Virus record (IMG/VR): IMGVR_UViG_3300036900_000129
Location: 1 to 57,729 of that record
Direction: 5' to 3' (one strand)
DNA from: a virus
Lineage: Duplodnaviria; Caudoviricetes
Length of the DNA: 57,729 nucleotides
Part shown: positions 1 through 57,729 of the stretch, piece by piece
Layout of the letters: each line of letters opens with the position of its first letter
Position numbering within the stretch: the stretch's first letter is position 1
The notes under the pieces: model-generated
The model's input: the letters and a program-made list of their open reading frames with translations, nothing else
Database searches by the model: none
Told to the model about the DNA's origin: nothing
Translations under genes and position numbers: made by a program

Positions 1-43
1 TAAGTGGGAGCCGCCTGTAACCTGACCTGTGGAGGTGGGGGCT

Positions 44-148
44 GTGCCGTGGCTGTACTGGGAAGCGCTGGTTGCCGCCGTCATCATGTTCCTTATCCTG
101 CTGCCGCTGGTGATAGCGGGGATGCTGCTCGGCGGCGGTAACGCTTAA
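44..148 (+). CDS. Small membrane peptide (34 aa)
   Basis: GGAGG at 31-35, GTG start, MPWLYWEALVAAVIMFLILLPLVIAGMLLGGGNA; below the ORF-track cutoff. Confidence 0.55.
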   Translation: MPWLYWEALVAAVIMFLILLPLVIAGMLLGGGNA

Positions 149-222
149 GTCTTTTCCCGCCCCGTGTTTCCCTCATGTGCGTATGCTCTTGCGTGCGCCC
201 GCCCGACCATTGAGGGAGTCAC

Positions 223-1080
223 ATGAGGAAGCTTGGCTTTTACGGGGCTTGCGCTGTGATCGCGGCGACCTTCGCTATCGGCATGACGGTGCCGGCGAAC
301 GCTGCGGTATCAGGCAGCCCGCAGTTCACGAACAAGGCGACCGGGGCGGTGGCCGGGTACTTCTCATCCGGCATCGGCGTCAACTGGACGCACATCCAGA
401 CCCGTGAAGGCGGCAACGGCGTAGACGGGGCCATCGGCAACCTTGACCCCGGTGCAACCAACGGCGCAGGGATCGGCATGTGCGACACCGCAGGCCCGGC
501 TGTGCAGCTGGGCCTGGTCAACAACGGTGACGGCACCATGAACATCGACTACGGGTACGGCACGTTCCTCGCCCCGGCGAAGAACAACGACGACCTGTGC
601 GAAAACGGCGTCGTCAACCCGCTGAGCCCGCATGTCCTGATCGGCCCGATCAACATCACCCACACCGTGGACCTGTCCATCTTGTTCGACGGGTATCACG
701 CGCACAACGGCTGCCATGCCGGCCAGGTTCTGTTCGAGGCCGTCGATGACAGCAACCCGGCCGGGCTGCACCACTCCCCGTGCATCTGGCTGCCGCACGG
801 CACCAACTTCAATGAGATTGACGCCGGGGTAGTCGCGAACGACGCGCTGATGTCCGGGCCGGCACTCAACCCGCTGGTTACCTTCGCGCACCTGCAAGAC
901 AGCGCGAACCTGGACAGCGGTCGCGGCACCGTGCACGGCTCATTCCAGTCCAACAGCTTCAGCACCGCGTTCCCGGTGATCAGCACCAGCAACGGCCTGG
1001 CAACCGGCACGCCGCTGCTTAAGCCCGACACGTTCTTCGATGATCACTTCAAGCTGCGTGAGGGTTCCGGGGTAGCCTGA
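223..1080 (+). CDS. Secreted protein, possible G1 (glutamic) peptidase-like fold
   Basis: Signal peptide ending ANA-A; motif order AGY..GIG..VQLG..LVTF resembles the G1 family; GAGGGAG RBS. Confidence 0.6.
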   Translation: MRKLGFYGACAVIAATFAIGMTVPANAAVSGSPQFTNKATGAVAGYFSSGIGVNWTHIQTREGGNGVDGAIGNLDPGATNGAGIGMCDTAGPAVQLGLVNNGDGTMNIDYGYGTFLAPAKNNDDLCENGVVNPLSPHVLIGPINITHTVDLSILFDGYHAHNGCHAGQVLFEAVDDSNPAGLHHSPCIWLPHGTNFNEIDAGVVANDALMSGPALNPLVTFAHLQDSANLDSGRGTVHGSFQSNSFSTAFPVISTSNGLATGTPLLKPDTFFDDHFKLREGSGVA

Positions 1081-1098
1081 GCCTTATCCCCGGGTGGT

Positions 1099-1139
1099 CA
1101 CGGCCCGCCGCGCCTCTGCACCAGGTGCGGCGGGCCGTG
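1099..1139. terminator. Bidirectional hairpin terminator
   Basis: cacggcccgccg / cggcgggccgtg inverted repeat between convergent genes. Confidence 0.7.
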
Positions 1140-1145
1140 TCATGC

Positions 1146-1505
1146 TCAGATGGCCGCGCAGCCCAGCCCCTTGCCGACAGGCAGGTACGCCACCCAGGAA
1201 TGCCCTTTGAGGCGCGGCACGATCCCGAACGCCTTAACCGTCTGCACCCAGGCGTCCCGGCTGCTGTCGTCAGCGAACGCGTCGAACCCGTACACGGCAC
1301 CGTGGTAGACGGCGATTCCGCTGCTGGTGATGCCGCCTCCGGGTGCGGGACCGCAGTCGGTGTACCCGGTAGCGCCGATCATGGTTGCGGCCTGCCTCGC
1401 GGTGACCGGCTGCGGCACCACCTGAACACTGCCTGCGCTGCTGCACGCGATGGTGAGGAGAACGGAGACGGTGACGGTGACCGCCAGGGGGAAGATCCGG
1501 CTCAT
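1146..1505 (-). CDS. Putative lipoprotein
   Basis: MSRIFPLAVTVTVSVLLTIA-C signal with lipobox-like Cys. Confidence 0.65.
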   Translation of the reverse strand: MSRIFPLAVTVTVSVLLTIACSSAGSVQVVPQPVTARQAATMIGATGYTDCGPAPGGGITSSGIAVYHGAVYGFDAFADDSSRDAWVQTVKAFGIVPRLKGHSWVAYLPVGKGLGCAAI

Positions 1506-1668
1506 GTCCCGCACCGTAACATCTGCACGCATCCCTCCTGGCACATGTGAGGTGTGAGGTACCACGGGCGTAAGTGCTTCACCTGCTGGGTTTCACCAGG
1601 CCGTGTCATACCCGACAATGGCAGGAGCGACCGGTAAGATCCCACATGTGAGAGAGAGGTGACACCTG

Positions 1669-2043
1669 ATGACGCCTATGCAGTGGGCCAGGGTCCTCCG
1701 GGCCGGCGCAGTCGTCGCAGGCACCCGGCCTGACCAGCCACTCACCACAAGCGTCCTCGCTGAGATCCTGGCGAGCATGAGCAGACGCGCGTTCGACCTC
1801 CACGCGGGCACCGCCGTGGACGGGCACCCGCAGCATGAGCGCCCTTACACCGGCAACTGGAACAACCCCGCCGCCGACCACGTGTGCGTCCGTCCCCTGC
1901 CTATCGTGCAAGGCGGCGACTGCGGCGCAACCATCGACGTACCCGCAGGCTGGCACCTGGTGCAGGTGCTGCCTGACCTGAAAACCCAGGACGACATGAT
2001 CATGTGCCTGGTTGAGCCGTGCGAGCCGGCGATCGCCTGCTGA
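1669..2043 (+). CDS. Hypothetical protein (MTPxQWARVLRAGA N-terminus)
   Basis: GAGAGG RBS; N-terminus shared with 50831-51382. Confidence 0.75.
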   Translation: MTPMQWARVLRAGAVVAGTRPDQPLTTSVLAEILASMSRRAFDLHAGTAVDGHPQHERPYTGNWNNPAADHVCVRPLPIVQGGDCGATIDVPAGWHLVQVLPDLKTQDDMIMCLVEPCEPAIAC

Positions 2044-2053
2044 CATCCCAGCT

Positions 2054-2098
2054 GCGGGCGGCTCCTGCTGTAACGCCCGCCAGCACGGAGCCGCCCGC
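2054..2098 (+). terminator. Hairpin terminator
   Basis: gcgggcggctcc / ggagccgcccgc stem right after the stop codon. Confidence 0.6.
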
Positions 2099-2248
2099 GC
2101 AACTTGCCGTACCGTTTCGGTCAACGAAGTGCTGATGCGCCTGGGCTTCATGGCATGATGTGAGCCAAGTGCGGCCCCGCCTAGCGGGCGCAGGTTGGGG
2201 CCGCACCCATGCGCCCGCATACCCACACCTGACGTGGAGGCGGCGCGC

Positions 2249-2905
2249 ATGGCACAAGAGCAAGGGCAGGGCAAGGACAACCTCCGCGTCATGGCCGGGG
2301 TCGGCCTGATGGAAGCGGGCGGGCACCGTACCAACTTCCAGGTTGAGAAGTGGGACCTCGACCAGATCCGGTGGACGAAGCGCAAGGACTACGATGACCT
2401 GCGGCTTATCGTGTCCGGGGCCAGCGAGCCCACCCCGGAGGACTTCCACCGGCTCGGCTGCAAGCCGTTCGAGACGTTCCTCGAAGAGGACTGCAACCTG
2501 ATCCTCGACACCGGCTGGCAGATGATGATGAACGGGGTGGCCGGGTCCGCGGTCACGAAGTTCAGCAACGGTGCAGTCGGGCGGATCGGCGGCGGCGACA
2601 CCGCCACAGCGGCGGCTTACACGCAGACGGACCTGGCGGCGGCGACCGGCGCAACGCACCGGCAGTGGGAACTGATCAACGCCGTCCCCACAGTCGGGTC
2701 CACGCACACGGCCGGGCTGATCGTCGCCGCGCAGTTCCCCACCACGGACGGAAACTTCGCCTGGGCTGAGTTCGGGTTCGACTCCGGTACCGCAGCGGGC
2801 ACAGGGGCGAGCGTCGCCCCGATGTTCTCCCGTGGCGTTTCGTCCCCCGGCACGAAGACCAGCGCCCAGACGTGGAACGCCACCATCACGTTCACCTGGA
2901 CCTGA
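2249..2905 (+). CDS. Virion structural protein (fibre anchor/collar-like)
   Basis: GGAGG RBS; NLILDTG..TQTDL..NFAWAEFG..KTSAQTW..ITF motifs typical of phage fibre-associated proteins. Confidence 0.6.
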   Translation: MAQEQGQGKDNLRVMAGVGLMEAGGHRTNFQVEKWDLDQIRWTKRKDYDDLRLIVSGASEPTPEDFHRLGCKPFETFLEEDCNLILDTGWQMMMNGVAGSAVTKFSNGAVGRIGGGDTATAAAYTQTDLAAATGATHRQWELINAVPTVGSTHTAGLIVAAQFPTTDGNFAWAEFGFDSGTAAGTGASVAPMFSRGVSSPGTKTSAQTWNATITFTWT

Positions 2906-2906
2906 C

Positions 2907-3185
2907 ATGGCAGTGATCAGCGGCAAGCAGGTCAAGCGGCTGTTCTACGACGGGCAGGCCGCGATGATGGCCGTCTACGTGGTGCGGAACGTCAACACAG
3001 GTGACACCCTGGACCTCGGCCCGTCCGGGCTGGGTGACTTCCTGAGCGTGAAGCAGTCAGCCATGGTGGCGTCCACCGTCGCCGGGTCCGCGACGGCCCA
3101 GGCGGCAGGCACCGTCATCACGATGCCGGCCGGCCTGACGAACGACGCCCTGTACCTGATGGCGTGGGGGGACTCCGCACTGTAA
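2907..3185 (+). CDS. Small structural protein
   Basis: Tightly packed in the fibre operon; beta-rich composition. Confidence 0.6.
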   Translation: MAVISGKQVKRLFYDGQAAMMAVYVVRNVNTGDTLDLGPSGLGDFLSVKQSAMVASTVAGSATAQAAGTVITMPAGLTNDALYLMAWGDSAL

Positions 3186-3194
3186 GGAGCCGCC

Positions 3195-4076
3195 GTGCCT
3201 GTCTCAAAGGAAGTCTTCGCTAACGTCCCGTCCTGCGTGGCTACCAGCTCAAGCGGCACCACGACCAGTGACACCGCATGGACGATGGGAACCGGTTACA
3301 CCAGCTTCCCCGCCGCAAGTACCAGCAGCACCCCGCAAACCTACTTCTACGTAACCGACCCCGCTGACAGCACCCATGAGATCGTCATGGTCACCGTCAC
3401 GTCCGGTACCAGCTGGACGGTGACCAGGGGCGCGCTCGGTACCACGGCGGTCGCGCATGCCAGCGGCGCAACATGGGTGCAGGTCACCTCGCACGGCACC
3501 TTCCAGAACTTCAAGCAGACCCCCGCTGCGGTGTCCTCAGCTGTCACCGTCGCTAACACCAGCAGTGAACTGGTCCTTGCTTCGTACCTCCCGACCAGTG
3601 ATGAGCTGGTGGCAGGCGCAACCTGGGACGCGGTGGCGTACGGCACGTTCGGGGTGCTCGCTACCGGCACCCGGCCGACCCTTCAGTTCACCCTGTACTG
3701 GGGCGGGTCGGGCAGCGTCGGCGGCGCGTTCACCTCCACCGGGTCGGTTGCCCTCGCGCAGATCCTCACCGGCAGCAACACGGCAACGCTGCTGACCACC
3801 ATCGTGTCCGGGGCCAGCTGGGACATTCAGGCTGACGTGACATGGCTGTCGTCCACCACGGCAACCGCGAACCTCAACCTGTGGCTGATGAACGTGGGCT
3901 CGCTGACCACCGCCCCGGTCCTGTCGTCCACCGTCAACACGACCGCGAACGCGAGCAGCAGCACCCCGAAGACGATCAGCGGCAACGGCCCGCTGATCCT
4001 GACCGCCAAGTGGAGCGCCGCGAGCGCAAGCAACACCCTGACGGCGACAGCGCCGCTGATCCGCAGGGCAGCATGA
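3195..4076 (+). CDS. Ser/Thr-rich minor virion protein
   Basis: AAGGAG RBS; EIVMVT..WTVTRG..GTTAVAHASGA motif common in phage fibre/tail proteins. Confidence 0.7.
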   Translation: MPVSKEVFANVPSCVATSSSGTTTSDTAWTMGTGYTSFPAASTSSTPQTYFYVTDPADSTHEIVMVTVTSGTSWTVTRGALGTTAVAHASGATWVQVTSHGTFQNFKQTPAAVSSAVTVANTSSELVLASYLPTSDELVAGATWDAVAYGTFGVLATGTRPTLQFTLYWGGSGSVGGAFTSTGSVALAQILTGSNTATLLTTIVSGASWDIQADVTWLSSTTATANLNLWLMNVGSLTTAPVLSSTVNTTANASSSTPKTISGNGPLILTAKWSAASASNTLTATAPLIRRAA

Positions 4077-4666
4077 TGACCCGCCTTGCCTGCTTCTACA
4101 ACCACCTTGACCCGCGCACCGAAGCGGCGCTTCAGCGGTTCGCGCCGCAAGCAGGGCTGACCGTGGAGTGGGTGGACACCAGCGGCAGCCTCCAGGTGTA
4201 CGCCGATGAACTGGCCAGGCGGTGGCAGGGCACCGAAGACCTGATCCTGGTTGAGCAGGACAAGGAAATCCACGGTTCCTGCCTGCCTGAGATGCTGGGC
4301 TGCGCTGAGCTGTGGTGCGGCTGGACGTACTGGATCCTCCCTGAACCGCACACCACCCTCGTGATCGGCGGGTTCGGTGTGGTCCGGTTCAGCGCACGGG
4401 TGCAGCAGATGATCCCGGTGGCTGAGTTCCGCGGTGAATCGCAGCTGAACATCGACCGCAGGTTCGACCTGGCGCTGCTACGCCACGGAACCCGGTGTCA
4501 CCTGCACGGTCACGTCGCTCATCATCACGTGTACGAGCCGCGTCCCGCCCGGGTGCGGGAGCATGTCGCCGGGCTGCGTGACACGGGGATGCTCGGCCCG
4601 CCGCTGTGCCCGCCTGCCCCTGGCCCTGGCCTGCTCCCCGGGAGTTACCGACTGCCGGGGAGGTAA
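4073..4666 (+). CDS. Glycosyltransferase-like (minimal GT-A fold)
   Basis: LILVEQD (DxD-like), GGFGVVRFS, downstream D and HVAHHH motifs; ATGA overlap with the upstream stop. Confidence 0.6.
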   Translation: MMTRLACFYNHLDPRTEAALQRFAPQAGLTVEWVDTSGSLQVYADELARRWQGTEDLILVEQDKEIHGSCLPEMLGCAELWCGWTYWILPEPHTTLVIGGFGVVRFSARVQQMIPVAEFRGESQLNIDRRFDLALLRHGTRCHLHGHVAHHHVYEPRPARVREHVAGLRDTGMLGPPLCPPAPGPGLLPGSYRLPGR

Positions 4667-4672
4667 CCGCTC

Positions 4673-7102
4673 ATGGGCGTCACGATCGACCAGACCGCCA
4701 CAGGTCAGGCCACCGGTTCGGCTTCATCAGTCACGATCACATGGCCGGTGCTACCTACAGCCGGCGCTAAGGCGCTCATCACGTTCTTCACCGACGACGC
4801 CGCCGTCACCGTCACCTCAGCGCAGGACAACGGCGTCACCCCCACCACGTACACCGCTGACGCTGCTGTCACTACCGCAGGGCACTCCGCTAAGTACGTG
4901 CTGCGGGCTGACAACATCTCACTGCCGTCCAGCGGCTCATACAAGGTCACGATCACGCTGTCCGGCACGGCGAACTTCACGCTCGGGTCAGGCCGAACTT
5001 ACCTGGGCGTAGCCAGCGGCGCACCGACCGGCACTAACAGCAACCTGGTGACGGGGAGCAACAGCCCCAGTACCGGCAACGTCACCCCGGCTCAGGTAGG
5101 CGCGCTTCTTTTCGGCGGGTTCAACGACAGTTCCTCCGCTAACCCGGAGACAATCAACCTCACCACCAGCGGCGCATCCTCGATCTTCACCGAGACGAAC
5201 GGCGCGAGCTTCCTGTGCGGGGCTGTCGCAGACAACATCGCCACCTCCACCAGCGCCCAGGGACTGGCCTGGTCGCTGAGTGACAGCCCTAACTGCGGCG
5301 GCATCATCGCGGTTTACTCCCCCGCCGCGACCCCGTACACCGGCACGGACGGGCAGCTCAGCAGCCCTGCGGTACCAGGACTGTTGCAGCCTGGCGCTGC
5401 CATCCCCGGGCAGGTCAAGTCCACCACTGCGCTCAGCCTGGCTGAATCAGGCGCTGGCACCAGCACGCTAGGCGTTACATCTGCGGTGCCGTTCACCGAC
5501 GCCGGCTCAGGTGCCGATGCGCTGGCGGCAACCGTGCCGGCGCCGCTGACGGACGCGGGCACAGGTACCAGCACCCTCGGTGTCATGCCAGGGCTCACGG
5601 ACGCCGGCTCTGGTGACGGCACCCTGGCGGTTACCCAGCCGACTGCCCTGACGGACTCTGGGGCTGGCTCTGCCACGCTGGGGGTGATGCCGGGCCTGAC
5701 CGATGCGGGCGCAGGCACAGATGCCCTCGGCGTCAGCATCCCGGTCGCGTTCACCGACAACGGCTCTGGCGCTGATGACCTCGGGATCATGCCGGGCCTG
5801 GCGGAAGCCGGCACCGGCACCGGCACCCTGGGCGTGATGCCCGGCCTGACCGACAGCGGTTCCGGCACGGACACGCTGGGCGGTTCCGCGACCCAGCCGT
5901 TCACCGACACAGGCACGGGTACCGACACGCTCGGCGTGATGCCCGGCCTGAGTGACGCAGGCACGGGAACTGACACCCTGACCGTGAGCGTCACTGTCGC
6001 TTTCACTGATGCCGGCGCAGGCGACGGCGTTTCCGGGATCATGCCGGGGCTTGCCGAGACTGGTGCAGCCGCTGATGCGCTGACGGTTGCAGCTGCGGTC
6101 CCGCTGACCGATGCGGGCGCGGGCACCGACTCACTGGCCGTGAGTGACCTGTCCCCGTTCACCGACGCCGGCACCGGCCTGGACTTGCTCGGCATCATGC
6201 CGGGCCTGGCGGACGCTGGCGCGGGAGCAGACGTGTTTACGGTTACCGTCCCCGCCGGCTTCACCGACACTGGCGCCGGCACCAGCACCCTCGGTGTCAC
6301 GGCTGCCGTCAGCTTCACCGACGCCGGGACCGGGGACGGCACCCTCGGCATCACACCAGGGCTGACCGACGCAGGCAGCGGCGATGACACCCTGGCTGTC
6401 ACAGCCGGGATCAGCTTCACCGACAACGGGTCCGGTGACGGTACTTTCACCGTCGAGCAGCCGGCGGGGCTCACCGACGCAGGGACAGGCACCGACGCGC
6501 TGGGGGTCTTGCCTGGGCTGACGGAAACCGGGCAGGGCACCGACGCGCTTTCCGTCTCCACGGTTGAGCCTGTCACCTTCACCGACTCCGGTTCAGGGAG
6601 CGACACCCTGGACGTGCTGGTCATCAATGAGATCAGCTTGTCTGAGGTGGGTGCCGCCGCTGACACCCTCAGCATCCAGATCCTCACCAGCCTCACTGAC
6701 GCAGGCGCTGGCCTGGACACGCTGGGGCTGGAACCCGGGACGGTCACCTTCACTGACTCCGGGCGGGGCCAGGACACGCTGGGGCTGCTGGAAACCATCG
6801 AAGTTGCCTTCACCGAGACCGGGCACGGCCTGGACCTGCTCACCGTTATCCGCCCGGTCAGCCTCACTGACGCAGGCACGGGCCTTGACACGCTGGTTAC
6901 CGCTGAGCCGACGCACCAGCCTCTCACGGGTACCGTGGCCGGGGCACCGCACGGAAGGTGGAGCGCAGGCGCACCGCATGATGAAGGCTGGTCTTCCGGC
7001 GAGCCGCAAGGCCGGTGGTCGGCAGGGGCACCGCACGGGCGTTACGCTGCTGGTAGCCCGCACGGCAGGTGGTCTGCCGGCGAGCCGAAAGGACGGACGT
7101 AA
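4673..7102 (+). CDS. Long repeat-containing fibre/spike protein
   Basis: N-terminal beta domain, 28 repeats of (F/L)TDxGxGxDxL, C-terminal GAPHGRWS repeats. Confidence 0.75.
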   Translation: MGVTIDQTATGQATGSASSVTITWPVLPTAGAKALITFFTDDAAVTVTSAQDNGVTPTTYTADAAVTTAGHSAKYVLRADNISLPSSGSYKVTITLSGTANFTLGSGRTYLGVASGAPTGTNSNLVTGSNSPSTGNVTPAQVGALLFGGFNDSSSANPETINLTTSGASSIFTETNGASFLCGAVADNIATSTSAQGLAWSLSDSPNCGGIIAVYSPAATPYTGTDGQLSSPAVPGLLQPGAAIPGQVKSTTALSLAESGAGTSTLGVTSAVPFTDAGSGADALAATVPAPLTDAGTGTSTLGVMPGLTDAGSGDGTLAVTQPTALTDSGAGSATLGVMPGLTDAGAGTDALGVSIPVAFTDNGSGADDLGIMPGLAEAGTGTGTLGVMPGLTDSGSGTDTLGGSATQPFTDTGTGTDTLGVMPGLSDAGTGTDTLTVSVTVAFTDAGAGDGVSGIMPGLAETGAAADALTVAAAVPLTDAGAGTDSLAVSDLSPFTDAGTGLDLLGIMPGLADAGAGADVFTVTVPAGFTDTGAGTSTLGVTAAVSFTDAGTGDGTLGITPGLTDAGSGDDTLAVTAGISFTDNGSGDGTFTVEQPAGLTDAGTGTDALGVLPGLTETGQGTDALSVSTVEPVTFTDSGSGSDTLDVLVINEISLSEVGAAADTLSIQILTSLTDAGAGLDTLGLEPGTVTFTDSGRGQDTLGLLETIEVAFTETGHGLDLLTVIRPVSLTDAGTGLDTLVTAEPTHQPLTGTVAGAPHGRWSAGAPHDEGWSSGEPQGRWSAGAPHGRYAAGSPHGRWSAGEPKGRT
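5438..6905 (+). repeat. Degenerate 48-60 nt coding tandem repeat (28 units)
   Basis: Counted from the translation; units mostly 16 or 18 aa. Confidence 0.85.
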
Positions 7103-7109
7103 ACCTCTG

Positions 7110-8036
7110 ATGTCTGAACGCGGCCGCACTTGCTACGAGGCGTTCCACGCGCAGGGCACCGGCAAGTTCGTCATCTGGGACTGCCTGCTGGCAGAGGAGC
7201 AGGCCCCGTGGGATGCGGCTGCTGAGGCGGTGGAACTCCGGTTCGCTGAGCAGTTCCGCCTGGTCATCGAGGCGATGTGGAATGCCGTCAAGCCGGTCGT
7301 CGTTGAGGCTGCGCGTGCTTTCAGTCAGATAACCGGGGCATAACCCACGATGGGCATGCACCGCAGCTATGTCAGCTGGCAGGAGAAGCTGGGCGGGTCG
7401 TTCAGGGCACTGGGGAACTACGCCCGGGGGTTCGCGCTGAGCCCGGTACGGCGGTGGCGCTGCTGCTACGGGGCTGTGCCGTTGCACAACACCACCTGCG
7501 TTCACTGGCGCGGGCCGGTGAGGATGGACGACGACTGATGAAGGTGCAGTGCGAGCCTTACGCCAACGGGCGGGGCTGGTGGCATGTGCCTGGCTGCCCG
7601 CATGTGGACTGGCAGGGTGACGAGGCGTTCTTCGGGCCGCACCTGCGCACCTGGAAGGTGGTGACTGGTGATCAGCACCCACCATTTCCGGCGTAACGGG
7701 CTCGGGGCGCTCGATGAGAACGGCAATCTGATCTGCGGGCAGTGCGGGCAGCCGTGGGATGCACACCAGCACGCGCAGGAAGCAGACACCCCGGCTGCGC
7801 TGCGGATGACGGGCCTGCGTGACCTGATCCACCCCGATGACGCGATGGCGTACCTCTACCCGAGCGAGGAATACTTCAAGGTATCCGCGGCGGCTGACCG
7901 TGAGCTGGGCAACCTGGTGCACGGCCCGCTTGTGACGGAGATGGGGCTGCTCGGCATCGTGGACGTGCGCCCGCAGCTACAGGCGGCCGGCTGCCAGCCG
8001 ACTGACCCGGCGCTACCGGACAGGAGAGAGCCATGA
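7110..8036 (+). CDS. Four small hypothetical genes (7110-7343, 7350-7538, 7538-7696, 7668-8036)
   Basis: Tightly packed or overlapping ORFs; the last has a CGQC motif. Confidence 0.55.
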
Positions 8037-8326
8037 TGGTCCTGGCCACGTCATCGGAGTACGTTTTCGTGCCGCTGGACGGCCCGCCTGGGCTGGACCT
8101 GACGCAGTTCGATGTGAGCCTGGCGTTCGTCCCGGATGACGGGGCCGGGACGGAGCCGGACACTGACGCGTACTCGTCGGCGTCGTGGATTGGCGGGGAG
8201 GCGGCGCTGATACCGAACCCTGGCCTGGCGGCTGGCCCGTACCTGGTGTACGCGCGGCTGGTTGCGCCTCCGGAGGACGTGCGGCTGCTGTCGGGGCGGC
8301 TCCGTGTCGGGGACACGCGCACGTGA
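8033..8326 (+). CDS. Small beta-sandwich virion accessory protein
   Basis: AGGAG RBS, ATGA overlap; GPYLVYARL..PE motif seen in phage fibre-associated proteins. Confidence 0.55.
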   Translation: MMVLATSSEYVFVPLDGPPGLDLTQFDVSLAFVPDDGAGTEPDTDAYSSASWIGGEAALIPNPGLAAGPYLVYARLVAPPEDVRLLSGRLRVGDTRT

Positions 8327-8399
8327 AGGGCCGGAACGTGCTGGTGCCGGGCGGCATGATCTTCGTGTCATGCCTGGTGCTGCTGTACCGCCGCTACAG

Positions 8400-8428
8400 G
8401 TGACGTCCGGTGTCCGATCGGTTACGAT
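8400..8428 (+). promoter_or_regulatory. Sigma70-like promoter
   Basis: GTGACG-N17-TACGAT. Confidence 0.5.
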
Positions 8429-8432
8429 GGGT

Positions 8433-8614
8433 GCTGCCTCAAGTTGCCGAGGTGGACGGTGCGCAGCCCCGCTGCGGACAACGGCGTCTAGCCATGTGAC
8501 CCGGCAGCGCCACAGCCTGTGCCAGGTCACGGACACGGCCCCCGCACCCTGGCACCAGGAAGGGCTGTAGCAGAGGCAAGCGAAGCCCCCGCTGAACTAG
8601 CCAGCGGGGGCTTC
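8433..8614 (+). ncRNA. Candidate structured ncRNA
   Basis: Promoter upstream, closing stem plus several nested stems, terminator at the 3' end, no convincing ORF. Confidence 0.5.
8582..8614. terminator. 13-bp hairpin terminator
   Basis: gaagcccccgctg / cagcgggggcttc. Confidence 0.7.
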
Positions 8615-8766
8615 ACCGTCCCGTTGCACCACGTACGGGACCAGACGTGCCGGGAGCCGATCCCCGGTCCCTGGCAACCAAGCCTCCACCTGATGCCGGG
8701 CGGCAGCCCTAACCGGGCCGTCTGCAACAGCATCATAAGCCGTGACCAGGGCGCAACGGGAGCAAG

Positions 8767-9129
8767 ATGGGTGGCATGATAAACCCTTACGAGCATGTCG
8801 TCCGGAAGCTCGACTCGCTGGCCGACCAGCTGGCCGGCGTCGAGCGACGCATCAACGAAAGGCTAGACGCCATCATGACCGAACAGCAGGACATCGACGC
8901 CGCGACCCAGGTACTCACCAGCCTGGTCACCGACCTGGGGGCGCAGCAGCAGACCCTGGCTGACATCCTCTCCTCCATCCAGGCGTACATCGCCGCTCAC
9001 CCTGACGCGGACACCAGCGCGCTCGACGCTATTGTCGCGCAGGTCACCAGCGCCCAGTCGGGCCTTGACCAGGCGGTGCAGAACGTGCAGTCGGTCGTTC
9101 CCCAGCAGCCCACCCCGCCGTCCCCGTAA
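8767..9129 (+). CDS. Coiled-coil hypothetical protein
   Basis: Heptad-like L/I/V pattern; start 8767 or 8776. Confidence 0.7.
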   Translation: MGGMINPYEHVVRKLDSLADQLAGVERRINERLDAIMTEQQDIDAATQVLTSLVTDLGAQQQTLADILSSIQAYIAAHPDADTSALDAIVAQVTSAQSGLDQAVQNVQSVVPQQPTPPSP

Positions 9130-9211
9130 CCCGCCGCGCCCCGCTGCCCTGCTGCCGTCCTGCCACCGGCCGGCACGCAGGGCAGCAGCATCTTCATCCC
9201 AGGAGCGCCCT

Positions 9212-10822
9212 GTGTCGGCACCGTCTGCATTCGAATACGCCGCCCGGATGTTCGAACCCCGGCAGCGCAGGTACCGCAGTCCCATTCACCTGGCTGGGTC
9301 TGTTGACTCGCGGCACGGTTCCTCTGCCGCGCTGGAGCTGATCGACAAGGCCATCGTTGAACTGATGGACCCAGAGTCCCCCCATGATGCCCTGTTCGTG
9401 GCATTGCCACCACAGGAAGGAAAGTCCCAGGAATGCAGCCGGTACACTCCCGAATGGCTTCTCGACCATGATCCAGCTCTTCGCATCGGCGTTGTCTCCT
9501 ACGAGCAAGACATGGCGTTGCGCTGGGGCCGCGACATCAAGCAGGACATTGCCCTGCACCCGTGCACGTCAACCGAACTGCACGGCGAATGCTCGGAAGC
9601 ATGCGGCTGCCTGCACATCTCAATCCGAAAGGACAGCTCAGCGGCTGGCCGATGGGAAACCCCGGCAGGCGGTGGCGTGTACTGCGTCGGAGTCGGCGGT
9701 CCTCTCACAGGACGCCCGATTGACGTTCTGGTCATTGACGACCCGGTAAAAGACCGGGCAGCGGCTGAGTCAAGCAGGATACGGGACTCTACCTGGGACT
9801 GGTTCGAAAGCGTGGCCCTGACCCGCCTGGCACCAGGCGCGAAGGTAATTCTCATCATGACTCGCTGGCATGAAGATGACCTGGCGGGGCGGATCTTCTC
9901 CAGGCCGTCGCCGCTGCGCTGGCGGAAGATCATCATTCCTGCTGTTGCAGTGAGCGATGACCCGCTCGGCCGTGCACCAGGCGAGGAACTTACCTCTGTG
10001 CGGCAACGGAAACCTGGGTACTTTCGTCACCTCATGTCAACGATGAGCAACTACGTGTTCTCTGGCGTGTACCAGCAGACCCCGACTGCGGCTGAGGGTA
10101 ACTTCTTCCGCCGGCAGACGTTCCGGTACTGGCGGGCGCTCCCGGACTGGCAGGACGGCCGGGAACGCATCGACCTGGAAGACAGGCCGGTGACCTTGCA
10201 AGACACCTGGCGTTTCATCACCATGGACTTTGCCGCCAGCACCCGCAGCAGCGCCGACTTCACCGTTGCGTCCTGCTGGGCTGTCACCAACATGGGTGAC
10301 CTGGTGCTGCTGGACCGGGCTCGCCAGCGGGTACCGGACCACAAGCACTTTGAGCTTGCCGAGCCGCTGATCAGCAGGTGGGGCGTCACGCAGGTGTTCG
10401 TGGAATCCGGCTGGTGGTCCAAGACATTCGTGTCTGATGCCCGTGACCACGGCATACCTGTTGCACCGCTCCTCGCGGACACCGACAAGGTGACCCGTGC
10501 CATCCCCGCAGCCGGGCGGGTCCACTCCGGTAAGGTCTGGTTCCCTGCGGATACCAGCGGGTGCAAGTGCGGTGAGTGCAAGGAAGGCGTGTGGCTGGAT
10601 GAGTGGTGCGATGAGCTGGCTGTCTTCCCGCAGGGCACCCATGACGACCAGGTGGACACCCTCGCCTACGCTGCCCGGGTCGTGGTGGCTGACTGGGCGC
10701 CGGCCCCGGCACCGCCGCGTCCGGGGCTGAGCCCGTACGAGCGGGCGGTGGAAACCGCGCATACCGCCGCGACCGGCAACGGGCACGGCGGCGACCTTGA
10801 CATTATGCAGATCCCTTACTAG
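9212..10822 (+). CDS. terL: Terminase large subunit
   Basis: PPQEGKS Walker A-like, VLVIDDP Walker B, MTRWH, nuclease MDFA and HDDQVD; AGGAG RBS before GTG. Confidence 0.95.
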   Translation: MSAPSAFEYAARMFEPRQRRYRSPIHLAGSVDSRHGSSAALELIDKAIVELMDPESPHDALFVALPPQEGKSQECSRYTPEWLLDHDPALRIGVVSYEQDMALRWGRDIKQDIALHPCTSTELHGECSEACGCLHISIRKDSSAAGRWETPAGGGVYCVGVGGPLTGRPIDVLVIDDPVKDRAAAESSRIRDSTWDWFESVALTRLAPGAKVILIMTRWHEDDLAGRIFSRPSPLRWRKIIIPAVAVSDDPLGRAPGEELTSVRQRKPGYFRHLMSTMSNYVFSGVYQQTPTAAEGNFFRRQTFRYWRALPDWQDGRERIDLEDRPVTLQDTWRFITMDFAASTRSSADFTVASCWAVTNMGDLVLLDRARQRVPDHKHFELAEPLISRWGVTQVFVESGWWSKTFVSDARDHGIPVAPLLADTDKVTRAIPAAGRVHSGKVWFPADTSGCKCGECKEGVWLDEWCDELAVFPQGTHDDQVDTLAYAARVVVADWAPAPAPPRPGLSPYERAVETAHTAATGNGHGGDLDIMQIPY

Positions 10823-10923
10823 CGGAGTACCTGATGCGCTGACACGCTGCTGTGGCGTATGCTGCCCCGCAGGAACTAGTGGCTGTTCCTGCCGTCTGAC
10901 GCCCGCCTGGCGGCCCCGGGCAC

Positions 10924-11448
10924 GTGGCTATGGCGGGCGGCAGCATGGGTGAGATGCGGCAGGTAGCGCCGTACCCTGATGTCCTCGCGCACCTGGTGCA
11001 GCATCTCCGCTACCGCCGTCACATGGGCTGGGCGGTATGGCTTGAAGACGACCTCCAGCGGGACAAGCCGGGACGGCACACGGGTGAGTCACGCGGCCTG
11101 ACGCTGGTGGTGCGGCGCTGCGGCCCGGACGCCTACCATCCGGACAAGGCCATCGCCGTCAACCACTATTTCCCCGTTCCCCCGGCGACGTACAACGAGG
11201 CGTCGTGGATGCGGTGGCTGTTCGACCGGCTCGGTGACGTTGACCTGCATGAGCGCATGGAAGACTTCGCCTTTGCCGCTGAGCTGACGATCGACGGCCC
11301 GGAAGGCGGCACGCGCGAGGTACTGACGCGCCCGCTCGCCCCGAACCACGGCCCCGGCCATGACCCGTACCGGGTAACTGAGCTGGCCACCGACGTTGAC
11401 CGGCGTACCAGCTTCCGCGGTGACGTGAAGCCGCCGGCGGTGACGTGA
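10924..11448 (+). CDS. Hypothetical phage protein
   Basis: ORF between terminase and portal, overlapping the portal start; exact start uncertain. Confidence 0.7.
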   Translation: MAMAGGSMGEMRQVAPYPDVLAHLVQHLRYRRHMGWAVWLEDDLQRDKPGRHTGESRGLTLVVRRCGPDAYHPDKAIAVNHYFPVPPATYNEASWMRWLFDRLGDVDLHERMEDFAFAAELTIDGPEGGTREVLTRPLAPNHGPGHDPYRVTELATDVDRRTSFRGDVKPPAVT

Positions 11449-13583
11449 TGGCCAGGACCGCCGCACCGACCACGTTCATCGGCACCCCGGACGCCCAGGC
11501 CCTCTACGGGATGGTGCTGTCCGACTGGTGGGAGACGACCGCTGACCTGATCTGGCCGCAGTCCGTCATCACCTACGGGCGGATGCGGCATGACCCGCAG
11601 CTGCACGCGGTCCTGTCGGCGTACCTGCTGCCGATCATGCGGGCAACCTGGGTGCTGGACCCGGACGGCTGCCGGGATGAGGTGGTGCAGCACTGCGCGG
11701 ATGACCTGGGTGTCGGCATCCTCGGCACCGAGATCAAGCCCGGCCCGGCCCGCCGCCGTGGCGTGGTGTGGCAGCGGCACCTGAAAGCAGCCCTCTACGA
11801 CCAGCTCGTCTACGGGTACAAGCCGTTTGAGCTGCGGTACCGCTTCGATGACGCGGGGCTCGCCCACCTGGACGCCCTCGGGCCGCGCATGCCGTGGAGC
11901 ATCAGCCACATCAACCTCAACCATGACGGCACCCTTTCCAGCGTGCTTCAGAACAGCCAGAAAACCCCCATCCCCGCCAACCGGCTGATCTGGTACGTTA
12001 ACGACCTCCAGGGGTCCAACTGGACGGGTATCAGCGCGCTGCGTACCTGCTTCGGCGCATGGCTGCTCAAGCATGAGGCATGGCGCGTCCACGCGACTTC
12101 CATCCGCAGGTTCGGGATGGGCGTCCCCACGGTAGAAGCGCCGGCCGGGGCCACGCAGACGCAGGTGCAGCAGGCGCAGCAGCTAGCCGCCCAGATGCGA
12201 ACCGGCGACCAGGCCGGCATGGGCCTGCCGCAGGGCTTCAAGCCGTACCTGCTCGGCATGACCGGCAGCGTCCCGGACGCGCTGGCGTTCATCGAGTATC
12301 TGGACCGGGTGATGGCCAAGCAGGCGCTCGCCAGCCTGATCGAGCTCGGGCAGACCGAGACAGGCTCCCGTGCGCTGGGTGAGACGTTCATGGACCTGTT
12401 CACCCTGTCGCTTCAGGCGGTCGCGGATGAGGCTGCGGTGGTGGCCACCAGCGGGCAGGACGGCATGCCCGGCATCATCACTGACCTGGTGAACCAGAAC
12501 TGGGGTGAGGACGAGCCGGCCCCGCGCATGGTGTGCACCGACGTGGGCACCCAGTACCAGCTGACCGCTGACGCGGTTCAGAAGCTCACTGAGTTCGGGG
12601 CGCTCCAGCCGGATGAGAGCCTTGACGCGCACATCCGTGAGCAGTGGCACCTTCCCGCGCGGACAGCCCCGTGGGAGCCGCCGCCGTCATCGACGCCTGC
12701 CGCGCCCCGCCATGAGTCCCCTGAGTTGATCACCCCGGCTGCACCCGCCGCACTGCCGGCTGCTGCGGCCAGCCGCAGCACCAGGACCCGCGCGTCCGCG
12801 CCCGGGGTGCTGCGCAGGAAGCTGACCAAGATCGAGGCGGCAGCCGGGTACGACCCGCAGCAGCGGCAGAGCCAGTGGACCGACATCCTGGAAGCGCTCC
12901 TCACCGTTTACGCCGGCATTACCCGCGTGCAGCGCGATGAGATCACCGGGACGGTGGAGTCAATCATCGCGTCAGGTAAGACCTCCGGGCTGGCGTCGAT
13001 CAGCGTGGACGCCACAGCGGGAAGCACCGCACTGGCTGAGGCGATGGCCAAGGCGTACGAGCAGGCATCGGACGCGATGCTGCTGGAAGCCGCCCATCAG
13101 GGTGTCACCATCGACGTGACCCGGATCCAGCCGGCGTCGATGGCGGACATCGCAGCCGGGCGGGCGACGATGGCCGCGTCCTACCTCGCGCAGCAGGCAG
13201 GGTCCCGGGCGATGCGGGCGGTGCAGCCGGGGTTGCCCGCTGCGCAGCAGGCCAGCACCGTGTCAGGTAACGTCGCTGAGTTCCTTGACGGACTGTCTGA
13301 CCGGTACCTGCGTGATCAGCTCGGCGGGGCGCTGACCGCCGCGCAGAACGCCGGGCGGGTCGGGGTGTTCGAAGCGGCCCCGGACGGCGTGGACAGCGCC
13401 GTGTACGTGGGATCGGAAGTGCTCGACAACAACGTGTGCGGCCCGTGCCGCGATGAGGACGGGCAGCAGTTCGAGTCCTTCGAGGCGGCTGTCGGCGCGT
13501 ACCCCACAGGAGGGTTCATTGACTGCCAGGGCGGCGACCGCTGCCGGGGGACCCTGGTTGCGCTGTGGGGTGACCTGCCGTGA
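11445..13583 (+). CDS. Portal protein (Mu gp29/DUF935-like) fused to a MuF-like domain
   Basis: Position; YGYKPFE, RRFGMGVP and GSRALG motifs; C-terminal LDNNVCGPC..DG..CQGGDRCRG typical of MuF. Confidence 0.85.
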   Translation: MMARTAAPTTFIGTPDAQALYGMVLSDWWETTADLIWPQSVITYGRMRHDPQLHAVLSAYLLPIMRATWVLDPDGCRDEVVQHCADDLGVGILGTEIKPGPARRRGVVWQRHLKAALYDQLVYGYKPFELRYRFDDAGLAHLDALGPRMPWSISHINLNHDGTLSSVLQNSQKTPIPANRLIWYVNDLQGSNWTGISALRTCFGAWLLKHEAWRVHATSIRRFGMGVPTVEAPAGATQTQVQQAQQLAAQMRTGDQAGMGLPQGFKPYLLGMTGSVPDALAFIEYLDRVMAKQALASLIELGQTETGSRALGETFMDLFTLSLQAVADEAAVVATSGQDGMPGIITDLVNQNWGEDEPAPRMVCTDVGTQYQLTADAVQKLTEFGALQPDESLDAHIREQWHLPARTAPWEPPPSSTPAAPRHESPELITPAAPAALPAAAASRSTRTRASAPGVLRRKLTKIEAAAGYDPQQRQSQWTDILEALLTVYAGITRVQRDEITGTVESIIASGKTSGLASISVDATAGSTALAEAMAKAYEQASDAMLLEAAHQGVTIDVTRIQPASMADIAAGRATMAASYLAQQAGSRAMRAVQPGLPAAQQASTVSGNVAEFLDGLSDRYLRDQLGGALTAAQNAGRVGVFEAAPDGVDSAVYVGSEVLDNNVCGPCRDEDGQQFESFEAAVGAYPTGGFIDCQGGDRCRGTLVALWGDLP

Positions 13584-15436
13584 CTAACGCAACGGTTACC
13601 CTCCCGGCGCTGATCACCGTCCCCGGCGTGGACATTCTGGCCACCGGTCAGTGGGACCTGTCCACCGGGCAGGCCACGTTCACCCCTGAAGACCTGGCCA
13701 ACGGGGTTGACGCGGCCCAGTGCCCGGCTATCGGCGCGCCCGTCATCAAGCTCGGGCACACCGACCCGAGATTCGACGGTGAGCCTGCGGTCGGCCGGAT
13801 CATCAACATGGCGCTGGCTGCCGGGAGCAACAAGGTGACCGGTGACCTGGCTGGGATGCCGGGGTGGCTCGGCGCGGTCATGGAGTCCGCTTACCCGAAC
13901 CGCAGCATCGAGGCGTGCCGTGACGTGCGCTGCCAGATCGGGCACCTGCACCCGTTCGTCATCACCGGCCTGGCTCTCCTCGGCGTCACCCCGCCAGGCG
14001 TCGGCGTGCTCGGCACCGTGAAGGACGTGGCCGCACTGTACGGGGTGAACGCCAGCGCACAGGAAGGAACACGGGTGAATGACCTGACCATGGCAGCCGG
14101 GGTGACCACGGAAGACGTTCGCCGGCAGTATTACGCTGACCCGGCCACCGGCTACAGCATGTGGATCACGGAGATGCAGCTTGACCCGCCGCAGCTGATC
14201 GTGTGCGACGAGGCCACCGACAAGGTGTACCGCGTCCCGGTGACCATCAAGAACAGCACTATCACATTCGGTGACGCTGTTGAGGTGGAGGTGACGTACC
14301 AGGACATCGCCGCCGCCCGGGGAACCGGCACGGCGCTGGTGTTCGCGTCGGCGGCTGACTCCCGGGCAGGCATCGTCATCGCCGGGGCGATCGGCTCGCA
14401 CAGCACCGGCACGTCAACCGCGTCGTGGAGCGGCCCGACCGCGAAGAAGAACCTGGGTACCAGTGCCAGCACGGCCACGCTCCGCAAGGCGTTCGCCTGG
14501 GTGGACTCCTCCACAGACGGCCGCAGCAAGAGCGACTACAGCTTCATCCACCACTTCGTGTCCGCTGACGGCACGGTCGGTGACGCTTCCACGGTCGCGT
14601 GCAGCAGCGGCATCGGCATCCTGAACGGCGGCCGGGGCGGCACCAGCATCCCGGACGGTGACAAGCAGGGTGTTTACGATCACCTGGCTGCGCACCTGCG
14701 CGCCGCAGGGCTGGAACCACCGGACCTGAACGCCTCCGCATCCGCCGCAGCATCCGCAGACCCCGGCGATGAGGAACCTGCTGAGGCGGCAGCCGGGCAC
14801 GGGCCGATGACCGGTGAGCATTCCCACGCCCACCCCGCGTACGCCTCACAGGGCGGCGACCAGACGCATACCCACATGCACAGTCATGCGGGTGACGCGA
14901 ACCACAGCCACGACCACGCAGCAGCGGCGTCGGGCACCACCATCACATGGGAAGGAGACTCGAAGGTGGACTTCACCGACGAGCAGATGGACCAGCTGCG
15001 GGCAAGCCTCGGGCTGGGCGAAGGAGCTGACCTGAACCCCGCCCTGGTGGTGGAGGCGGCAGGCAAGCTCAAGGAGCGCGCGGACGCCAAGGTGGCCGCC
15101 TCAACCCGGCAGATGCCACCAGGTGTCATCGCCGTGGACCAGGAACGCTGGGACACCCTCCAGCAGCAGGTCACCGCCGCTGAGGACTTCCGCCGCCGGC
15201 AGGAAGTCAAGGAGCGTGACTCGGTGATCTCAGCTGCTGTCCGCGACGGCAAGTTTTCCCGCGCCCGGATCGACCACTGGGTGCGGCTGTGGGACGCCGA
15301 CCCGGACGGCACCCGGCAGGTGCTCGCCGGCCTTCAGAGGAACGTCGTCCCTGTCAGCAACATCGGCATTCCCGGCGGTGACCCCGACGACGTGGACGAC
15401 GAGTACCGGGCGCTGTTCGGCAGCCCGGCTGAGTAG
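13580..15436 (+). CDS. Capsid maturation protease/scaffold fusion (Mu I-like)
   Basis: IKLGH..PAVGRI and YPNRSIE motifs; C-terminal helical scaffold AVRDGK..W..DPDG. Confidence 0.8.
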   Translation: MTNATVTLPALITVPGVDILATGQWDLSTGQATFTPEDLANGVDAAQCPAIGAPVIKLGHTDPRFDGEPAVGRIINMALAAGSNKVTGDLAGMPGWLGAVMESAYPNRSIEACRDVRCQIGHLHPFVITGLALLGVTPPGVGVLGTVKDVAALYGVNASAQEGTRVNDLTMAAGVTTEDVRRQYYADPATGYSMWITEMQLDPPQLIVCDEATDKVYRVPVTIKNSTITFGDAVEVEVTYQDIAAARGTGTALVFASAADSRAGIVIAGAIGSHSTGTSTASWSGPTAKKNLGTSASTATLRKAFAWVDSSTDGRSKSDYSFIHHFVSADGTVGDASTVACSSGIGILNGGRGGTSIPDGDKQGVYDHLAAHLRAAGLEPPDLNASASAAASADPGDEEPAEAAAGHGPMTGEHSHAHPAYASQGGDQTHTHMHSHAGDANHSHDHAAAASGTTITWEGDSKVDFTDEQMDQLRASLGLGEGADLNPALVVEAAGKLKERADAKVAASTRQMPPGVIAVDQERWDTLQQQVTAAEDFRRRQEVKERDSVISAAVRDGKFSRARIDHWVRLWDADPDGTRQVLAGLQRNVVPVSNIGIPGGDPDDVDDEYRALFGSPAE

Positions 15437-15452
15437 AAGGGAGAGATAACCG

Positions 15453-15815
15453 ATGGGCGACTACACCCCGGTCAACGAGTCCGACCGCATCCCGCTCACC
15501 GCTTCCGCGACCATCACGGAAGGCCAGCTTCTCGCAGTGTCCGGTGTCAACACGGTGGCCCCCGCCGGCGCGGCTGCGGTCGTGGTCGGCGTGGCGGCGT
15601 TCAACGTTGCCAGCGGTGCCCGCATCACGGTTCTTGAGAAGGACATGGAGCACGAGACCACGAGCACCAACGGCGTGACTGCCGGCGACGTGCTCATCAG
15701 CGGTACCGGAGGAACCGTCGAGACGGCCGGCACCAGCCCCGCAGCAGCGACCGTTGTCGGGGTCGCGCTCACCACAGCCGCCGCGCTCGGCAAGGCGCGC
15801 TGGAAGGGCCTGTAG
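15453..15815 (+). CDS. Capsid decoration/cement protein (DUF2190-like)
   Basis: Small Ala/Gly-rich protein before the MCP; VGVA and VGVALT motifs. Confidence 0.75.
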   Translation: MGDYTPVNESDRIPLTASATITEGQLLAVSGVNTVAPAGAAAVVVGVAAFNVASGARITVLEKDMEHETTSTNGVTAGDVLISGTGGTVETAGTSPAAATVVGVALTTAAALGKARWKGL

Positions 15816-15882
15816 GCCGTAACCGTAGTTACCCGCCCCTGGCGCCCGAGGGGAATTCGTCTAGGAAGGGACGAGCAGAGAC

Positions 15883-16806
15883 ATGCCAAATGTCTACCCC
15901 CCGGCACCGCCAACGCTGTCCGGTGACACCCTCAGCATCAGCCGGTTCCTCAACAGCCCCACGGCGATCCGCCGCCGGCTAAGGGACTACCTTGACCTCC
16001 GCTTCATCTCCGACCAGGTGCTCACCCAGCGGTTCAACTCCTCCGGTGGCGCGGTCCTGTACGAGATGAGCGAGCCGTTCGTCACCGACCGGCCCGTTGA
16101 GTCGGTCTCACCTGGTGCGACGTACCCGCGCGCTAACCTACCGACCGGCACCGCAGCTGTGGCGTCGGTGCAGAAGTGGGGCCAGGCGGTCGAGGTCACC
16201 GATGAGGACATCGACCGGAACACCTACGGCGGGCAGCTGATCGACCGGAACCTGAAGAAGGTTGTCAACTCCGTTATCGCGCAGGTGGACGGCGTCACCA
16301 TGTCGGCTATCGCGTCGGCGGTCACCGCCACGCAGGCGGCCACGGCAGGTCACTGGAGCGTGTCGGGCACGGCGGCGATCCTGCGGGACATCCTGCTGGC
16401 CAAGAAAGTCATCACGGACCTGAAGCTGGGTTACAACCCGGACACGCTGCTGCTTGACGACCTCATGTGGGCGTACCTCATGAGCGATGACAAGATCACG
16501 AACGCGATCCGCCGTGAGAACCCGGACAACCCCGTCTACAGCGGCATGATCGACCGGCTCGCCGGCCTGGTCATCCTCAACAGCCCGAACGCCCCGGCTG
16601 ACCCGATGGTGCTGGACAGCACCCAGCTCGGCGGCATGGCCGACGAGGTGGGCTCGTCCCCCGGCTACGCGATCAGCGACCTCGCGGTGCAGGTCAAGAG
16701 CATCCGCGTGGACGAGGCCGACAAGTGGGACCTTCAGGGCCGCCGGCTCACCGTCCCCGTCGTGCAGGAACCCGGCGCGGCCTGCACCATCACCGGCACC
16801 CACTAG
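15883..16806 (+). CDS. Major capsid protein
   Basis: 307 aa, synteny, V.PGA.YP and YNPDTLLL motifs. Confidence 0.85.
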   Translation: MPNVYPPAPPTLSGDTLSISRFLNSPTAIRRRLRDYLDLRFISDQVLTQRFNSSGGAVLYEMSEPFVTDRPVESVSPGATYPRANLPTGTAAVASVQKWGQAVEVTDEDIDRNTYGGQLIDRNLKKVVNSVIAQVDGVTMSAIASAVTATQAATAGHWSVSGTAAILRDILLAKKVITDLKLGYNPDTLLLDDLMWAYLMSDDKITNAIRRENPDNPVYSGMIDRLAGLVILNSPNAPADPMVLDSTQLGGMADEVGSSPGYAISDLAVQVKSIRVDEADKWDLQGRRLTVPVVQEPGAACTITGTH

Positions 16807-16824
16807 GAAGGAGGCACGGCTGTT

Positions 16825-17217
16825 ATGGCAGGAAACGCCAAGCGGTACAGGGTCACCGGCGCTTACGCGACCTTCAAGACCATGACCGTGAACGGTCCCG
16901 CTGTGCTCGGCTTCTACCGGGGCTCACCAGTCCCGGCTGACGTCGAGCAGGAATCCATCGACCATCACCTGCGCCTCGGCCTGATCGAGGAAGTGCCCGA
17001 GGACGCCGCCCCTGCGGCTGCCCCTATCCCGGGTGACAAGCCAGGCGACACCGGCCAGGGGCAGGCCACCCAGCCGGGCGGCGACGGCAAGGATGACGGC
17101 AAGGGCAGCGCCGGCAAGGACGGTGACAAGGGAAACGGCCCGGCCGCCGCCACCCCGTCTGCAACCACCCCGTCAGCGACCAAGCCGGCGGCCCCGTCTA
17201 AGGGAAGGACGACCTAA
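16825..17217 (+). CDS. Hypothetical head-associated protein
   Basis: GGAGG RBS; low-complexity C-terminus. Confidence 0.7.
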   Translation: MAGNAKRYRVTGAYATFKTMTVNGPAVLGFYRGSPVPADVEQESIDHHLRLGLIEEVPEDAAPAAAPIPGDKPGDTGQGQATQPGGDGKDDGKGSAGKDGDKGNGPAAATPSATTPSATKPAAPSKGRTT

Positions 17218-17221
17218 CCCG

Positions 17222-17743
17222 GTGGCGGGCGAACCGTGGGCACCGACCTTGCCTGACGTAGCCCGGCACATCCCCCGCAGGACCCGTGACACCAAGACGC
17301 CGGGCAGCGACCAGCTGCTCGGCACGTTCACTGCCTCAACCACGCCGACATCCGACCAGGCGCAGGCGGTGATCGACGCGGTTGTCGGCACCCTGCTCGC
17401 GGATGTCGGGCCGCTGCCGTCGTCGGGTGCCCTCGTGCAGGACATCCAGACGGCGGCACGGGCGGCAGCGGAATGGCGGGCGGCAGCAGACATCGAGGTT
17501 GCCTACCCGCTGCGTGACGCCGACCTGGTGGTTTACGACCAGCTGAACGCGCGTGCCGCTGACGCGCTGGCCACCCTCAAGCGGGTGGTCGCGCAGGCCG
17601 GCGGCGGTCAGGCGGACGTGGCAACCCCGTACTGGGGTTTCCCGCCGCCGCCGCCGTGGGGCGACCTGTCTCCCGGCTCAGGCATCGAGGCGCTCCCTGC
17701 GGGCCGCGGGGAAACGTGGGAGGAGCCGGTATGGCCAGTGTGA
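17222..17743 (+). CDS. Head-to-tail adaptor
   Basis: Synteny; GTFT..T.PT..Q motif. Confidence 0.65.
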   Translation: MAGEPWAPTLPDVARHIPRRTRDTKTPGSDQLLGTFTASTTPTSDQAQAVIDAVVGTLLADVGPLPSSGALVQDIQTAARAAAEWRAAADIEVAYPLRDADLVVYDQLNARAADALATLKRVVAQAGGGQADVATPYWGFPPPPPWGDLSPGSGIEALPAGRGETWEEPVWPV

Positions 17744-18150
17744 CGGTGAGCATCCAGTGGAACAGCGCGGCGGTGCGGGCGCTGGGCCAGGACGCGACGG
17801 TGCGCGCTCTGATGGACCGGCTGACGGCGTTCGCGGTGCAGGACATGAAGAAGAACATCCCCGTCTCCCCGGTCGGGCCGCTTCACCGTTCCGGCACCCT
17901 GCGTTCTTCCGTCCGGTCGTTCCGGCAGGCGGACGGGTCGGTGCTGGTCGGCCCGACCGCCTCCTACGGCGGGTACGTCAACGACGGCACCCCGCCGCAC
18001 GTCATCCGCTCAACCGGCCCGTGGCCGCTGCGGAACCCCGAAACCGGGCAGGTGTTCGGTCCTGTCGTGCACCATCCCGGCACCAAGGCAGTCCACTTCA
18101 TCGAGCGCACAGCAGCGGACATCGCGGCGATGAAGGTGGTGAACCTTTGA
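17731..18150 (+). CDS. HK97 gp10-like tail completion protein
   Basis: PV..RSGTLRSS..YVNDGT..HPGT..HF motif. Confidence 0.75.
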   Translation: MASVTVSIQWNSAAVRALGQDATVRALMDRLTAFAVQDMKKNIPVSPVGPLHRSGTLRSSVRSFRQADGSVLVGPTASYGGYVNDGTPPHVIRSTGPWPLRNPETGQVFGPVVHHPGTKAVHFIERTAADIAAMKVVNL

Positions 18151-18569
18151 GCACGGCAGCTGAGAGAGCCATCCGCGACTGGGTGAACGCCCGCCCGATC
18201 ATCGGTGACGGCAAGCCGCTGGCCCGGGGCGCGTACCTGCTTGAGCAGGCATCCCCGGCTGACGGCGCGTACGCGGTGATCTCCCGTAACCCCGAAGGTG
18301 ACGATCCTGTAGGGCCGCCACCTGAGGACGGGCAGGTGTCGGTCGCGCGCATCCAGGCGCAGGTATTCGCCGGCGCGCAGGACGCCGCCGAGAACGCCGC
18401 TGCTGCGCTGCGCGGTGAGTTCGAGACGCTGACCGGCCGGCCGCAGTCATGCGGCGCGACGGGCGTGCAGATCCTCGTGGCCGATCACATCAACGGGCCG
18501 TTCTACGTGCCCGGCACTAGAGAGCCCTACTGCTTCCAGGTGGGGGCGGACTTCCTGCTCACCGGATGA
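18147..18569 (+). CDS. Tail terminator-like protein
   Basis: Synteny; RIQAQVFA..AENAA pattern; TTG start overlapping the upstream stop. Confidence 0.6.
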   Translation: MSTAAERAIRDWVNARPIIGDGKPLARGAYLLEQASPADGAYAVISRNPEGDDPVGPPPEDGQVSVARIQAQVFAGAQDAAENAAAALRGEFETLTGRPQSCGATGVQILVADHINGPFYVPGTREPYCFQVGADFLLTG

Positions 18570-18579
18570 GGAGACATCC

Positions 18580-18945
18580 ATGTCAACCCTGAACGTCCTT
18601 GACAACGCCGACCGTGCGGCGGGGCTCGACCTGACCATCGCGCTGTCGGCTGCCTCAGCAGGCGGCGACGCGCTGCCCGCCGGCAACGACGTGTACCTGC
18701 GGGTGAAGAACGGCAACGCGGCTGTGTGCACGGTGACGGTGATGGCAGCCGGCGCTAACTCAGGCCCGAACGGCACGTTCCTCGCGCCGCTGGCGCTGGG
18801 CTCGGTGCCGGCATCCACAGGCGACCGGGTGTTCGGGCCGTTCCCGGCCAGCACCTTCGCTGACCCCAGCGACGGGCTGGTGCACATCACCTACAGCGTC
18901 ACCACCACGGTGACGGTGGGCGTGTACCGGCTGACGAACGCATAG
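18580..18945 (+). CDS. Virion structural protein
   Basis: GAGGAG RBS; LRVKNG..GPFP..DG.V.ITYS motif. Confidence 0.65.
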   Translation: MSTLNVLDNADRAAGLDLTIALSAASAGGDALPAGNDVYLRVKNGNAAVCTVTVMAAGANSGPNGTFLAPLALGSVPASTGDRVFGPFPASTFADPSDGLVHITYSVTTTVTVGVYRLTNA

Positions 18946-18955
18946 GAGGTGACAG

Positions 18956-19321
18956 GTGCCCGCACGTAAGCAGGCCGCCCCGGAACCGGAAGACGGCGAT
19001 CCCGGAAACGGACCTGAAAACAGCGCTGAAGCGACGGAAACCGGCGCTGGCAGTAACATGCCGGGCTCGGTCCCCGCGCAGCCCCCTGAGCCGCCGCGCC
19101 CCGTCCCGCCCTACTACATCGCCCGTGAGCCGCTGTTCGTCGGCGGCCAGGCGGGCACCATGCCTGTCCGTGCCTTCGTCCCCGGCGACCACGTGCCGGC
19201 TGACCTGGTGGAGCCGAACGGATGGACGGAACTGGTCGATAACCCGGATGCGCCCGCACCCCAGAAGATAAGCGCCGCGAGCGCGGCGGGCAAGGAGCAG
19301 ACGGATGACAACGCGCGGTAA
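18956..19321 (+). CDS. Hypothetical protein
   Basis: GGAGGT RBS, GTG start. Confidence 0.6.
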   Translation: MPARKQAAPEPEDGDPGNGPENSAEATETGAGSNMPGSVPAQPPEPPRPVPPYYIAREPLFVGGQAGTMPVRAFVPGDHVPADLVEPNGWTELVDNPDAPAPQKISAASAAGKEQTDDNAR

Positions 19322-19865
19322 CCCGGCAGCCCTCGCCCTGGGGCCGGGGATGCTTTTCCTCGGCCCGCTCGGCACCACCGAGCCGAGTGACCTGACCACG
19401 GACTGGACAGTGGTGTCGGCAGCCTGGGTGATGCTCGGCTACACCGACGCCGGGTCTGAGTTCAAGTACAGCACCAGCACCGACGCGGTTGAGGTCGCGG
19501 AGGAACTGGACCCGATCAGCAACGAGGCCACCAGCAGGACCGGCATGGTGTCGTTCGCGCTGGCTGAGATGACCGCCTCCAACCTGAAGCGGGCCATGAA
19601 CGGCGGCACGATCACCAGCGGCACCGGCATCGTCACGTTCGAGCCGCCTGACCTGGGTGACGTGGTGCGCTGCATGCTCGGCTTCGAGTCTGAGGACGGC
19701 ACCGAGCGGTGGGTGTGGCGGCAGTGCTTCCAGAACGGCGACACCACCATCACCCGCGCCAAGGGCGCGTCGAAGGCGACGATCTCCTGCCAGTTCGCAC
19801 TGGAGAAGCCCGCGACCGGCGCGAAGCTCTACAAGGCCATCATGGCTGCGCCGCTGCGCGCATAA
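19305..19865 (+). CDS. Major tail protein
   Basis: LGYTDAG..F motif, size and position before the chaperone and tape measure. Confidence 0.85.
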   Translation: MTTRGNPAALALGPGMLFLGPLGTTEPSDLTTDWTVVSAAWVMLGYTDAGSEFKYSTSTDAVEVAEELDPISNEATSRTGMVSFALAEMTASNLKRAMNGGTITSGTGIVTFEPPDLGDVVRCMLGFESEDGTERWVWRQCFQNGDTTITRAKGASKATISCQFALEKPATGAKLYKAIMAAPLRA

Positions 19866-19884
19866 GGGAAGGAAAGCCCGTCAC

Positions 19885-20430
19885 ATGAGGGAATTCACGT
19901 CATCTGCGCCCGCCGACTCCGAGGACGAGGAAGCGCAGGAAGAACCGCTCGCCTGGTCGTTCAGCTTCAAGCTGGACGACGAGACGTTCACCTGCTCTCT
20001 CCAGACCGAGGACGAGAGTGACGCGATGCTCGAATGGTCGGAGTTCGCGTCCGCCGCCCTGGACGGCGAGGACAGCGAGTCCCCGGCAGGGGCGGCGCTC
20101 CTGTCCAAGCTGCTGCGGCTCGCGATGCGCGGCGGGGAGTACCAGCGGTTCCGCCGGCACCTGCGGCTGCACCACACACACCCGAGTGTCCTGCTCGACA
20201 TCATCCGCGTCATCAACGAGGAGATGGAAGCAGAGGTAGCCAGGCGCACCGCGCACCCTACAAAGCGGCCGTCACCCTCATCCGCTGGGGACACGGCCCG
20301 GGGCGGGCGCACGTCGAGAGTTATCTCCTTGTCCAAGGGCGAAGGGGACGTGCAGGTGGTGCGGGAGGTGCGGGCACCGCAGGACCGCCGCCAGAAGCAG
20401 CCGAGGAGGAAAGCCGCTTCCGGGGGCTGA
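19885..20430 (+). CDS. Tail assembly chaperone (G-like)
   Basis: Between major tail and tape measure; overlapped by an open -1 frame running to 20663. Confidence 0.8.
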   Translation: MREFTSSAPADSEDEEAQEEPLAWSFSFKLDDETFTCSLQTEDESDAMLEWSEFASAALDGEDSESPAGAALLSKLLRLAMRGGEYQRFRRHLRLHHTHPSVLLDIIRVINEEMEAEVARRTAHPTKRPSPSSAGDTARGGRTSRVISLSKGEGDVQVVREVRAPQDRRQKQPRRKAASGG

Positions 20431-20663
20431 GCCTGCGGGAGCGGTGCGACGTAGCGGAGAAGGTGTGGGGTGACCTGGCTGACCGCCAGGACATGCTGCA
20501 CCTGCTCGCCGCTATAGCCAGGGGACTGCGGATGACAGGCCTGGACGGGTACGAGGCCCCGTCTGAGCAGATAGCGGACCTGTTCACCGACGAGACCGAT
20601 GACCCGGTAGCCAAGGCTGAGGAGCGCAGGTTGCACGTGATGAAAGCGACAGGAGCCCTGTAG
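20256..20663 (+). CDS. Tail assembly chaperone frameshift extension (GT-like)
   Basis: The -1 frame is open to a stop overlapping the tape measure start; no RBS of its own. Confidence 0.65.
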   Translation, partial: PYKAAVTLIRWGHGPGRAHVESYLLVQGRRGRAGGAGGAGTAGPPPEAAEEESRFRGLSLRERCDVAEKVWGDLADRQDMLHLLAAIARGLRMTGLDGYEAPSEQIADLFTDETDDPVAKAEERRLHVMKATGAL

Positions 20664-23600
20664 TGGCCGCGCTCGCTGACACGTTCCTGCGGCTGCGCGT
20701 CGATTCCACGCAGGTGCAGAAAGACGTCAGCGCCGGGGTGAAGAAAGCCGCGGAAAGCTCTGATGCCACCAGCGCCGGGCAGAAAGTCGGGAACCTGTTC
20801 GCCAGCGGCTTCAAGCAGGTCATGTCGGTTGCGCTGGCAGCCGGGCTGACAGTCGGGATCACCGCAGCGTTCGCCACCGCCATCAAGGGGGCCAGCGAGT
20901 TCGGCGCCAGCATGGAGATGGTGCACACCCAGGCGGGGGCATCGCAGGCGTCGGTTGAGTCGTTGTCGAAGTCGATCCTGGCGCTCGGCGGGAAGGTGCA
21001 GCAGACCCCGGTTGAGCTGGCCAACGCCATGTTCCACCTCAAGTCGGTGGGCCTGGACGACGCCGACGCGATGAAGGCGCTGCAAACCGCGAGCAACCTC
21101 GCGGCGGTCGGCGGGGCCAACCTGGAAGACACGACTAACGCGCTGGCCGGGGCGTGGCGGTCCGGTATCAACGGGGCACAGAGCTTCTCCCAGGCAGCCG
21201 GTACCGTCAACGCGATCATCGGTGCCGGCAACATGCGGATGCAGGACTTCGTGTCCGCGATCGGCACCGGCATCCTGCCGGCCGCCAAGTCATTCGGCCT
21301 GTCGCTGTCTCAGGTAGGCGCGGCGCTGGCCCTGATGACGGACGAGGGCATCCCCGCCGTTGACGCCGCTACCCGGCTGCGGATGTCGTTCTCGCTGCTG
21401 GCCGCGCCGTCCGGGGCGGCCGACAAGCAACTGGCGAAGATCGGGCTGTCCGGGCTTGACCTGGCCAACGCGATGCGCAGCCCGTCCGGGCTCATCGGCG
21501 CGATCTCACTGCTCAAGCAGCACCTTGACGCCTCGGGGCTGAGCGCCGCCAAGCAGTCCATCCTCCTGTCGCAGGCATTCGGCGGCGGCCGGTCCAGCTC
21601 CGCGATCCTGACGCTGCTGAACAACCTGACGGTGCTGAAGCAGAAGCAGGACCAGGTAAACAGCTCAACCGGCAAGTACGGGCCTGCGGTGGCCGCGCAG
21701 CAGAAGACAGCCGCCGCCCAGTTCGCCATGCTGCGGTCACTGGCTGAGACAGTCGGGATCGAGCTGGCTAATTACCTGGTGCCGCCGCTGTCGGTGTTCG
21801 CGGGGCTGCTGGCCCGCAACATCGTGCCCGCCTTCCATGAGGTCGGGCAGCTCATGTCCGCGACAGTCGGTTACATCAAGCCGGTTTACGCGCTGCTGCG
21901 CGGCAACGCGACGGCGCTGCTGGCGGTCGCTGCGGCTGCCACGGCGGCGTTCACCGCGTTCCGGCTGTTCTCCCTGGCGCAGGTCGCGTACGCGGCGGTC
22001 TCCGGTGGCATCGTGGCGGCGATCAACGCCGTCAAGTTCGCCATGTTCGCCCTCCAGTACGCCTTCGTCACCAACCCGGTCGGCATCCTGATCCTGGCGC
22101 TCGTGGCACTGGGTGCCGCGCTCGTGGTGCTGTGGGAACGGAGCAGCACTTTCCGCAACATCGTGGAAGGGGCCTGGCGGGCAGTTGAGGCCGCTGCCCT
22201 GTCAGCGTGGAACAACGGCATCAAGCCGGCCGTCAACGGGCTGATCACCGCCTACCACGCGATACTTGCCGCCTGGGGGACCGTCGCGTCGTTCTTCACC
22301 GGGGTTGCCGATGCCGTGATCGGGGCGTTCGACCGGATCAAGAACTTCGTGACCAGCAGCTTCGACAACTGGTGGAAGATCAACGGCGATGCCATCAAGG
22401 AACTGTGGCAAGGGCTGTGGCAAGACGTCGAGGCCATCTTCACCCCGGTATGGGACTTCATCACCATCGTGCTGCGGACCGGGTGGGCGCTCATCGTCGG
22501 CATGTTCCAGACTGACTGGCTCATCATCTCCACCATATGGAACACCGGCTGGGCGGTTATCTCAGCCGTGGCGCGCACCACGTGGAACCTGATCGTCATC
22601 GACGCGCGCACCGCCTGGGGCATGATCACCGCCATCTTCTCCACCGCCTGGGCGGTCATCCAGGCGGCCTGGTCAGCCGGGTGGACCACCCTCAAGGCGA
22701 TCTTCGATGTCTTCTGGTCCGCCGTCGAAACTGTCGTCAAGGTGGCCTGGGACGTGATCGTCGGCCTGTTCGGCATCGCGATCAACCTGCTGACCGGGCA
22801 CTGGCATGACGCCTGGCTGGACCTCCAGAACATGGTCATCCAGGTGTGGAACGCCATCAACGCGTTCCTCCGCACCGCCCTGGGGGCGGCTGAGTCCATC
22901 ATGCAGGCCGGGTGGAACGCCATCGACACCAGCGCACGCGCTGTGTGGAACGGCATCCAGTCGTTCTTCGGTGCCTGGTGGAACGGCGTCCGGGCCACGT
23001 TCTCAACCGCTGTCAGCGGCATCGGGGCGGTCCTGTCGGCAGCGTGGAACGGCATCTCGCGGGTCGCCCAGGATGCCTTCAACGGGCTCAAGTCGGCGCT
23101 GGCCACCGTCTGGGGCGGCATCAAGGCGGTGCTGGAATCACCGATCGTCGCCGTGGTCAACGCGGTTATCAACCCGTTCATCAGCGGGATCGACACGGTG
23201 CTGTCCTGGGTCGGGCTTCCAGGCATTCCGAAGATCCCGGGCCTTGCAGCAGGCGGCATGGTGCACGCGATGATCGGCGGCGGGCGGCTGCCCGGGTACG
23301 GCGGCGGTGACCGCCGGCTGATCATGGCTGAGGACGGCGAGACGGTGGTGTCCAAGAGCACCAGCCGGGCGATGGCACCCTTGTTCAGCATCTTCGGGGT
23401 GCCCGGGTACGCAGGCGGCGGCATCATCGGGGACATCATCGGGGCGATCCCCGGCGCGTCTGCGGTGGTGGACGCAGCGAAGTTCGTCAGCGGTGACGTG
23501 CTCAGCGCCCTGAACTTCATCAGTAACGCTGCAAGCTCGATCGGTGCGGCGGTCGGTTCCGGGCACTGGGCGTCCGTGGTCGGCCAGGTTGCCGAGAAGG

Positions 23601-24334
23601 TGGTCACCGCGCCTGTCTCGAAGATCGAGGGGCTGGTCAAGAGCAAGATCGTCGGGCCGATCACGTCGTTCCTCAAGAGCCTGGTCACGACCGCGCCTGG
23701 CACCACCAGGGCTGGCGTGTCCAACGCGTCGGCGCTGGCTGCGCTCCAGTCCGCAGCTGCCAAGCTGGGGTGGACAGGTGCTGAGTGGGCGGCGCTGAAC
23801 AACGTGGAGATGGCCGAGGCCGGCTATAACCTCACCGCCACCAACCCGCAGTCGGGTGCGTACGGCATGGCCCAGTTCATCCAGGGTGCAGCGGAGTACG
23901 CGCAGTACGGCGGGGACAGCACTACGCCGGCCGGGCAGGCGACCGCGATGGTCAACTACATAGCCCAGCGGTACGGCGACCCTATCGCGGCGTGGGCTCA
24001 TGAGCAGCAATTCCACTGGTACCGGAAGGGCGGGGCGATTGGCCGGCCGTGGCGCAGGTACGCCAACGGCGGCGGCATCCCTGAGCCGGTCATCGGGCTG
24101 GGTGCGCGCAGCGGCGCAGGATACGAGTTCCATCAGGGTGAGGAAGTGGCCAGCACCGCGAGCCTGGCCCGCACCAGCGACCAGTTGGAACGGCTGATCA
24201 ACGCGGTTAACCAGCTGAACGGCACGACCGCAGGGGTGGCACGCGGGGTTGGCCGCAGCGTCGGCGGCGCACTGAACCAGACGGCAGGAGACGCGTCGTT
24301 CGCGTCCCGTTACCCACGAGGGGCTAGCTGGTAA
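20663..24334 (+). CDS. Tape measure protein with C-terminal lytic transglycosylase-like domain
   Basis: 1223 aa, Trp-periodic repeats, EAGYN..ATNPQSGAYGMAQF..YI..RYG motif. Confidence 0.93.
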   Translation: MAALADTFLRLRVDSTQVQKDVSAGVKKAAESSDATSAGQKVGNLFASGFKQVMSVALAAGLTVGITAAFATAIKGASEFGASMEMVHTQAGASQASVESLSKSILALGGKVQQTPVELANAMFHLKSVGLDDADAMKALQTASNLAAVGGANLEDTTNALAGAWRSGINGAQSFSQAAGTVNAIIGAGNMRMQDFVSAIGTGILPAAKSFGLSLSQVGAALALMTDEGIPAVDAATRLRMSFSLLAAPSGAADKQLAKIGLSGLDLANAMRSPSGLIGAISLLKQHLDASGLSAAKQSILLSQAFGGGRSSSAILTLLNNLTVLKQKQDQVNSSTGKYGPAVAAQQKTAAAQFAMLRSLAETVGIELANYLVPPLSVFAGLLARNIVPAFHEVGQLMSATVGYIKPVYALLRGNATALLAVAAAATAAFTAFRLFSLAQVAYAAVSGGIVAAINAVKFAMFALQYAFVTNPVGILILALVALGAALVVLWERSSTFRNIVEGAWRAVEAAALSAWNNGIKPAVNGLITAYHAILAAWGTVASFFTGVADAVIGAFDRIKNFVTSSFDNWWKINGDAIKELWQGLWQDVEAIFTPVWDFITIVLRTGWALIVGMFQTDWLIISTIWNTGWAVISAVARTTWNLIVIDARTAWGMITAIFSTAWAVIQAAWSAGWTTLKAIFDVFWSAVETVVKVAWDVIVGLFGIAINLLTGHWHDAWLDLQNMVIQVWNAINAFLRTALGAAESIMQAGWNAIDTSARAVWNGIQSFFGAWWNGVRATFSTAVSGIGAVLSAAWNGISRVAQDAFNGLKSALATVWGGIKAVLESPIVAVVNAVINPFISGIDTVLSWVGLPGIPKIPGLAAGGMVHAMIGGGRLPGYGGGDRRLIMAEDGETVVSKSTSRAMAPLFSIFGVPGYAGGGIIGDIIGAIPGASAVVDAAKFVSGDVLSALNFISNAASSIGAAVGSGHWASVVGQVAEKVVTAPVSKIEGLVKSKIVGPITSFLKSLVTTAPGTTRAGVSNASALAALQSAAAKLGWTGAEWAALNNVEMAEAGYNLTATNPQSGAYGMAQFIQGAAEYAQYGGDSTTPAGQATAMVNYIAQRYGDPIAAWAHEQQFHWYRKGGAIGRPWRRYANGGGIPEPVIGLGARSGAGYEFHQGEEVASTASLARTSDQLERLINAVNQLNGTTAGVARGVGRSVGGALNQTAGDASFASRYPRGASW

Positions 24335-27300
24335 TGGAAAGCCTGGTCCTGAGTGACATCGAGCTGCTGGCCGGCGGCGTGCCGTCCACCAACCCGATGT
24401 GCACGGGCGCGATCTTCCGGTTGCTGCCCGGTTTTGACCCGGGGGCACCGCAACCGGACACCGACATGGTGGCGAGCCTGCTGCTTGACGGCGAGCTGAA
24501 CACGGGGGACCGGGCCAGCAACCGCACCGTTGAGCTGCCGGTGTGGATCACCGCACCTGACCGTGACACCCTCGCTGGCGCGCAGGAGCACCTACAGCAG
24601 GTTATCGACCAGGCGATGTGGACGCTGACGTGGGCACGGGAACGTGACACCACGGGCGTGCTGCCGCCGTTGCCGCTGGTGTTCGACTGCCAGCGGGCAG
24701 GCGCAACGTCAGTGGACGCGAACCTGATACGGGAAAAGCAGTTCAGCCGGCGCCTCACCATCAAGTTCCCTGCTCTCCCGTACGGCAGGAGCGACGTTCA
24801 GCAGGCACTGCGGTTCGCCAGCCCGGTGCCGTCCGGGCCGCCTGCCCCCCCGTCGCCTGTGGTGATCGACAACTATGGCACTATCAGCAGCCCCGCGTGC
24901 TCCCAGTCGAGCCTGCACGTGGTCGGCCCGAACAGCTGCGCGTACGACCCGGACGGTGTGCTGGTCAACGACCCTGGCGGGCAGACCACCATGTTCACCT
25001 ACACCGCCGTGCTGGGCAGCCAGCTGGACCTGACGGGGATGGCCAGCGTCCAGGTGTTCCTGGGGCTCGGTTCCCGCTGGTACCAGAACCTCCGCTACCA
25101 CGGCCAGGACGTGTTCCGGGTCACCCTGACGCTGACGGACGCCAACGAGAAGACGGTCAGCCTGACCAGGAACGACCTGATCCTGCCCGTCTCGCCGCTG
25201 CCGAACAGCCCCGTGTTCAGTCCCGTGACGCTCCGCATCCCGCCTGCAAGCACCACGTTCTCCTACACCAACGTGGCCAAGTACACCCTGACGGTCACTA
25301 ACCATCACCGTTACTCCGATCATCACCTGCGCTGGGTGACGCTGTACGTGGACGCCCTGACCGCTTACCCGGACACCCAGACGGTAGCCCCGGTGACACG
25401 GGGCAACGTCATCACGATGTACAACCTGCGGGGTACAGCCAGGGCGGCAATGTCAGCGTCCTTCACGCAGCCGCCGTCCCCGGGCACGCCGACGACGGTC
25501 ACCGCAGCCGGGCTGGGAAGCTACACAAGCCCTGTTGGCGCAGCCTGGATCAAGGTGGAGGTTGTCGGCGGCGGCGCCCCGGGCGGCAGCCGCACCACAG
25601 CGGGGATGGGCGGCGGCGGCGGCGGCGCCGAGTACGCGCGTGAGGACGTTTTCCCCGTTAACAGCGCCGGGGAGGTCATCAACTACTCAGTCGGCACAGG
25701 CGGGACCGCCGGCGCGACGCCAACAGACGGGCAGCAGACCAGTTTCGGGCCGGGGTCGCAGTCAACGATGACGGTGACAGCGAACGGCGGGCGGGCAGCG
25801 CAGCAGAACAGCACAGCCGGGGGGCTCGGAGGGACCGGTTCCACTAACAGCGTGCATCATGACGGCGGCAAGGGCCGGGATGCGACAGGCTCGTTCGGCG
25901 GCGGCGGCGGCGGGTCAGGCGGTTCCAGCAGCCCCGGTAACACGCCCCTGGGGTCAGCGAGCACTTCCTATACCACGGCTGGCACCACGTCGTTTACCGC
26001 CCCGGCTGGCGTCACGCAGGTGTACGCGGAAGCATGGGCCGGGGCCGGGTCGGCGGGTACCGGGTGGAACGGCGGCGGCAACGGGCAGGGCGGCGGCGGC
26101 GGCGAGTACGCAGCCGCGTACATCCCCGTCACCCCCGGTAACAGTTACACCGTCGTCGTCGGTGCCGGCGGTGCAGCGGTAACCGGGTCGCAGCTCAACG
26201 GCAACAGCGGCGGGAACAGCTCATTCACCGGTGACGGCGGGCAGGCGGTGACCGCGCACGGCGGCGGCCGGGGCCTGGCAGCTAACAACACCAGCAGCCC
26301 GAACAACGGCGGTACCGGTTCCAGCAACACGGTCCACTACAACGGCGGGTCAGGCGGCCCGTCTAACCCGTACGGCGGCGGCGGCGGCTCGTCAGCTTCA
26401 CCGTCCGGTCCCGGTAACCCTGGTGACGGGTACAGCAACGCGGGCGCTGGCCCTACAGACGGCGGCGCTGGCGGGCGCGGGTCCGGTGCGACAAGCAACA
26501 ACGGGTCGAACGGAACCCAGCCGGGCGGCGGCGGCGGCGGCACGTACCTCCCGGCCACCTCTGGCGCCGGCGCACCCGGGAAGGTCCGGCTTACCTTCCC
26601 GGGCGGCAGCCCGGACCAGTTCGGTGCCCCGGCTGTGACCGGTGGCGGTGCGGGCGGGAACGGCGGGGCGACGGCTAACTCAGCCGGCTCAGCTGGTGCG
26701 CAGCCGGGCGGCGGCGGCGGCGGCGCGAACAGCACGGGCACCGCGGAAAGCGGCGCAGCCGGCGGGAACGGGAAGATCACCATAACCCCGTACACGCCTG
26801 CGGCCTTCAAGTCGCTGCTGGTGCACCGGCCGCCGCGCGGGGCCAGCAAGTACTTCCAGCCGCTCGTATCGGTCGGGGCTGGCGCGGACGTGCCGAACGG
26901 GAGCACCTGGTACACCTTCCCGCAGCCGGTAAGCGGCGTGAACGCGCGGCTGAGCGGCACGTTCACCTGCTACCTGATCAACAGCAGCTTCAACGGGTCA
27001 GGCAGCCGCACGGTGACGGTGACGTTCCGGCAGACGGAGTACACAGGCGGCCCTACCTACACCACGCCCACCGTCCCGGTGTCGTTCACGCCGGCGTCGA
27101 TCGTCAACGGTGTCCTCATGGCCGGGACGGTGACGCTGCCGGTGAAGAAGATCCCACCGGACAACACCCAGGCCAGCTTCGCGGTGAGCGTCACTGACAC
27201 CAACACGAGCGACAGGTGGCTCGACCTGATCCTGGTTGACAGCCTCGGGCAGCTCGTGTTCATCAACGAGCCCACCACCGGCTACCCCATCTACTACCTG

Positions 27301-27531
27301 GACGCCCCGAACCCGGACCGCAGGCTGGGGGACATCCTGGGCTCCCAGAGCGACCGCAGCGCAGCGGTGAGCGTGATGGACCAGATGACCGCCTGGTCAG
27401 GCGGGCCGCTGTCGGTTGAGCCGGCGGACGGGCAGAACATGCTGTTCGTCTACTGTCCCGGGGCGCTGGCACCCAACGTCGGGGTCACTTACTTTGACAC
27501 CTACTACTTTGACCGGACGAAGGAGAGCTAG
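24334..27531 (+). CDS. Minor tail protein with glycine-rich domains
   Basis: Follows the tape measure; two GGGGGxEYA modules and poly-Gly tracts. Confidence 0.85.
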   Translation: MESLVLSDIELLAGGVPSTNPMCTGAIFRLLPGFDPGAPQPDTDMVASLLLDGELNTGDRASNRTVELPVWITAPDRDTLAGAQEHLQQVIDQAMWTLTWARERDTTGVLPPLPLVFDCQRAGATSVDANLIREKQFSRRLTIKFPALPYGRSDVQQALRFASPVPSGPPAPPSPVVIDNYGTISSPACSQSSLHVVGPNSCAYDPDGVLVNDPGGQTTMFTYTAVLGSQLDLTGMASVQVFLGLGSRWYQNLRYHGQDVFRVTLTLTDANEKTVSLTRNDLILPVSPLPNSPVFSPVTLRIPPASTTFSYTNVAKYTLTVTNHHRYSDHHLRWVTLYVDALTAYPDTQTVAPVTRGNVITMYNLRGTARAAMSASFTQPPSPGTPTTVTAAGLGSYTSPVGAAWIKVEVVGGGAPGGSRTTAGMGGGGGGAEYAREDVFPVNSAGEVINYSVGTGGTAGATPTDGQQTSFGPGSQSTMTVTANGGRAAQQNSTAGGLGGTGSTNSVHHDGGKGRDATGSFGGGGGGSGGSSSPGNTPLGSASTSYTTAGTTSFTAPAGVTQVYAEAWAGAGSAGTGWNGGGNGQGGGGGEYAAAYIPVTPGNSYTVVVGAGGAAVTGSQLNGNSGGNSSFTGDGGQAVTAHGGGRGLAANNTSSPNNGGTGSSNTVHYNGGSGGPSNPYGGGGGSSASPSGPGNPGDGYSNAGAGPTDGGAGGRGSGATSNNGSNGTQPGGGGGGTYLPATSGAGAPGKVRLTFPGGSPDQFGAPAVTGGGAGGNGGATANSAGSAGAQPGGGGGGANSTGTAESGAAGGNGKITITPYTPAAFKSLLVHRPPRGASKYFQPLVSVGAGADVPNGSTWYTFPQPVSGVNARLSGTFTCYLINSSFNGSGSRTVTVTFRQTEYTGGPTYTTPTVPVSFTPASIVNGVLMAGTVTLPVKKIPPDNTQASFAVSVTDTNTSDRWLDLILVDSLGQLVFINEPTTGYPIYYLDAPNPDRRLGDILGSQSDRSAAVSVMDQMTAWSGGPLSVEPADGQNMLFVYCPGALAPNVGVTYFDTYYFDRTKES

Positions 27532-28083
27532 ATGCGCCGGCAGCTGTTCAGCCTGCTCATATCCCGCGTGCGGCTGCTGCTGCTGTGCGGTTTCATCGAG
27601 GAGATCGGTCACTGGCTGGGAGTCAGCTGGGCGGTTACCCTGGCGGCGTTCCTCGTCGGGGTCACCGGTCTCCGCATGTCCAGCGCGACAGCGCAGGTCA
27701 AGGCGGCGCACCAGCGGATCGATGCGCTGGTGCCCGCTGTGGGTACCGCCCAGTCCACGGCGAACAGCGCGTCGTCGGCTGCCAGCACGGCGCAGAGCAC
27801 GGCGAACAGCGCCCAGTCCACGGCGAACAACTGCCTGCCGCTGAGCGGCGGCACGCTTACCGGGGCGCTCACCGTCAACGGCAACATCAAGTCGCACTCG
27901 GACCTGCTGGCTGACGGCACCGTGTACGTCAACAGTTCCAGCCTTCCCCTTAACATCCCGCAGGCCCGCGCCACCGGCCTGACGGCGGCACCGAGCAGCT
28001 ATAACCAGACGTGGGGCGGCACGGTGGTCAGCGCGATCACGCAGCTCAACACGAACATACAGGCTGCGAACGTGCTGACCTGA
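27532..28083 (+). CDS. Short fibre-like protein with hydrophobic N-terminus
   Basis: AAGGAG RBS; AQSTANS heptads; LPLSGGTLTGAL fibre motif. Confidence 0.65.
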   Translation: MRRQLFSLLISRVRLLLLCGFIEEIGHWLGVSWAVTLAAFLVGVTGLRMSSATAQVKAAHQRIDALVPAVGTAQSTANSASSAASTAQSTANSAQSTANNCLPLSGGTLTGALTVNGNIKSHSDLLADGTVYVNSSSLPLNIPQARATGLTAAPSSYNQTWGGTVVSAITQLNTNIQAANVLT

Positions 28084-29210
28084 TGACTAGTTACCCGCGT
28101 GCCGGCACCACGCAGATGCTGCTGACCCCGCCGAACGGCGGCCAGTCGTACTGGCTCGGCGCGCAGGGCCTCACCACCGGTATCAAGTACAGCACCGTCT
28201 ACTCAGGGGGACCGGAGAAAGCCAGCGTCACCCTTTTCAAGCCGGCCCGGTTCCGTGCTGAGTGGATGGTGACGGACAGCCGCGTGCAGCTGTACCGGGG
28301 CGGGGCGCGGATCTGGGACGGGAACCTTGACCTGCCGCAGCCGGGAGTGGGCCAGTGGACGCTGACGGCGGCGGGCGTCGGGGTGCAGGGCGCGGACTTC
28401 GCCGCTGTCTACACCGACCCGTGGCCGACCAGCGAACCGGATGAGGTGGTGAACAACGCGATCGGCAGGGGGTTGCCGTGGGTTAACCCCGGCATCGGGT
28501 CTCCCTCGGGGATCTGGCTGGGGCAGGCCCCGGACAGCGGGTCCAGTTACGTCAACGACGTGCTGAACAGCGCCTGCACCCGTGGGGGGCTCGGCTGGTA
28601 CGTCAACAGCTTCAACGGCGGGGCGATCGGGAACGTCCTGTCGGTGGCGGCGCTGCCGGCGACGCCGACGCGGCTGCTGGTCGCGGTGAACCCGGTGCCG
28701 CGTACCAACGGCGGCGACGTGTCGCTGATCTGGATCCGCTACCAGTCGTCAGCGGACAGCACCAGCACGAGCACCCCGGCTGTCTACTCGCTGACCAGCG
28801 TGACGAACACGGGGCACAGCGGCGGCCGGGAGCAGTACCTTGACCTGAGCAACGCCGGGACGATGACGCAGGCGGCAGCGCAGGCGGTCGGGAACCAGAT
28901 CCTTAAGATTTACCAGTCCAGCAGCTTCACCAGCCCGTTCACGTTCCAGTACGGGTCGCTGCTCACCATGTCCGGTGTGCCGGTTGACCCGGGGATGGAG
29001 CAGGCCGGGTTCGTGTGCCAGCTGGTGCTGGCGGACTTCGCGTACGGCGGGGGACTGCTGCCACCCGGGCCGATCCAGTTCATCGCCGGCGTGTACGAGT
29101 GGGATGATGACGCGCTTCAGGGGTCGATCACCCCGTACCAGATGGTTGACCAGTCCATCTCGGGGCTGTTGTCGCAGACTGCGCAGTCGATGAGCGTGAC
29201 AAGCTCGTAA
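28083..29210 (+). CDS. Minor tail (hub/baseplate-like) protein
   Basis: Synteny; RVQLYRGG.RIWDG motif. Confidence 0.7.
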   Translation: MTSYPRAGTTQMLLTPPNGGQSYWLGAQGLTTGIKYSTVYSGGPEKASVTLFKPARFRAEWMVTDSRVQLYRGGARIWDGNLDLPQPGVGQWTLTAAGVGVQGADFAAVYTDPWPTSEPDEVVNNAIGRGLPWVNPGIGSPSGIWLGQAPDSGSSYVNDVLNSACTRGGLGWYVNSFNGGAIGNVLSVAALPATPTRLLVAVNPVPRTNGGDVSLIWIRYQSSADSTSTSTPAVYSLTSVTNTGHSGGREQYLDLSNAGTMTQAAAQAVGNQILKIYQSSSFTSPFTFQYGSLLTMSGVPVDPGMEQAGFVCQLVLADFAYGGGLLPPGPIQFIAGVYEWDDDALQGSITPYQMVDQSISGLLSQTAQSMSVTSS

Positions 29211-29365
29211 CGGCACGCCACGGTTTCACCGGAAGCGCCGCAAGTCGTTAGAAACCCGTGTCTCAAGAGGTCGTTAACAGCAGGACCGCGCTCCTGAACC
29301 TGGAGTAGGTTTTAGCCTGGCGCGAGCCGCCATCCCCTTACCCCGCTAGCACCCAGGAGACGGCT

Positions 29366-30412
29366 GTGACCCTCTTCATTCCCGACATGGGTTCCTTCCA
29401 GGCTGACATCAAGCTGACGGGTGCGCTGGCCGCGATCGTCAAGGTCACCGAGGGTGACTCCTACGTCAACCCGTTCTACCCGGCGCAGGCCAGCGAGGCA
29501 CGCCGGGTGGGGGCGTTCCAGCCTGCCTACCACTTCCTGCACCAGGGGTCAGCGGCCGCTCAGGCCAGCTGGGCGCACGTGCACGCCGGGGCGGTGCCGA
29601 TGATGATCGACGCTGAGCCGACGACGGGACTGGCCGGGAACATCAACCGCAGGTCGGTAGCCGCCCAGCCGCTCATGCGAACGACGGCCCTGCTGGCGTC
29701 CAGGCCGGGCATCAGTGACATCTGCGGTTTCACCGACGCCTACCGGAAACTCGGCGGGACCGTCTTCTGGGTGTACCTGCCGCACTGGTACTGGGTGGAG
29801 CTCGGCTCCCCGTCCCTCAAGCCGCTGGCTGACCGTGGGCTGCTGCTGTGGTCCAGCGCTTACACCACCTACACCGACGTGGACAGCGGCGCCGGGTGGC
29901 AGCGGTACGACAAGTACCTGGCCCCGCAGATGTGGCAGTACAGCTCGTCTGTCAGCTTCGGCGGTATCCATGACGTGGACTTTTCCGCGTTCCGCGGTAC
30001 GTTCCCCGGCAAGGAGGACCCGTTGTCGGTGGCGGAATGCCTGGCTGAGTTCGCGTCGCTGACGCTTACCGGCGCGCTTCCCCTGCCACCCGCAGCGGTG
30101 CTGCCGCCTGTGCGGGACTTCAAGGTCACAGCGGTGGGTGACAGCACCGTGCGGCTGCGATGGGATTCCCCGGCTGGCCCGTCACCGTTCACGGTCGGCT
30201 GGTACCAGGTCACCGTCCGCAGGCACGGGCAAGACCTGCCGTCCTACCCGCGCAAGGTCGACAAGGGCAGCAACCCGGAGAACCACCAGTTCGGGTCGCT
30301 GCCGCTGCATGAGCTTGAGCCGGGGGAGAAGCTGACAGCCTGGTGCCGTGCCGTTGACACCCCGCAGGAAACCCATGCTTCCCCCTGGAAGACCGCCCAG
30401 TTCCCAAACTAA
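29366..30412 (+). CDS. Endolysin: GH25 muramidase with C-terminal FnIII-like domain
   Basis: D.GSFQ, KVTEG, AYHFL, IDAE, WQYS and DVD motifs; VRLRWD..WYQVTV C-terminus. Confidence 0.85.
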   Translation: MTLFIPDMGSFQADIKLTGALAAIVKVTEGDSYVNPFYPAQASEARRVGAFQPAYHFLHQGSAAAQASWAHVHAGAVPMMIDAEPTTGLAGNINRRSVAAQPLMRTTALLASRPGISDICGFTDAYRKLGGTVFWVYLPHWYWVELGSPSLKPLADRGLLLWSSAYTTYTDVDSGAGWQRYDKYLAPQMWQYSSSVSFGGIHDVDFSAFRGTFPGKEDPLSVAECLAEFASLTLTGALPLPPAAVLPPVRDFKVTAVGDSTVRLRWDSPAGPSPFTVGWYQVTVRRHGQDLPSYPRKVDKGSNPENHQFGSLPLHELEPGEKLTAWCRAVDTPQETHASPWKTAQFPN

Positions 30413-30420
30413 GGAGCGCC

Positions 30421-30594
30421 TTGGCGCACGCAGACGCGCCCGCCCCTGCACTCAACACGTGGCTTCTCACCCTGTTCTGCGGGCATATCAGCGGCCTGCG
30501 GGACGGGCCGGTTCCCCTCCTGGTACATTGCGCCACATGCGGACAGGACAGTCACGTGGTACTGGCCGTCCGCCTGTCAGGAGGACCGCAATGA
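30421..30594 (+). CDS. Small zinc-finger-like protein (57 aa)
   Basis: AAGGAG RBS, TTG start, CGH..CATC, stop overlaps the holin ATG; not in the ORF track. Confidence 0.55.
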   Translation: MAHADAPAPALNTWLLTLFCGHISGLRDGPVPLLVHCATCGQDSHVVLAVRLSGGPQ

Positions 30595-30887
30595 CTAACC
30601 TCGTCGTGTCATGGATCCGCACCTTCACCCCGGTTCTCGTGGGCGGCCTGATCGCCTGGCTGGTACGGCAGGGCGTCAAGGTGGACGCCAGCGTGGCCCA
30701 GCCGCTCACGGAAGCGCTGACGGTGATCTTCACCGCCGCCTACTACTTCCTGGCGCGCACCCTGGAAACGTGGTGGCCGGGGTTCGGGTGGCTGCTCGGC
30801 GTCCCGAAGCGGCCGTCGTACCCGCCTGCTGAAGTCACCGCTGTGAACCGTCCAGGCGGGACGCACAGCAGCCCCGGGCGGATGTAA
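30591..30887 (+). CDS. Holin
   Basis: Two TM segments; IRT..P and YY...R.LE...P..GWLLG motifs of actinophage holins. Confidence 0.8.
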   Translation: MTNLVVSWIRTFTPVLVGGLIAWLVRQGVKVDASVAQPLTEALTVIFTAAYYFLARTLETWWPGFGWLLGVPKRPSYPPAEVTAVNRPGGTHSSPGRM

Positions 30888-30919
30888 GATGACGGTGGGG
30901 TAAAAGGTTGCACGCCTTG

Positions 30920-30965
30920 GAACGCCCGCCTGCTGTGCCCTTCAGGGAGCCGCAGGCGGGCGTTC
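30920..30965. terminator. Bidirectional terminator between the arms
   Basis: gaacgcccgcctgc / gcaggcgggcgttc. Confidence 0.75.
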
Positions 30966-30973
30966 TGCTTGCG

Positions 30974-31650
30974 CTAGCGGAAGCCGGTTGCGTCCACGGT
31001 GCCGAGCGGTGTCATCTGCCGCTCCAGTTCCTCCATCGTGACGGTGAAGTCGCATCCTTCCCCGTCGAACCCCTTGCACCGCCAGGTGTCCATGGCGAAG
31101 TCCAGGTGCATCTGCCCGTGGACGGGGCAGCGCGGCTGCGGGGCGGTATACACCATCCCGTTAACGAGGTCCGCCATGAGCACCGCCTTCCACCGGCCCG
31201 GTTGCGCCGCCGCCGCCCTGACCTGTGTAGCGGTACGTTATGCCCGGATTGACCGGCGTGCCCAGCGGCCCAGCCGGGTCGTGGTCACCCCCGCCACCCC
31301 CCCCGCCGTAGAACTCGACGCCGCCGCCGGCACCGCCGCCAGCGAACCGCACGGCTGGCACGTGCAGGACAACCTCACCAGCACTGAGCCCTAGCTGCGG
31401 GTGCCTGCGCAGCGCAGCGCGCAGCAGCTTCCACCGGCTGCACGTGATGGTGTAAAGACGGTCCATCTTCCCCTCCTGTGCCCTTCCGCCAGAAATGCAC
31501 GCAGGACAGCGAGCACTGCTTAAACCCTGGCAGGAACAGTCTCGTACAGCGCGGGCAGACCGGGGAGAACTGGGACAGGAACGGGAACCGCTGCTGGTGC
31601 TTACGGGTAAGGTTCAGCAGCCACAGCTCAACCCGTGCCCGCAGCATCAT
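30974..31650 (-). CDS. Three small hypothetical genes (30974-31177 Zn-ribbon-like, 31161-31466 Gly-rich, 31375-31650 Cys-rich)
   Basis: Overlapping ORFs with CPVH..C..C and CPRC..CSLSC motifs. Confidence 0.5.
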
Positions 31651-32168
31651 GCGGCTTCACCGAGGTAATCGATTGCGGCGGTTAGCCAGGATGCTGACTC
31701 GACAAAGCCGAGCGCCACGTTGCAGCCCTGGCAGACCAGCGCTCTCACCTTGCCGGTGATGTGGTTATGGTCAATCGACTTGGCTTCGCGGGTGCACGTG
31801 GCGATGGCGCACTTGCCGTCCTGCTCGAAGTACATCGCTTCCCACATCGGCTTATCAACGCCGTACCTGCGAATCAGTGCTCGCCACCGTTCAGTGGGCG
31901 CACATACCTTGCATAGCCGGTTAGACCGCCTGCCGCCGCGAGCAGTCATCTCAGTCCAGCACTGCGTGCAGCGGGCCGGTCGGACGGCTGCGCGTCGCCT
32001 GGCTGTTGTCTGTCCAGACTTGCAGCTTCGGCACCATGAGTGGAGCTTGTCGCGTGTCTCGGCGTGGCTGTTGAACTCGGTGACCGGCTTGGGTTTCCTG
32101 CATTTTGTGCAGGTTTTCAGCGGGACTGCGCTTGGTTCTCCTGCCACTTCGCCCCTGTCCACTTCCAT
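31647..32168 (-). CDS. Endonuclease VII-family protein with N-terminal Zn fingers
   Basis: QDGKCAI..C..IDHNHITGKVRALVCQGCNVALG; start uncertain. Confidence 0.88.
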   Translation of the reverse strand: MEVDRGEVAGEPSAVPLKTCTKCRKPKPVTEFNSHAETRDKLHSWCRSCKSGQTTARRRAAVRPARCTQCWTEMTARGGRRSNRLCKVCAPTERWRALIRRYGVDKPMWEAMYFEQDGKCAIATCTREAKSIDHNHITGKVRALVCQGCNVALGFVESASWLTAAIDYLGEAA

Positions 32169-32725
32169 GCCCCTGTCCACTGGCCGGCCGGGAGAAGTGC
32201 ACCGATGTCATCAGGTGCGACGTATCCTGCCCAGCGGTTGTCTTCGAACAAGTGCACGTTACCGGCTTGTTTGCAGGCGTCCGCTAGCTGGGAGCACATC
32301 ATGTGGCCGGTTGCCTTGATGAAGCCGCGCAGCCCGGGGACGGGTACATGCCAGCGGCGGGCGGCGATCGCTGCGTAGTCCAGCCAGGAATACGGCACCC
32401 CGTGCGGTCCCCATGGTCCCGGCTGGGTGTAGCGCGCCGCAGCAGCAGCAACCGCCGCATTAGTCGGCAGCACGCCGGTTGACCACTGGTGCGGCACGTC
32501 CTCGTAATGCCACGGGACCAGCACAGCACCGCTGGCTTCAGCTTCCGCGATGGTGATCTCCCCGTGCAGCGACACGCTCGTGCACACGCACACGTGATTC
32601 CACTGGGAGAACTTCCGGGTGGACAGCCACTGCAACAGCTGCACCGCCGCGCTGGCCTGGTTCAGCGTGTTGACCACGCACAGGTCACCAGGCTCAGGCA
32701 ACACATCAGTCATGGGCACCACCAT
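32117..32725 (-). CDS. Permuted papain-like (NlpC/P60, YiiX/YebB-type) amidase/peptidase
   Basis: PGD..WNHV..EA..PYS..MCSQL, with His preceding Cys. Confidence 0.75.
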   Translation of the reverse strand: MVVPMTDVLPEPGDLCVVNTLNQASAAVQLLQWLSTRKFSQWNHVCVCTSVSLHGEITIAEAEASGAVLVPWHYEDVPHQWSTGVLPTNAAVAAAAARYTQPGPWGPHGVPYSWLDYAAIAARRWHVPVPGLRGFIKATGHMMCSQLADACKQAGNVHLFEDNRWAGYVAPDDIGALLPAGQWTGAWKWTGAKWQENQAQSR

Positions 32726-32784
32726 GACACAAAGCAGCGCCGCCAGGGGACTACCTTCCCTTGACGGCGCTGCGACCTGCTGCT

Positions 32785-32973
32785 CTACTTGCCGGCCCGT
32801 CGTTGCGTGCCGCTGACGGTGGCAGCGGCCTGTGCACGGCGTGCGACCACTTCCCTGCGGCGTGTTTCCGTGCCGCTGTTCTCGTTGGCCAGAGCCCGCA
32901 TCTCCCGCTCATCCAGGTTGCCGTCCCGGGCATCACGACCCGGCCGCATCCACCCTCGCGCATCCCGTGGCAT
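32785..32973 (-). CDS. Small charged protein (NENSG motif)
   Basis: GGAGG RBS; motif shared with neighbours. Confidence 0.6.
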   Translation of the reverse strand: MPRDARGWMRPGRDARDGNLDEREMRALANENSGTETRRREVVARRAQAAATVSGTQRRAGK

Positions 32974-32976
32974 GGG

Positions 32977-33150
32977 TTACTGCCTCCCCTTAGCGCGCAG
33001 TTGAGCCTCAGCAGCGCGTTCCCTGATCGCAGCCGCACGGTCAGCTTGCGATCCCTCGTTCTCCGCTTCCTGCGCCTCACCTTCCCGGCGAGGCCAGAAG
33101 TCGTAGCGGCGGGCGTACCCGTCGCTGTCCAGGTCGCTTCTCTTCGGCAT
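32977..33150 (-). CDS. Small charged protein (57 aa, AENEGS motif)
   Basis: MPKRSDLDSDGYARRYDFWPRREGEAQEAENEGSQADRAAAIRERAAEAQLRAKGRQ; not in the ORF track. Confidence 0.6.
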   Translation of the reverse strand: MPKRSDLDSDGYARRYDFWPRREGEAQEAENEGSQADRAAAIRERAAEAQLRAKGRQ

Positions 33151-33222
33151 CCGGGGTACCTACTTTCCTGTCTTCTTGCCCTGCTTAGCAGACTGCCGGC
33201 CAGGGAACTCGTTCTCAGCCGC

Positions 33223-33471
33223 CTAGTGCCTGCGGTCGTACTCGCTGCCGTTCACCCGGCCGCGGATCGTCTGAGCGGTCATGTTCAGCCCGAACGGCCT
33301 GCCGTTCTCCCGGTTCAGCGCGATCTCCTCACGCCGGCTGAGCCCGGCGTTCGACGCGTCGACAGCCGGGGACTTGTCATCCCCCGCCTTGTCCTTGCCC
33401 CAGAGCGCTGACTTGAGCCGCTGCGCTTCCTGGCCCCGCTTGCCTTCCCTGGGATGTCCGGCGCGTGTCAT
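33223..33471 (-). CDS. Small charged protein, possibly truncated by an amber stop
   Basis: ATGA overlap with the upstream gene; frame continues to 33160 after the TAG. Confidence 0.6.
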   Translation of the reverse strand: MTRAGHPREGKRGQEAQRLKSALWGKDKAGDDKSPAVDASNAGLSRREEIALNRENGRPFGLNMTAQTIRGRVNGSEYDRRH

Positions 33472-33770
33472 GGCTTGGCCGGCGGGGTAAGGACGGGGTT
33501 GCCGCCCCATTCCTCGTCGTCACGGGCCAGGTCCGCGATGACGCCTTCCGGGTCTACCCGCTCCAGGGTGAGCCCGACCTTGGCGCGGATGTCAAGCAGC
33601 TTGCTGGTGTGCCCGGCGTACAGGTGCACGCCGAGGCTGGCCAGTTCCGCGCGGGCGCTGATCACCGCGATGCGCTCAGCGGTGCTGCCGCTGTTCTCGT
33701 TCCCGAGCGCGACTTCCCGCAGCTCGGCCAGCGCCGTCAGGTCCCTGTCCAGTTCAATGGTTCCGGGCAT
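33468..33770 (-). CDS. Hypothetical protein (NENSG motif)
   Basis: GAGGAGG RBS. Confidence 0.75.
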   Translation of the reverse strand: MPGTIELDRDLTALAELREVALGNENSGSTAERIAVISARAELASLGVHLYAGHTSKLLDIRAKVGLTLERVDPEGVIADLARDDEEWGGNPVLTPPAKP

Positions 33771-33855
33771 CGGGCACCTCCCTCTCTTGTTAGGTACCTG
33801 GCATCATACACGTGCGTACTGGCGATCTGGCGTATGGCAAGGTCAGGGTATGCGA

Positions 33856-33886
33856 CAGGCCCCGGCCTGCTGGGGTCCGGGGCCTG
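33856..33886 (-). terminator. Hairpin terminator
   Basis: caggccccgg / ccggggcctg. Confidence 0.55.
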
Positions 33887-33935
33887 CTGGAATTGCATGA
33901 CCTACGTTACGGCACGGTGAGCGTGAACGCCAGCG

Positions 33936-34763
33936 TCACGGCTGGGCTGCCCGCAGCGGAACAAGCTCCCCCGCTACCTCGGTGACAGCTTCGATGGTGA
34001 CCAGGTGACAGCGGCCTTCCAGTGCGCGCAGCAGCGGCGTGTCCAGGCACGCGTACCGGCCTGCTGTCACCTCAATCCACGTGTACCCGTCATGGTCACG
34101 GTAGACGGGCAGGTACAGGGGGCTCGCGGTCAGCAGGTCATCTGGGACTGCTTCACCTGTGATCACGGCACCGTCAAGTTGACGTGTCATCTGCATGTTC
34201 CTCTCTCGGTAGGATCTTCTGCTGCACGTACCTGGTGACCGCTTCATAGGCATCCGGTGGGACGCTGGGGAGCCGTTGCCCGTGGAAGCGTTCCGCACGC
34301 AGCGTCCCGTCGAGGAACCGCATGACGTAAACGATGCCGAACTCGTCCACGTTGATCACCCTGAACAGGATGCCGTCCGGGAGCCGCTGGTATTCAGCAA
34401 CATCTGCGGTCATCACAGCAGTCCTCTCTCAGCATGCCATGCGGCCCACACGATGCGGGCCTGGCTGTCAGCCCATACGGTGCGGGTCTCGATGCTGGCC
34501 TGGCAGGTGCAGGTGAGTTCCAGGTCCCGTTCCCTGGTCGGTTTCAACCGCAACTGGTGTTCCGCCTGGTCGTCTTCCATGGGCGGCCAGTGCGGCAGTG
34601 CCAGCCCGCCCTGAACCGGCCCCGGGCGGCGGGCGTGCGCCTGGAGTATGGCGGGGTCTGGTAGCGGTGAGGTATGCCCCATCCGCCCGGTGGCCAGGCC
34701 AAGCAGGAACGTGACCTGCTTACGCCACAGCGCAGCAGGATCGACGGCTGACCAGGTGTTCAC
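33936..34763 (-). CDS. Three hypothetical genes (33936-34196, 34174-34416, 34413-34763)
   Basis: Overlapping starts/stops with GAGAGG or GAGG RBSs. Confidence 0.65.
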
Positions 34764-35398
34764 CCTGGCACCTCCTCATCCGCTGCCGGGAGGACGTTGC
34801 GCACGTGCTCGATGGTGTAACCGCCCGGTGGCTGGAGGCTCAGGCCGAGCACGTCGATGCGTATCTCCTGGCTGGTAAGCCCTAGGCCCTGCTGCTGCCT
34901 GACCCAGATGCCGGCCAGCATCCGCATCTCCCTGGCTGTCTTGGCCGGCAGGTGATGCAGCGGCCGGTGGAAACGGCCTGCGCTGTCAGCCATCCGCAGG
35001 TACACCGCTACCAGCTGCCCACGGTCGCTGGCGATGACTGACAGGCCGCCGGCGTCGCAGCACCAGTTGCGGTCAAGGACCATCATGCGGGCGGCGCTGC
35101 GCAGGTAGTCAGCGGCGGCGTCCACCGTCGTGATACCTGGTGCGGGCCTGGGCTCACGGCGTGGCAGCGGCAGGTTCTCGCTGATCTCACGGGCCAGTTC
35201 CCGCAGGTCGCTTTCCTCTATCCACAGGCCGGTGACCGGGTTGCCGTTGGCATCGCGGATCACGCAGGCCCACGGGCCTCCGTGCTGCGGGATGGTCAGG
35301 CGCATCATCTGCGGTTCCCGGTTTGCTGCATGCCCGGGTGACTGCCCTTCGGTGATGACCAGGATGGTGTTCCCGTGCTGGTCACTGGTGATTTCCAT
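34760..35398 (-). CDS. YraN/UPF0102-like protein, degenerate, with extra N-terminal domain
   Basis: AAADYL..MVLDRNWCCDAGGLSVIA..IRIDVLGL..IEHVRNV. Confidence 0.7.
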   Translation of the reverse strand: MEITSDQHGNTILVITEGQSPGHAANREPQMMRLTIPQHGGPWACVIRDANGNPVTGLWIEESDLRELAREISENLPLPRREPRPAPGITTVDAAADYLRSAARMMVLDRNWCCDAGGLSVIASDRGQLVAVYLRMADSAGRFHRPLHHLPAKTAREMRMLAGIWVRQQQGLGLTSQEIRIDVLGLSLQPPGGYTIEHVRNVLPAADEEVPG

Positions 35399-35422
35399 CG
35401 GTGTTTCTCCTCTCTCAGCACC

Positions 35423-35448
35423 AGTGTACCGCCCACATGTGAGGCGTT
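35423..35448 (-). promoter_or_regulatory. Promoter with degenerate ACATGT operator
   Basis: Minus strand cctcACATGTgggcggTACACT. Confidence 0.5.
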
Positions 35449-35485
35449 ACCTGGCTACTTTTCCACGACACAAAGGGCTAGCCAC

Positions 35486-35794
35486 TCAGCCCATTACCTC
35501 CAAGGAGTCCACGGTGCGGCCCTTGACGTTGGCCATTACCACGCTGATGCAGTCAGCTCGCCTGCCGTGCGCCTGCATCCACCGGCTCAGTGCCCGCCGC
35601 AGCAGCCGCACACGGGAATCGCTGAGCTTCGTCAGCGCGGATGCCGGGCGGATCATCACGACGATGATCACGCCGTTCTGCTCCGCTACCAGGTCCAGGT
35701 GATGGGCTTCCTGCGGGTCCTGCCAGTCACGGTCAAGGACCGTGATGCCGTGCCCGGCCAGGTGCTCCGCGACCATCTCCGTCAGATCGTTCAT
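35486..35794 (-). CDS. YraN/UPF0102-like protein, degenerate
   Basis: VAEHLAGHGITVLDRDW..LDLVAEQNGVIIVVMIR..LRR....W. Confidence 0.65.
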   Translation of the reverse strand: MNDLTEMVAEHLAGHGITVLDRDWQDPQEAHHLDLVAEQNGVIIVVMIRPASALTKLSDSRVRLLRRALSRWMQAHGRRADCISVVMANVKGRTVDSLEVMG

Positions 35795-38700
35795 GTGATG
35801 TCCTGCACCCTGCTCCTGGCGGCCTCCCGCAGCCGGTTAGCGACCACCTCCCGCACCGTGTCGTCGCCGGCGTCAACACCCAGGTCAGCAAGCATGCGCT
35901 GTAGCGCCGCCGCCAGGGTCTCGGCCCGCTGCTCCAGTTGCTCAGGTGCCGGGTCACCGGCCCGCTCGATCACGTACCGGTCCCCCGGCTCGATCACGTG
36001 CGGGGCCTGCACCATGCCGACCAGCGCACGGGCCAGGCCCCGCTGGTCGGTGGTCTGCACGTACCGGCCGCCGTCCGCCGTGCACAGCGTGAACAAGAAC
36101 TGGTTGTCATCGTCAGGTGGTTCGGTGATGCTGTCGATAAACGCAGCTACCCCCGCCAGGAACGCCGTCTGTGCCTGTTCCGCCATCATGACCTGCTCCT
36201 GCTGCTGCACCCGCATGGTGTGCGTGTCGGCAACCTGGGCGATGCTCGGTGCCATGCGCAGGGCGATGAACTCAGCCAAGGCAGCCGGCTCAGCCTCCTG
36301 CCATGGTGTTCCCTCGGTCTTCGTCCACTTCGCCAGGCAGATCCGTACGCCGCCAGCGATGGCCTCACGCAGGTCTGTGCTCCGCACCATGACGGACGGT
36401 GCTGCCTCTGGCTGCGGCAGCGGGTACCTGTGCGCCCACTGCTCGAACGCCACCTGCGGATTCCACGTGACCGCCCCCTGCGGGTGCGGCGTGTAGAACA
36501 CCAGCGTGTACGGGTCACCCTGCCTGATCAGCAGGTGCACCCCCGCCAGGCGTGTCCCGTGCGGTACCTCCGGTAGGGCACTCAGCGGAATTTCGCCGGG
36601 CTCCCGTTCAGCGAACACGACGCTTGCCTCAGCGGGCCGGCCGGTCTCGAACCGGATCACCTGCCCGTCCGCGAGCACAGCGGTAAACCGCACCTGTAGC
36701 GCCTCAGCCAGGACACCCTGATCATTCATCGCTGCTCTCCTCACCGGCCAGGTGCTCCCTGGCTAGCCGTTCCACCTCAGCCCAGAATGCGTCGGTGGCG
36801 TTCTGCTCCCAGGCGCCGATCATGTCGGGAAGCGGCAGATCATAGCTCCATTCGACATTGAGGTCAGCCAGGAGTTCGTCTTCACTGCTGGCCGGTTCCT
36901 GGTCGGCCAGCTCGTCCTTGGCTGGGTCGCCGTCCTCAATCCACTTCAGGACCGTCCGGTAGGTGCGCTCGGTGGTCTTACCGTCGAACACCCACGACGC
37001 GGCGTCCTTCCCCGCGTCCACGCCGAGCGCGGCGGCCCTGGCGATCAGGTCTTCCTCCCGGGCGGCAGCAGCCAGGGTGAACAGGTCAGCGGTCTTGAGG
37101 CGGAATGCCACGGTGCGTCCTCCTGCGGTAACCCAGGCGCATGCGGACTCACCCAGCCCGTCCCACTCCACGCAGAGCAGGGTCGGTAGCCCCTCAGCCC
37201 GGCCTGGTTCCTCGGTGACGGTGATCAGCCGGTGCCCTTCGGGGGTGTGGTCGTCTGTGGTGCTCATGACGTGATCCCCTGCCGTTCCCGCTCAGCGGCT
37301 TGCGCTGCTTCACCGTGGGTGCCGGCGAGGCGTTCCGCAGCGCACCAGGGGCAGCCAGGTGCGAAACCGGAATGCTCGTCGCAGTGCACCGCGTACCGGA
37401 CGCCGTCGCGCCAGCCGGCCCGGTACTGCGGGAAGCCGGGATCAGACCATGCGGGCTTACCGCCGTTGAGCCTGCGGAAGTAAGCTGCGCACTCACGTTC
37501 GGTGCCGGTGTCTCGGCCTTGGAGCCACTGGCGGGCGAAGGCGTGCATGTTCCGGATGGCTACCTGGTGATACCAGGCGTCCAGGAGCGCTGACCGTTCG
37601 TCGGCGGCAGCAACATGATCGAGCTTCCCGTAACTGGGGTCCAGGTCAAGCAGTGCAGTGAACGCCAGGCTCGGGTCCAGGTCAGTCGGTTGCATCGGGT
37701 TCTCCTAGTCGGCGCAGGCGCGGGACGTCATCGAAGGGCTGAGATGATGGTGCTTCCGGGGTATCCCCTGGTACCGGGGTCAGGATGATCTCGTCCACGG
37801 GCAGGTCAGTGACCTTGGACCCCCAAAAGGTCGCCACGGTTGCCTGCTCGGTGTCCAGCGGCCAGCATGCGCCGTTGACCAGGACGGTGGCGCTGACAAG
37901 CTTCATCAGGCCGCTTGGCTCACGCCGGTAGGTGACGTTGATGCCTTCCAGGTGCAGCAGCCGCACAGCTAGCGGCTGCTCGTTGAACAACGGGGTGATC
38001 GGGTCTTGCACTGGTGTTCCTCTCTCGGTTTGCGCGCGGTTTGCGCGCATTGCTATTCCCTGATGGCCTGGTCTACGGGAACCAGCCCGGCCAGTTGCAC
38101 GATCTCGTCGTTCACACGGCCACCGGTCAGCGCGTAGTACGCCTCCACGAACGAACTGAACGCGGCCGGGTCAAGCGGCTGCGCGTCACGGAACCGCTGC
38201 GGCAGCTCACCCCCGGCCGCTGCTACCAGCCGGTCGTAGGCGTCCTGTAGCTGCGCCTGCCACTGGCTGGCCAGCCTGACCACGACCATGTGCTGCTCTG
38301 GGTCAACGTGCACGGTGCTTTCCTCCTCTTTGCCTGGCCGGCTTCCCGGTCAGCCGTGCGCGTGCACGCCTGCACAGGTTGCCGGCGATCATGGCGATCT
38401 CGGCGTACTCCTCCCAGATCGTCCAGCGGGCCGCCTCTGCCTCCTCAGCACGCCAGGCGGCTTCCTGGTCCAGCACCTCCCGCATCGCGTCCTCACGGCT
38501 CATGCCGCCCGCAACGCGGTCCTCGATAGCCTGCTGCACCAGCACGCGGTCCCGGTAGCTTCGCGTGCTCACGGTGCTAGCGCTTCATCGATGGACTCCT
38601 GCCGATACGGCTGAATCTGGGCGGCGCAGGTCGGGCAGATGCCGTACCTGTGCTCGCGCCCGTCCTCGGGCATCGATGTGACCGCGTAGCCGGCTTCATG

Positions 38701-38966
38701 CCAGCGGCGCATCTCAGCTTGCGCGGCTTCAACGAACCGCCCGTTGGCTGACCCGTTGTCCACGTGCACGACTGTTTTCATCCTGCTGCCTCGGCTTCCT
38801 CAAGAACCGCCTCAACCTTGGCGGCGTCGTAACCCAGCCAGCCTGAGTCATGGTCACGGTGCTCATGCTGGTGCTGGTCTACGTTCTCGCTGTGCGGCCG
38901 GGCGATCGCCATCGGGTCGCAGTGAACACCGACCAGGTGCAGCGCTAGCTCCTCCGCTTCGGTCAT
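35791..38966 (-). CDS. Eight hypothetical genes (35791-36729, 36722-37267, 37264-37695, 37682-38011, 38053-38313, 38303-38572, 38569-38781, 38778-38966)
   Basis: Translationally coupled ORFs with RBSs; no family recognised. Confidence 0.7.
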
Positions 38967-39991
38967 CCTGCTGCCTCCTCCTGCCCGACCACCTTGAAGC
39001 GGTCACGGCGCATCACGTCGTTAACCCGTCCGATCGGCACGACCCGGCCGTTGCGAGCGAGGTACGCCACCACGTCCGCCGCCGCCGGCTCGCAACCCTG
39101 CTCGCTTCGCAGTGTTGCGAGTGCGAGCCTGATGGCCGCGGACTGTGAGCCGTGCCCGCCGCCGTTCGCAACAGGTGCGAGGGGCCGGCTCGCATTCGCG
39201 GTCGCACCCGCGCTCGCAGCGCTCGCAAGCGGGCTCGCGCTCGCACTGGCGGTGAGAGCAGGCCGTTCGCTGCTGCTCGCAACCGCTCTCGCAACGTCAC
39301 TCGCAGCAGGCACCGGCCGCTTGCGAGCACCCGCATTCGCTGTGCTCTTTGCGAGCCGCTTGCGAACAACCGCTCGCAGTTCCTTGATCGCAGTCCACGG
39401 TGCGCCGATACCCGGCACCCATACCAGCAGCCCGAACGGCGGCAGGGGTTCCACCCTGGCCTTGGCGTCATACCCGTGCTGCGCGCGTCCCACGTCGCGC
39501 CTGGCGGCCCCCAGGATGGCATGGGCCATCCAGTACACCATCACGCTCATCACGGGGAAGAACAGCTCCTCAGCCACGTTCCCGGACCCCAGCGCGCCAC
39601 GCCAGTTGATGAACGCTGACAAGCCCACCAGGACAAGCGCCATCAGGCGGAACTGGGCACCGCTCTCACCCTTCTCAATGCGGTCGAGTGCGAACCCGTA
39701 CACGACGATCGCTGCGATGTCGAGTGAGAGCGGGCCGAGAAGCGAGTGCAGCTGCGACCAGCGCAGGTCACCCTTGAAGAATGCGAGCAGCCCTGAGAAC
39801 GACATCGCTGCGACTGCGAACACCACCGTTGCGAGCAGTGCGAGCGTTGCGACTCGCCGTGCGCGGGTGAGAGTGCCTGCGGGCAGTGCGAGCGGTGCGA
39901 CTGGCTCGCTCGCGCTGCTCGCAACATCCGGCTCGCTCGCATTCTCATTCGCACTCGCAGGTACCAGCCGGCGCGAGAACCTGATCTTCAC
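38963..39991 (-). CDS. DUF2637/Spd-like membrane protein with C-terminal HTH-like domain
   Basis: About 4 TM helices (AMSFSGL..PLSLD..SAFINW..P), Ala/Ser linker, helical basic C-terminus; AAAGGGG RBS before GTG. Confidence 0.75.
   Translation of the reverse strand: MKIRFSRRLVPASANENASEPDVASSASEPVAPLALPAGTLTRARRVATLALLATVVFAVAAMSFSGLLAFFKGDLRWSQLHSLLGPLSLDIAAIVVYGFALDRIEKGESGAQFRLMALVLVGLSAFINWRGALGSGNVAEELFFPVMSVMVYWMAHAILGAARRDVGRAQHGYDAKARVEPLPPFGLLVWVPGIGAPWTAIKELRAVVRKRLAKSTANAGARKRPVPAASDVARAVASSSERPALTASASASPLASAASAGATANASRPLAPVANGGGHGSQSAAIRLALATLRSEQGCEPAAADVVAYLARNGRVVPIGRVNDVMRRDRFKVVGQEEAAG
39050..39960. repeat. Dense dispersed TCGCA/TGCGA motif array
   Basis: About 35 copies counted by hand, in two clusters and both orientations. 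Confidence 0.85.
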
Positions 39992-40013
39992 TGGTGCGTT
40001 CCCCTTTCTTTGG

Positions 40014-40688
40014 TTAGTGGTCCCAGTCGCGTTCGCGGCCGCTCTTGTCCGCCTGCGCGTCCCAGGCATCTCGGATGCGCGGGTCTTCCGCAGGCGGGTT
40101 CTGCTCAGGGTCGGTGTTGCTGGCCGGGTCAGCCCAGCCGGGCAGCTTCGGCATGATGCTCCTCAGTGGGTCTCGTTCAGGCGTGCGATGAACTGGCGTG
40201 TGGTGCCGTTGTCCTGGGTGACGGTGACCATGATGACTGAGCCGCTGGCCGGCTCCCCGGACACCGACGTGATGCAGGCTGGCCTGACCGGCTCAGGTGG
40301 CCTGTCAGGGCTGGTGACGAACGCATGGTGCAGGGTGGCGGCAACCCAGCGGCGCACGGGGTCCATGCTCTCCAGTTGCTTCAGGCCCTCCCGGCTTGGC
40401 TTCCGGTTGATGTCAGCCTTCACCGGCTGGCACCTCCTCAGCCTGCGGGGGCTCAGGGTGCAGCGTGATCAGCTCATCACGCATCCGGCTGGTCAGCTCG
40501 TGGTAGCCCTGCTGGTCGCTCTCAGGCATCGCTTCGAGTGCTGTGCGCCATGCGATGCGGGCGGCGTCGGTGGCCTGTTCCAGTTCCAGGATGGTGCGGT
40601 AAGCCTCAGCGGCTTCCTTGCCCCTGGCGGACAGGCGTGAGGCGTGGCGGGCGGGCCGGGTCTTGGCGGTGCCCTTCGGGTCGGTCAT
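40014..40688 (-). CDS. Three hypothetical genes (40014-40154, 40163-40423, 40413-40688)
   Basis: GGAG RBSs; 40014-40154 is a 46-aa ORF not in the track. Confidence 0.6.
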
Positions 40689-40703
40689 CTGGTGCTCCGT
40701 TTC

Positions 40704-41108
40704 TTAGTAGAGCCGCTTGAGCTGCAACTGGTACGCCTTCACCACGGCGTCCACGGTCTCAGCGGTTGTCCCGTACTGCACGGCGACCCGTGCAGGACTG
40801 TGCCCGTGCATGAGCACGCCCTCTGCGACGGCTTGCTTCCAGGTGGCGGTGTGGTTTTCCCAGCCGGGCTCGATCCGGGCGGCGACCGCGCGCAGCGCAC
40901 AGCGGCGCACCCAGTCGCGGACCTTGTTGAACTCGTATCCGGTGGCACCGTCGCCGTTGATGACGGCGTTCACGGTGTCAAGCATCCGGTCGGTGCTGGG
41001 TGCGGTGCCGCGCTCAGGTAGCTGGCGTGTCAGCACGAGCGCGGCCAGCAGGTCCGCGTCGGCCTGGCCGGTGCTGCGGCTGGCACTGTAGTGGCGTGTC
41101 GTCGGCAT
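40704..41108 (-). CDS. Putative HTH DNA-binding protein
   Basis: C-terminal SPARVAVQYGTTAETVDAVV. Confidence 0.55.
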   Translation of the reverse strand: MPTTRHYSASRSTGQADADLLAALVLTRQLPERGTAPSTDRMLDTVNAVINGDGATGYEFNKVRDWVRRCALRAVAARIEPGWENHTATWKQAVAEGVLMHGHSPARVAVQYGTTAETVDAVVKAYQLQLKRLY

Positions 41109-41133
41109 TTTCGGTTTCCCTCTCTCAAGCGCT

Positions 41134-41161
41134 AACGCTACCACGTACACGTTGGTATTAG
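41134..41161 (-). promoter_or_regulatory. Extended -10 promoter with operator variant
   Basis: Minus strand taataccaACGTGTacgTGgTAGCGT. Confidence 0.55.
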
Positions 41162-42188
41162 CGGGCTGCTGCGATGTCGGCCTGCTCGTCCACCAGCGTG
41201 CACCCGCAGGACAGGGTGGCGTAGGAGCAGCGCCCGCCGGCGTACCCGCTGTAGGTGCCCCACGTCATCACGTTGGCCTGCACCGCGTGGGTGCCGCACC
41301 ATTCAGCGGCGGGGCTCATGTCGCAGCATCCGGGGCAGAATTCGTGGACGATCTCCATGCAGGACTCGTGGATGCATCCGCCTGGGTCTTCGGGGTGATT
41401 GCTGGTGGTGTGCCAGTACGCGCACAGAGGGCCGGTGTGGCAAGTGTGGTTCTCCGTAATGTCGGTGGTCCAGTCTTCCCAGCCGCCGTCCACGGTGATG
41501 CCCAGGGCTGCGGGGCTGATGACCCAGTAGCCGCCGCAGCCGACCGCTACAGCGCCGTTGACGAACACGTGACCGAGCGGGTCGGTGCCCTCGCGCACTA
41601 GGGTTTCGCATTCCGGGCAAGTGCTGGTACGCCAGCGGGCGATCGACGGCGCGTCTGCTGCGCGCGCCGCGTCCAGGTACTCGGCTTCGGTGTAGGTGCT
41701 CATCGCGGGTTCCTCTCATACCGGCCGCTGATCGTGGCGGCAACACGGGCGTTAACGGTGTTGATGCGCGCCTGGCAGGGGTCGCATATGGCGACTTCGC
41801 CTACCTGCTTGCGCGCTGCGGTGTCGGGGTTGGCGTCGAAGACGGGCTTCGGGTCTGCTGCGTTGGTGCAACCGCGCATCTGGCAGGTCATCGTCGCTGT
41901 CCCTTACACCAGGCTCAGCGCTGCGTGCTGCGCGTCGGACTTGAGCGCGTGGTGGTCAACGACCTCGCCGTACACCAGCACGTCCCAACCCTTACCGTTG
42001 CAGGTACCGTTGGTGACCTGGATGCCGTCCACCACGTCGCGGTAATGCTTGCTGTCCTGCGCACCTACGATTTCGTAGGTCATCAGGTACAGGTTGCCCT
42101 TGGCGTTCCGGGGGCCGTTGAACCCGTTGTAAAAGTGGCTGGTCCAGCGCACGTCCCCGTACCCGTTCAGCTTCGGTGTGGCGCTCAT
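41158..42188 (-). CDS. Three hypothetical genes (41158-41703 Cys/His-rich, 41700-41891 Zn-finger-like, 41904-42188)
   Basis: RBSs, coupling, CxxC motifs. Confidence 0.65.
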
Positions 42189-42224
42189 CTGGTGCTCCTT
42201 GCTCCGCTTCGTCCTTACACCTTA

Positions 42225-42252
42225 AGTGTACCACTAACATGTGGGTAGTAGG
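42225..42252 (-). promoter_or_regulatory. Extended -10 promoter with ACATGT operator
   Basis: Minus strand cctactacccACATGTtagTGgTACACT. Confidence 0.65.
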
Positions 42253-42294
42253 GTGCTGGCCGGGAACTGATTACGGCAACTTACGTGTGCGCGG

Positions 42295-42303
42295 TGCTAT
42301 GAT
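42295..42303 (+). promoter_or_regulatory. Extended -10 promoter
   Basis: TGcTATGAT upstream of the lectin gene. Confidence 0.5.
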
Positions 42304-42371
42304 CTGGCCTACCGCGCACACGACAGGACAATCACCCTGGTTGCGCAGCGGAAACACGAGAGGAGCACACG

Positions 42372-43136
42372 ATGCCAGCACGCCGGGCCGTGCTAGGGGC
42401 CGCATCCGCAGCAGCGCTCACCCTAGTCCTGCCGCTGACACTCGCCGGCAGCACCGCGCAAGCCGTCACCAACCAGTGCCTCAACACGCCCCGCCCCGTC
42501 AGCGGGCTCGTCGGCTGCGGCACCCTTTACACCCCCTACCTAGGCGGCGGGCCGCACAACCTCGCCCTTACCCTCACCGCCAGCAGCAACAGCTTCCTGG
42601 CACCCGTGCAGGTGGAAGTGTTCAGCGGCAGCAGCGCCCGCCAGGACTGGACGTTCTACCAGCTGTGCACCCGGATGAGCCTGTACCGCAGCGCCGCCAA
42701 GCCGTGCGGTGACGGCGGCAAGATCGACAAGAACCGCTTCGTCATCCAGTACACCCCGTTCGGCCACCAGCCCCCGGGCGGGGTCAACAGCCAGCAGAGC
42801 CTGTGCCTGGACGACGACAGCAGGCATGTGGTGCTGGCAAACTGCCAGTCGCACCGTGCGTACCTCCAGCCGGGATTCCCCAACCCGCCGTACAGTGACG
42901 GCACGCCTCCTGCGGTGCTGTCCGCTAACCCCGCTGAAGCGTGGATCTTCACCCCCGTCCACGGGGGTGTCACCATCCGCAACGCCGCCACCGGCCGGTA
43001 CCTGGACGACAACGCCAACGGCCCCGCCGGCACGAAGGTGATCACCTGGGAACGTAACGGGAGCGCCGACCAGGTGTGGGCGGTCCTCGGGTGCACCAGC
43101 CCGCTGACCGGCATGCCCGGGTACGGCGGCTGCTGA
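42372..43136 (+). CDS. Secreted ricin-B (beta-trefoil) lectin-like protein
   Basis: Signal peptide ending AQA; QDW, EAW and QVW repeats; LCLDD; IRNAATGRYLD. Confidence 0.75.
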   Translation: MPARRAVLGAASAAALTLVLPLTLAGSTAQAVTNQCLNTPRPVSGLVGCGTLYTPYLGGGPHNLALTLTASSNSFLAPVQVEVFSGSSARQDWTFYQLCTRMSLYRSAAKPCGDGGKIDKNRFVIQYTPFGHQPPGGVNSQQSLCLDDDSRHVVLANCQSHRAYLQPGFPNPPYSDGTPPAVLSANPAEAWIFTPVHGGVTIRNAATGRYLDDNANGPAGTKVITWERNGSADQVWAVLGCTSPLTGMPGYGGC

Positions 43137-43141
43137 CCCCC

Positions 43142-43324
43142 GTGAAAACAGCTGTCCGCTGGCTGTGCCTGGCGGTAACCTACATGGCAGCATTCACTGT
43201 CCTGGCGGCGGTCGCGGGACCGTGGGCGTGGACGCTGATGATAGTGGTCACGCTAGCCGGGATGATCGTGCTGGTGCTCTGCCTGCGCCAGCCGGCGAAC
43301 GTGCGCGGTTCACGGGAACGCTAG
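43142..43324 (+). CDS. Small two-TM membrane protein
   Basis: Hydrophobic 60-aa ORF directly after the lectin gene. Confidence 0.55.
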   Translation: MKTAVRWLCLAVTYMAAFTVLAAVAGPWAWTLMIVVTLAGMIVLVLCLRQPANVRGSRER

Positions 43325-43342
43325 TACTGGCACCCGTGGGAG

Positions 43343-43577
43343 TACCAGCAGTGCAGCCAGGCTCAGCCTGGTGCGGAGAAGGTGGCCACCAGACCCGCGC
43401 CTAGCCTGGGGTTGTAAAGGCCCGCAAGTCCCGGCCGACGCGCCGGTCCCTTACGAGGGGGGCAACCGGGACAGATGAACGGGCTGAGTGGCGAGGAAGG
43501 GTAACGGGCACGGGCCTGGCTGCACCTGGTGCTGAATGGCGAGACGCCCCCGGCAGGTATGCACGGGGGCGTCTCGC
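43343..43577 (+). ncRNA. Candidate structured ncRNA
   Basis: 12-bp perfect closing stem, nested stems, terminator; intergenic. Confidence 0.5.
43539..43577. terminator. 14-bp bidirectional hairpin
   Basis: gcgagacgcccccg / cgggggcgtctcgc. Confidence 0.75.
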
Positions 43578-43645
43578 TGTCATAAGGCGGCTTAACGGTG
43601 CTCCTGATCGGGGAGCTTGGCTTCAAGCCTGCCGGGCTAGCGGTG

Positions 43646-45960
43646 TCACAGGTACTTCGGGGACGGGCTGATGCTGTCCAGCGCCGGGGCGGCCTCCTGG
43701 GTGGGGTCGGTAGCGCTTGTCCGCCACCATGCGCGGGGCAGCGCATGACCGGTGCTCATCCAGTCGTCCAGATGGTCTGCCGCCTGCACCAGGTCGGCGG
43801 TCTGCTCATCGGTGAGCTTTCCGTCTTTAACCCAGGTGCGGACCAGGCCGCGGATGATGTCGAGCAGGTTGTCAGGCTCAGGCAGTTCCTCGCCGTCTTC
43901 ATAGTCGAACAGCGGCTCAACGTCATCGGTCATGGCCGCTTGTCCCGCCAGTTGTAAAACAGGGTGTCGCCTTCCAGGCGCGGTAGCGGCCCGGCATCCT
44001 GCTGCGGGATCTCGTGCAGCGGTACGCTCCTGGCCCCTGGCGGGCTGGCCGGCCGGTAGTCCCTGCCGCCGGCGTTCAGCCACACCTGGTAGGCGTCACG
44101 GTCAGCGCAGTACGGGCATTCACCGTCCGGGTCGCTCACCGGATGCTGCTCGCAGAACGCATGCGCTGACAGCTGGATGGCTAGTTGCTGTGCTACCTGC
44201 CGCCAGTGCGGCTGGCGTTTCCCGGGCGGGACGCGCACGTTACCCTCCATCAGTCCACCTCCAGGATTACCGGGACACCGAGCGGGGCGGTCTCACGCAG
44301 GTACCGCATCACCCCGTAGCCGTTTGAGACTTCCTCACCGTCATGGGTGATGATCAGGGTGCCGCCCTCAGCACGGAACCGGACGTGCACCGGGTCGGGA
44401 CCGAACGGCTCCCACAAGCTCACGCCCCGGTCTGGTGCGCAGCGGAGGAACGCCACGAACACCTCAAGGTGGTCCGGGCCGTCCTCCGGGACACGGACAT
44501 GCGCCATGCCGGTCACGATCGACTTGCGGAGACGACGGGATGATGAGACACCCAGCCAGTCTTTGATCTCCTGCTCAGTCACGGCGTGATCCCCCCGTCC
44601 CAGTCCCGGCCGCTGGTGAACGCGGCGTACTCAGGTGACTCACCCTCAGCGGTGCAGCCGGTCAGGGCACGCACCATCTGGTCGATAAGCCACTGCTTGT
44701 GATGAGCGCCGTCAGTGCCGCCGTAGCTGCTGGCCAGCATGAGCGCCGCCAGGATTCGCTGATCAGACTCGGTGTCCTGTGATCGCCTTTCCAGCGGGAT
44801 GGCAGTGCACTGCCCGTCGCAACTGCAATCACGGTGATCGGCGTCAAAGTCACCGTTCTTGTCCGGGCCGACCCGGCAGCCGCACCCGGACGGGCACAGC
44901 GACCGCTCAGGCTGGGGTAGCAGGGCCAGGATCTCATCGGCCATGCCCAGCAGATTGCGCTGGAGCGGAACATCATCAGGGTGCAGGGTGGCCGGATCAT
45001 CGCCAAGCCAGTTCGTAAGGACCGCCCGGTCCGCTGGGTCGGTGTAGCCCTGCTGGTAGCAGTACATGAGCCAGGCCAGTTGCTCCCGCTGGGTAAAGCC
45101 CTGGGCCGCATTCAGCTCTTGCGCGACCAGGGCTCGTTCGTCCTCGCGGATGATGGGCTCAACTACGGCCACTATCGCCCTGGTGATGGCTTCGCGCTCG
45201 CTCAGCGGCACGAACTGCACGGGTGCCAGCATCGCCGTGAGAGTGTTGAACGCGTGAGCGTGGACGCGGTAAGCGGTGCTGCGCGGGTCAATGCCGGCCT
45301 GTCCCGCGTTCCCGCTGCCCGGACCCGGGCCACCTTCGGCCTCAAGCTGGTCGGCAGCCTGGTTGATTACGTCCGTGACCTTGTGGGCGCTCTCCCCAAA
45401 GTGGAATTCCCGGTCGTAGAACGGCGTGGCGCCGTCCGTGTACTTGTAAACGGTGATCCGGTATCGCATGGCGCGCTTCTCCTCTCGAGTATTTTTCAGC
45501 GGCGGGCTGCTGCCGGCGGCGTAGCACAGCGCCCGGACCAGGGTTGCCTGGTCGGGTACCCGGCCGTCTTCGTAGCGGCTCAGGGTGACCGCCGTGTCTG
45601 CCGCAGCCGCGCGTAAGCATCGGAGGCTTCCCGGCTTCCCGGCCGGGCGTCGGTCAGCGGCTGGTCTTCAAGCAGCACCGACAGCAGCGCCAGGTACGCC
45701 TTGAACGCGGTCAGGGTGGTGAGTTCCGGTTGCCCGCCGAACGCCTTTCCGATCTTGTCGCTGTGGTGGACACGGTGGATCGCGGTGGCCCACTGCCATG
45801 CGTCGGTAAGGGCTGGCCGGCGGAAGTACACCTCAACCGGGGCGGCGGTCGTGGTAGCGCGCAGCACGTAATGGCTGCTGGTGCTTTTCTCACCGACCAG
45901 CGGCCCGACTGTGAAACCGAGCTTTTCCGCGTACACCTTGACCTGGTTGGGTGTCGCCAT
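43646..45960 (-). CDS. Five hypothetical genes (43646-43933, 43930-44250, 44250-44582, 44579-45469, 45580-45960)
   Basis: Coupled ORFs; 43930-44250 has C..H..CPYC. Confidence 0.65.
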
Positions 45961-45968
45961 CGGGTGCC

Positions 45969-46400
45969 TCATGGTGCTGTCACCTGCCGTGTCTTCTCAG
46001 TGACGGGCTTACCAGGCAGGATGGCCTGTTGCCAGGCCCGCTTAACCTGCTCTGCGGTTGCTCCCGGCATGTGGTGCGTCATGAACTCCCACGGCCATGA
46101 GAACACGGCGGCGCTGGCCTTCACGGCACGCACAGCTACTTCAAGATGCCGGCGGCGTGGCACCTTAAGGCTGTTCCGGTAGTGGATCAGCATCCCGGCG
46201 CACAAGTCCGCGGAAGGCAGTTGCGTTACCTCCCAGGCAGGATCGCTGTAGTCGATCTGCTCATGGCATGGCATGTCACCCTCGGTGGTGACAGACGCCC
46301 AGTAGAAGTGAACCGGATCGTCGTCACCCAGGTAACCGGGAAGGCTGGTGACCCGCCACGGGCACCCTTGGCATGGTGTGGTGCGGCCTAGCTTCGGCAT
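45969..46400 (-). CDS. DUF6283-like Cys-motif protein
   Basis: PCQGCPWR..PCH..LCAG. Confidence 0.6.
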   Translation of the reverse strand: MPKLGRTTPCQGCPWRVTSLPGYLGDDDPVHFYWASVTTEGDMPCHEQIDYSDPAWEVTQLPSADLCAGMLIHYRNSLKVPRRRHLEVAVRAVKASAAVFSWPWEFMTHHMPGATAEQVKRAWQQAILPGKPVTEKTRQVTAP

Positions 46401-46811
46401 TTACCCTTCCTCCTGATCTTCCTGGTCGGTGTGCCAGCCGACCCCGTGCGGGTGCCCGGGGGTTCCGCAGGTGCACAGCTTGACGCGGTTGAAAGCATGA
46501 TGTGAGTACACGCCGAACAGCTGGCGCAGCTCGTAACGGCCGATCAGCACACGGCCCCGGTCACCCTCATGCACCCCGGACCAGTTGGACCCGAAAACGT
46601 CAACCATGATGGCGCGGGCCTCAGCCTCACTGGGTGCGCCGATCAGGACGAAGTACCCGCCGAGTGACATGCCGCCCAGTTCCGGGTCCGCATGGTGGAT
46701 GCGCCCGTTGCGGAGCACGTGATCGGGACCGAAGGTGAAGTAGTAGCTGCGGCTGCGCGGCAGCGGGTTAGCGCGCGCCTGGGCGCTACGGGGCGGCGGC
46801 TGGTTCATCAT
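46401..46811 (-). CDS. Hypothetical protein
   Basis: YYFTFG.DH..AR..M...FG.NWS motif; strong RBS. Confidence 0.7.
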   Translation of the reverse strand: MMNQPPPRSAQARANPLPRSRSYYFTFGPDHVLRNGRIHHADPELGGMSLGGYFVLIGAPSEAEARAIMVDVFGSNWSGVHEGDRGRVLIGRYELRQLFGVYSHHAFNRVKLCTCGTPGHPHGVGWHTDQEDQEEG

Positions 46812-47245
46812 CGGTGCTGTCCTCTCCTGGTGGCGTGCCTGCGTAGTTCCGGTGGCAGGTGATCGTCGGGTTCGCCTGGCTGGAGTGTCTGACCGGCCAC
46901 CATGTCATCCCAGGTCTCGTACAGTTCCGGCCACTGCGCTCCGCGATCGAGCACGTCGGCGGGAAGACGGCCTGTTGCGATGGCAACCCTGAGTTCCACG
47001 CTGTCGCGGCCGAACGCTGCCGCCCAGCCTGCGCAGAGCATGTCGGCTCCGGTGCCGGGCGCACCCTCGTGACATCCGAACAGGGGTGCACCTAGCAGCG
47101 CGTGATCGCCGGGCCGGTCCTCGACCGTGGCGCGCAGCATCTCCCAGCGTTCGGCAGGGAACTTGGAGCGCGGGTTGTCGTCGTTGTCCTTGACGACGGG
47201 GCATTCTCCGCAGGGGAAGCGCCGGTGAGGCATGCAGATGGTCAT
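46808..47245 (-). CDS. DUF6283-like Cys-motif protein
   Basis: PCGECP..FPAERW..FGCH..LCAGW..LY.TW..M. Confidence 0.7.
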   Translation of the reverse strand: MTICMPHRRFPCGECPVVKDNDDNPRSKFPAERWEMLRATVEDRPGDHALLGAPLFGCHEGAPGTGADMLCAGWAAAFGRDSVELRVAIATGRLPADVLDRGAQWPELYETWDDMVAGQTLQPGEPDDHLPPELRRHATRRGQHR

Positions 47246-47270
47246 GCCGGCTTCTCAGATCTGCTCATCG

Positions 47271-47894
47271 TCATTCTCCCGGCTCATGGAACGGGTCAAG
47301 GCTGCTGCCTGTTGACATGGGGTTCAGCTCTGGCGGGCAGGTTGCCCGGCCGGACTGGTCAGCCCAGTAGCCGTTGTTGCGGGCTATCGTCTGACCGCAG
47401 CCCGCGCACTCGCGCACCTCTTCTGTGCGCTCGCCGGGGTCGCTGGCTAGCCCCTGGCAGGTGCCGTGCAGGGTGTGCGCCTTTAGGCGGTTGCACTGGT
47501 TAAGGCCGCTCATCGGGGTTTCCCTCTCTCGGTGGGTCGGTTAGCGCTGGTACAGCGCGCAGGTAACCATGCCGCGCAGCACGCACGTGTCGTCGCGCTC
47601 GGTGTCGTGCACGGTCCATCCGGCTGCGTCCAGCACCGCGTTGAGCACGGGCAGGGTCAGCGTGCCGGCCAGCGTGCTTGCCTGGCGGTAGTCCATGGAG
47701 GGGCTGTCCAGCAGCCGGCGGGCGATCTGCTCGCGTACTAGGGTGAGCCGGCCGGCGTAGAAGCGGGCGGCTGACGGGTCCATGGCCACGGTCTCGGCGT
47801 CGGTCACGCACTGGGCCAGGTTGGCGGCGGTGCGCTCCAGGCGGTACATCGGGTACTGCTCCGGGTCCTGTATGCGGGTCTCAAAGGTCTGCAT
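47271..47894 (-). CDS. Two hypothetical genes (47271-47513, 47541-47894)
   Basis: GAGAGGG RBSs. Confidence 0.65.
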
Positions 47895-47932
47895 TTCGGT
47901 GGCTCCCTCTCAGCGGTGCTTACAACACTCCC

Positions 47933-47966
47933 AGTGTACCACCTACATGTTGGTAGTAGGATGGCC
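47933..47966 (-). promoter_or_regulatory. Extended -10 promoter with ACATGT operator
   Basis: Minus strand ggccatcctactaccaACATGTaggTGgTACACT. Confidence 0.7.
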
Positions 47967-48009
47967 AGGACGGTATTCATTTGCCCTGGCCACCACTATT
48001 TTTCCCGGT

Positions 48010-49797
48010 TCAACCACCATGCTCAGCCATGAAGAACACACCTGAAGCGCACACCTGGTCACCCGTCACCTCAGCCAGGCCGTTGCTGCGCAGCGTCGAC
48101 AGGTAAGACCCGAACGTGCCGCCGCCCTGCTCGATCCCGGCCGCCTCGGCAAGCTCAGCGCGGCTGACGCTCGCCGGGTACACGGCCAGCAGGTGGTCAA
48201 GCATGGCCCGTGCGCCGGCCTTGAGCGCGGACCGCCACTGCTCACGGATCTCTGCGGCAGTCATCGGCTCGCCAGGCTCAACCCCGGCAGCGGCAAGCCC
48301 TGCCGGGGTGATCAGTACCAGGCCGTTTTCCTCGGTGATCAGGCCGTTAGTGCGGAGCGCGGAGAAGTAGCTGCCGAACGTGCCGCCTGACTTCTTGACG
48401 CTGCCAAGGGTTGCAAGTTGACCCCGGGTGACCTTAACCGGGTGCTGGCGGGCCAGCGCGGTGAGCATCCGCATTGCCCCGGCCTTGAGGTGCGGCACGT
48501 TACCAGATGCAGGTTCCTGCCGCGCCGCTCCCGGCGCAGCACGCGGACGCACAACTGGCGGGCGGGTCATGGTTGCAGCAGCAGGCCGGCTGACCTGGGC
48601 GAGCGCCAGTTCGATACCCCCGGTGATGTCCCGAAGGCCCGTGACGGCTTGCTCAAGCGCTGCCATGTCACCAGGGGACAGGACGGGTACCTCAATGCGC
48701 TCAGGCGGCCGGGCACGTTCGGCATTCAGCTGATCCGTCAAGGCGGCGACCTGCGCCCGCAGCTCAGCGGCCTCTGCCGGCTGGCGGGTGGCCAGTTGCC
48801 GCTCAAGCTCACCGATACGCCGCCGCAACACTACCGGGTCGTTGACTTCCGCTGCCTTGATAAGCGCGTCCATCCGCTTCAGGAGAGCACCCAGGTTGAT
48901 GTCCGCCAGTGTTGCGGGACGCTGCGCCCGCCTGGTCATGGTCGGGGTGGCACCGGAATCGAAGGTGCTGCGCTGCCTGAACTTGACGCGCTGAACCGCC
49001 GGCTGCCCGTGCCGCACCAGCCATTGCGGGGAGATCACCCAGCCTTCACCGTCAGCAAGAGACGGCAGCGACTCGACTATCTCCCGGCTCTGCGCATGGT
49101 AGTCAACCCATGCCTTGATGGCGGCCCTGTCCTGCGGGCTGGTAGTACGCATGGCGATCAGCGTTTCCGCTTGCGTCAGCACGTCCTTGTTGACGACTGC
49201 GCTGCGCTGGCTGAGCAGCGTCACCCCGAGACCGAACGAGCCGCCTTGCTTGACCAGCCGGGACCAGACGCCGACACACCGCGTCTGGTCCTGCATCACC
49301 CGCTGGGGCAGGTACTCGTCGGCTTCCTCAAGGAACAGGTGCCGTGGCTGCGGGTCCTTACGGTGCAGCCTGAACAGGTGCTCACCGAAATCCGCGAGGA
49401 ACCGCATCTGCGCGGCCTTGGACGGGAAGTCAGACACGTCCAAGATGCACGTCAGGTTCTCCGCGACGATGATCTCCGCGATGAGGTGACCGGACTCGGG
49501 TGTAAGCGGCAGGTCACCATGCAGGCCGCCGAATACCGGGACAGCCAGCCCGGGGCCCTGCCCGTCACCGGATGCCCGCAGCCCCCACCAGTCGCCTTTC
49601 GGGTCGATGGCCGCCCACGGCAGCCGTGCGTAGTACATCTCCTCAGCGAGTACCGCCCCGGTGTTCGACTTCCCGGCCCGCCTGACAGCAAGGATCGCCG
49701 CTGACTGCGTAACCATGTCAGCTGGGAGAGTCAGGGTCAGCCCCATGTTCAGGCTGCTGCGCGCCTGCACCGTTACAGCCTTGGCTTTAGCGGGCAT
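48010..49797 (-). CDS. HerA/FtsK-superfamily ATPase (DUF87/DUF853-like) with coiled coil and two winged helices
   Basis: AVRRAGKS, IDPKG, LFLEEAD and LSQR motifs; duplicated LKAGA..GGTFGSY.S.LR.NGL. Confidence 0.8.
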   Translation of the reverse strand: MPAKAKAVTVQARSSLNMGLTLTLPADMVTQSAAILAVRRAGKSNTGAVLAEEMYYARLPWAAIDPKGDWWGLRASGDGQGPGLAVPVFGGLHGDLPLTPESGHLIAEIIVAENLTCILDVSDFPSKAAQMRFLADFGEHLFRLHRKDPQPRHLFLEEADEYLPQRVMQDQTRCVGVWSRLVKQGGSFGLGVTLLSQRSAVVNKDVLTQAETLIAMRTTSPQDRAAIKAWVDYHAQSREIVESLPSLADGEGWVISPQWLVRHGQPAVQRVKFRQRSTFDSGATPTMTRRAQRPATLADINLGALLKRMDALIKAAEVNDPVVLRRRIGELERQLATRQPAEAAELRAQVAALTDQLNAERARPPERIEVPVLSPGDMAALEQAVTGLRDITGGIELALAQVSRPAAATMTRPPVVRPRAAPGAARQEPASGNVPHLKAGAMRMLTALARQHPVKVTRGQLATLGSVKKSGGTFGSYFSALRTNGLITEENGLVLITPAGLAAAGVEPGEPMTAAEIREQWRSALKAGARAMLDHLLAVYPASVSRAELAEAAGIEQGGGTFGSYLSTLRSNGLAEVTGDQVCASGVFFMAEHGG

Positions 49798-49972
49798 CGG
49801 CTGTTCCTCTCTCGGTTTGCTGTTCCTGCTGCTGTGTCCACTCGTCGGCCAGCATCACGAGCACCTGGCTCATGGTCATGCGGCGCAGCGCGCACGCGGC
49901 CTTGAAACGGGCGCGCAGGTCATCAGGGAAGCTGCTGACTTCGAGCTTCTGGTTTCTGTCCCTGGTGTCCAT
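49787..49972 (-). CDS. Ribbon-helix-helix DNA-binding protein
   Basis: LEVSSFPDDLRARFKAACALRRMTMSQVLVML. Confidence 0.7.
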   Translation of the reverse strand: MDTRDRNQKLEVSSFPDDLRARFKAACALRRMTMSQVLVMLADEWTQQQEQQTERGTADAR

Positions 49973-50332
49973 TCAGGCCACTTCCTTGATCTGGTAGTCC
50001 GCCGTGAGCAGCACGAGCCCGCGCCTGTGGTGGAGGACGGGTATCAGCTCTGGCGGCTGGGTGGCGTGCCGACTGATGATCCAGCCGTTCGCCCTGGCTT
50101 CGGCGCTGTGATGATGCACCCATCCATGGCAAAGCTCCACGCCGTCAGCGTCGGACAGGTTGTTGCCGAACCCGCACAGCGTGATCCGGTTCTGCGGGCC
50201 GTCGATCACCACCCCGCCGCTCTTGAGCAACCGGTGATGACAGTTCGACAGCCGCCCGCCCGGGGCCAGCGCCATCCCGCAGCGGAAGCACTGGTACCCG
50301 TCCCGGGCCATCACGTCCAAGGCGATGCTCAC
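49973..50332 (-). CDS. HNH endonuclease
   Basis: RDGYQCFRC..HHR..N.ITLC..CHGWVH. Confidence 0.8.
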   Translation of the reverse strand: MSIALDVMARDGYQCFRCGMALAPGGRLSNCHHRLLKSGGVVIDGPQNRITLCGFGNNLSDADGVELCHGWVHHHSAEARANGWIISRHATQPPELIPVLHHRRGLVLLTADYQIKEVA

Positions 50333-50550
50333 CGGCCTCGCCTCCGCATGTTCCGCACCCGTCCGAGCACGGCCATCGCTGTCATGACCGGGCCCAGCAG
50401 GATGGTTGACACCACGTCCACCAGCCAGGGGAGAGGCAGCAGCGCCAGCAGCACGCAGATGAACGCGACCAGGCACCAAACCACCGCCAGTGCCTCAGCG
50501 CTCTCTGACAGCGCCTTGCGTACCGTGTACCGTTCCGCATGGTCGTTCAC
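50329..50550 (-). CDS. Small two-TM membrane protein
   Basis: Two hydrophobic stretches and a basic tail. Confidence 0.6.
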   Translation of the reverse strand: MNDHAERYTVRKALSESAEALAVVWCLVAFICVLLALLPLPWLVDVVSTILLGPVMTAMAVLGRVRNMRRRGR

Positions 50551-50834
50551 CGCTGGCCTGCTTTCCGCTCATGCCGGGCGAGCGCAGCCTTACCGTTGCG
50601 GGTGAGTTTCCACTGCCACGGCTTGCCCATGTGCTCCCGGCTGCGTTCCACCAGGCCGAGCCGCCGGCATTCCGTCAACTGCTCGAAGATGAACATCCAG
50701 TCGGTTTCACCGATGTTGCCCAGGTCAGCGATCTCACCGGCCGTTGCCTGCTGCGGCGTACCGGGGTCAGCAACGAGGTAACGCATGATCCGCCATGCGT
50801 AGTCGCTGAGCATGTCCAGGTTTGCGCTGGTCAC
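50547..50834 (-). CDS. Winged-helix DNA-binding protein
   Basis: IMRYL..TAGEIA..L....LGLVER..WKLTRNGK. Confidence 0.65.
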   Translation of the reverse strand: MTSANLDMLSDYAWRIMRYLVADPGTPQQATAGEIADLGNIGETDWMFIFEQLTECRRLGLVERSREHMGKPWQWKLTRNGKAALARHERKAGQR

Positions 50835-51878
50835 GTCTGTACCTCCCCGGCTGGGAGCGGCCAAGCGCCCAGGCAGCCAGCGCCGCCGCCACCGGAGTTA
50901 GGACCACCCGGGGCACCGTCGATCCCCGTAGAACCGTTCGGGCACAGGCCGCCGTGCCCGCCTTCCTCGGTTGCCCCGCAGTACGCGCAGGGCGGGGCGT
51001 CCGGGTCACGGCCATGCCCGCCGCCACCTAGGGCGATGCCGTAATGGTTCAGCATCTCTTTCTGCCGGGCCACGCTGATCCCGTGCTCGGTGGCCTGCGC
51101 GCACCATGCGCGGATGATCCGCTGCAACTGCACCGCGCGCTCGTCGCCGCCCTCGGCCTGCCAGGCGCGGAGGAACGCGGCGATCTTCTGGCTGTCCTCG
51201 GTCTCGGTCAATTGGGTCTCCTCACTGATCTTGTCGGCCTCGCCAGCCATCGCATACAGCGCCCACCTGGTCGCCGCAATCGGGTACAGGTCCGGCGTAA
51301 GGCCGTCAGTGGAACGGAACTTGCTGACAGGGATCGCGTCAGCGCCTGCGCGGAGTACCCGCGCCCACTGGGCCGGCGTCATAGCGGCTCGTCCAGTTCG
51401 CGGACTACCTCGCCGTAACCCTGGTTAGTGATCGCGAACTTGATGAAGCCGGGGTCACCGAAGACCCGGACGACGTAGCAGCCGTCCACCTTCGTGTAGT
51501 CGGGTGCCCCGACGACGGCGGCGCGGCCTAGCTGCTGAACGGTCTGGTCCAGCATGGCGGGGTCCTCGGTGCGGACGAGGATGTCGGTTGCACGCGGCAC
51601 GGTCATGGGGCATCCTCGAATGTCACGGTGTACGCGGTGAGCGGCCGGTTCGGGCGGTCGTCGTCCCGCAGCGGGACGGTCACCGACTGGGCCCGCCACG
51701 CCTCGAACGCGGTCATCATCGACGCGAACACCAGCGCTTCACACCGGTCCCGTGTCCAGATGGCATCCCCGCGTCCCTCGCGGGCTTCCAGGTCGTACGC
51801 CTTGAGGTACTTGCCTTCCAGGCCGGGCAGCGGACCGCCTGCGCAGCGGATGACAACTGGTTTAGTCATGCTGCTCAC
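50831..51878 (-). CDS. Three hypothetical genes (50831-51382, 51379-51606, 51603-51878)
   Basis: Coupled ORFs. Confidence 0.65.
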
Positions 51879-52812
51879 CGGTATCTGCGGCCGGCGGAAG
51901 AACAGCGGTCGGCGTGAGCACGCCTTCCTCGTCGTCTTCGGCTGAGCCGATCATCGCGGGGTTGCTGCCGGGCAGCGGGTCAGACTGGGCGGCAGCCAGC
52001 GCCGCCGCCATCTGGTACTGGTACTCCGTGGAATGCGGCACCTGCCCGTACAGGCGGCGGATGCTGGTCTTCCGCCACATCATGTGGGTGTCCTTGCCCT
52101 CGGCGGGCCAGGCCGGTCCCCAGAACCCGTCACCGCCCTGGCGGGCTGCCGCTGACCTTGACCGGTATGACAGCACCTCCTCCACGCCCAGCACCACCGG
52201 CTGCGAGTGCCCGCCGGCGGTCATCGCCGCGCACGCCCACACGCCGGTCAGGAACCCGCGCTTGGACTGCGAACCGAGACCGCGCTGGTTGTACTCGTTG
52301 GCGGGGATCTCATGGAACGGCACGTCCAGGCCCGGCTGCCAGTCGAACTTGTCATGCTGCCGCACCACGTGACAGTGGACAGCGGTGACCGCGCCCGTGC
52401 GGTACACCATTTCCAGCATCCCCTTGTAACCCACGATCGGGCTGATGCTGTAAGTGCCCTTGTCCGGGTTCGGCTGGTTCCCCACCTTGTCCCGGTTGTC
52501 CCGGTAAGGGACCATGTAGAACTGGTCGGTACCCGGCACCAGGCCCAGGCGGGCGCACTCAGCCAGGGCGGTGAAGAACGTGTCGGGGTGCTGCCACAGC
52601 GCCATGTGCAGCTGGGGGCTGCCACGGCGGATCGCGGCGATGCCGAGCTCCACGAACTGCACCGCGTCCACGTGCTGCGGTGCTACCTTGTCGAACCAGC
52701 CGCGATGCTGCCGCACCTTCTCCACGGCCAGGTCAACAGCCTTGGCCATTGCGCCTTCACGGGGGGTCTGCCGCTGGGTGGCGACGGCACCGCGGATTGT
52801 GTTGTCAGGCAT
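51862..52812 (-). CDS. recT: RecT-family single-strand annealing protein
   Basis: CARLGL.P..YMVPY..VGYKGM..YRTG..D.F..MWRKT.IRR. Confidence 0.9.
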   Translation of the reverse strand: MPDNTIRGAVATQRQTPREGAMAKAVDLAVEKVRQHRGWFDKVAPQHVDAVQFVELGIAAIRRGSPQLHMALWQHPDTFFTALAECARLGLVPGTDQFYMVPYRDNRDKVGNQPNPDKGTYSISPIVGYKGMLEMVYRTGAVTAVHCHVVRQHDKFDWQPGLDVPFHEIPANEYNQRGLGSQSKRGFLTGVWACAAMTAGGHSQPVVLGVEEVLSYRSRSAAARQGGDGFWGPAWPAEGKDTHMMWRKTSIRRLYGQVPHSTEYQYQMAAALAAAQSDPLPGSNPAMIGSAEDDEEGVLTPTAVLPPAADTGEQHD

Positions 52813-52850
52813 TGGTGTCCTCTCGTTGCGGCCGCCTGCTTGCGGCCTGG

Positions 52851-54344
52851 TTACATTGGCTCTGCCTTCGCCTGGTATTTGGCGAAGTTCCTGCGGAGCA
52901 CGACTTCCATCCCGTGGGCTTGCGGGAAGCCGAGGATGCGTATCCTCACGGCGTCACGCAGGTCGATGCCGAGTGCTTCGGCTATCTCCTCGCGGGTGAA
53001 GGTGAGCCGGTGCGGGGCAGGCTGGTACTTCACAGCGCCGGCGTCCCGTCTTCCACGGGCACCAGCACCATGCCGCCTGTGATCTTGACGGGGCTGCTGG
53101 CCAGGTGCGAAGCCAGCATTGACCCTTCGGCGGCGCTGGCCATGGCCAACCCGAGGAACACCTCGCGTAGCGCCAGATCCAGGGCTGCTATGCGCTGCTC
53201 AGCGGTCAGGTCGTGGTCCTGGTCCAGTTCACCGAGCCGCACCATGCGGATCATCAGCTGTTCCTTTCTCGTCGCAACTGGGCCGGCACCTCAGCCGGTG
53301 CCGGCTTGTTGTCGTACGGGCAGGGCTGGCCGTAATCAACCGGGACCACCACCGTGCCGTCTGCGGCGATCAGCCCATCGGGGAAGCGGTCACCCAGCAC
53401 CTCAGCCATGATCTGCAAAGCTGCGGCCAGCGCGTCGATCTTCTGCTCGGTGGTCAGGCCCGCGTCGTTCAGCTGGTCGAGCCGCACCATGCGGATCATG
53501 CGCGGATCGCCTTCGGCTCATGTGAGTGGCCCTGGCTTGCCGGCCAGCGGCGGTGCTGGTCTTCGTGGGCGTGCTCAAGTTGCCAGGTGGGGAAGCCGTC
53601 CGGGTACATGCCGGTTGGCCCCGTGCGCAGCCCGATGCCGGGATGGCATTCGGTCAGGTGCCGTCGCAGGCCGTCCAGCGGCTCAGGCACCTGGTAAGCG
53701 ACGCCGGCCAGCAGTTCCTCAGTGCCACGGAACACCTGCACCGCATGGCCGGTGTTACGGATGTGAGCGGCGGCGGTCTCACGGAACTGCTCGTGCTCCT
53801 GCTGCGGCCGGCGCATCCGCGCGGCATCGCAGTTGATGCACGCCCAGTAGGCGGACTGGGAGACACCCAGGCTGGTCACCAGGTAGTCAGCCATGGTTGC
53901 CGTCCCAGGGGCAGTTCTTGCAGCAGCAGCCGGGACCGTGCTCGAATACCTCTGCGCCGACCTCGCCCAGCAGGTCCGTTAGCGCGGCGGCGGCCTCGTC
54001 GGTCGGGAGCGTTACCAGCAGGTACCTCAACACGGCCTCCCGTACATGTCGTAGCCGCGTGCCCGCTCAACCGGGCCGGGCTCGTGCGCGGCCATGGTGT
54101 CGGACAGCCGCAGGTACGCTGACCAGGTGACAGGCGCTATGCCGTCCGGGCAGGCACGCGGGTCGTAGGCGTCGTACAGCCCCGCCGTGACCCGCTGCTC
54201 GTCGGTCATGTCGTCGTACGGCGGCAGGAGTTCCTGATTGTCACCCCACAGGTCCCGCTGCAACTGCCGGTAGGCGTCCCGGCCAGCCTGATCACGGCGT
54301 GCGCTGCGGAGCCGGTCAAGGTCACCGAACGTCGGGTCATCCAT
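52851..54344 (-). CDS. Six small genes (52851-53033, 53030-53254, 53254-53499, 53496-53894, 53887-54033, 54027-54344)
   Basis: Coupled ORFs; 53030 and 53254 are paralogues; 53887-54033 is a 48-aa CCCKNC ORF not in the track. Confidence 0.65.
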
Positions 54345-54345
54345 C

Positions 54346-55446
54346 TCAGCGGCCCAGCTTCATCCACCGCTGGCCGGGTGCCCACTTGTCCACGGGCGTC
54401 TTCCTGGTGTACCTGGCGGCGGTCGCGGGCTCATGAGCGCGCAGTTCGCCAACGTCGATGGTCTCCATCTCGTAGGTGCTGCGGTTCAGCACGTTCACGT
54501 CCTTGCCGGGCCGCTCAGGGTCGGGGACCACGATGTGCTGCGCGCCGCCTGCCTTTTGAGCCAGCTGGTTCTGAAGGAGCCCGTACTTCCGCTCGGCCCG
54601 CTTCATGGCCAGGTACGCGCTCTTGAGCCGGCGGGCGTCCCGCAGCGTGGCCCGGTAGCTGGTATCCGGCTGCATCGGCGTCAGGGTGCGCAGCGCACGG
54701 GCCGACTCGGGGCTCCAGTCGAGATCCGGGGCGTCGCCCCTGGTGAGCCGGTCAAGGAACGCTGCGGCCTCCTTGACCATCAGCTCCATGTCCTCGGCGG
54801 CGTCAGCGGTGCGCTGCACCACGTACAGCTCCGTCTTCCACGACCCCATGAACTGGACCGGCACGTACACCGTGTCGGAACCCCAGATCATCATCTGCCA
54901 GTACGCCTGGGCCTTGTAGTGGACGGGGATCTGGTCGGAGTACGGCTCACCCCACAGCAGGGTTCCGTCGATGTCGTGGCGGCTGATCGCGGTCTTGGCC
55001 TCGACCGGGACCATCATCGCTCGCAGCTCGTCACGCAGGGCAGGGTTCGTGTCGTCGTCGGGCACGCTGGTGCCGAACAGCGGCAGGCGGGCACCTGCGG
55101 TGTCACGGCTGACGGCGAAGCGGTCGTAGCTCGCGCTCATCCACGGGCAGTCGGCGTCACGGTACAGGCCGCCCGGCAGCACCATCAGGTCCGGGCGCAT
55201 GTTGGCGAACTGGGCGGTGACGTAGGATTCCAGTACCCGGCCGCGTTCCATGTCGTCGTTCTCGTCGTTGACGCGCTCACCGGTTGTCTTCTCCACGTAC
55301 AGGCTGAACGGGTTGCCGTGGGTGCGCGGCGCGATGCCGAGCAGGACGGCGACCTCCGATGACCCGATGCTGGCTTCCCGGTAGTCCTCCCACTCGTCCG
55401 GGTGCCTGGCGATCTCGTCGGCGGTCATGAGCAGCTTCGCTGCCAT
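54346..55446 (-). CDS. YqaJ/RecE-like exonuclease
   Basis: IGSSEV..MERG..LE..ASYD..VEAKT..Y.AQ..WQM; same operon as RecT. Confidence 0.88.
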   Translation of the reverse strand: MAAKLLMTADEIARHPDEWEDYREASIGSSEVAVLLGIAPRTHGNPFSLYVEKTTGERVNDENDDMERGRVLESYVTAQFANMRPDLMVLPGGLYRDADCPWMSASYDRFAVSRDTAGARLPLFGTSVPDDDTNPALRDELRAMMVPVEAKTAISRHDIDGTLLWGEPYSDQIPVHYKAQAYWQMMIWGSDTVYVPVQFMGSWKTELYVVQRTADAAEDMELMVKEAAAFLDRLTRGDAPDLDWSPESARALRTLTPMQPDTSYRATLRDARRLKSAYLAMKRAERKYGLLQNQLAQKAGGAQHIVVPDPERPGKDVNVLNRSTYEMETIDVGELRAHEPATAARYTRKTPVDKWAPGQRWMKLGR

Positions 55447-55636
55447 TGGTGGCCCCTCTCTGGTTGCCAGTGGTTTCCATGTAACCACTACTGTACGGGA
55501 TACCCATGACATTCGGGGTGACTGGGGTACTGGCGTGTTGCCGCTGGCAGCATCCCCGTACTGGGGTTATCATGGGCAGCGGAAGTTCGGTGGTCCGCGA
55601 ACCAGGCTCGCGTCATCGGTGCTCCCCTCTCAAGCG

Positions 55637-55672
55637 GAAGCCCCCCCGGTTCTCACACGTCGGGGGGGCTTC
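55637..55672. terminator. Hairpin terminator
   Basis: gaagcccccccg / cgggggggcttc. Confidence 0.7.
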
Positions 55673-55684
55673 GGCCGTTACCGC

Positions 55685-57083
55685 CTAGGTGGGTATGCCC
55701 AGGTAACCGACGTCGATGACGCACGCCCCGTAGACCTCGATGTGCCTGGTCTGGAACGCGAACTGAACGTCCCCGCCGTCAAAGCTGGTGCCGTCAGGCA
55801 AGGTCACCTCACTGAAGTCCGTCAGCTTCCGGGTGCCGTCCTGCCACTGCACCGCCAGCAGCCCGTACGGGGCCTTGCCCAGCAGTGCCGTGCCCGGCGC
55901 CCCGTCCAGTCCGCGGACTTCAAGGGTGTCGTCGTCGTTGCCCGACATGTCGATAACCAGGTACTCCTTGACCTTCCGCATCACGGTTTCTGACATGGTG
56001 CCGTCTCCTCTCCCTTGCACGCGCGCTCGGATGGCGCGTGAAGATCTCAGTTGCCCAGTGTTCGCAGCAGGTCGTGCAGCGGCGAGTCTTCCCCGGGGAA
56101 CAGCAGCCGTGTCTCCCGGCTCTCAGCCCAGTCGGTGAGCTGAAGCCTCAGCGCTTCCTGTTCCACGCGAGTCAGGATGCGCTTACCTGTGTAGTGCAGG
56201 CGGTGCTGGGCGAACCGGCCGGCGTTCCATCCGCGCTGGAAGCAGTTGCCCGGCTGCGGGTACATGGTGGTTGCCGTAAGGTCGCAGGCCGCGCCCTGGT
56301 CGAAGCCGGTCTCGTAGTTAGGGCAGTCCACGTGCTCAGGGGTGCCTGTGGCCATGCGGTGCAGTTCCACGCGGCGCTGTGCTCCCTCCTCGTCAGGCTG
56401 ACGGGCGCTGGTACCCAGGCGGCAGCCGTCTGAGCAGGTGACCAGGTACCCGCCGCCGTCTGCGGGCGCGTAGGTGACGATGTGTGTCATGGCGTGTTCC
56501 TCTCTACTTGCACCAGGTAACGGTGACGTCGGGTTGGACCGGCTCACCGTGCAGCAGGATTTCCCGCGCCATCAGCGCAGGGTTCATGTACGACGGTGCG
56601 GTGATCCGCATCAGCGGCGTCCCGTTCAGCTTTATTAGCCAGGTGCTCTGGTGTGTCATGGTGCATCCCTCTCTCACGCTGCGTCGCGCGCAGCGTTGAT
56701 CTCGTCCACGGTCCATCCGTGGTTAAGCAGCCACATCCGCGCTGACAGGCGAATCTTCATCGCGCGGGGTGACGTTCCTGGTTCCCGCAGCAGCGCCACC
56801 GCGTTGATCTCCAGCGCGTGCAGCAGCCCGTTCGGGCGCGGCTTGCCGTCCCGGCCGTAGCCGGTCACTGCGCGGTCCCCACGCACATGCCGTCGATGGT
56901 GACAAAGCCGCAGGTGCACTTGAAGCCGACGCGGACCTTGACGGGCTCGCCGTCGCGGGCGCAGGTGCGTACGCGGTAGGAGGTCACCTCAGCCTCAACT
57001 CCGCAGCCGGCGCACTCAGGCGCGAGCGGCAGGGTGGTGAGCACGCCGTCGCTGTCGCGTCGCACGTTCAGGGTGGTGGCCAT
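55685..57083 (-). CDS. Five hypothetical genes (55685-55996, 56047-56490, 56504-56659, 56674-56868, 56865-57083)
   Basis: GAGAGG-type RBSs; several CxxC/CxC motifs. Confidence 0.65.
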
Positions 57084-57094
57084 CGTTACCTCTC

Positions 57095-57415
57095 TTACTT
57101 CTCGTTGATCTCGGCCACGCGCGCCGCGTACCGCTTGATAAGGGTCTGTCCGGTGACCCGCTGGCTCGCGGGCTTGTCCGCGCTCATGCTCAGCGCGATG
57201 TCGTTCCACTTGTAGTCCTTGGCGCGCAGGGCGGCCATGACGCGCACGGCTGCGCGTTCCATCTCGGCGGCCAGTTCGAACATCTCGGCCATCACCCAGG
57301 GGTCTTCGCCGGCTGCGCGGGCTTCGAGGCTGCGGGTCTGCCGGGCGATTCCCTTGAGCATGTCCTGGGTGACCTGCTCGTCGGTCTTGGGGGTCCGGTT
57401 CCGGTTCTGCGCCAT
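57095..57415 (-). CDS. HTH DNA-binding protein, candidate regulator
   Basis: LRAKDYKWNDIA..VTGQTLIKRY; first gene after the best operator copy. Confidence 0.65.
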   Translation of the reverse strand: MAQNRNRTPKTDEQVTQDMLKGIARQTRSLEARAAGEDPWVMAEMFELAAEMERAAVRVMAALRAKDYKWNDIALSMSADKPASQRVTGQTLIKRYAARVAEINEK

Positions 57416-57455
57416 GGTCCGCTCCTTAGCTGCACTACCAACTTGTTACAGCTAC

Positions 57456-57496
57456 AACATACCACCTACTACCTACATGTTGGTAGTAGGATGGCC
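57456..57496 (-). promoter_or_regulatory. 26-bp palindromic operator with extended -10
   Basis: CCTACTACC-tACATGTt-GGTAGTAGG at 57465-57490; TGgTATGTT on the minus strand. Confidence 0.75.
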
Positions 57497-57729
57497 TTTT
57501 CCGGGACAATAAAACCGCAGGGCGCACTCCCCGGACGGGAGCTGGGAAACGCCGCAGGCCGCCTCAGAACAGCAACCGGACCAACGACCCCGGAACGGCA
57601 CCCGGAACCGCCTGAAACGGCCCCTGCGCGCACCACGCCGGCCGCCGCGAATACTGGGTCAAACCACGGTGGCAGCGGTAGGGTTACCCCACAAAGTCGT
57701 AAGGGCCGCGCCCGCGCCCGAAGGCGTGT

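Follow-up and report, generated by a model that had tools for sequence, protein, structure and literature searches.

Adjacent phage-encoded YraN-like proteins with apparently degenerate nuclease active sites

Introduction

YraN (UPF0102) was an orphan family until a recent preprint assigned it to natural transformation, as the nuclease that partners the ComM helicase (10.1101/2024.02.06.579203). There, YraN is described as an endonuclease for single-stranded DNA that interacts with ComM, as indicated by two-hybrid analysis and co-evolution, and acts on transformation D-loops (10.1101/2024.02.06.579203). The catalytic signature of YraN is given as 'ID-EVK' in a further article (PMC1189080). As used here, the canonical signature comprises a Glu on helix 1, G-E-x-D on strand 2 and E-x-K/R on strand 3.

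Several other systems offer points of comparison. Archaeal Hjc resolvases (2wcw, 1ob8, 1gef, 1hh1, 2eo0) share the minimal PD-(D/E)xK alpha-beta-beta-beta-alpha-beta core and carry an E-D-E-K tetrad. The structural subunits of tRNA-splicing endonucleases, including SEN15 (3if0, 2gw6, 2zyz), keep the nuclease fold, have lost the catalytic residues and function through binding or assembly. ERCC1 with XPF and EME1 with MUS81 are likewise examples of non-catalytic nuclease paralogues that act as partner subunits; such subunits pair with an active paralogue of the same genome. Phage lambda Gam and P22 Abc2 neutralise the host recombination nuclease RecBCD by binding to it, and are not homologous to their target.

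Here we analyze two adjacent genes, A and B, in a viral DNA record of 57,729 nucleotides, the whole of which we refer to as the window. The source is a temperate-looking siphophage from soil, with A and B located in its early or middle gene arm. Both proteins are like YraN/UPF0102 in sequence family, fold (structure 3FOV) and core size, as well as in the helix-1 YL, strand-1 LDRxW and helix-2 Trp; the strand-4 RxD and the actinobacterial C-terminal GG[FY]TIEH are clear in A only. In contrast to YraN, they lack the catalytic set of Glu, Glu-x-Asp and Glu-x-Lys, of which B has only the Asp. They further differ in being phage-encoded, in forming two diverged copies that do not lie beside comM-dprA, and in the extra N-terminal domain of A.

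Results

The two open reading frames reported by the initial annotation are indeed intact and adjacent on the minus strand, each with an ATG start and a coding signature. Gene A (34760..35398) encodes 212 amino acids (aa), an N-terminal add-on followed by a YraN-like core, and gene B (35486..35794) encodes a minimal YraN-like core of 102 aa; the active site is degenerate in both. GC3 was 0.82 for A and 0.85 for B, compared to GC2 values of 0.49 and 0.41, respectively. The spacer between B and A (35399..35485, minus strand; 87 nt) contains a Shine-Dalgarno sequence, GGAGA, 8-9 nt before the ATG of A. Upstream of B is a gene for an acidic protein of 317 aa with no assigned family (35791..36744, minus strand), to which B appears to be translationally coupled via an ATGA start/stop overlap. 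For this protein, Pfam, PHROG and PADLOC gave no match and Atlas none that was usable, and a pattern scan of IMG/VR viral contigs, which is insensitive, gave six pattern matches, none of them confirmed. Note that an RNA-library contig of a relative covers only 233 nt of this upstream gene (36035-36267), and provides no evidence for transcription of A or B. The downstream gene (34413..34763, minus strand; 116 aa, no family) has a GTG start that overlaps the stop of A. A homologue of this gene is also found 3' of the YraN-like gene in a related phage contig, L003 (positions 6522-6686; 40% over 55 aa by tblastn).

The phage record also contains genes for RecT (51862-52812) and a RecE/YqaJ exonuclease (54346-55512). 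No match to DprA (PF02481) and none over the cut-off to ComM (PF01078) was detected in the 57.7-kb record, which is 79% complete by CheckV, so that a phage ComM or DprA could sit in the missing part. The sole PF01078 match scored 13.7 bits, below the cut-off, and its strand is opposite to that of the likely gene. Unlike host-type loci, A and B are without yraN-comM-dprA linkage in this record. When A, B and seven neighbouring ORFs were searched against PADLOC-DB, none of the nine proteins matched a family at E<=0.01. A reading of A and B as defence-system components or toxins was dropped, as no match to such proteins was found.

Both proteins had been annotated as YraN-like, and this was borne out by profile and structure searches. 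A and B matched Pfam PF02021 with 26.4 bits (residues 93-184) and 29.2 bits (residues 7-85), respectively, above the gathering cut-off of 23.6; these matches were repeated in a six-frame search. The best NCBIfam model for each was NF009154 'YraN family', with scores of 56.1 for A and 29.4 for B, both under the equivalog cut-off of 109. For comparison, a host-type copy (L011) scored 151.3 and the copy on contig L090 (see below) 114.3. The family matches go beyond chance. Searched against 1.84 billion proteins, a profile of A, B and three close relatives retrieved 856 at E<=1e-3. In PDB sequences, searches with A or B as single sequences or with a 5-sequence profile gave chance-level matches only, and a 100-sequence profile headed by B was needed to reach the UPF0102 structure 3FOV (1.8e-21). 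This 100-row family profile also reached the Hjc-type protein ST1444 (E 0.0054), whereas no direct sequence relationship with Hjc was detected for A or B alone.

The AF2 model of B (pLDDT 90.5) has alpha-beta-beta-beta-alpha-beta-beta topology, and its top Foldseek match is 3FOV (E 2.8e-6, TM 0.73). The same structure is the top Foldseek match of the model of A (mean pLDDT 83.9, core >90), with E 4.2e-4 and TMt 0.78. In VIA, 3FOV aligned with A at Z 12.9 (rmsd 2.1 over 99 residues), followed by the next chain at Z 7.8. Hjc structures matched A moderately in VIA (Z 5.8-7.6) and were also among the Foldseek matches for B. Further fold matches of A include SEN15 (Z 7.6) and the N. equitans structural subunit (Z 4.9). 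In BFVD, A and B matched nothing closer than generic PD-(D/E)xK proteins (TM <=0.61).

An added N-terminal domain of ~90 aa had been described for one of the proteins, and we locate it in residues 1-~85 of A (35144..35398, minus strand). In the AF2 model (pLDDT 60-83), this region comprises five strands and a helix, after which comes a Pro-rich linker. Its best VIA matches were the N-domain of KhtT (Z 7.8) and single-stranded DNA binders of the PC4/PUR type (Z 4.7-4.8), all within the range that the structure tool calls common, and no named family was found for it in Atlas. With mid-range matches only, we assign no fold to this domain. A profile match to P0127, an Ig-repeat protein, was dismissed as involving only a short 'ITDANGN'-like motif. 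The domain is conserved in P0003, P0004, P0005 and P0088.

We next consider the active site. Our alignment of 230 rows consisted of 182 canonical rows, classed by four sites, and 48 degenerate rows. The helix-1 Glu, at a position independent of this classification, was present in 176 of the 182 canonical rows. The last site position was occupied by Lys in 161 and by Arg in 21 canonical rows, and for this reason a change from Lys to Arg is not a loss by itself. At the site positions A has V92, G118, S120, Y133 and R135, while B has T5, H32, D34, M47 and R49. Strands 2-3 of A (residues 117-135; 34994..35050, minus strand) thus read G-G-L-S ... Y-L-R for the canonical G-E-x-D ... E-x-K. In B (residues 31-49; 35648..35704, minus strand) they read H-H-L-D ... 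M-I-R, with Asp34 retained. Judging from these residues, the catalytic signature is replaced completely in A and in all but one Asp in B.

The initial annotation had stated that both proteins lack the nuclease motif. This holds in so far as neither has a complete set and that of A is fully replaced, but B keeps D34 on strand 2. The strings it quoted are all present, in A as VLDRNW (107), GGLSVIA (117-123), VAVYLR (130-135) and IRIDV (179), and in B as VLDRDW (19), HHLDLVA (31-37) and IVVMIR (44-49). It did not mention a fifth site residue, the helix-1 Glu, which is likewise replaced in both proteins (V92 in A, T5 in B). The C-terminal R.D strand attributed to both proteins is seen in A (IRIDV). 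In contrast, R79-A80-D81 of B falls just before modelled strand 4 in an ambiguous part of the alignment, pairing with either the family R-x-D strand or the preceding actinobacterial R-[FY]-D.

Across the 48 degenerate rows, the helix-1 Glu position is mostly Val, Leu, Ile or Thr. The scaffold is kept in these rows: helix-1 Leu in 45, strand-1 Trp in 44, strand-2 Ala in 44, helix-2 Trp in all 48, strand-4 Arg in 44 and strand-4 Asp in 46. Many of these conserved positions may be purely structural, and a retained ligand surface therefore does not follow from them. Taken together, A and B are very probably YraN-derived proteins without a canonical active site.

Could A and/or B still be nucleases with a rearranged active site? 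Active-site migration is documented for the PD-(D/E)xK superfamily, Vsr having FxH in place of (D/E)xK, as stated in the article cited above (PMC1189080). In B, Asp34 is retained next to His31 and His32, and E6 and E10 lie one turn-position from where the helix-1 Glu was lost; helix 1 of A contains D93 and D97. Given Asp34, the two neighbouring His and an Arg at the Lys position, which 21 canonical rows also have, B might show residual or altered catalysis. However, the substitute residues vary among relatives in the B subgroup. The pair of residues preceding the Asp is GR, GH, GT, GV, GM, DP, GA, HE, HT, HA, GQ, GL or GW, and the strand-3 position is I, E, V, R, L, Q, A, D or M. Moreover, strands 2-3 of A are without any acidic residue, and the groupwide replacement of the helix-1 Glu by hydrophobic residues is the pattern expected of an abandoned metal site. 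We consider a rearranged nuclease site to be quite improbable.

The canonical sequences closest to A and B come from Streptosporangiaceae/Trebonia MAGs, where yraN is chromosomal and resides in yraN-comM-dprA operons. The site is kept in 78 of 80 such host-type loci, and an ORF of at least 480 aa directly follows yraN in 66 of the 80. Pfam identified ComM and DprA in one of these loci (L019), in agreement with the earlier remark that YraN is a cellular protein encoded beside ComM. In BLASTP, A was 39-42% identical to YraNs of Streptosporangiaceae MAGs (E down to 2e-20), and B 28-35% (E down to 5e-11). The C-terminal GG[FY]TIEH block is common to A and the host-type YraNs. In a phylogenetic tree, 40 of 41 degenerate rows were placed beside host-type sequences, with weak support (SH-aLRT 88). 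The best explanation for these relationships would be that A and B are divergent copies of actinobacterial (Streptosporangiales-type) yraN. A and B fell into different degenerate subgroups in a free quick tree, but a tree constrained to unite the two groups in one clade had a higher likelihood, and the AU test did not reject this arrangement (p 0.708). The pair may derive from one old duplication or from two captures. A recent tandem duplication is excluded, as BLASTP aligned A and B at 31% identity over only 39 aa.

A and B are part of a group of 45-48 site-degenerate actinobacterial YraN homologues. Orthologues of A with the same two-domain architecture at full length are P0003 (84% identity), P0004 (69%) and P0005 (~40%), and the only close relative of B is P0001 (91%). 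Site loss was consistent in the close relatives of A (P0003-P0007) and B (P0001) and in the single YraN-like copy of phage contig L003. Degenerate YraN copies are not confined to phages. Besides L003, the second phage contig, plasmid-like contigs and some chromosomal ones carry them as well. The plasmid-like contig L090 carries a ParB-like gene, then a YraN-like gene with Gln/Thr on strand 3, directly upstream of its own ComM, together with DprA and SSB. A non-catalytic role for YraN is plausible from this arrangement. On chromosomal-looking L087 the interval from the yraN-like gene to dprA lacks an ORF of ComM size, and the degenerate copies on L087 and L058 could reflect relaxed selection and not a new function.

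YraN had been described as an unusual gene for a phage. Consistent with this, A and B had no match in PHROG at E<=1 and none by tblastn in 50,697 phage records. Relatives used as tblastn queries gave five matches in the same records, all of them UNVERIFIED fecal scaffolds with canonical yraN, three of which have a ComM-sized ORF 3' of it. In IMG/VR viral contigs, a profile of the A/B type gave 11 pattern matches and a canonical host-type alignment 44, none being confirmed in either case, while a further alignment-based pattern scan returned one locus, L003. These pattern scans are insensitive, and absence from them is accordingly weak evidence. We found no description of such site-degenerate YraN proteins in the literature, although the preprint's supplementary tables, on how YraN is distributed in 21,105 genomes, may list such variants.

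Free evolution at the catalytic positions, as well as the apparently eroding loci of some chromosomal copies such as L087, would be compatible with A and B being captured host genes that have no function and are slowly decaying. We regard this as very improbable. Neither frame is interrupted, the coding signature is strong, translational coupling is apparent, and full length and domain architecture are kept in orthologues down to ~40% identity. Conservation at scaffold positions equals that in active relatives, AF2 gives confident models, and A has gained and kept an extra domain. In addition, an independent rhizosphere run contains a variant contig across both genes (34771-35962), which has at least 51 substitutions and no insertions or deletions among the differences listed.

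Discussion

With the shape kept and the cutting residues lost, A and B probably act by binding and not by cleavage. On balance, we favor the view that they are host-derived pseudo-nucleases that bind rather than cut, the target being left open. A coherent YraN group that is site-less but keeps the scaffold suggests that the YraN fold has an activity other than catalysis, namely the binding of partners or of DNA structures. In this respect A and B would resemble the structural subunits of tRNA-splicing endonucleases, and differ from Hjc, whose tetrad positions are substituted in both. In contrast to non-catalytic subunits that pair with an active paralogue of their own genome, both phage copies are degenerate, and an active partner would have to be the host YraN.

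As pseudo-nucleases, A and B would no longer cut DNA. They could occupy the usual ligands of YraN: the ComM helicase, displaced DNA in single-stranded or D-loop form, or both. Alternatively, they could assemble into mixed oligomers with YraN of the host. A and B might then shield or redirect recombination intermediates made by the phage's own RecT and RecE/YqaJ during infection, with the extra N-terminal domain of A adding a second putative contact. If A and B are simply DNA binders, they would represent a tidy case of pseudo-enzyme evolution after host-gene capture.

In a sub-case of the binding explanation, with the target named, A and/or B would serve as decoys or dominant-negative mimics and block or hijack the host ComM-YraN(-DprA) machinery, either by attaching to ComM or by entering inactive mixed oligomers with YraN of the host. 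A and B derive from the host partner of ComM, with which an interaction is reported in the preprint (10.1101/2024.02.06.579203). A site-degenerate YraN-like gene directly precedes ComM on L090, and the phage record contains no ComM of its own. However, it is not evident how a phage would profit if a transformation-type helicase were blocked, and the role of ComM/YraN in actinobacteria is putative. Moreover, B is far from host YraN on NF009154 (29.4 versus 151 bits), a divergence strong enough that a conserved interface is not assured. A complex prediction, run without controls, of the A core (residues 86-212) with a stand-in, host-type ComM from a MAG (L022) gave scores of 0.20 and 0.01, the mark being 0.32, and speaks neither for nor against binding. 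We consider the decoy version rather unlikely.

A more far-reaching proposal, which we hold to be unlikely, is that A and B represent the first viral proteins to antagonize or hijack the bacterial ComM-YraN-DprA machinery for single-strand recombination. As dead mimics they would dock on ComM or poison YraN oligomers, so that the displaced D-loop strand would no longer be nicked and the RecT/RecE recombination and replication intermediates of the phage would be protected or redirected. If true, the wider clade of site-degenerate homologues on actinobacterial phages and plasmid-like elements, including the one with its own ComM-DprA-SSB module, would mean that mobile elements routinely manipulate the ComM-YraN-DprA pathway, and that natural transformation is not the only role of the pathway in Actinomycetota. 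Most Actinomycetota are not known to be transformable. The degenerate YraN proteins offer a handle on the role of the conserved yraN-comM-dprA operon in this phylum, and on whether mobile elements interfere with it.

Returning to binding without cleavage, a phage with RecT and RecE that modulates a host machine acting on DNA ends or D-loops could follow the same logic as lambda Gam and P22 Abc2, with the difference that A and B would be mimics drawn from the target pathway. Note that 5mbv and 8b1t are among the Foldseek matches of B, as RecB-domain fold hits.

Genes A and B encode proteins with a YraN fold

The initial annotation placed two YraN-like genes side by side, and ATG-started open reading frames were found for both, gene A (34760-35398, minus strand; 212 aa) and gene B (35486-35794, minus strand; 102 aa). 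Their codon-position G+C is as in real genes (GC3 0.82 for A and 0.85 for B; GC2 0.49 and 0.41), a ribosome-binding site (GGAGA) precedes A, and starts overlap stops at both ends of the pair (start of B with the upstream stop, stop of A with the start of the next gene). Both proteins exceeded the Pfam gathering score of PF02021/UPF0102 (23.6), A with 26.4 bits and B with 29.2 bits. The top NCBIfam model was NF009154 for A (56.1) and B (29.4), both far under the cut-off of 109; a host copy scored 151.3. A and B are distant from each other (31% identity over 39 residues; E 0.003, BLASTP).

Structure prediction agreed with the YraN assignment. The AlphaFold2 model of B (100-row alignment; pLDDT 90.5) has alpha-beta-beta-beta-alpha-beta-beta topology. 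Its top PDB match was 3FOV (UPF0102 protein RPA0323; E 2.8e-6, TM 0.73), followed by R2 restriction-like endonuclease domains, XisH, a splicing endonuclease and Hjc. The model of A had a mean pLDDT of 83.9, with >90 in the core. This core (residues ~90-204) also matched 3FOV (Foldseek E 4.2e-4, TMt 0.78), and in an exhaustive VIA search A reached Z 12.9 with 3FOV (rmsd 2.1 over 99 residues), the next chains scoring Z ≤7.8. Among PDB sequences, the family profile found 3FOV (1.8e-21) and, with a much weaker score, an Hjc (0.0054). Residues 1-75 of A were modeled as five strands and a helix (pLDDT 60-83), with a proline-rich linker thereafter. The top matches of this N-terminal domain, the KhtT N-domain (Z 7.8) and PC4/PUR-type folds (Z 4.7-4.8), lie in a range that the tool describes as common and were not taken as a fold assignment.

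Replacement of the nuclease site

A profile built from A, B and three close relatives (P0001, P0003 and P0004) was run against 1.84 billion representatives and retrieved 856 proteins (E ≤1e-3). The four strand sites (G-E-x-D ... E-x-K/R) read E-D-E-K/R in 107 of 152 aligned sequences and did not in 45. With 81 YraN ORFs of the fetched loci added, a 230-row alignment was obtained, in which these four sites defined 182 canonical and 48 degenerate rows. The helix-1 Glu, left out of this classification, was present in 176 of the 182 canonical rows; degenerate rows mostly had Val, Leu, Ile or Thr at this position. The typical YraN motif is described as 'ID-EVK', and inactive nuclease-like domains are reported elsewhere in the superfamily (PMC1189080).

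At the site positions A has V92/G118/S120/Y133/R135 and B has T5/H32/D34/M47/R49. The proposal that both proteins lack the catalytic motif thus holds for A, where it is wholly replaced, but only in part for B, which keeps the strand-2 Asp (D34). Some remaining or changed catalytic activity, above all in B, is therefore an alternative to inactivity, and Arg at the last site position is also present in 21 canonical rows. On the other hand, the substitutes at the catalytic positions vary from protein to protein within the B subgroup, which argues against a conserved alternative site. Neutral decay of A and B is a second alternative. Non-catalytic positions in the 230-row alignment were about equally kept in degenerate and canonical rows, the degenerate rows having helix-1 Leu in 45/48, strand-1 Trp in 44/48, strand-2 Ala in 44/48, helix-2 Trp in 48/48, strand-4 Arg in 44/48 and strand-4 Asp in 46/48. 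We consider the homology of A and B to YraN and the site loss to be solid.

Relationship to host yraN genes

A host scan with one genome per prokaryote species yielded 80 loci, those with names being mostly from Streptosporangiaceae or Trebonia MAGs and many contigs measuring 0.1-3.5 Mb. All four site residues were present in 78 of the 80 loci, the exceptions being L060 (Asp to Asn) and L058. The expected cellular arrangement of yraN beside ComM was seen at host locus L019, where yraN is followed by ComM (PF01078, 3.9e-70) and DprA (PF02481, 2.8e-67). An ORF of at least 480 aa lies directly downstream in 66/80 loci, Pfam-confirmed in L019 only and with several loci reaching contig edges.

A shares 39-42% identity with host proteins (E to 2e-20). 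B shares 28-35% with its top host-set matches (E to 5e-11), the highest being the degenerate L058 copy. In a quick ML tree, 40 of 41 degenerate rows had long branches and grouped, with weak support (SH-aLRT 88), beside host sequences of the Streptosporangiales type, a unity possibly exaggerated by long-branch attraction. The AU test did not reject the A group and B group as one clade (p 0.708). It is possible that A and B originated by one old duplication or by two separate captures.

Degenerate copies in phage, plasmid-like and chromosomal-looking contexts

In line with the view that yraN is not a typical phage gene, neither A nor B nor any of 35 degenerate relatives had a PHROG; P0111 and the canonical P0018 each had a weak match to a family of unknown function. 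Searches of INPHARED (50,697 phage records) gave no match to A or B by tblastn or to 34000-37000 by megablast. The relatives P0009 and P0013 matched only five UNVERIFIED 'Bacteriophage sp.' fecal scaffolds (L105-L109; MT837353, MT836180, MT835643, MT837986 and MT838912). All four site residues are present in four of these, L106 having Asp for the strand-2 Glu, and a ~510-aa ComM-sized ORF follows yraN in three of the five, which makes a bacterial origin of these phage-labelled fragments probable. BFVD returned only generic PD-(D/E)xK matches (TM ≤0.61). A full-text literature search (YraN/UPF0102, ComM, phage nuclease) found no description of a catalytically degenerate or phage-borne YraN.

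L003, part of a 38-kb viral contig, shares synteny with the window: its tail genes are 67-78% identical, and it also has the lysin and a homologue of the gene (116 aa) that lies downstream of A. It carries one degenerate copy, P0013, at the position of A and with its own N-terminal extension; a second PF02021 match was not found in L003. Each of the three genes seen on these two viral contigs is degenerate, a consistent result in the homologue survey proposed initially. The two contigs also share a DUF2637 protein (window 38963-40069, minus strand; L003:3795-4910), its gene lying upstream of the YraN-like genes with a few others in between.

Two further contigs represent plasmid-like or other mobile contexts. 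L096 (2295-6275) encodes a phrog_1362 protein (E 1.5e-79), a 616-aa ParB-like protein and a degenerate YraN-like protein (DGAIVIVA ... CEVTTR); the contig ends directly thereafter, so a downstream ComM is possible. L090, a 5.6-kb metagenome contig (37-5588), encodes ParB-like (phrog_6218), YraN-like, ComM, DprA, SSB and DUF4192 proteins, an arrangement that resembles a module for processing single-strand DNA, of plasmid or ICE type. Its YraN-like gene retains the helix-1 Glu and strand-2 Glu/Asp, with Gln/Thr in strand 3. The L090 ComM stands apart, with only 44% identity to host ComMs that are ~70-80% alike. The L090 arrangement indicates that a YraN-like protein without E-x-K can stay genetically tied to a ComM.

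Two contexts are chromosomal-looking. In L087 (6949-11070), ~1.1 kb separates a degenerate yraN-like gene from the dprA that follows it, and no ORF in this interval has the size of ComM. Genes for an HTH/DUF5753 regulator and a TniQ-like protein are found upstream; the locus is possibly a competence-type one that has eroded or been rearranged. One Streptosporangiaceae MAG has copies on two contigs. The canonical L007 copy precedes a 560-aa ORF, and the degenerate second copy, L058 (P0016), has V-x-M in place of E-x-K and unrelated neighbours (PAP2, enolase). L093 consists of short, unannotated ORFs in series. Given the spread over phage, plasmid-like and chromosomal-looking contexts, site loss is recurrent and not phage-exclusive.

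The phage record and a possible role of A and B

The window is the entire linear IMG/VR record (57,729 bp; CheckV completeness 79%; G+C 65-70%), and a contig search found the stretch in soil and rhizosphere runs. The left arm encodes, on the plus strand, the large terminase (9032-10822), a Mu-type portal (11445-13583), the tape-measure protein (20663-24334) and a GH25 lysin (29366-30412). The minus-strand right arm contains RecT (51862-52812) and a RecE/YqaJ exonuclease (54346-55512), and otherwise small genes, the function of most being unrecognised. Searches of the 57,729 bp of this 79% complete record recognised no polymerase or helicase and neither ComM nor DprA.

YraN is described as a ComM-interacting ssDNA endonuclease by which D-loop extension is promoted in transformation, probably via a nick in the displaced strand (10.1101/2024.02.06.579203). 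Most simply, a phage copy with the scaffold and without the metal site would be a binder of YraN's ligands. Candidate ligands would be DNA (a D-loop or ssDNA), ComM, or the YraN of the host, with which it would form mixed oligomers, and the phage's own RecT and RecE may make recombination intermediates. An unrelated new role for A and B is a third alternative to such ligand binding.

Other features of the record were observed. A 202-aa ORF between the lysin and the small-gene arm (32117-32725, minus strand) matches phrog_1128 (enoyl-CoA hydratase/crotonase-like 'moron'). A 595-aa protein (48010-49797, minus strand) weakly matches phrog_7035 (unknown family) and, although the packaging terminase is encoded at 9032-10822, phrog_2666 (large-terminase ATPases). 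The early arm may thus encode a second protein of P-loop or nuclease type here. Within the minus-strand arm two long ORFs overlap on opposite strands (42372-43136, plus; 42540-43193, minus). The plus-strand ORF is probably the real gene of the two, against the orientation of its neighbours, because it encodes a ricin-B lectin domain and matches L003 better than the other (50% over 215 aa, E 8e-63). Finally, a 233-nt rhizosphere metatranscriptome contig, possibly from DNA carry-over, matches 36035-36267 and shows 5 differences from this part of the gene (317 aa) that lies upstream of B.

Follow-up and report, generated by a model that had tools for sequence, protein, structure and literature searches.

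A dense array of a short, lineage-dependent DNA word inside the gene of a DUF2637-type phage membrane protein, with a possible role as the protein's own binding sites

The window analysed here is the whole 57,729 bp stretch of a viral record. On its minus strand, positions 38963–39991 hold a gene for a 342-residue protein described as a DUF2637-type membrane protein with a C-terminal three-helix domain, on the basis of the ORF list, Pfam, phrog_10376 and homologues that exceed the Pfam cut-off. The start codon is a GTG at 39991, the ORF is open up to an ATG at 40069, and a Shine–Dalgarno-like sequence read directly from the DNA, GAAAGGGGA (40000–40008, minus strand), lies 8 nt upstream of the GTG. 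Two further minus-strand genes bear on what follows. A conserved neighbour gene of 148 codons (40704–41150) has an HTH-like C-terminus that is nearly invariant among four syntenic phages, and a gene at 48010–49797 encodes a P-loop ATPase of HerA-like type, whose C-terminal part has two winged-helix-like repeats in tandem at about residues 430–595. This ATPase is a candidate alternative reader of the array described below. A promoter scan of 38000–41500 returned no sites and an Rfam search no families. Two metatranscriptome runs gave a sole contig of 175–180 nt at 38554–38733; since this lies outside the gene, it is silent on the gene's expression.

The gene contains 35 copies of TCGCA or its complement TGCGA, spanning 39052–39959, which agrees with the approximate count of an earlier sequence-only reading. 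As that reading had also described, the copies form two blocks with an empty middle: a 5′ array of 15 copies (39689–39959), coding for the N-terminal tail and membrane helices 1–2, and a 3′ array of 20 copies (39052–39392), coding for the post-membrane helix, the disordered linker and the first half of the C-terminal domain. None occurs in the stretch between them (39393–39688), which codes for the most conserved membrane core. With the gene counted separately, the remaining 56.6 kb of the window has 64 copies, or 1.1 per kb; the earlier guess of about 2 per kb was too high. TCGCA/TGCGA was the top-ranked 5-mer of the gene in an unbiased k-mer scan (Poisson p ~1e-37). The same scan bore out that the 5-mer is often part of a longer word, (G)CTCGCA(A), of which the full form in the window is GCTCGCAA: CTCGCA was found 22 times inside the gene and 8 times outside, GCTCGCA 17 versus 5 times, and CTCGCAA 10 times versus none. 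Both orientations and several codon phases are used. The gene strand carries 18 TCGCA and 17 TGCGA, and two orientation/phase classes hold 14 copies each, with the other 7 distributed over four classes. That the two orientations are nearly equal in number points to double-stranded DNA, not mRNA, as the target. Site spacing is irregular (6–44 bp) and without an iteron register, and the first site is 32 nt past the start codon, within the transcribed gene body.

The enrichment persisted when synonymous codons were shuffled with the protein held fixed. In 5000 within-gene synonymous permutations the count had a mean of 6.55 (sd 2.13, maximum 15), and in 5000 resamplings with phage codon usage a mean of 3.7 (sd 1.6, maximum 13); in neither control did any of the 5000 shuffles reach the observed 35. 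The constraint therefore acts on the DNA, as had been proposed. TCGCA is present at 35 of the 70 positions open to it by synonymous choice, and CTCGCA at 22 of its 35 permitted positions. When the same top-hexamer test was applied across the window, this gene gave z 13.9 (n 22), compared with z 1.6–5.2 and n ≤ 9 for 21 other ORFs. The further claim that the word forces codons which are rare elsewhere holds in part: GCA makes up 20 of 72 alanine codons, against 14% in a comparison set of 15 long ORFs, and CGA 3 of 35 arginine codons against 2.8%. In the motif-free middle, TCGCA has 5 permitted positions and uses none (P ~0.02 at the rate found elsewhere); because merely 5 positions are available, the gap largely reflects protein constraint. 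The array lies mainly in parts of the protein that tolerate sequence change, namely the N-terminal tail, membrane helices 1–2 and the disordered linker, and the amino acids of the linker follow the word, with Leu-Ala and Ala-Ser in the window and Val-Ala or Asp-Ala in relatives. Among the 16 NNCGCA hexamers, CTCGCA has the lowest count outside the gene; its 8 copies compare with 13.7 expected by a Markov-4 and 25 by a Markov-3 model, and dinucleotide shuffles predict 51 ± 7.7 for the whole window, so that the depletion is mild and model-dependent.

The encoded protein is membrane-embedded, as the sequence-only reading had proposed, with four hydrophobic segments that correspond to four long helices in the AlphaFold2 model (residues 38–74, 80–106, 112–131 and 139–171; together residues 38–171, 39479–39880, minus strand). 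The distribution of charge (K+R counts) suggests an N-in/C-in topology, which would place the C-terminal domain in the cytoplasm. This domain (residues 283–341, 38969–39145, minus strand) follows a disordered, Ala/Ser-rich linker with a pLDDT of ~40 (residues 239–280, 39152–39277, minus strand), and is modelled as three helices, with pLDDT 88–97 in the whole-protein model and pLDDT 88.4 and pTM 0.72 when modelled alone. Its fold matches all lay below significance (best E 0.51), but among the 45 listed about 36 were DNA-binding domains of the sigma, LexA, Fur/Zur, PadR, ArgR or MntR type, mostly HTH or winged HTH. Other searches with the C-terminal part returned little: a PDB profile search gave nothing meaningful (best E 0.13), Pfam on 13 members nothing below E 0.08, NCBIfam no match, and a protein-language-model Atlas search with residues 272–342 no usable match.

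Of the proposed likeness to DUF2637 and Spd proteins, the DUF2637 part found support. Pfam DUF2637 (PF10935) matched residues 75–233 of the long ORF at 22.6 bits (E 1.1e-4), just under the gathering cut-off of 22.8, while the homologues L002 (52% identity) and L012 reached 39.9 and 38.5 bits; by transitivity, membership of the window protein is plausible. Its top viral fold match was a DUF2637 protein (probability 0.99), and a whole-protein fold search in PDB gave nothing significant. The Spd part found none at the level of sequence. Alignments of 25 sequences and of the C-terminal domain, compared with pIJ101 SpdB by hhalign, gave a probability of 0.1%, and pIJ101 SpdB itself was also without a Pfam match. 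The window protein shares with SpdB and SpdB2 the architecture of a four-helix integral membrane protein. As a lead only, a protein-language-model search placed it near clusters annotated with PF27079 (HTH_SpdB_C) and PF27080 (SpdB_N), with scores of 0.90 and 0.89. A tra/spd module beside an FtsK/TraB-like gene, the setting of spdB genes, was present in L012, L017, L020 and plasmid pPR2, but not in the window or in the related record G001.

We examined 19 homologue loci with DNA available (L002–L018, L023 and L024), scoring a locus as positive when its top in-gene hexamer exceeded the null maximum. The check proposed earlier, for a different self-enriched word in each homologue, gave a positive result, with seven positive loci and words that differ by lineage: GTCGCA in L002 (n 19, z 9.0; 19 in the gene versus 7 in 11.6 kb of flank), L016 (n 6, z 6.4), L017 (n 8, z 6.0) and L024 (n 21, z 13.7, together with GACGCA at 12 versus 0), GTCGCG in L003 (n 22, z 7.0), and GACGCA in L006 (n 19, z 6.5) and L023 (n 17, z 6.3; 18 versus 3 in the locus scan). 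The other 12 (L004, L005, L007–L015 and L018) had no clear in-gene array, and some of them had clusters beside the DUF2637-type gene instead. In six dense genes 44–65% of the permitted hexamer positions are realised, and in six genes the array ends at the gene borders. Sites in L002 and L006 are mostly in one orientation. Synteny, with 6–10 neighbouring genes in common, links the phages of the window, L006, L023 and L024, which indicates that the word changed within one phage lineage while the array stayed. Between L006 and L023 (76% protein identity), 10 of 18 sites occupy homologous positions and the number of sites hardly differs (18 and 17); at identical residues the third codon position is the same in 27 of 29 cases within sites, compared with 175 of 247 elsewhere (Fisher p 0.006). 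The array is thus real, lies at the DNA level and is conserved.

More distant homologues occur in actinomycete conjugative elements, where an FtsK/TraB-like translocase gene follows directly downstream, and in four conjugative-element loci (L011, L012, L014 and L017) a GTCGCA cluster bridges the two genes, from the 3′ end of DUF2637 into the TraB-like gene at its 5′ end. The DUF2637 gene of plasmid pPR2 lacks an array, and a tight cluster of GACCGGA is separate from it; in pNO33, 28 of 30 GGCACA copies are spread over the DUF2637 gene and the one that follows. The plasmid searches matched 3, 1 and 6 records, pJV1 not among them. No cultured-phage relative was found among 50,697 phage records by blastn (2 kb) or tblastn (two proteins), and two scans of representative bacterial genomes found no relative. 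A relative of roughly 90% identity, seen in sequencing run X3, differs by 9-nt in-frame indels, one of which inserts a TCGCA unit; among the differences listed, none of 10 substitutions hits a TCGCA core (P ~0.05, a hint).

The array word tracks residues of the C-terminal domain, a link that the sequence-only reading had proposed to test: variable residues at the start of helix 3 differ where the word differs. Helices beginning GR-V accompany CTCGCA, RR-V or QR-V accompany GTCGC(A/G), and SS-V accompanies GACGCA, with identical helices and the same word in L006 and L023. The HTH-like helix of the neighbour gene at 40704–41150 is nearly invariant while the array word differs. The helix-to-word pattern amounts to about three independent changes and has exceptions, since in L024 a QR helix goes with both GT and GA words, and helices of several kinds are found with GTCGCA.

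These observations make it highly probable that the array is a set of protein-binding sites, so that the gene would double as a cis-acting array of short recognition sequences. The reader is most likely the gene's own product, a four-helix membrane protein presenting a cytoplasmic three-helix domain on a flexible linker of ~45 residues; we put the claim that this C-terminal domain reads the array at a little short of an even chance. With many membrane-anchored copies bound to the array, this part of the phage DNA would be held at the membrane. Loading in cis would be favoured, because a membrane protein probably enters the membrane while transcription and translation of its gene are under way, and its own gene would then be the nearest DNA. 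Membrane attachment could in turn hand the DNA to an apparatus for translocation, spreading or segregation, which matches the position of distant homologues upstream of translocase genes. A role in tethering or spreading is accordingly put forward only tentatively. With similar reserve, DUF2637-HTH proteins may be viewed as one-gene DNA-to-membrane anchors, in which the gene is both factory and address and the word and its reading helix drift together; phages of mycelial actinomycetes might have acquired such anchors from conjugative elements and use them to keep their DNA at membrane or cross-walls, or to move it along these and so through the mycelium.

Several precedents exist, so that the earlier statement that nothing of the kind had been described was too strong. 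The passages of Thoma et al. 2014 on sps (PMC4170104) report, from EMSA and from synonymous recoding that separated what the DNA does from what the protein does, that pIJ101 SpdA2 binds a palindrome (sps) in its own coding region, that the sites constrain the encoded peptide, and that the system has a role in stable inheritance. The likeness is that sites lie within the gene of an actinomycete mobile-element protein that binds them, as we infer for the phage gene. As described there, however, sps is a 12-bp palindrome present 2–3 times in the gene of a small soluble protein, whereas the word in the phage gene is 6–8 bp long, non-palindromic and lineage-dependent and has about 35 copies, and the protein encoded there is a membrane protein with four helices. 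The clt loci, according to the sections on them in PMC4447253 and PMC3583192, consist of 7–9-bp repeats, sometimes overlapping the tra gene, and are read by the HTH domain of a membrane-bound protein. Like clt, the phage array is a cluster of short repeats with element-specific words, and distant homologues of its gene adjoin TraB-like genes. Unlike it, the array is larger and more scattered and no TraB-like gene was found in the record; clt as described in these sections is compact (~50–180 bp), has 4–9 mostly direct repeats, and lies beside genes more than inside them. The text on SpdB2 in PMC4447253 reports non-specific binding of double-stranded DNA; it also mentions SpdB2 homologues in the actinophages phiC31 and VWB and suggests that these aid the spreading of phage DNA. 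As a site that ties DNA to the membrane, the array would resemble the clt/Spd machinery of actinomycete conjugative elements. Our searches of the main texts of the open literature gave no account of motif arrays within DUF2637 or spdB genes.

In the strongest alternative, rather unlikely in our estimate, a DNA-pumping ATPase would read the array as a loading site of the clt kind: the FtsK/TraB-like translocase in conjugative relatives and, in phages, either the HerA-like ATPase at 48010–49797 or the TraB of a resident host element that mobilises phage DNA in trans. The relevant sections of PMC4447253 and PMC3583192 describe binding of Streptomyces clt repeat arrays by the TraB winged helix, and the passage in PMC3429521 on mobilisation allows it in trans through clt-like sequences. 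A translocase reader fits the four loci in which the cluster reaches into the TraB-like gene equally well, and the pNO33 repeat GGCACA resembles the pJV1 clt repeat CCGCACA as given in the published excerpt. Homologues of the HerA-like ATPase were present in two of three related records searched, G001 (63% identity) and G003 (48%). Yet the complete 128-kb record G001, like the window record, yielded no TraB-like gene; BLASTP showed no relationship between the phage ATPase and TraB (E 0.72); and the recognition helices of the ATPase's winged-helix repeats hardly differ between the window, with CTCGCA, and G003, with GTCGCA and GACGCA. A separately encoded reader also leaves unexplained why the array ends at the gene borders in six genes, and the ~900 bp of scattered sites differ from the tight clusters described for known clt, a type that pPR2 does have.

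We consider it improbable that the array is a replication origin within the gene of its initiator, with the membrane protein bringing in the replisome of the host at the membrane. Phage origins typically have their sites within the gene of the protein that binds them, as with lambda ori in gene O; pac sites, too, are embedded in small-terminase genes. If its product is the reader, the phage gene would resemble these in carrying its binder's sites, partly in a linker-coding stretch. No initiator, polymerase, primase or helicase was recognisable among the 31 window ORFs scanned, although replication genes may merely be missing because the record is 79% complete. Lambda ori and pac, however, have few sites (4–7), set in a fixed register beside an A+T-rich or cleavage region, unlike the dozens of irregularly spaced sites here; no A+T-rich stretch is present (G+C 0.62–0.74 across the gene), the GC skew has no turning point, and distant homologues lie in transfer rather than replication modules. 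Of similarly low probability is a main function in autorepression, in which bound protein would stand in the way of RNA polymerase and so limit the level of a potentially toxic membrane protein. The position of the sites in the transcribed gene body would suit this, and the regulation section of PMC4447253 notes that tra/spd genes of Streptomyces plasmids are toxic when unregulated, but a roadblock needs far fewer than thirty-five sites, clusters in L011, L012, L014 and L017 reach neighbouring genes, and autoregulation could be a side effect of membrane anchoring rather than a rival to it. Very improbable is an array without binding function, as a by-product of low-complexity coding and replication slippage or as an mRNA-level signal (folding, or an RNA-binding factor). 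The linker is indeed Ala/Ser-rich and of low complexity, the indels of the X3 relative fit slippage, and mRNA folding is somewhat better than in shuffles, but its z-scores (−1.63 and −2.61) are modest and hairpins are not the common cause because L002 and L006 have mostly one orientation. Furthermore, 15 copies lie outside the low-complexity region, in the conserved membrane-helix and N-tail part, the two orientations are about equal in the window, different lineages have different words at the same saturation, and synonymous positions are conserved inside sites between L006 and L023.

Whichever protein reads them, these arrays are a strong and easily searched signature of cis-acting sites in actinomycete mobile elements. 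If the array is read by the membrane protein that it encodes, DUF2637, a large family without assigned function in actinomycete plasmids, AICEs and some phages, would gain a concrete and testable activity, and the natural series of word and helix variants could be used to derive a recognition code. The finding would bear on how phage and plasmid DNA is positioned or moved in mycelial bacteria, an idea raised until now only for SpdB2 homologues in phages (PMC4447253), and the gene would be an extreme case of a coding sequence on which a DNA-level signal has left as strong a mark as the protein.

The 5-mer TCGCA/TGCGA occurs 35 times at 39052–39959 within the gene, compared with 64 times in the remaining 56.6 kb of the window, and ranked top in an unbiased k-mer comparison of the two. 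The actual word is longer than this 5-mer: copies in the gene and elsewhere in the window numbered 22 and 8 for CTCGCA, 17 and 5 for GCTCGCA, and 10 and 0 for CTCGCAA. Outside the gene, CTCGCA is the rarest of the 16 NNCGCA hexamers of the window, although the extent of its depletion varies with the background model chosen. The sequence-only reading had counted about 35 copies and suggested that the constraint acts on the DNA. Two controls kept the protein sequence constant: 5000 synonymous permutations within the gene gave 6.55 ± 2.13 copies (maximum 15) and 5000 resamplings from phage codon usage gave 3.7 ± 1.6 (maximum 13), both far below the observed count. Synonymous codon choice permits the 5-mer at 70 positions, and it is present at 35 of them. 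In a top-hexamer test the gene reached z 13.9 with 22 copies, while 21 other window ORFs did not exceed z 5.2 or 9 copies. The 5-mer is present in 18 sense and 17 antisense copies; two orientation/phase classes hold 14 each, the remaining 7 are distributed over four classes, and the spacing is irregular (6–44 bp), without register. As had been noted from the sequence, the middle of the gene (39393–39688), encoding the most conserved membrane core, is free of the motif; this stretch permits just 5 positions, so the gap mostly reflects coding constraint.

The family is small: a word-indexed search gave 8 clusters, and 1.84 billion proteins yielded 42 representatives with E ≤ 1e-3. DNA was examined for 19 homologue loci, and the expectation that they would carry different self-enriched words was borne out in 7, where the top hexamer exceeded the null set by those 21 window ORFs: GTCGCA in L002 (19 copies, z 9.0), L016 (6, z 6.4), L017 (8, z 6.0) and L024 (21, z 13.7), GACGCA in L006 (19, z 6.5) and L023 (17, z 6.3), and GTCGCG in L003 (22, z 7.0). 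No clear in-gene array was seen at the other 12, several of which are contigs of 1–2 kb; at L011, L012 and L014, GTCGCA clusters at the 3′ end of the DUF2637 gene and downstream. Homologue arrays stop at or near the gene borders (L002 has 19 copies inside and 7 in 11.6 kb outside; L023 has 18 inside and 3 outside), have the two-block layout of the window and use 44–65% of permitted positions. The L024 gene (3892–5119) holds two related words together, 21 GTCGCA and 12 GACGCA, the latter absent from 7.8 kb of flank; this double word may be an intermediate in word change, or its reader may accept G[T/A]CGCA.

The window, L006, L023 and L024 have 6–10 neighbouring genes in common, in identical order, and the array has therefore been kept in one phage lineage through word change (CTCGCA; GACGCA; GTCGCA with GACGCA). 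L006 and L023 have kept 10 of 18 sites in position, and the others have turned over with totals unchanged; synonymous positions were conserved in 27/29 cases within sites and 175/247 outside (p 0.006). The sites encode Leu-Ala and x-Ala-Ser in the window, Val-Ala in L002, L003 and L024, and Asp-Ala in L006, L023 and L024, tolerant parts of the protein being shaped by the DNA word. In a relative about 90% identical (run X3), a 9-nt insertion carrying a TCGCA unit and a 9-nt deletion were found against window positions 39164 and 39208; both are in frame and in the linker, so sites are apparently gained and lost as codon triplets. The array is real, conserved, evolving and acting at the DNA level.

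The gene (38963–39991, minus strand) begins with GTG, with GAAAGGGGA upstream, and its frame remains open as far as an ATG at 40069. The IMG/VR virus record is linear, 57,729 bp, with an estimated completeness of 79%; virion genes lie on the plus strand over roughly the first 31 kb, and beyond them comes a long block of minus-strand genes, mostly orphans. A RecT-family annealase (51862–52812, 80.7 bits) and a YqaJ-type exonuclease (54346–55512, 57.3 bits), both on the minus strand, form a RecET-like recombination pair, and a scan of 31 window ORFs revealed no recognisable polymerase, primase or helicase. CCGCCG/CGGCGG is also concentrated, at 25471–26535 (37 copies in about 1.1 kb, 225 elsewhere), within a 1065-aa ORF (24334–27531), and probably reflects low-complexity coding sequence for a tail protein.

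The proposed DUF2637 resemblance holds comfortably for the homologues, while the window protein itself scored 22.6 bits, slightly below the 22.8-bit Pfam cut-off. Membrane anchoring was upheld: hydropathy and the AlphaFold2 model both show four membrane helices (residues 38–74, 80–106, 112–131 and 139–171), then an amphipathic helix, a disordered linker (239–280) and a three-helix C-terminal domain, and the charge distribution places both termini in the cytoplasm. The C-terminal domain has pLDDT 88–97 in the whole-protein model and 88.4 (pTM 0.72) when modelled by itself. Sequence searches gave the domain no name, and none of its fold-search matches was significant (lowest E-value 0.51); of the 45 matches listed, about 36 are DNA-binding domains of HTH or winged-helix type, among them those of sigma factors, LexA, Fur/Zur, PadR, ArgR and MntR.

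Across the syntenic phages, three candidate readers were compared. The conserved neighbour at 40704–41150 is unlikely to set specificity, because its HTH-like helix is almost invariant while the words differ. A HerA-like P-loop ATPase (48010–49797, minus strand, 595 aa) contains a coiled-coil and, at its C-terminus, two winged-helix-like repeats in tandem (…GGTFGSY.S.LR.NGL…); the complete 128-kb record containing L002 (G001, 63% identity) and that of L024 (G003, 48%) encode homologues, and none was found in the half-complete record G002. The recognition helices of the ATPase are almost identical in the window and G003 despite different words, and differ in G001. In the 128-kb record, a 747-aa P-loop protein with a C-terminal IclR-type HTH is encoded two genes upstream of the DUF2637 gene (L002 2755–4998); pairwise comparison shows weak similarity (E 0.001) between its HTH region and winged-helix repeat 1 of the window ATPase. 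In the DUF2637 C-terminal domain, the start of helix 3 tracks the word (GR with CT, RR or QR with GT, SS with GA), and the domain is identical in the two phages with a common word. This pattern fits the suggested covariation and favours self-recognition, on about three independent changes and with L024 (QR with two words) as an exception.

The main rival is that a translocase or ATPase reads the array as a clt-like site. TraB reads clt loci of short, element-specific repeats (PMC4447253 and PMC3583192), and clt-like sequences possibly enable mobilisation in trans (PMC3429521 and PMC11571958). L012 and L017 are conjugative-element modules, running NUDIX-HTH, DUF2637-HTH, small membrane protein and FtsK/TraB-like ATPase in L012 and the last three in L017; plasmids NZ_CP109008 and pPR2 have this order. 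On plasmid pNO33, 28 of the 30 GGCACA copies in 8.3 kb lie at 1269–3010, across the DUF2637 gene (z 8.5 within it), a short spacer and the next gene; they are mostly CGGCACA, similar to the published pJV1 clt repeat CCGCACA. However, no TraB-like gene was found in the window or the complete 128-kb record, and the window ATPase is unrelated to TraB by BLASTP. The pPR2 DUF2637 gene has no in-gene array. That plasmid carries 7–8 GACCGGA tightly clustered in a 150-bp intergenic stretch (10759–10909), clt-like, and 12 iteron-like GGGGAAC near one end (13716–15057), and its DUF2637 protein has two tandem C-terminal HTH-like repeats. At L015, seven GGGAAC/CCCCCG-type repeats in about 220 bp (8134–8355), 2.4 kb downstream of the DUF2637 gene, are reminiscent of the pWTY27 GTGGGAAC iterons (PMC3583192).

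An origin, a purely autoregulatory roadblock, and a by-product of coding or RNA are each less likely. SpdB2 is described as a DNA-binding membrane protein with four helices (PMC4447253), and SpdA2 as binding a palindrome within its own coding region, where synonymous recoding of the sites altered plasmid stability (PMC4170104). In the main texts of the openly accessible articles searched, we found no description of motif arrays within DUF2637 or spdB genes; the sequence-only reading's claim that nothing of this sort is known nevertheless goes too far, as self-gene sites and clt arrays are precedents. The array is best read as a putative cis-acting protein-binding array whose reader is most likely the gene's own membrane-anchored product, and it represents a new, extreme form of these known kinds and no new category. 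By binding the array, that product would anchor this part of the DNA at the membrane, and this reading is open to direct testing.
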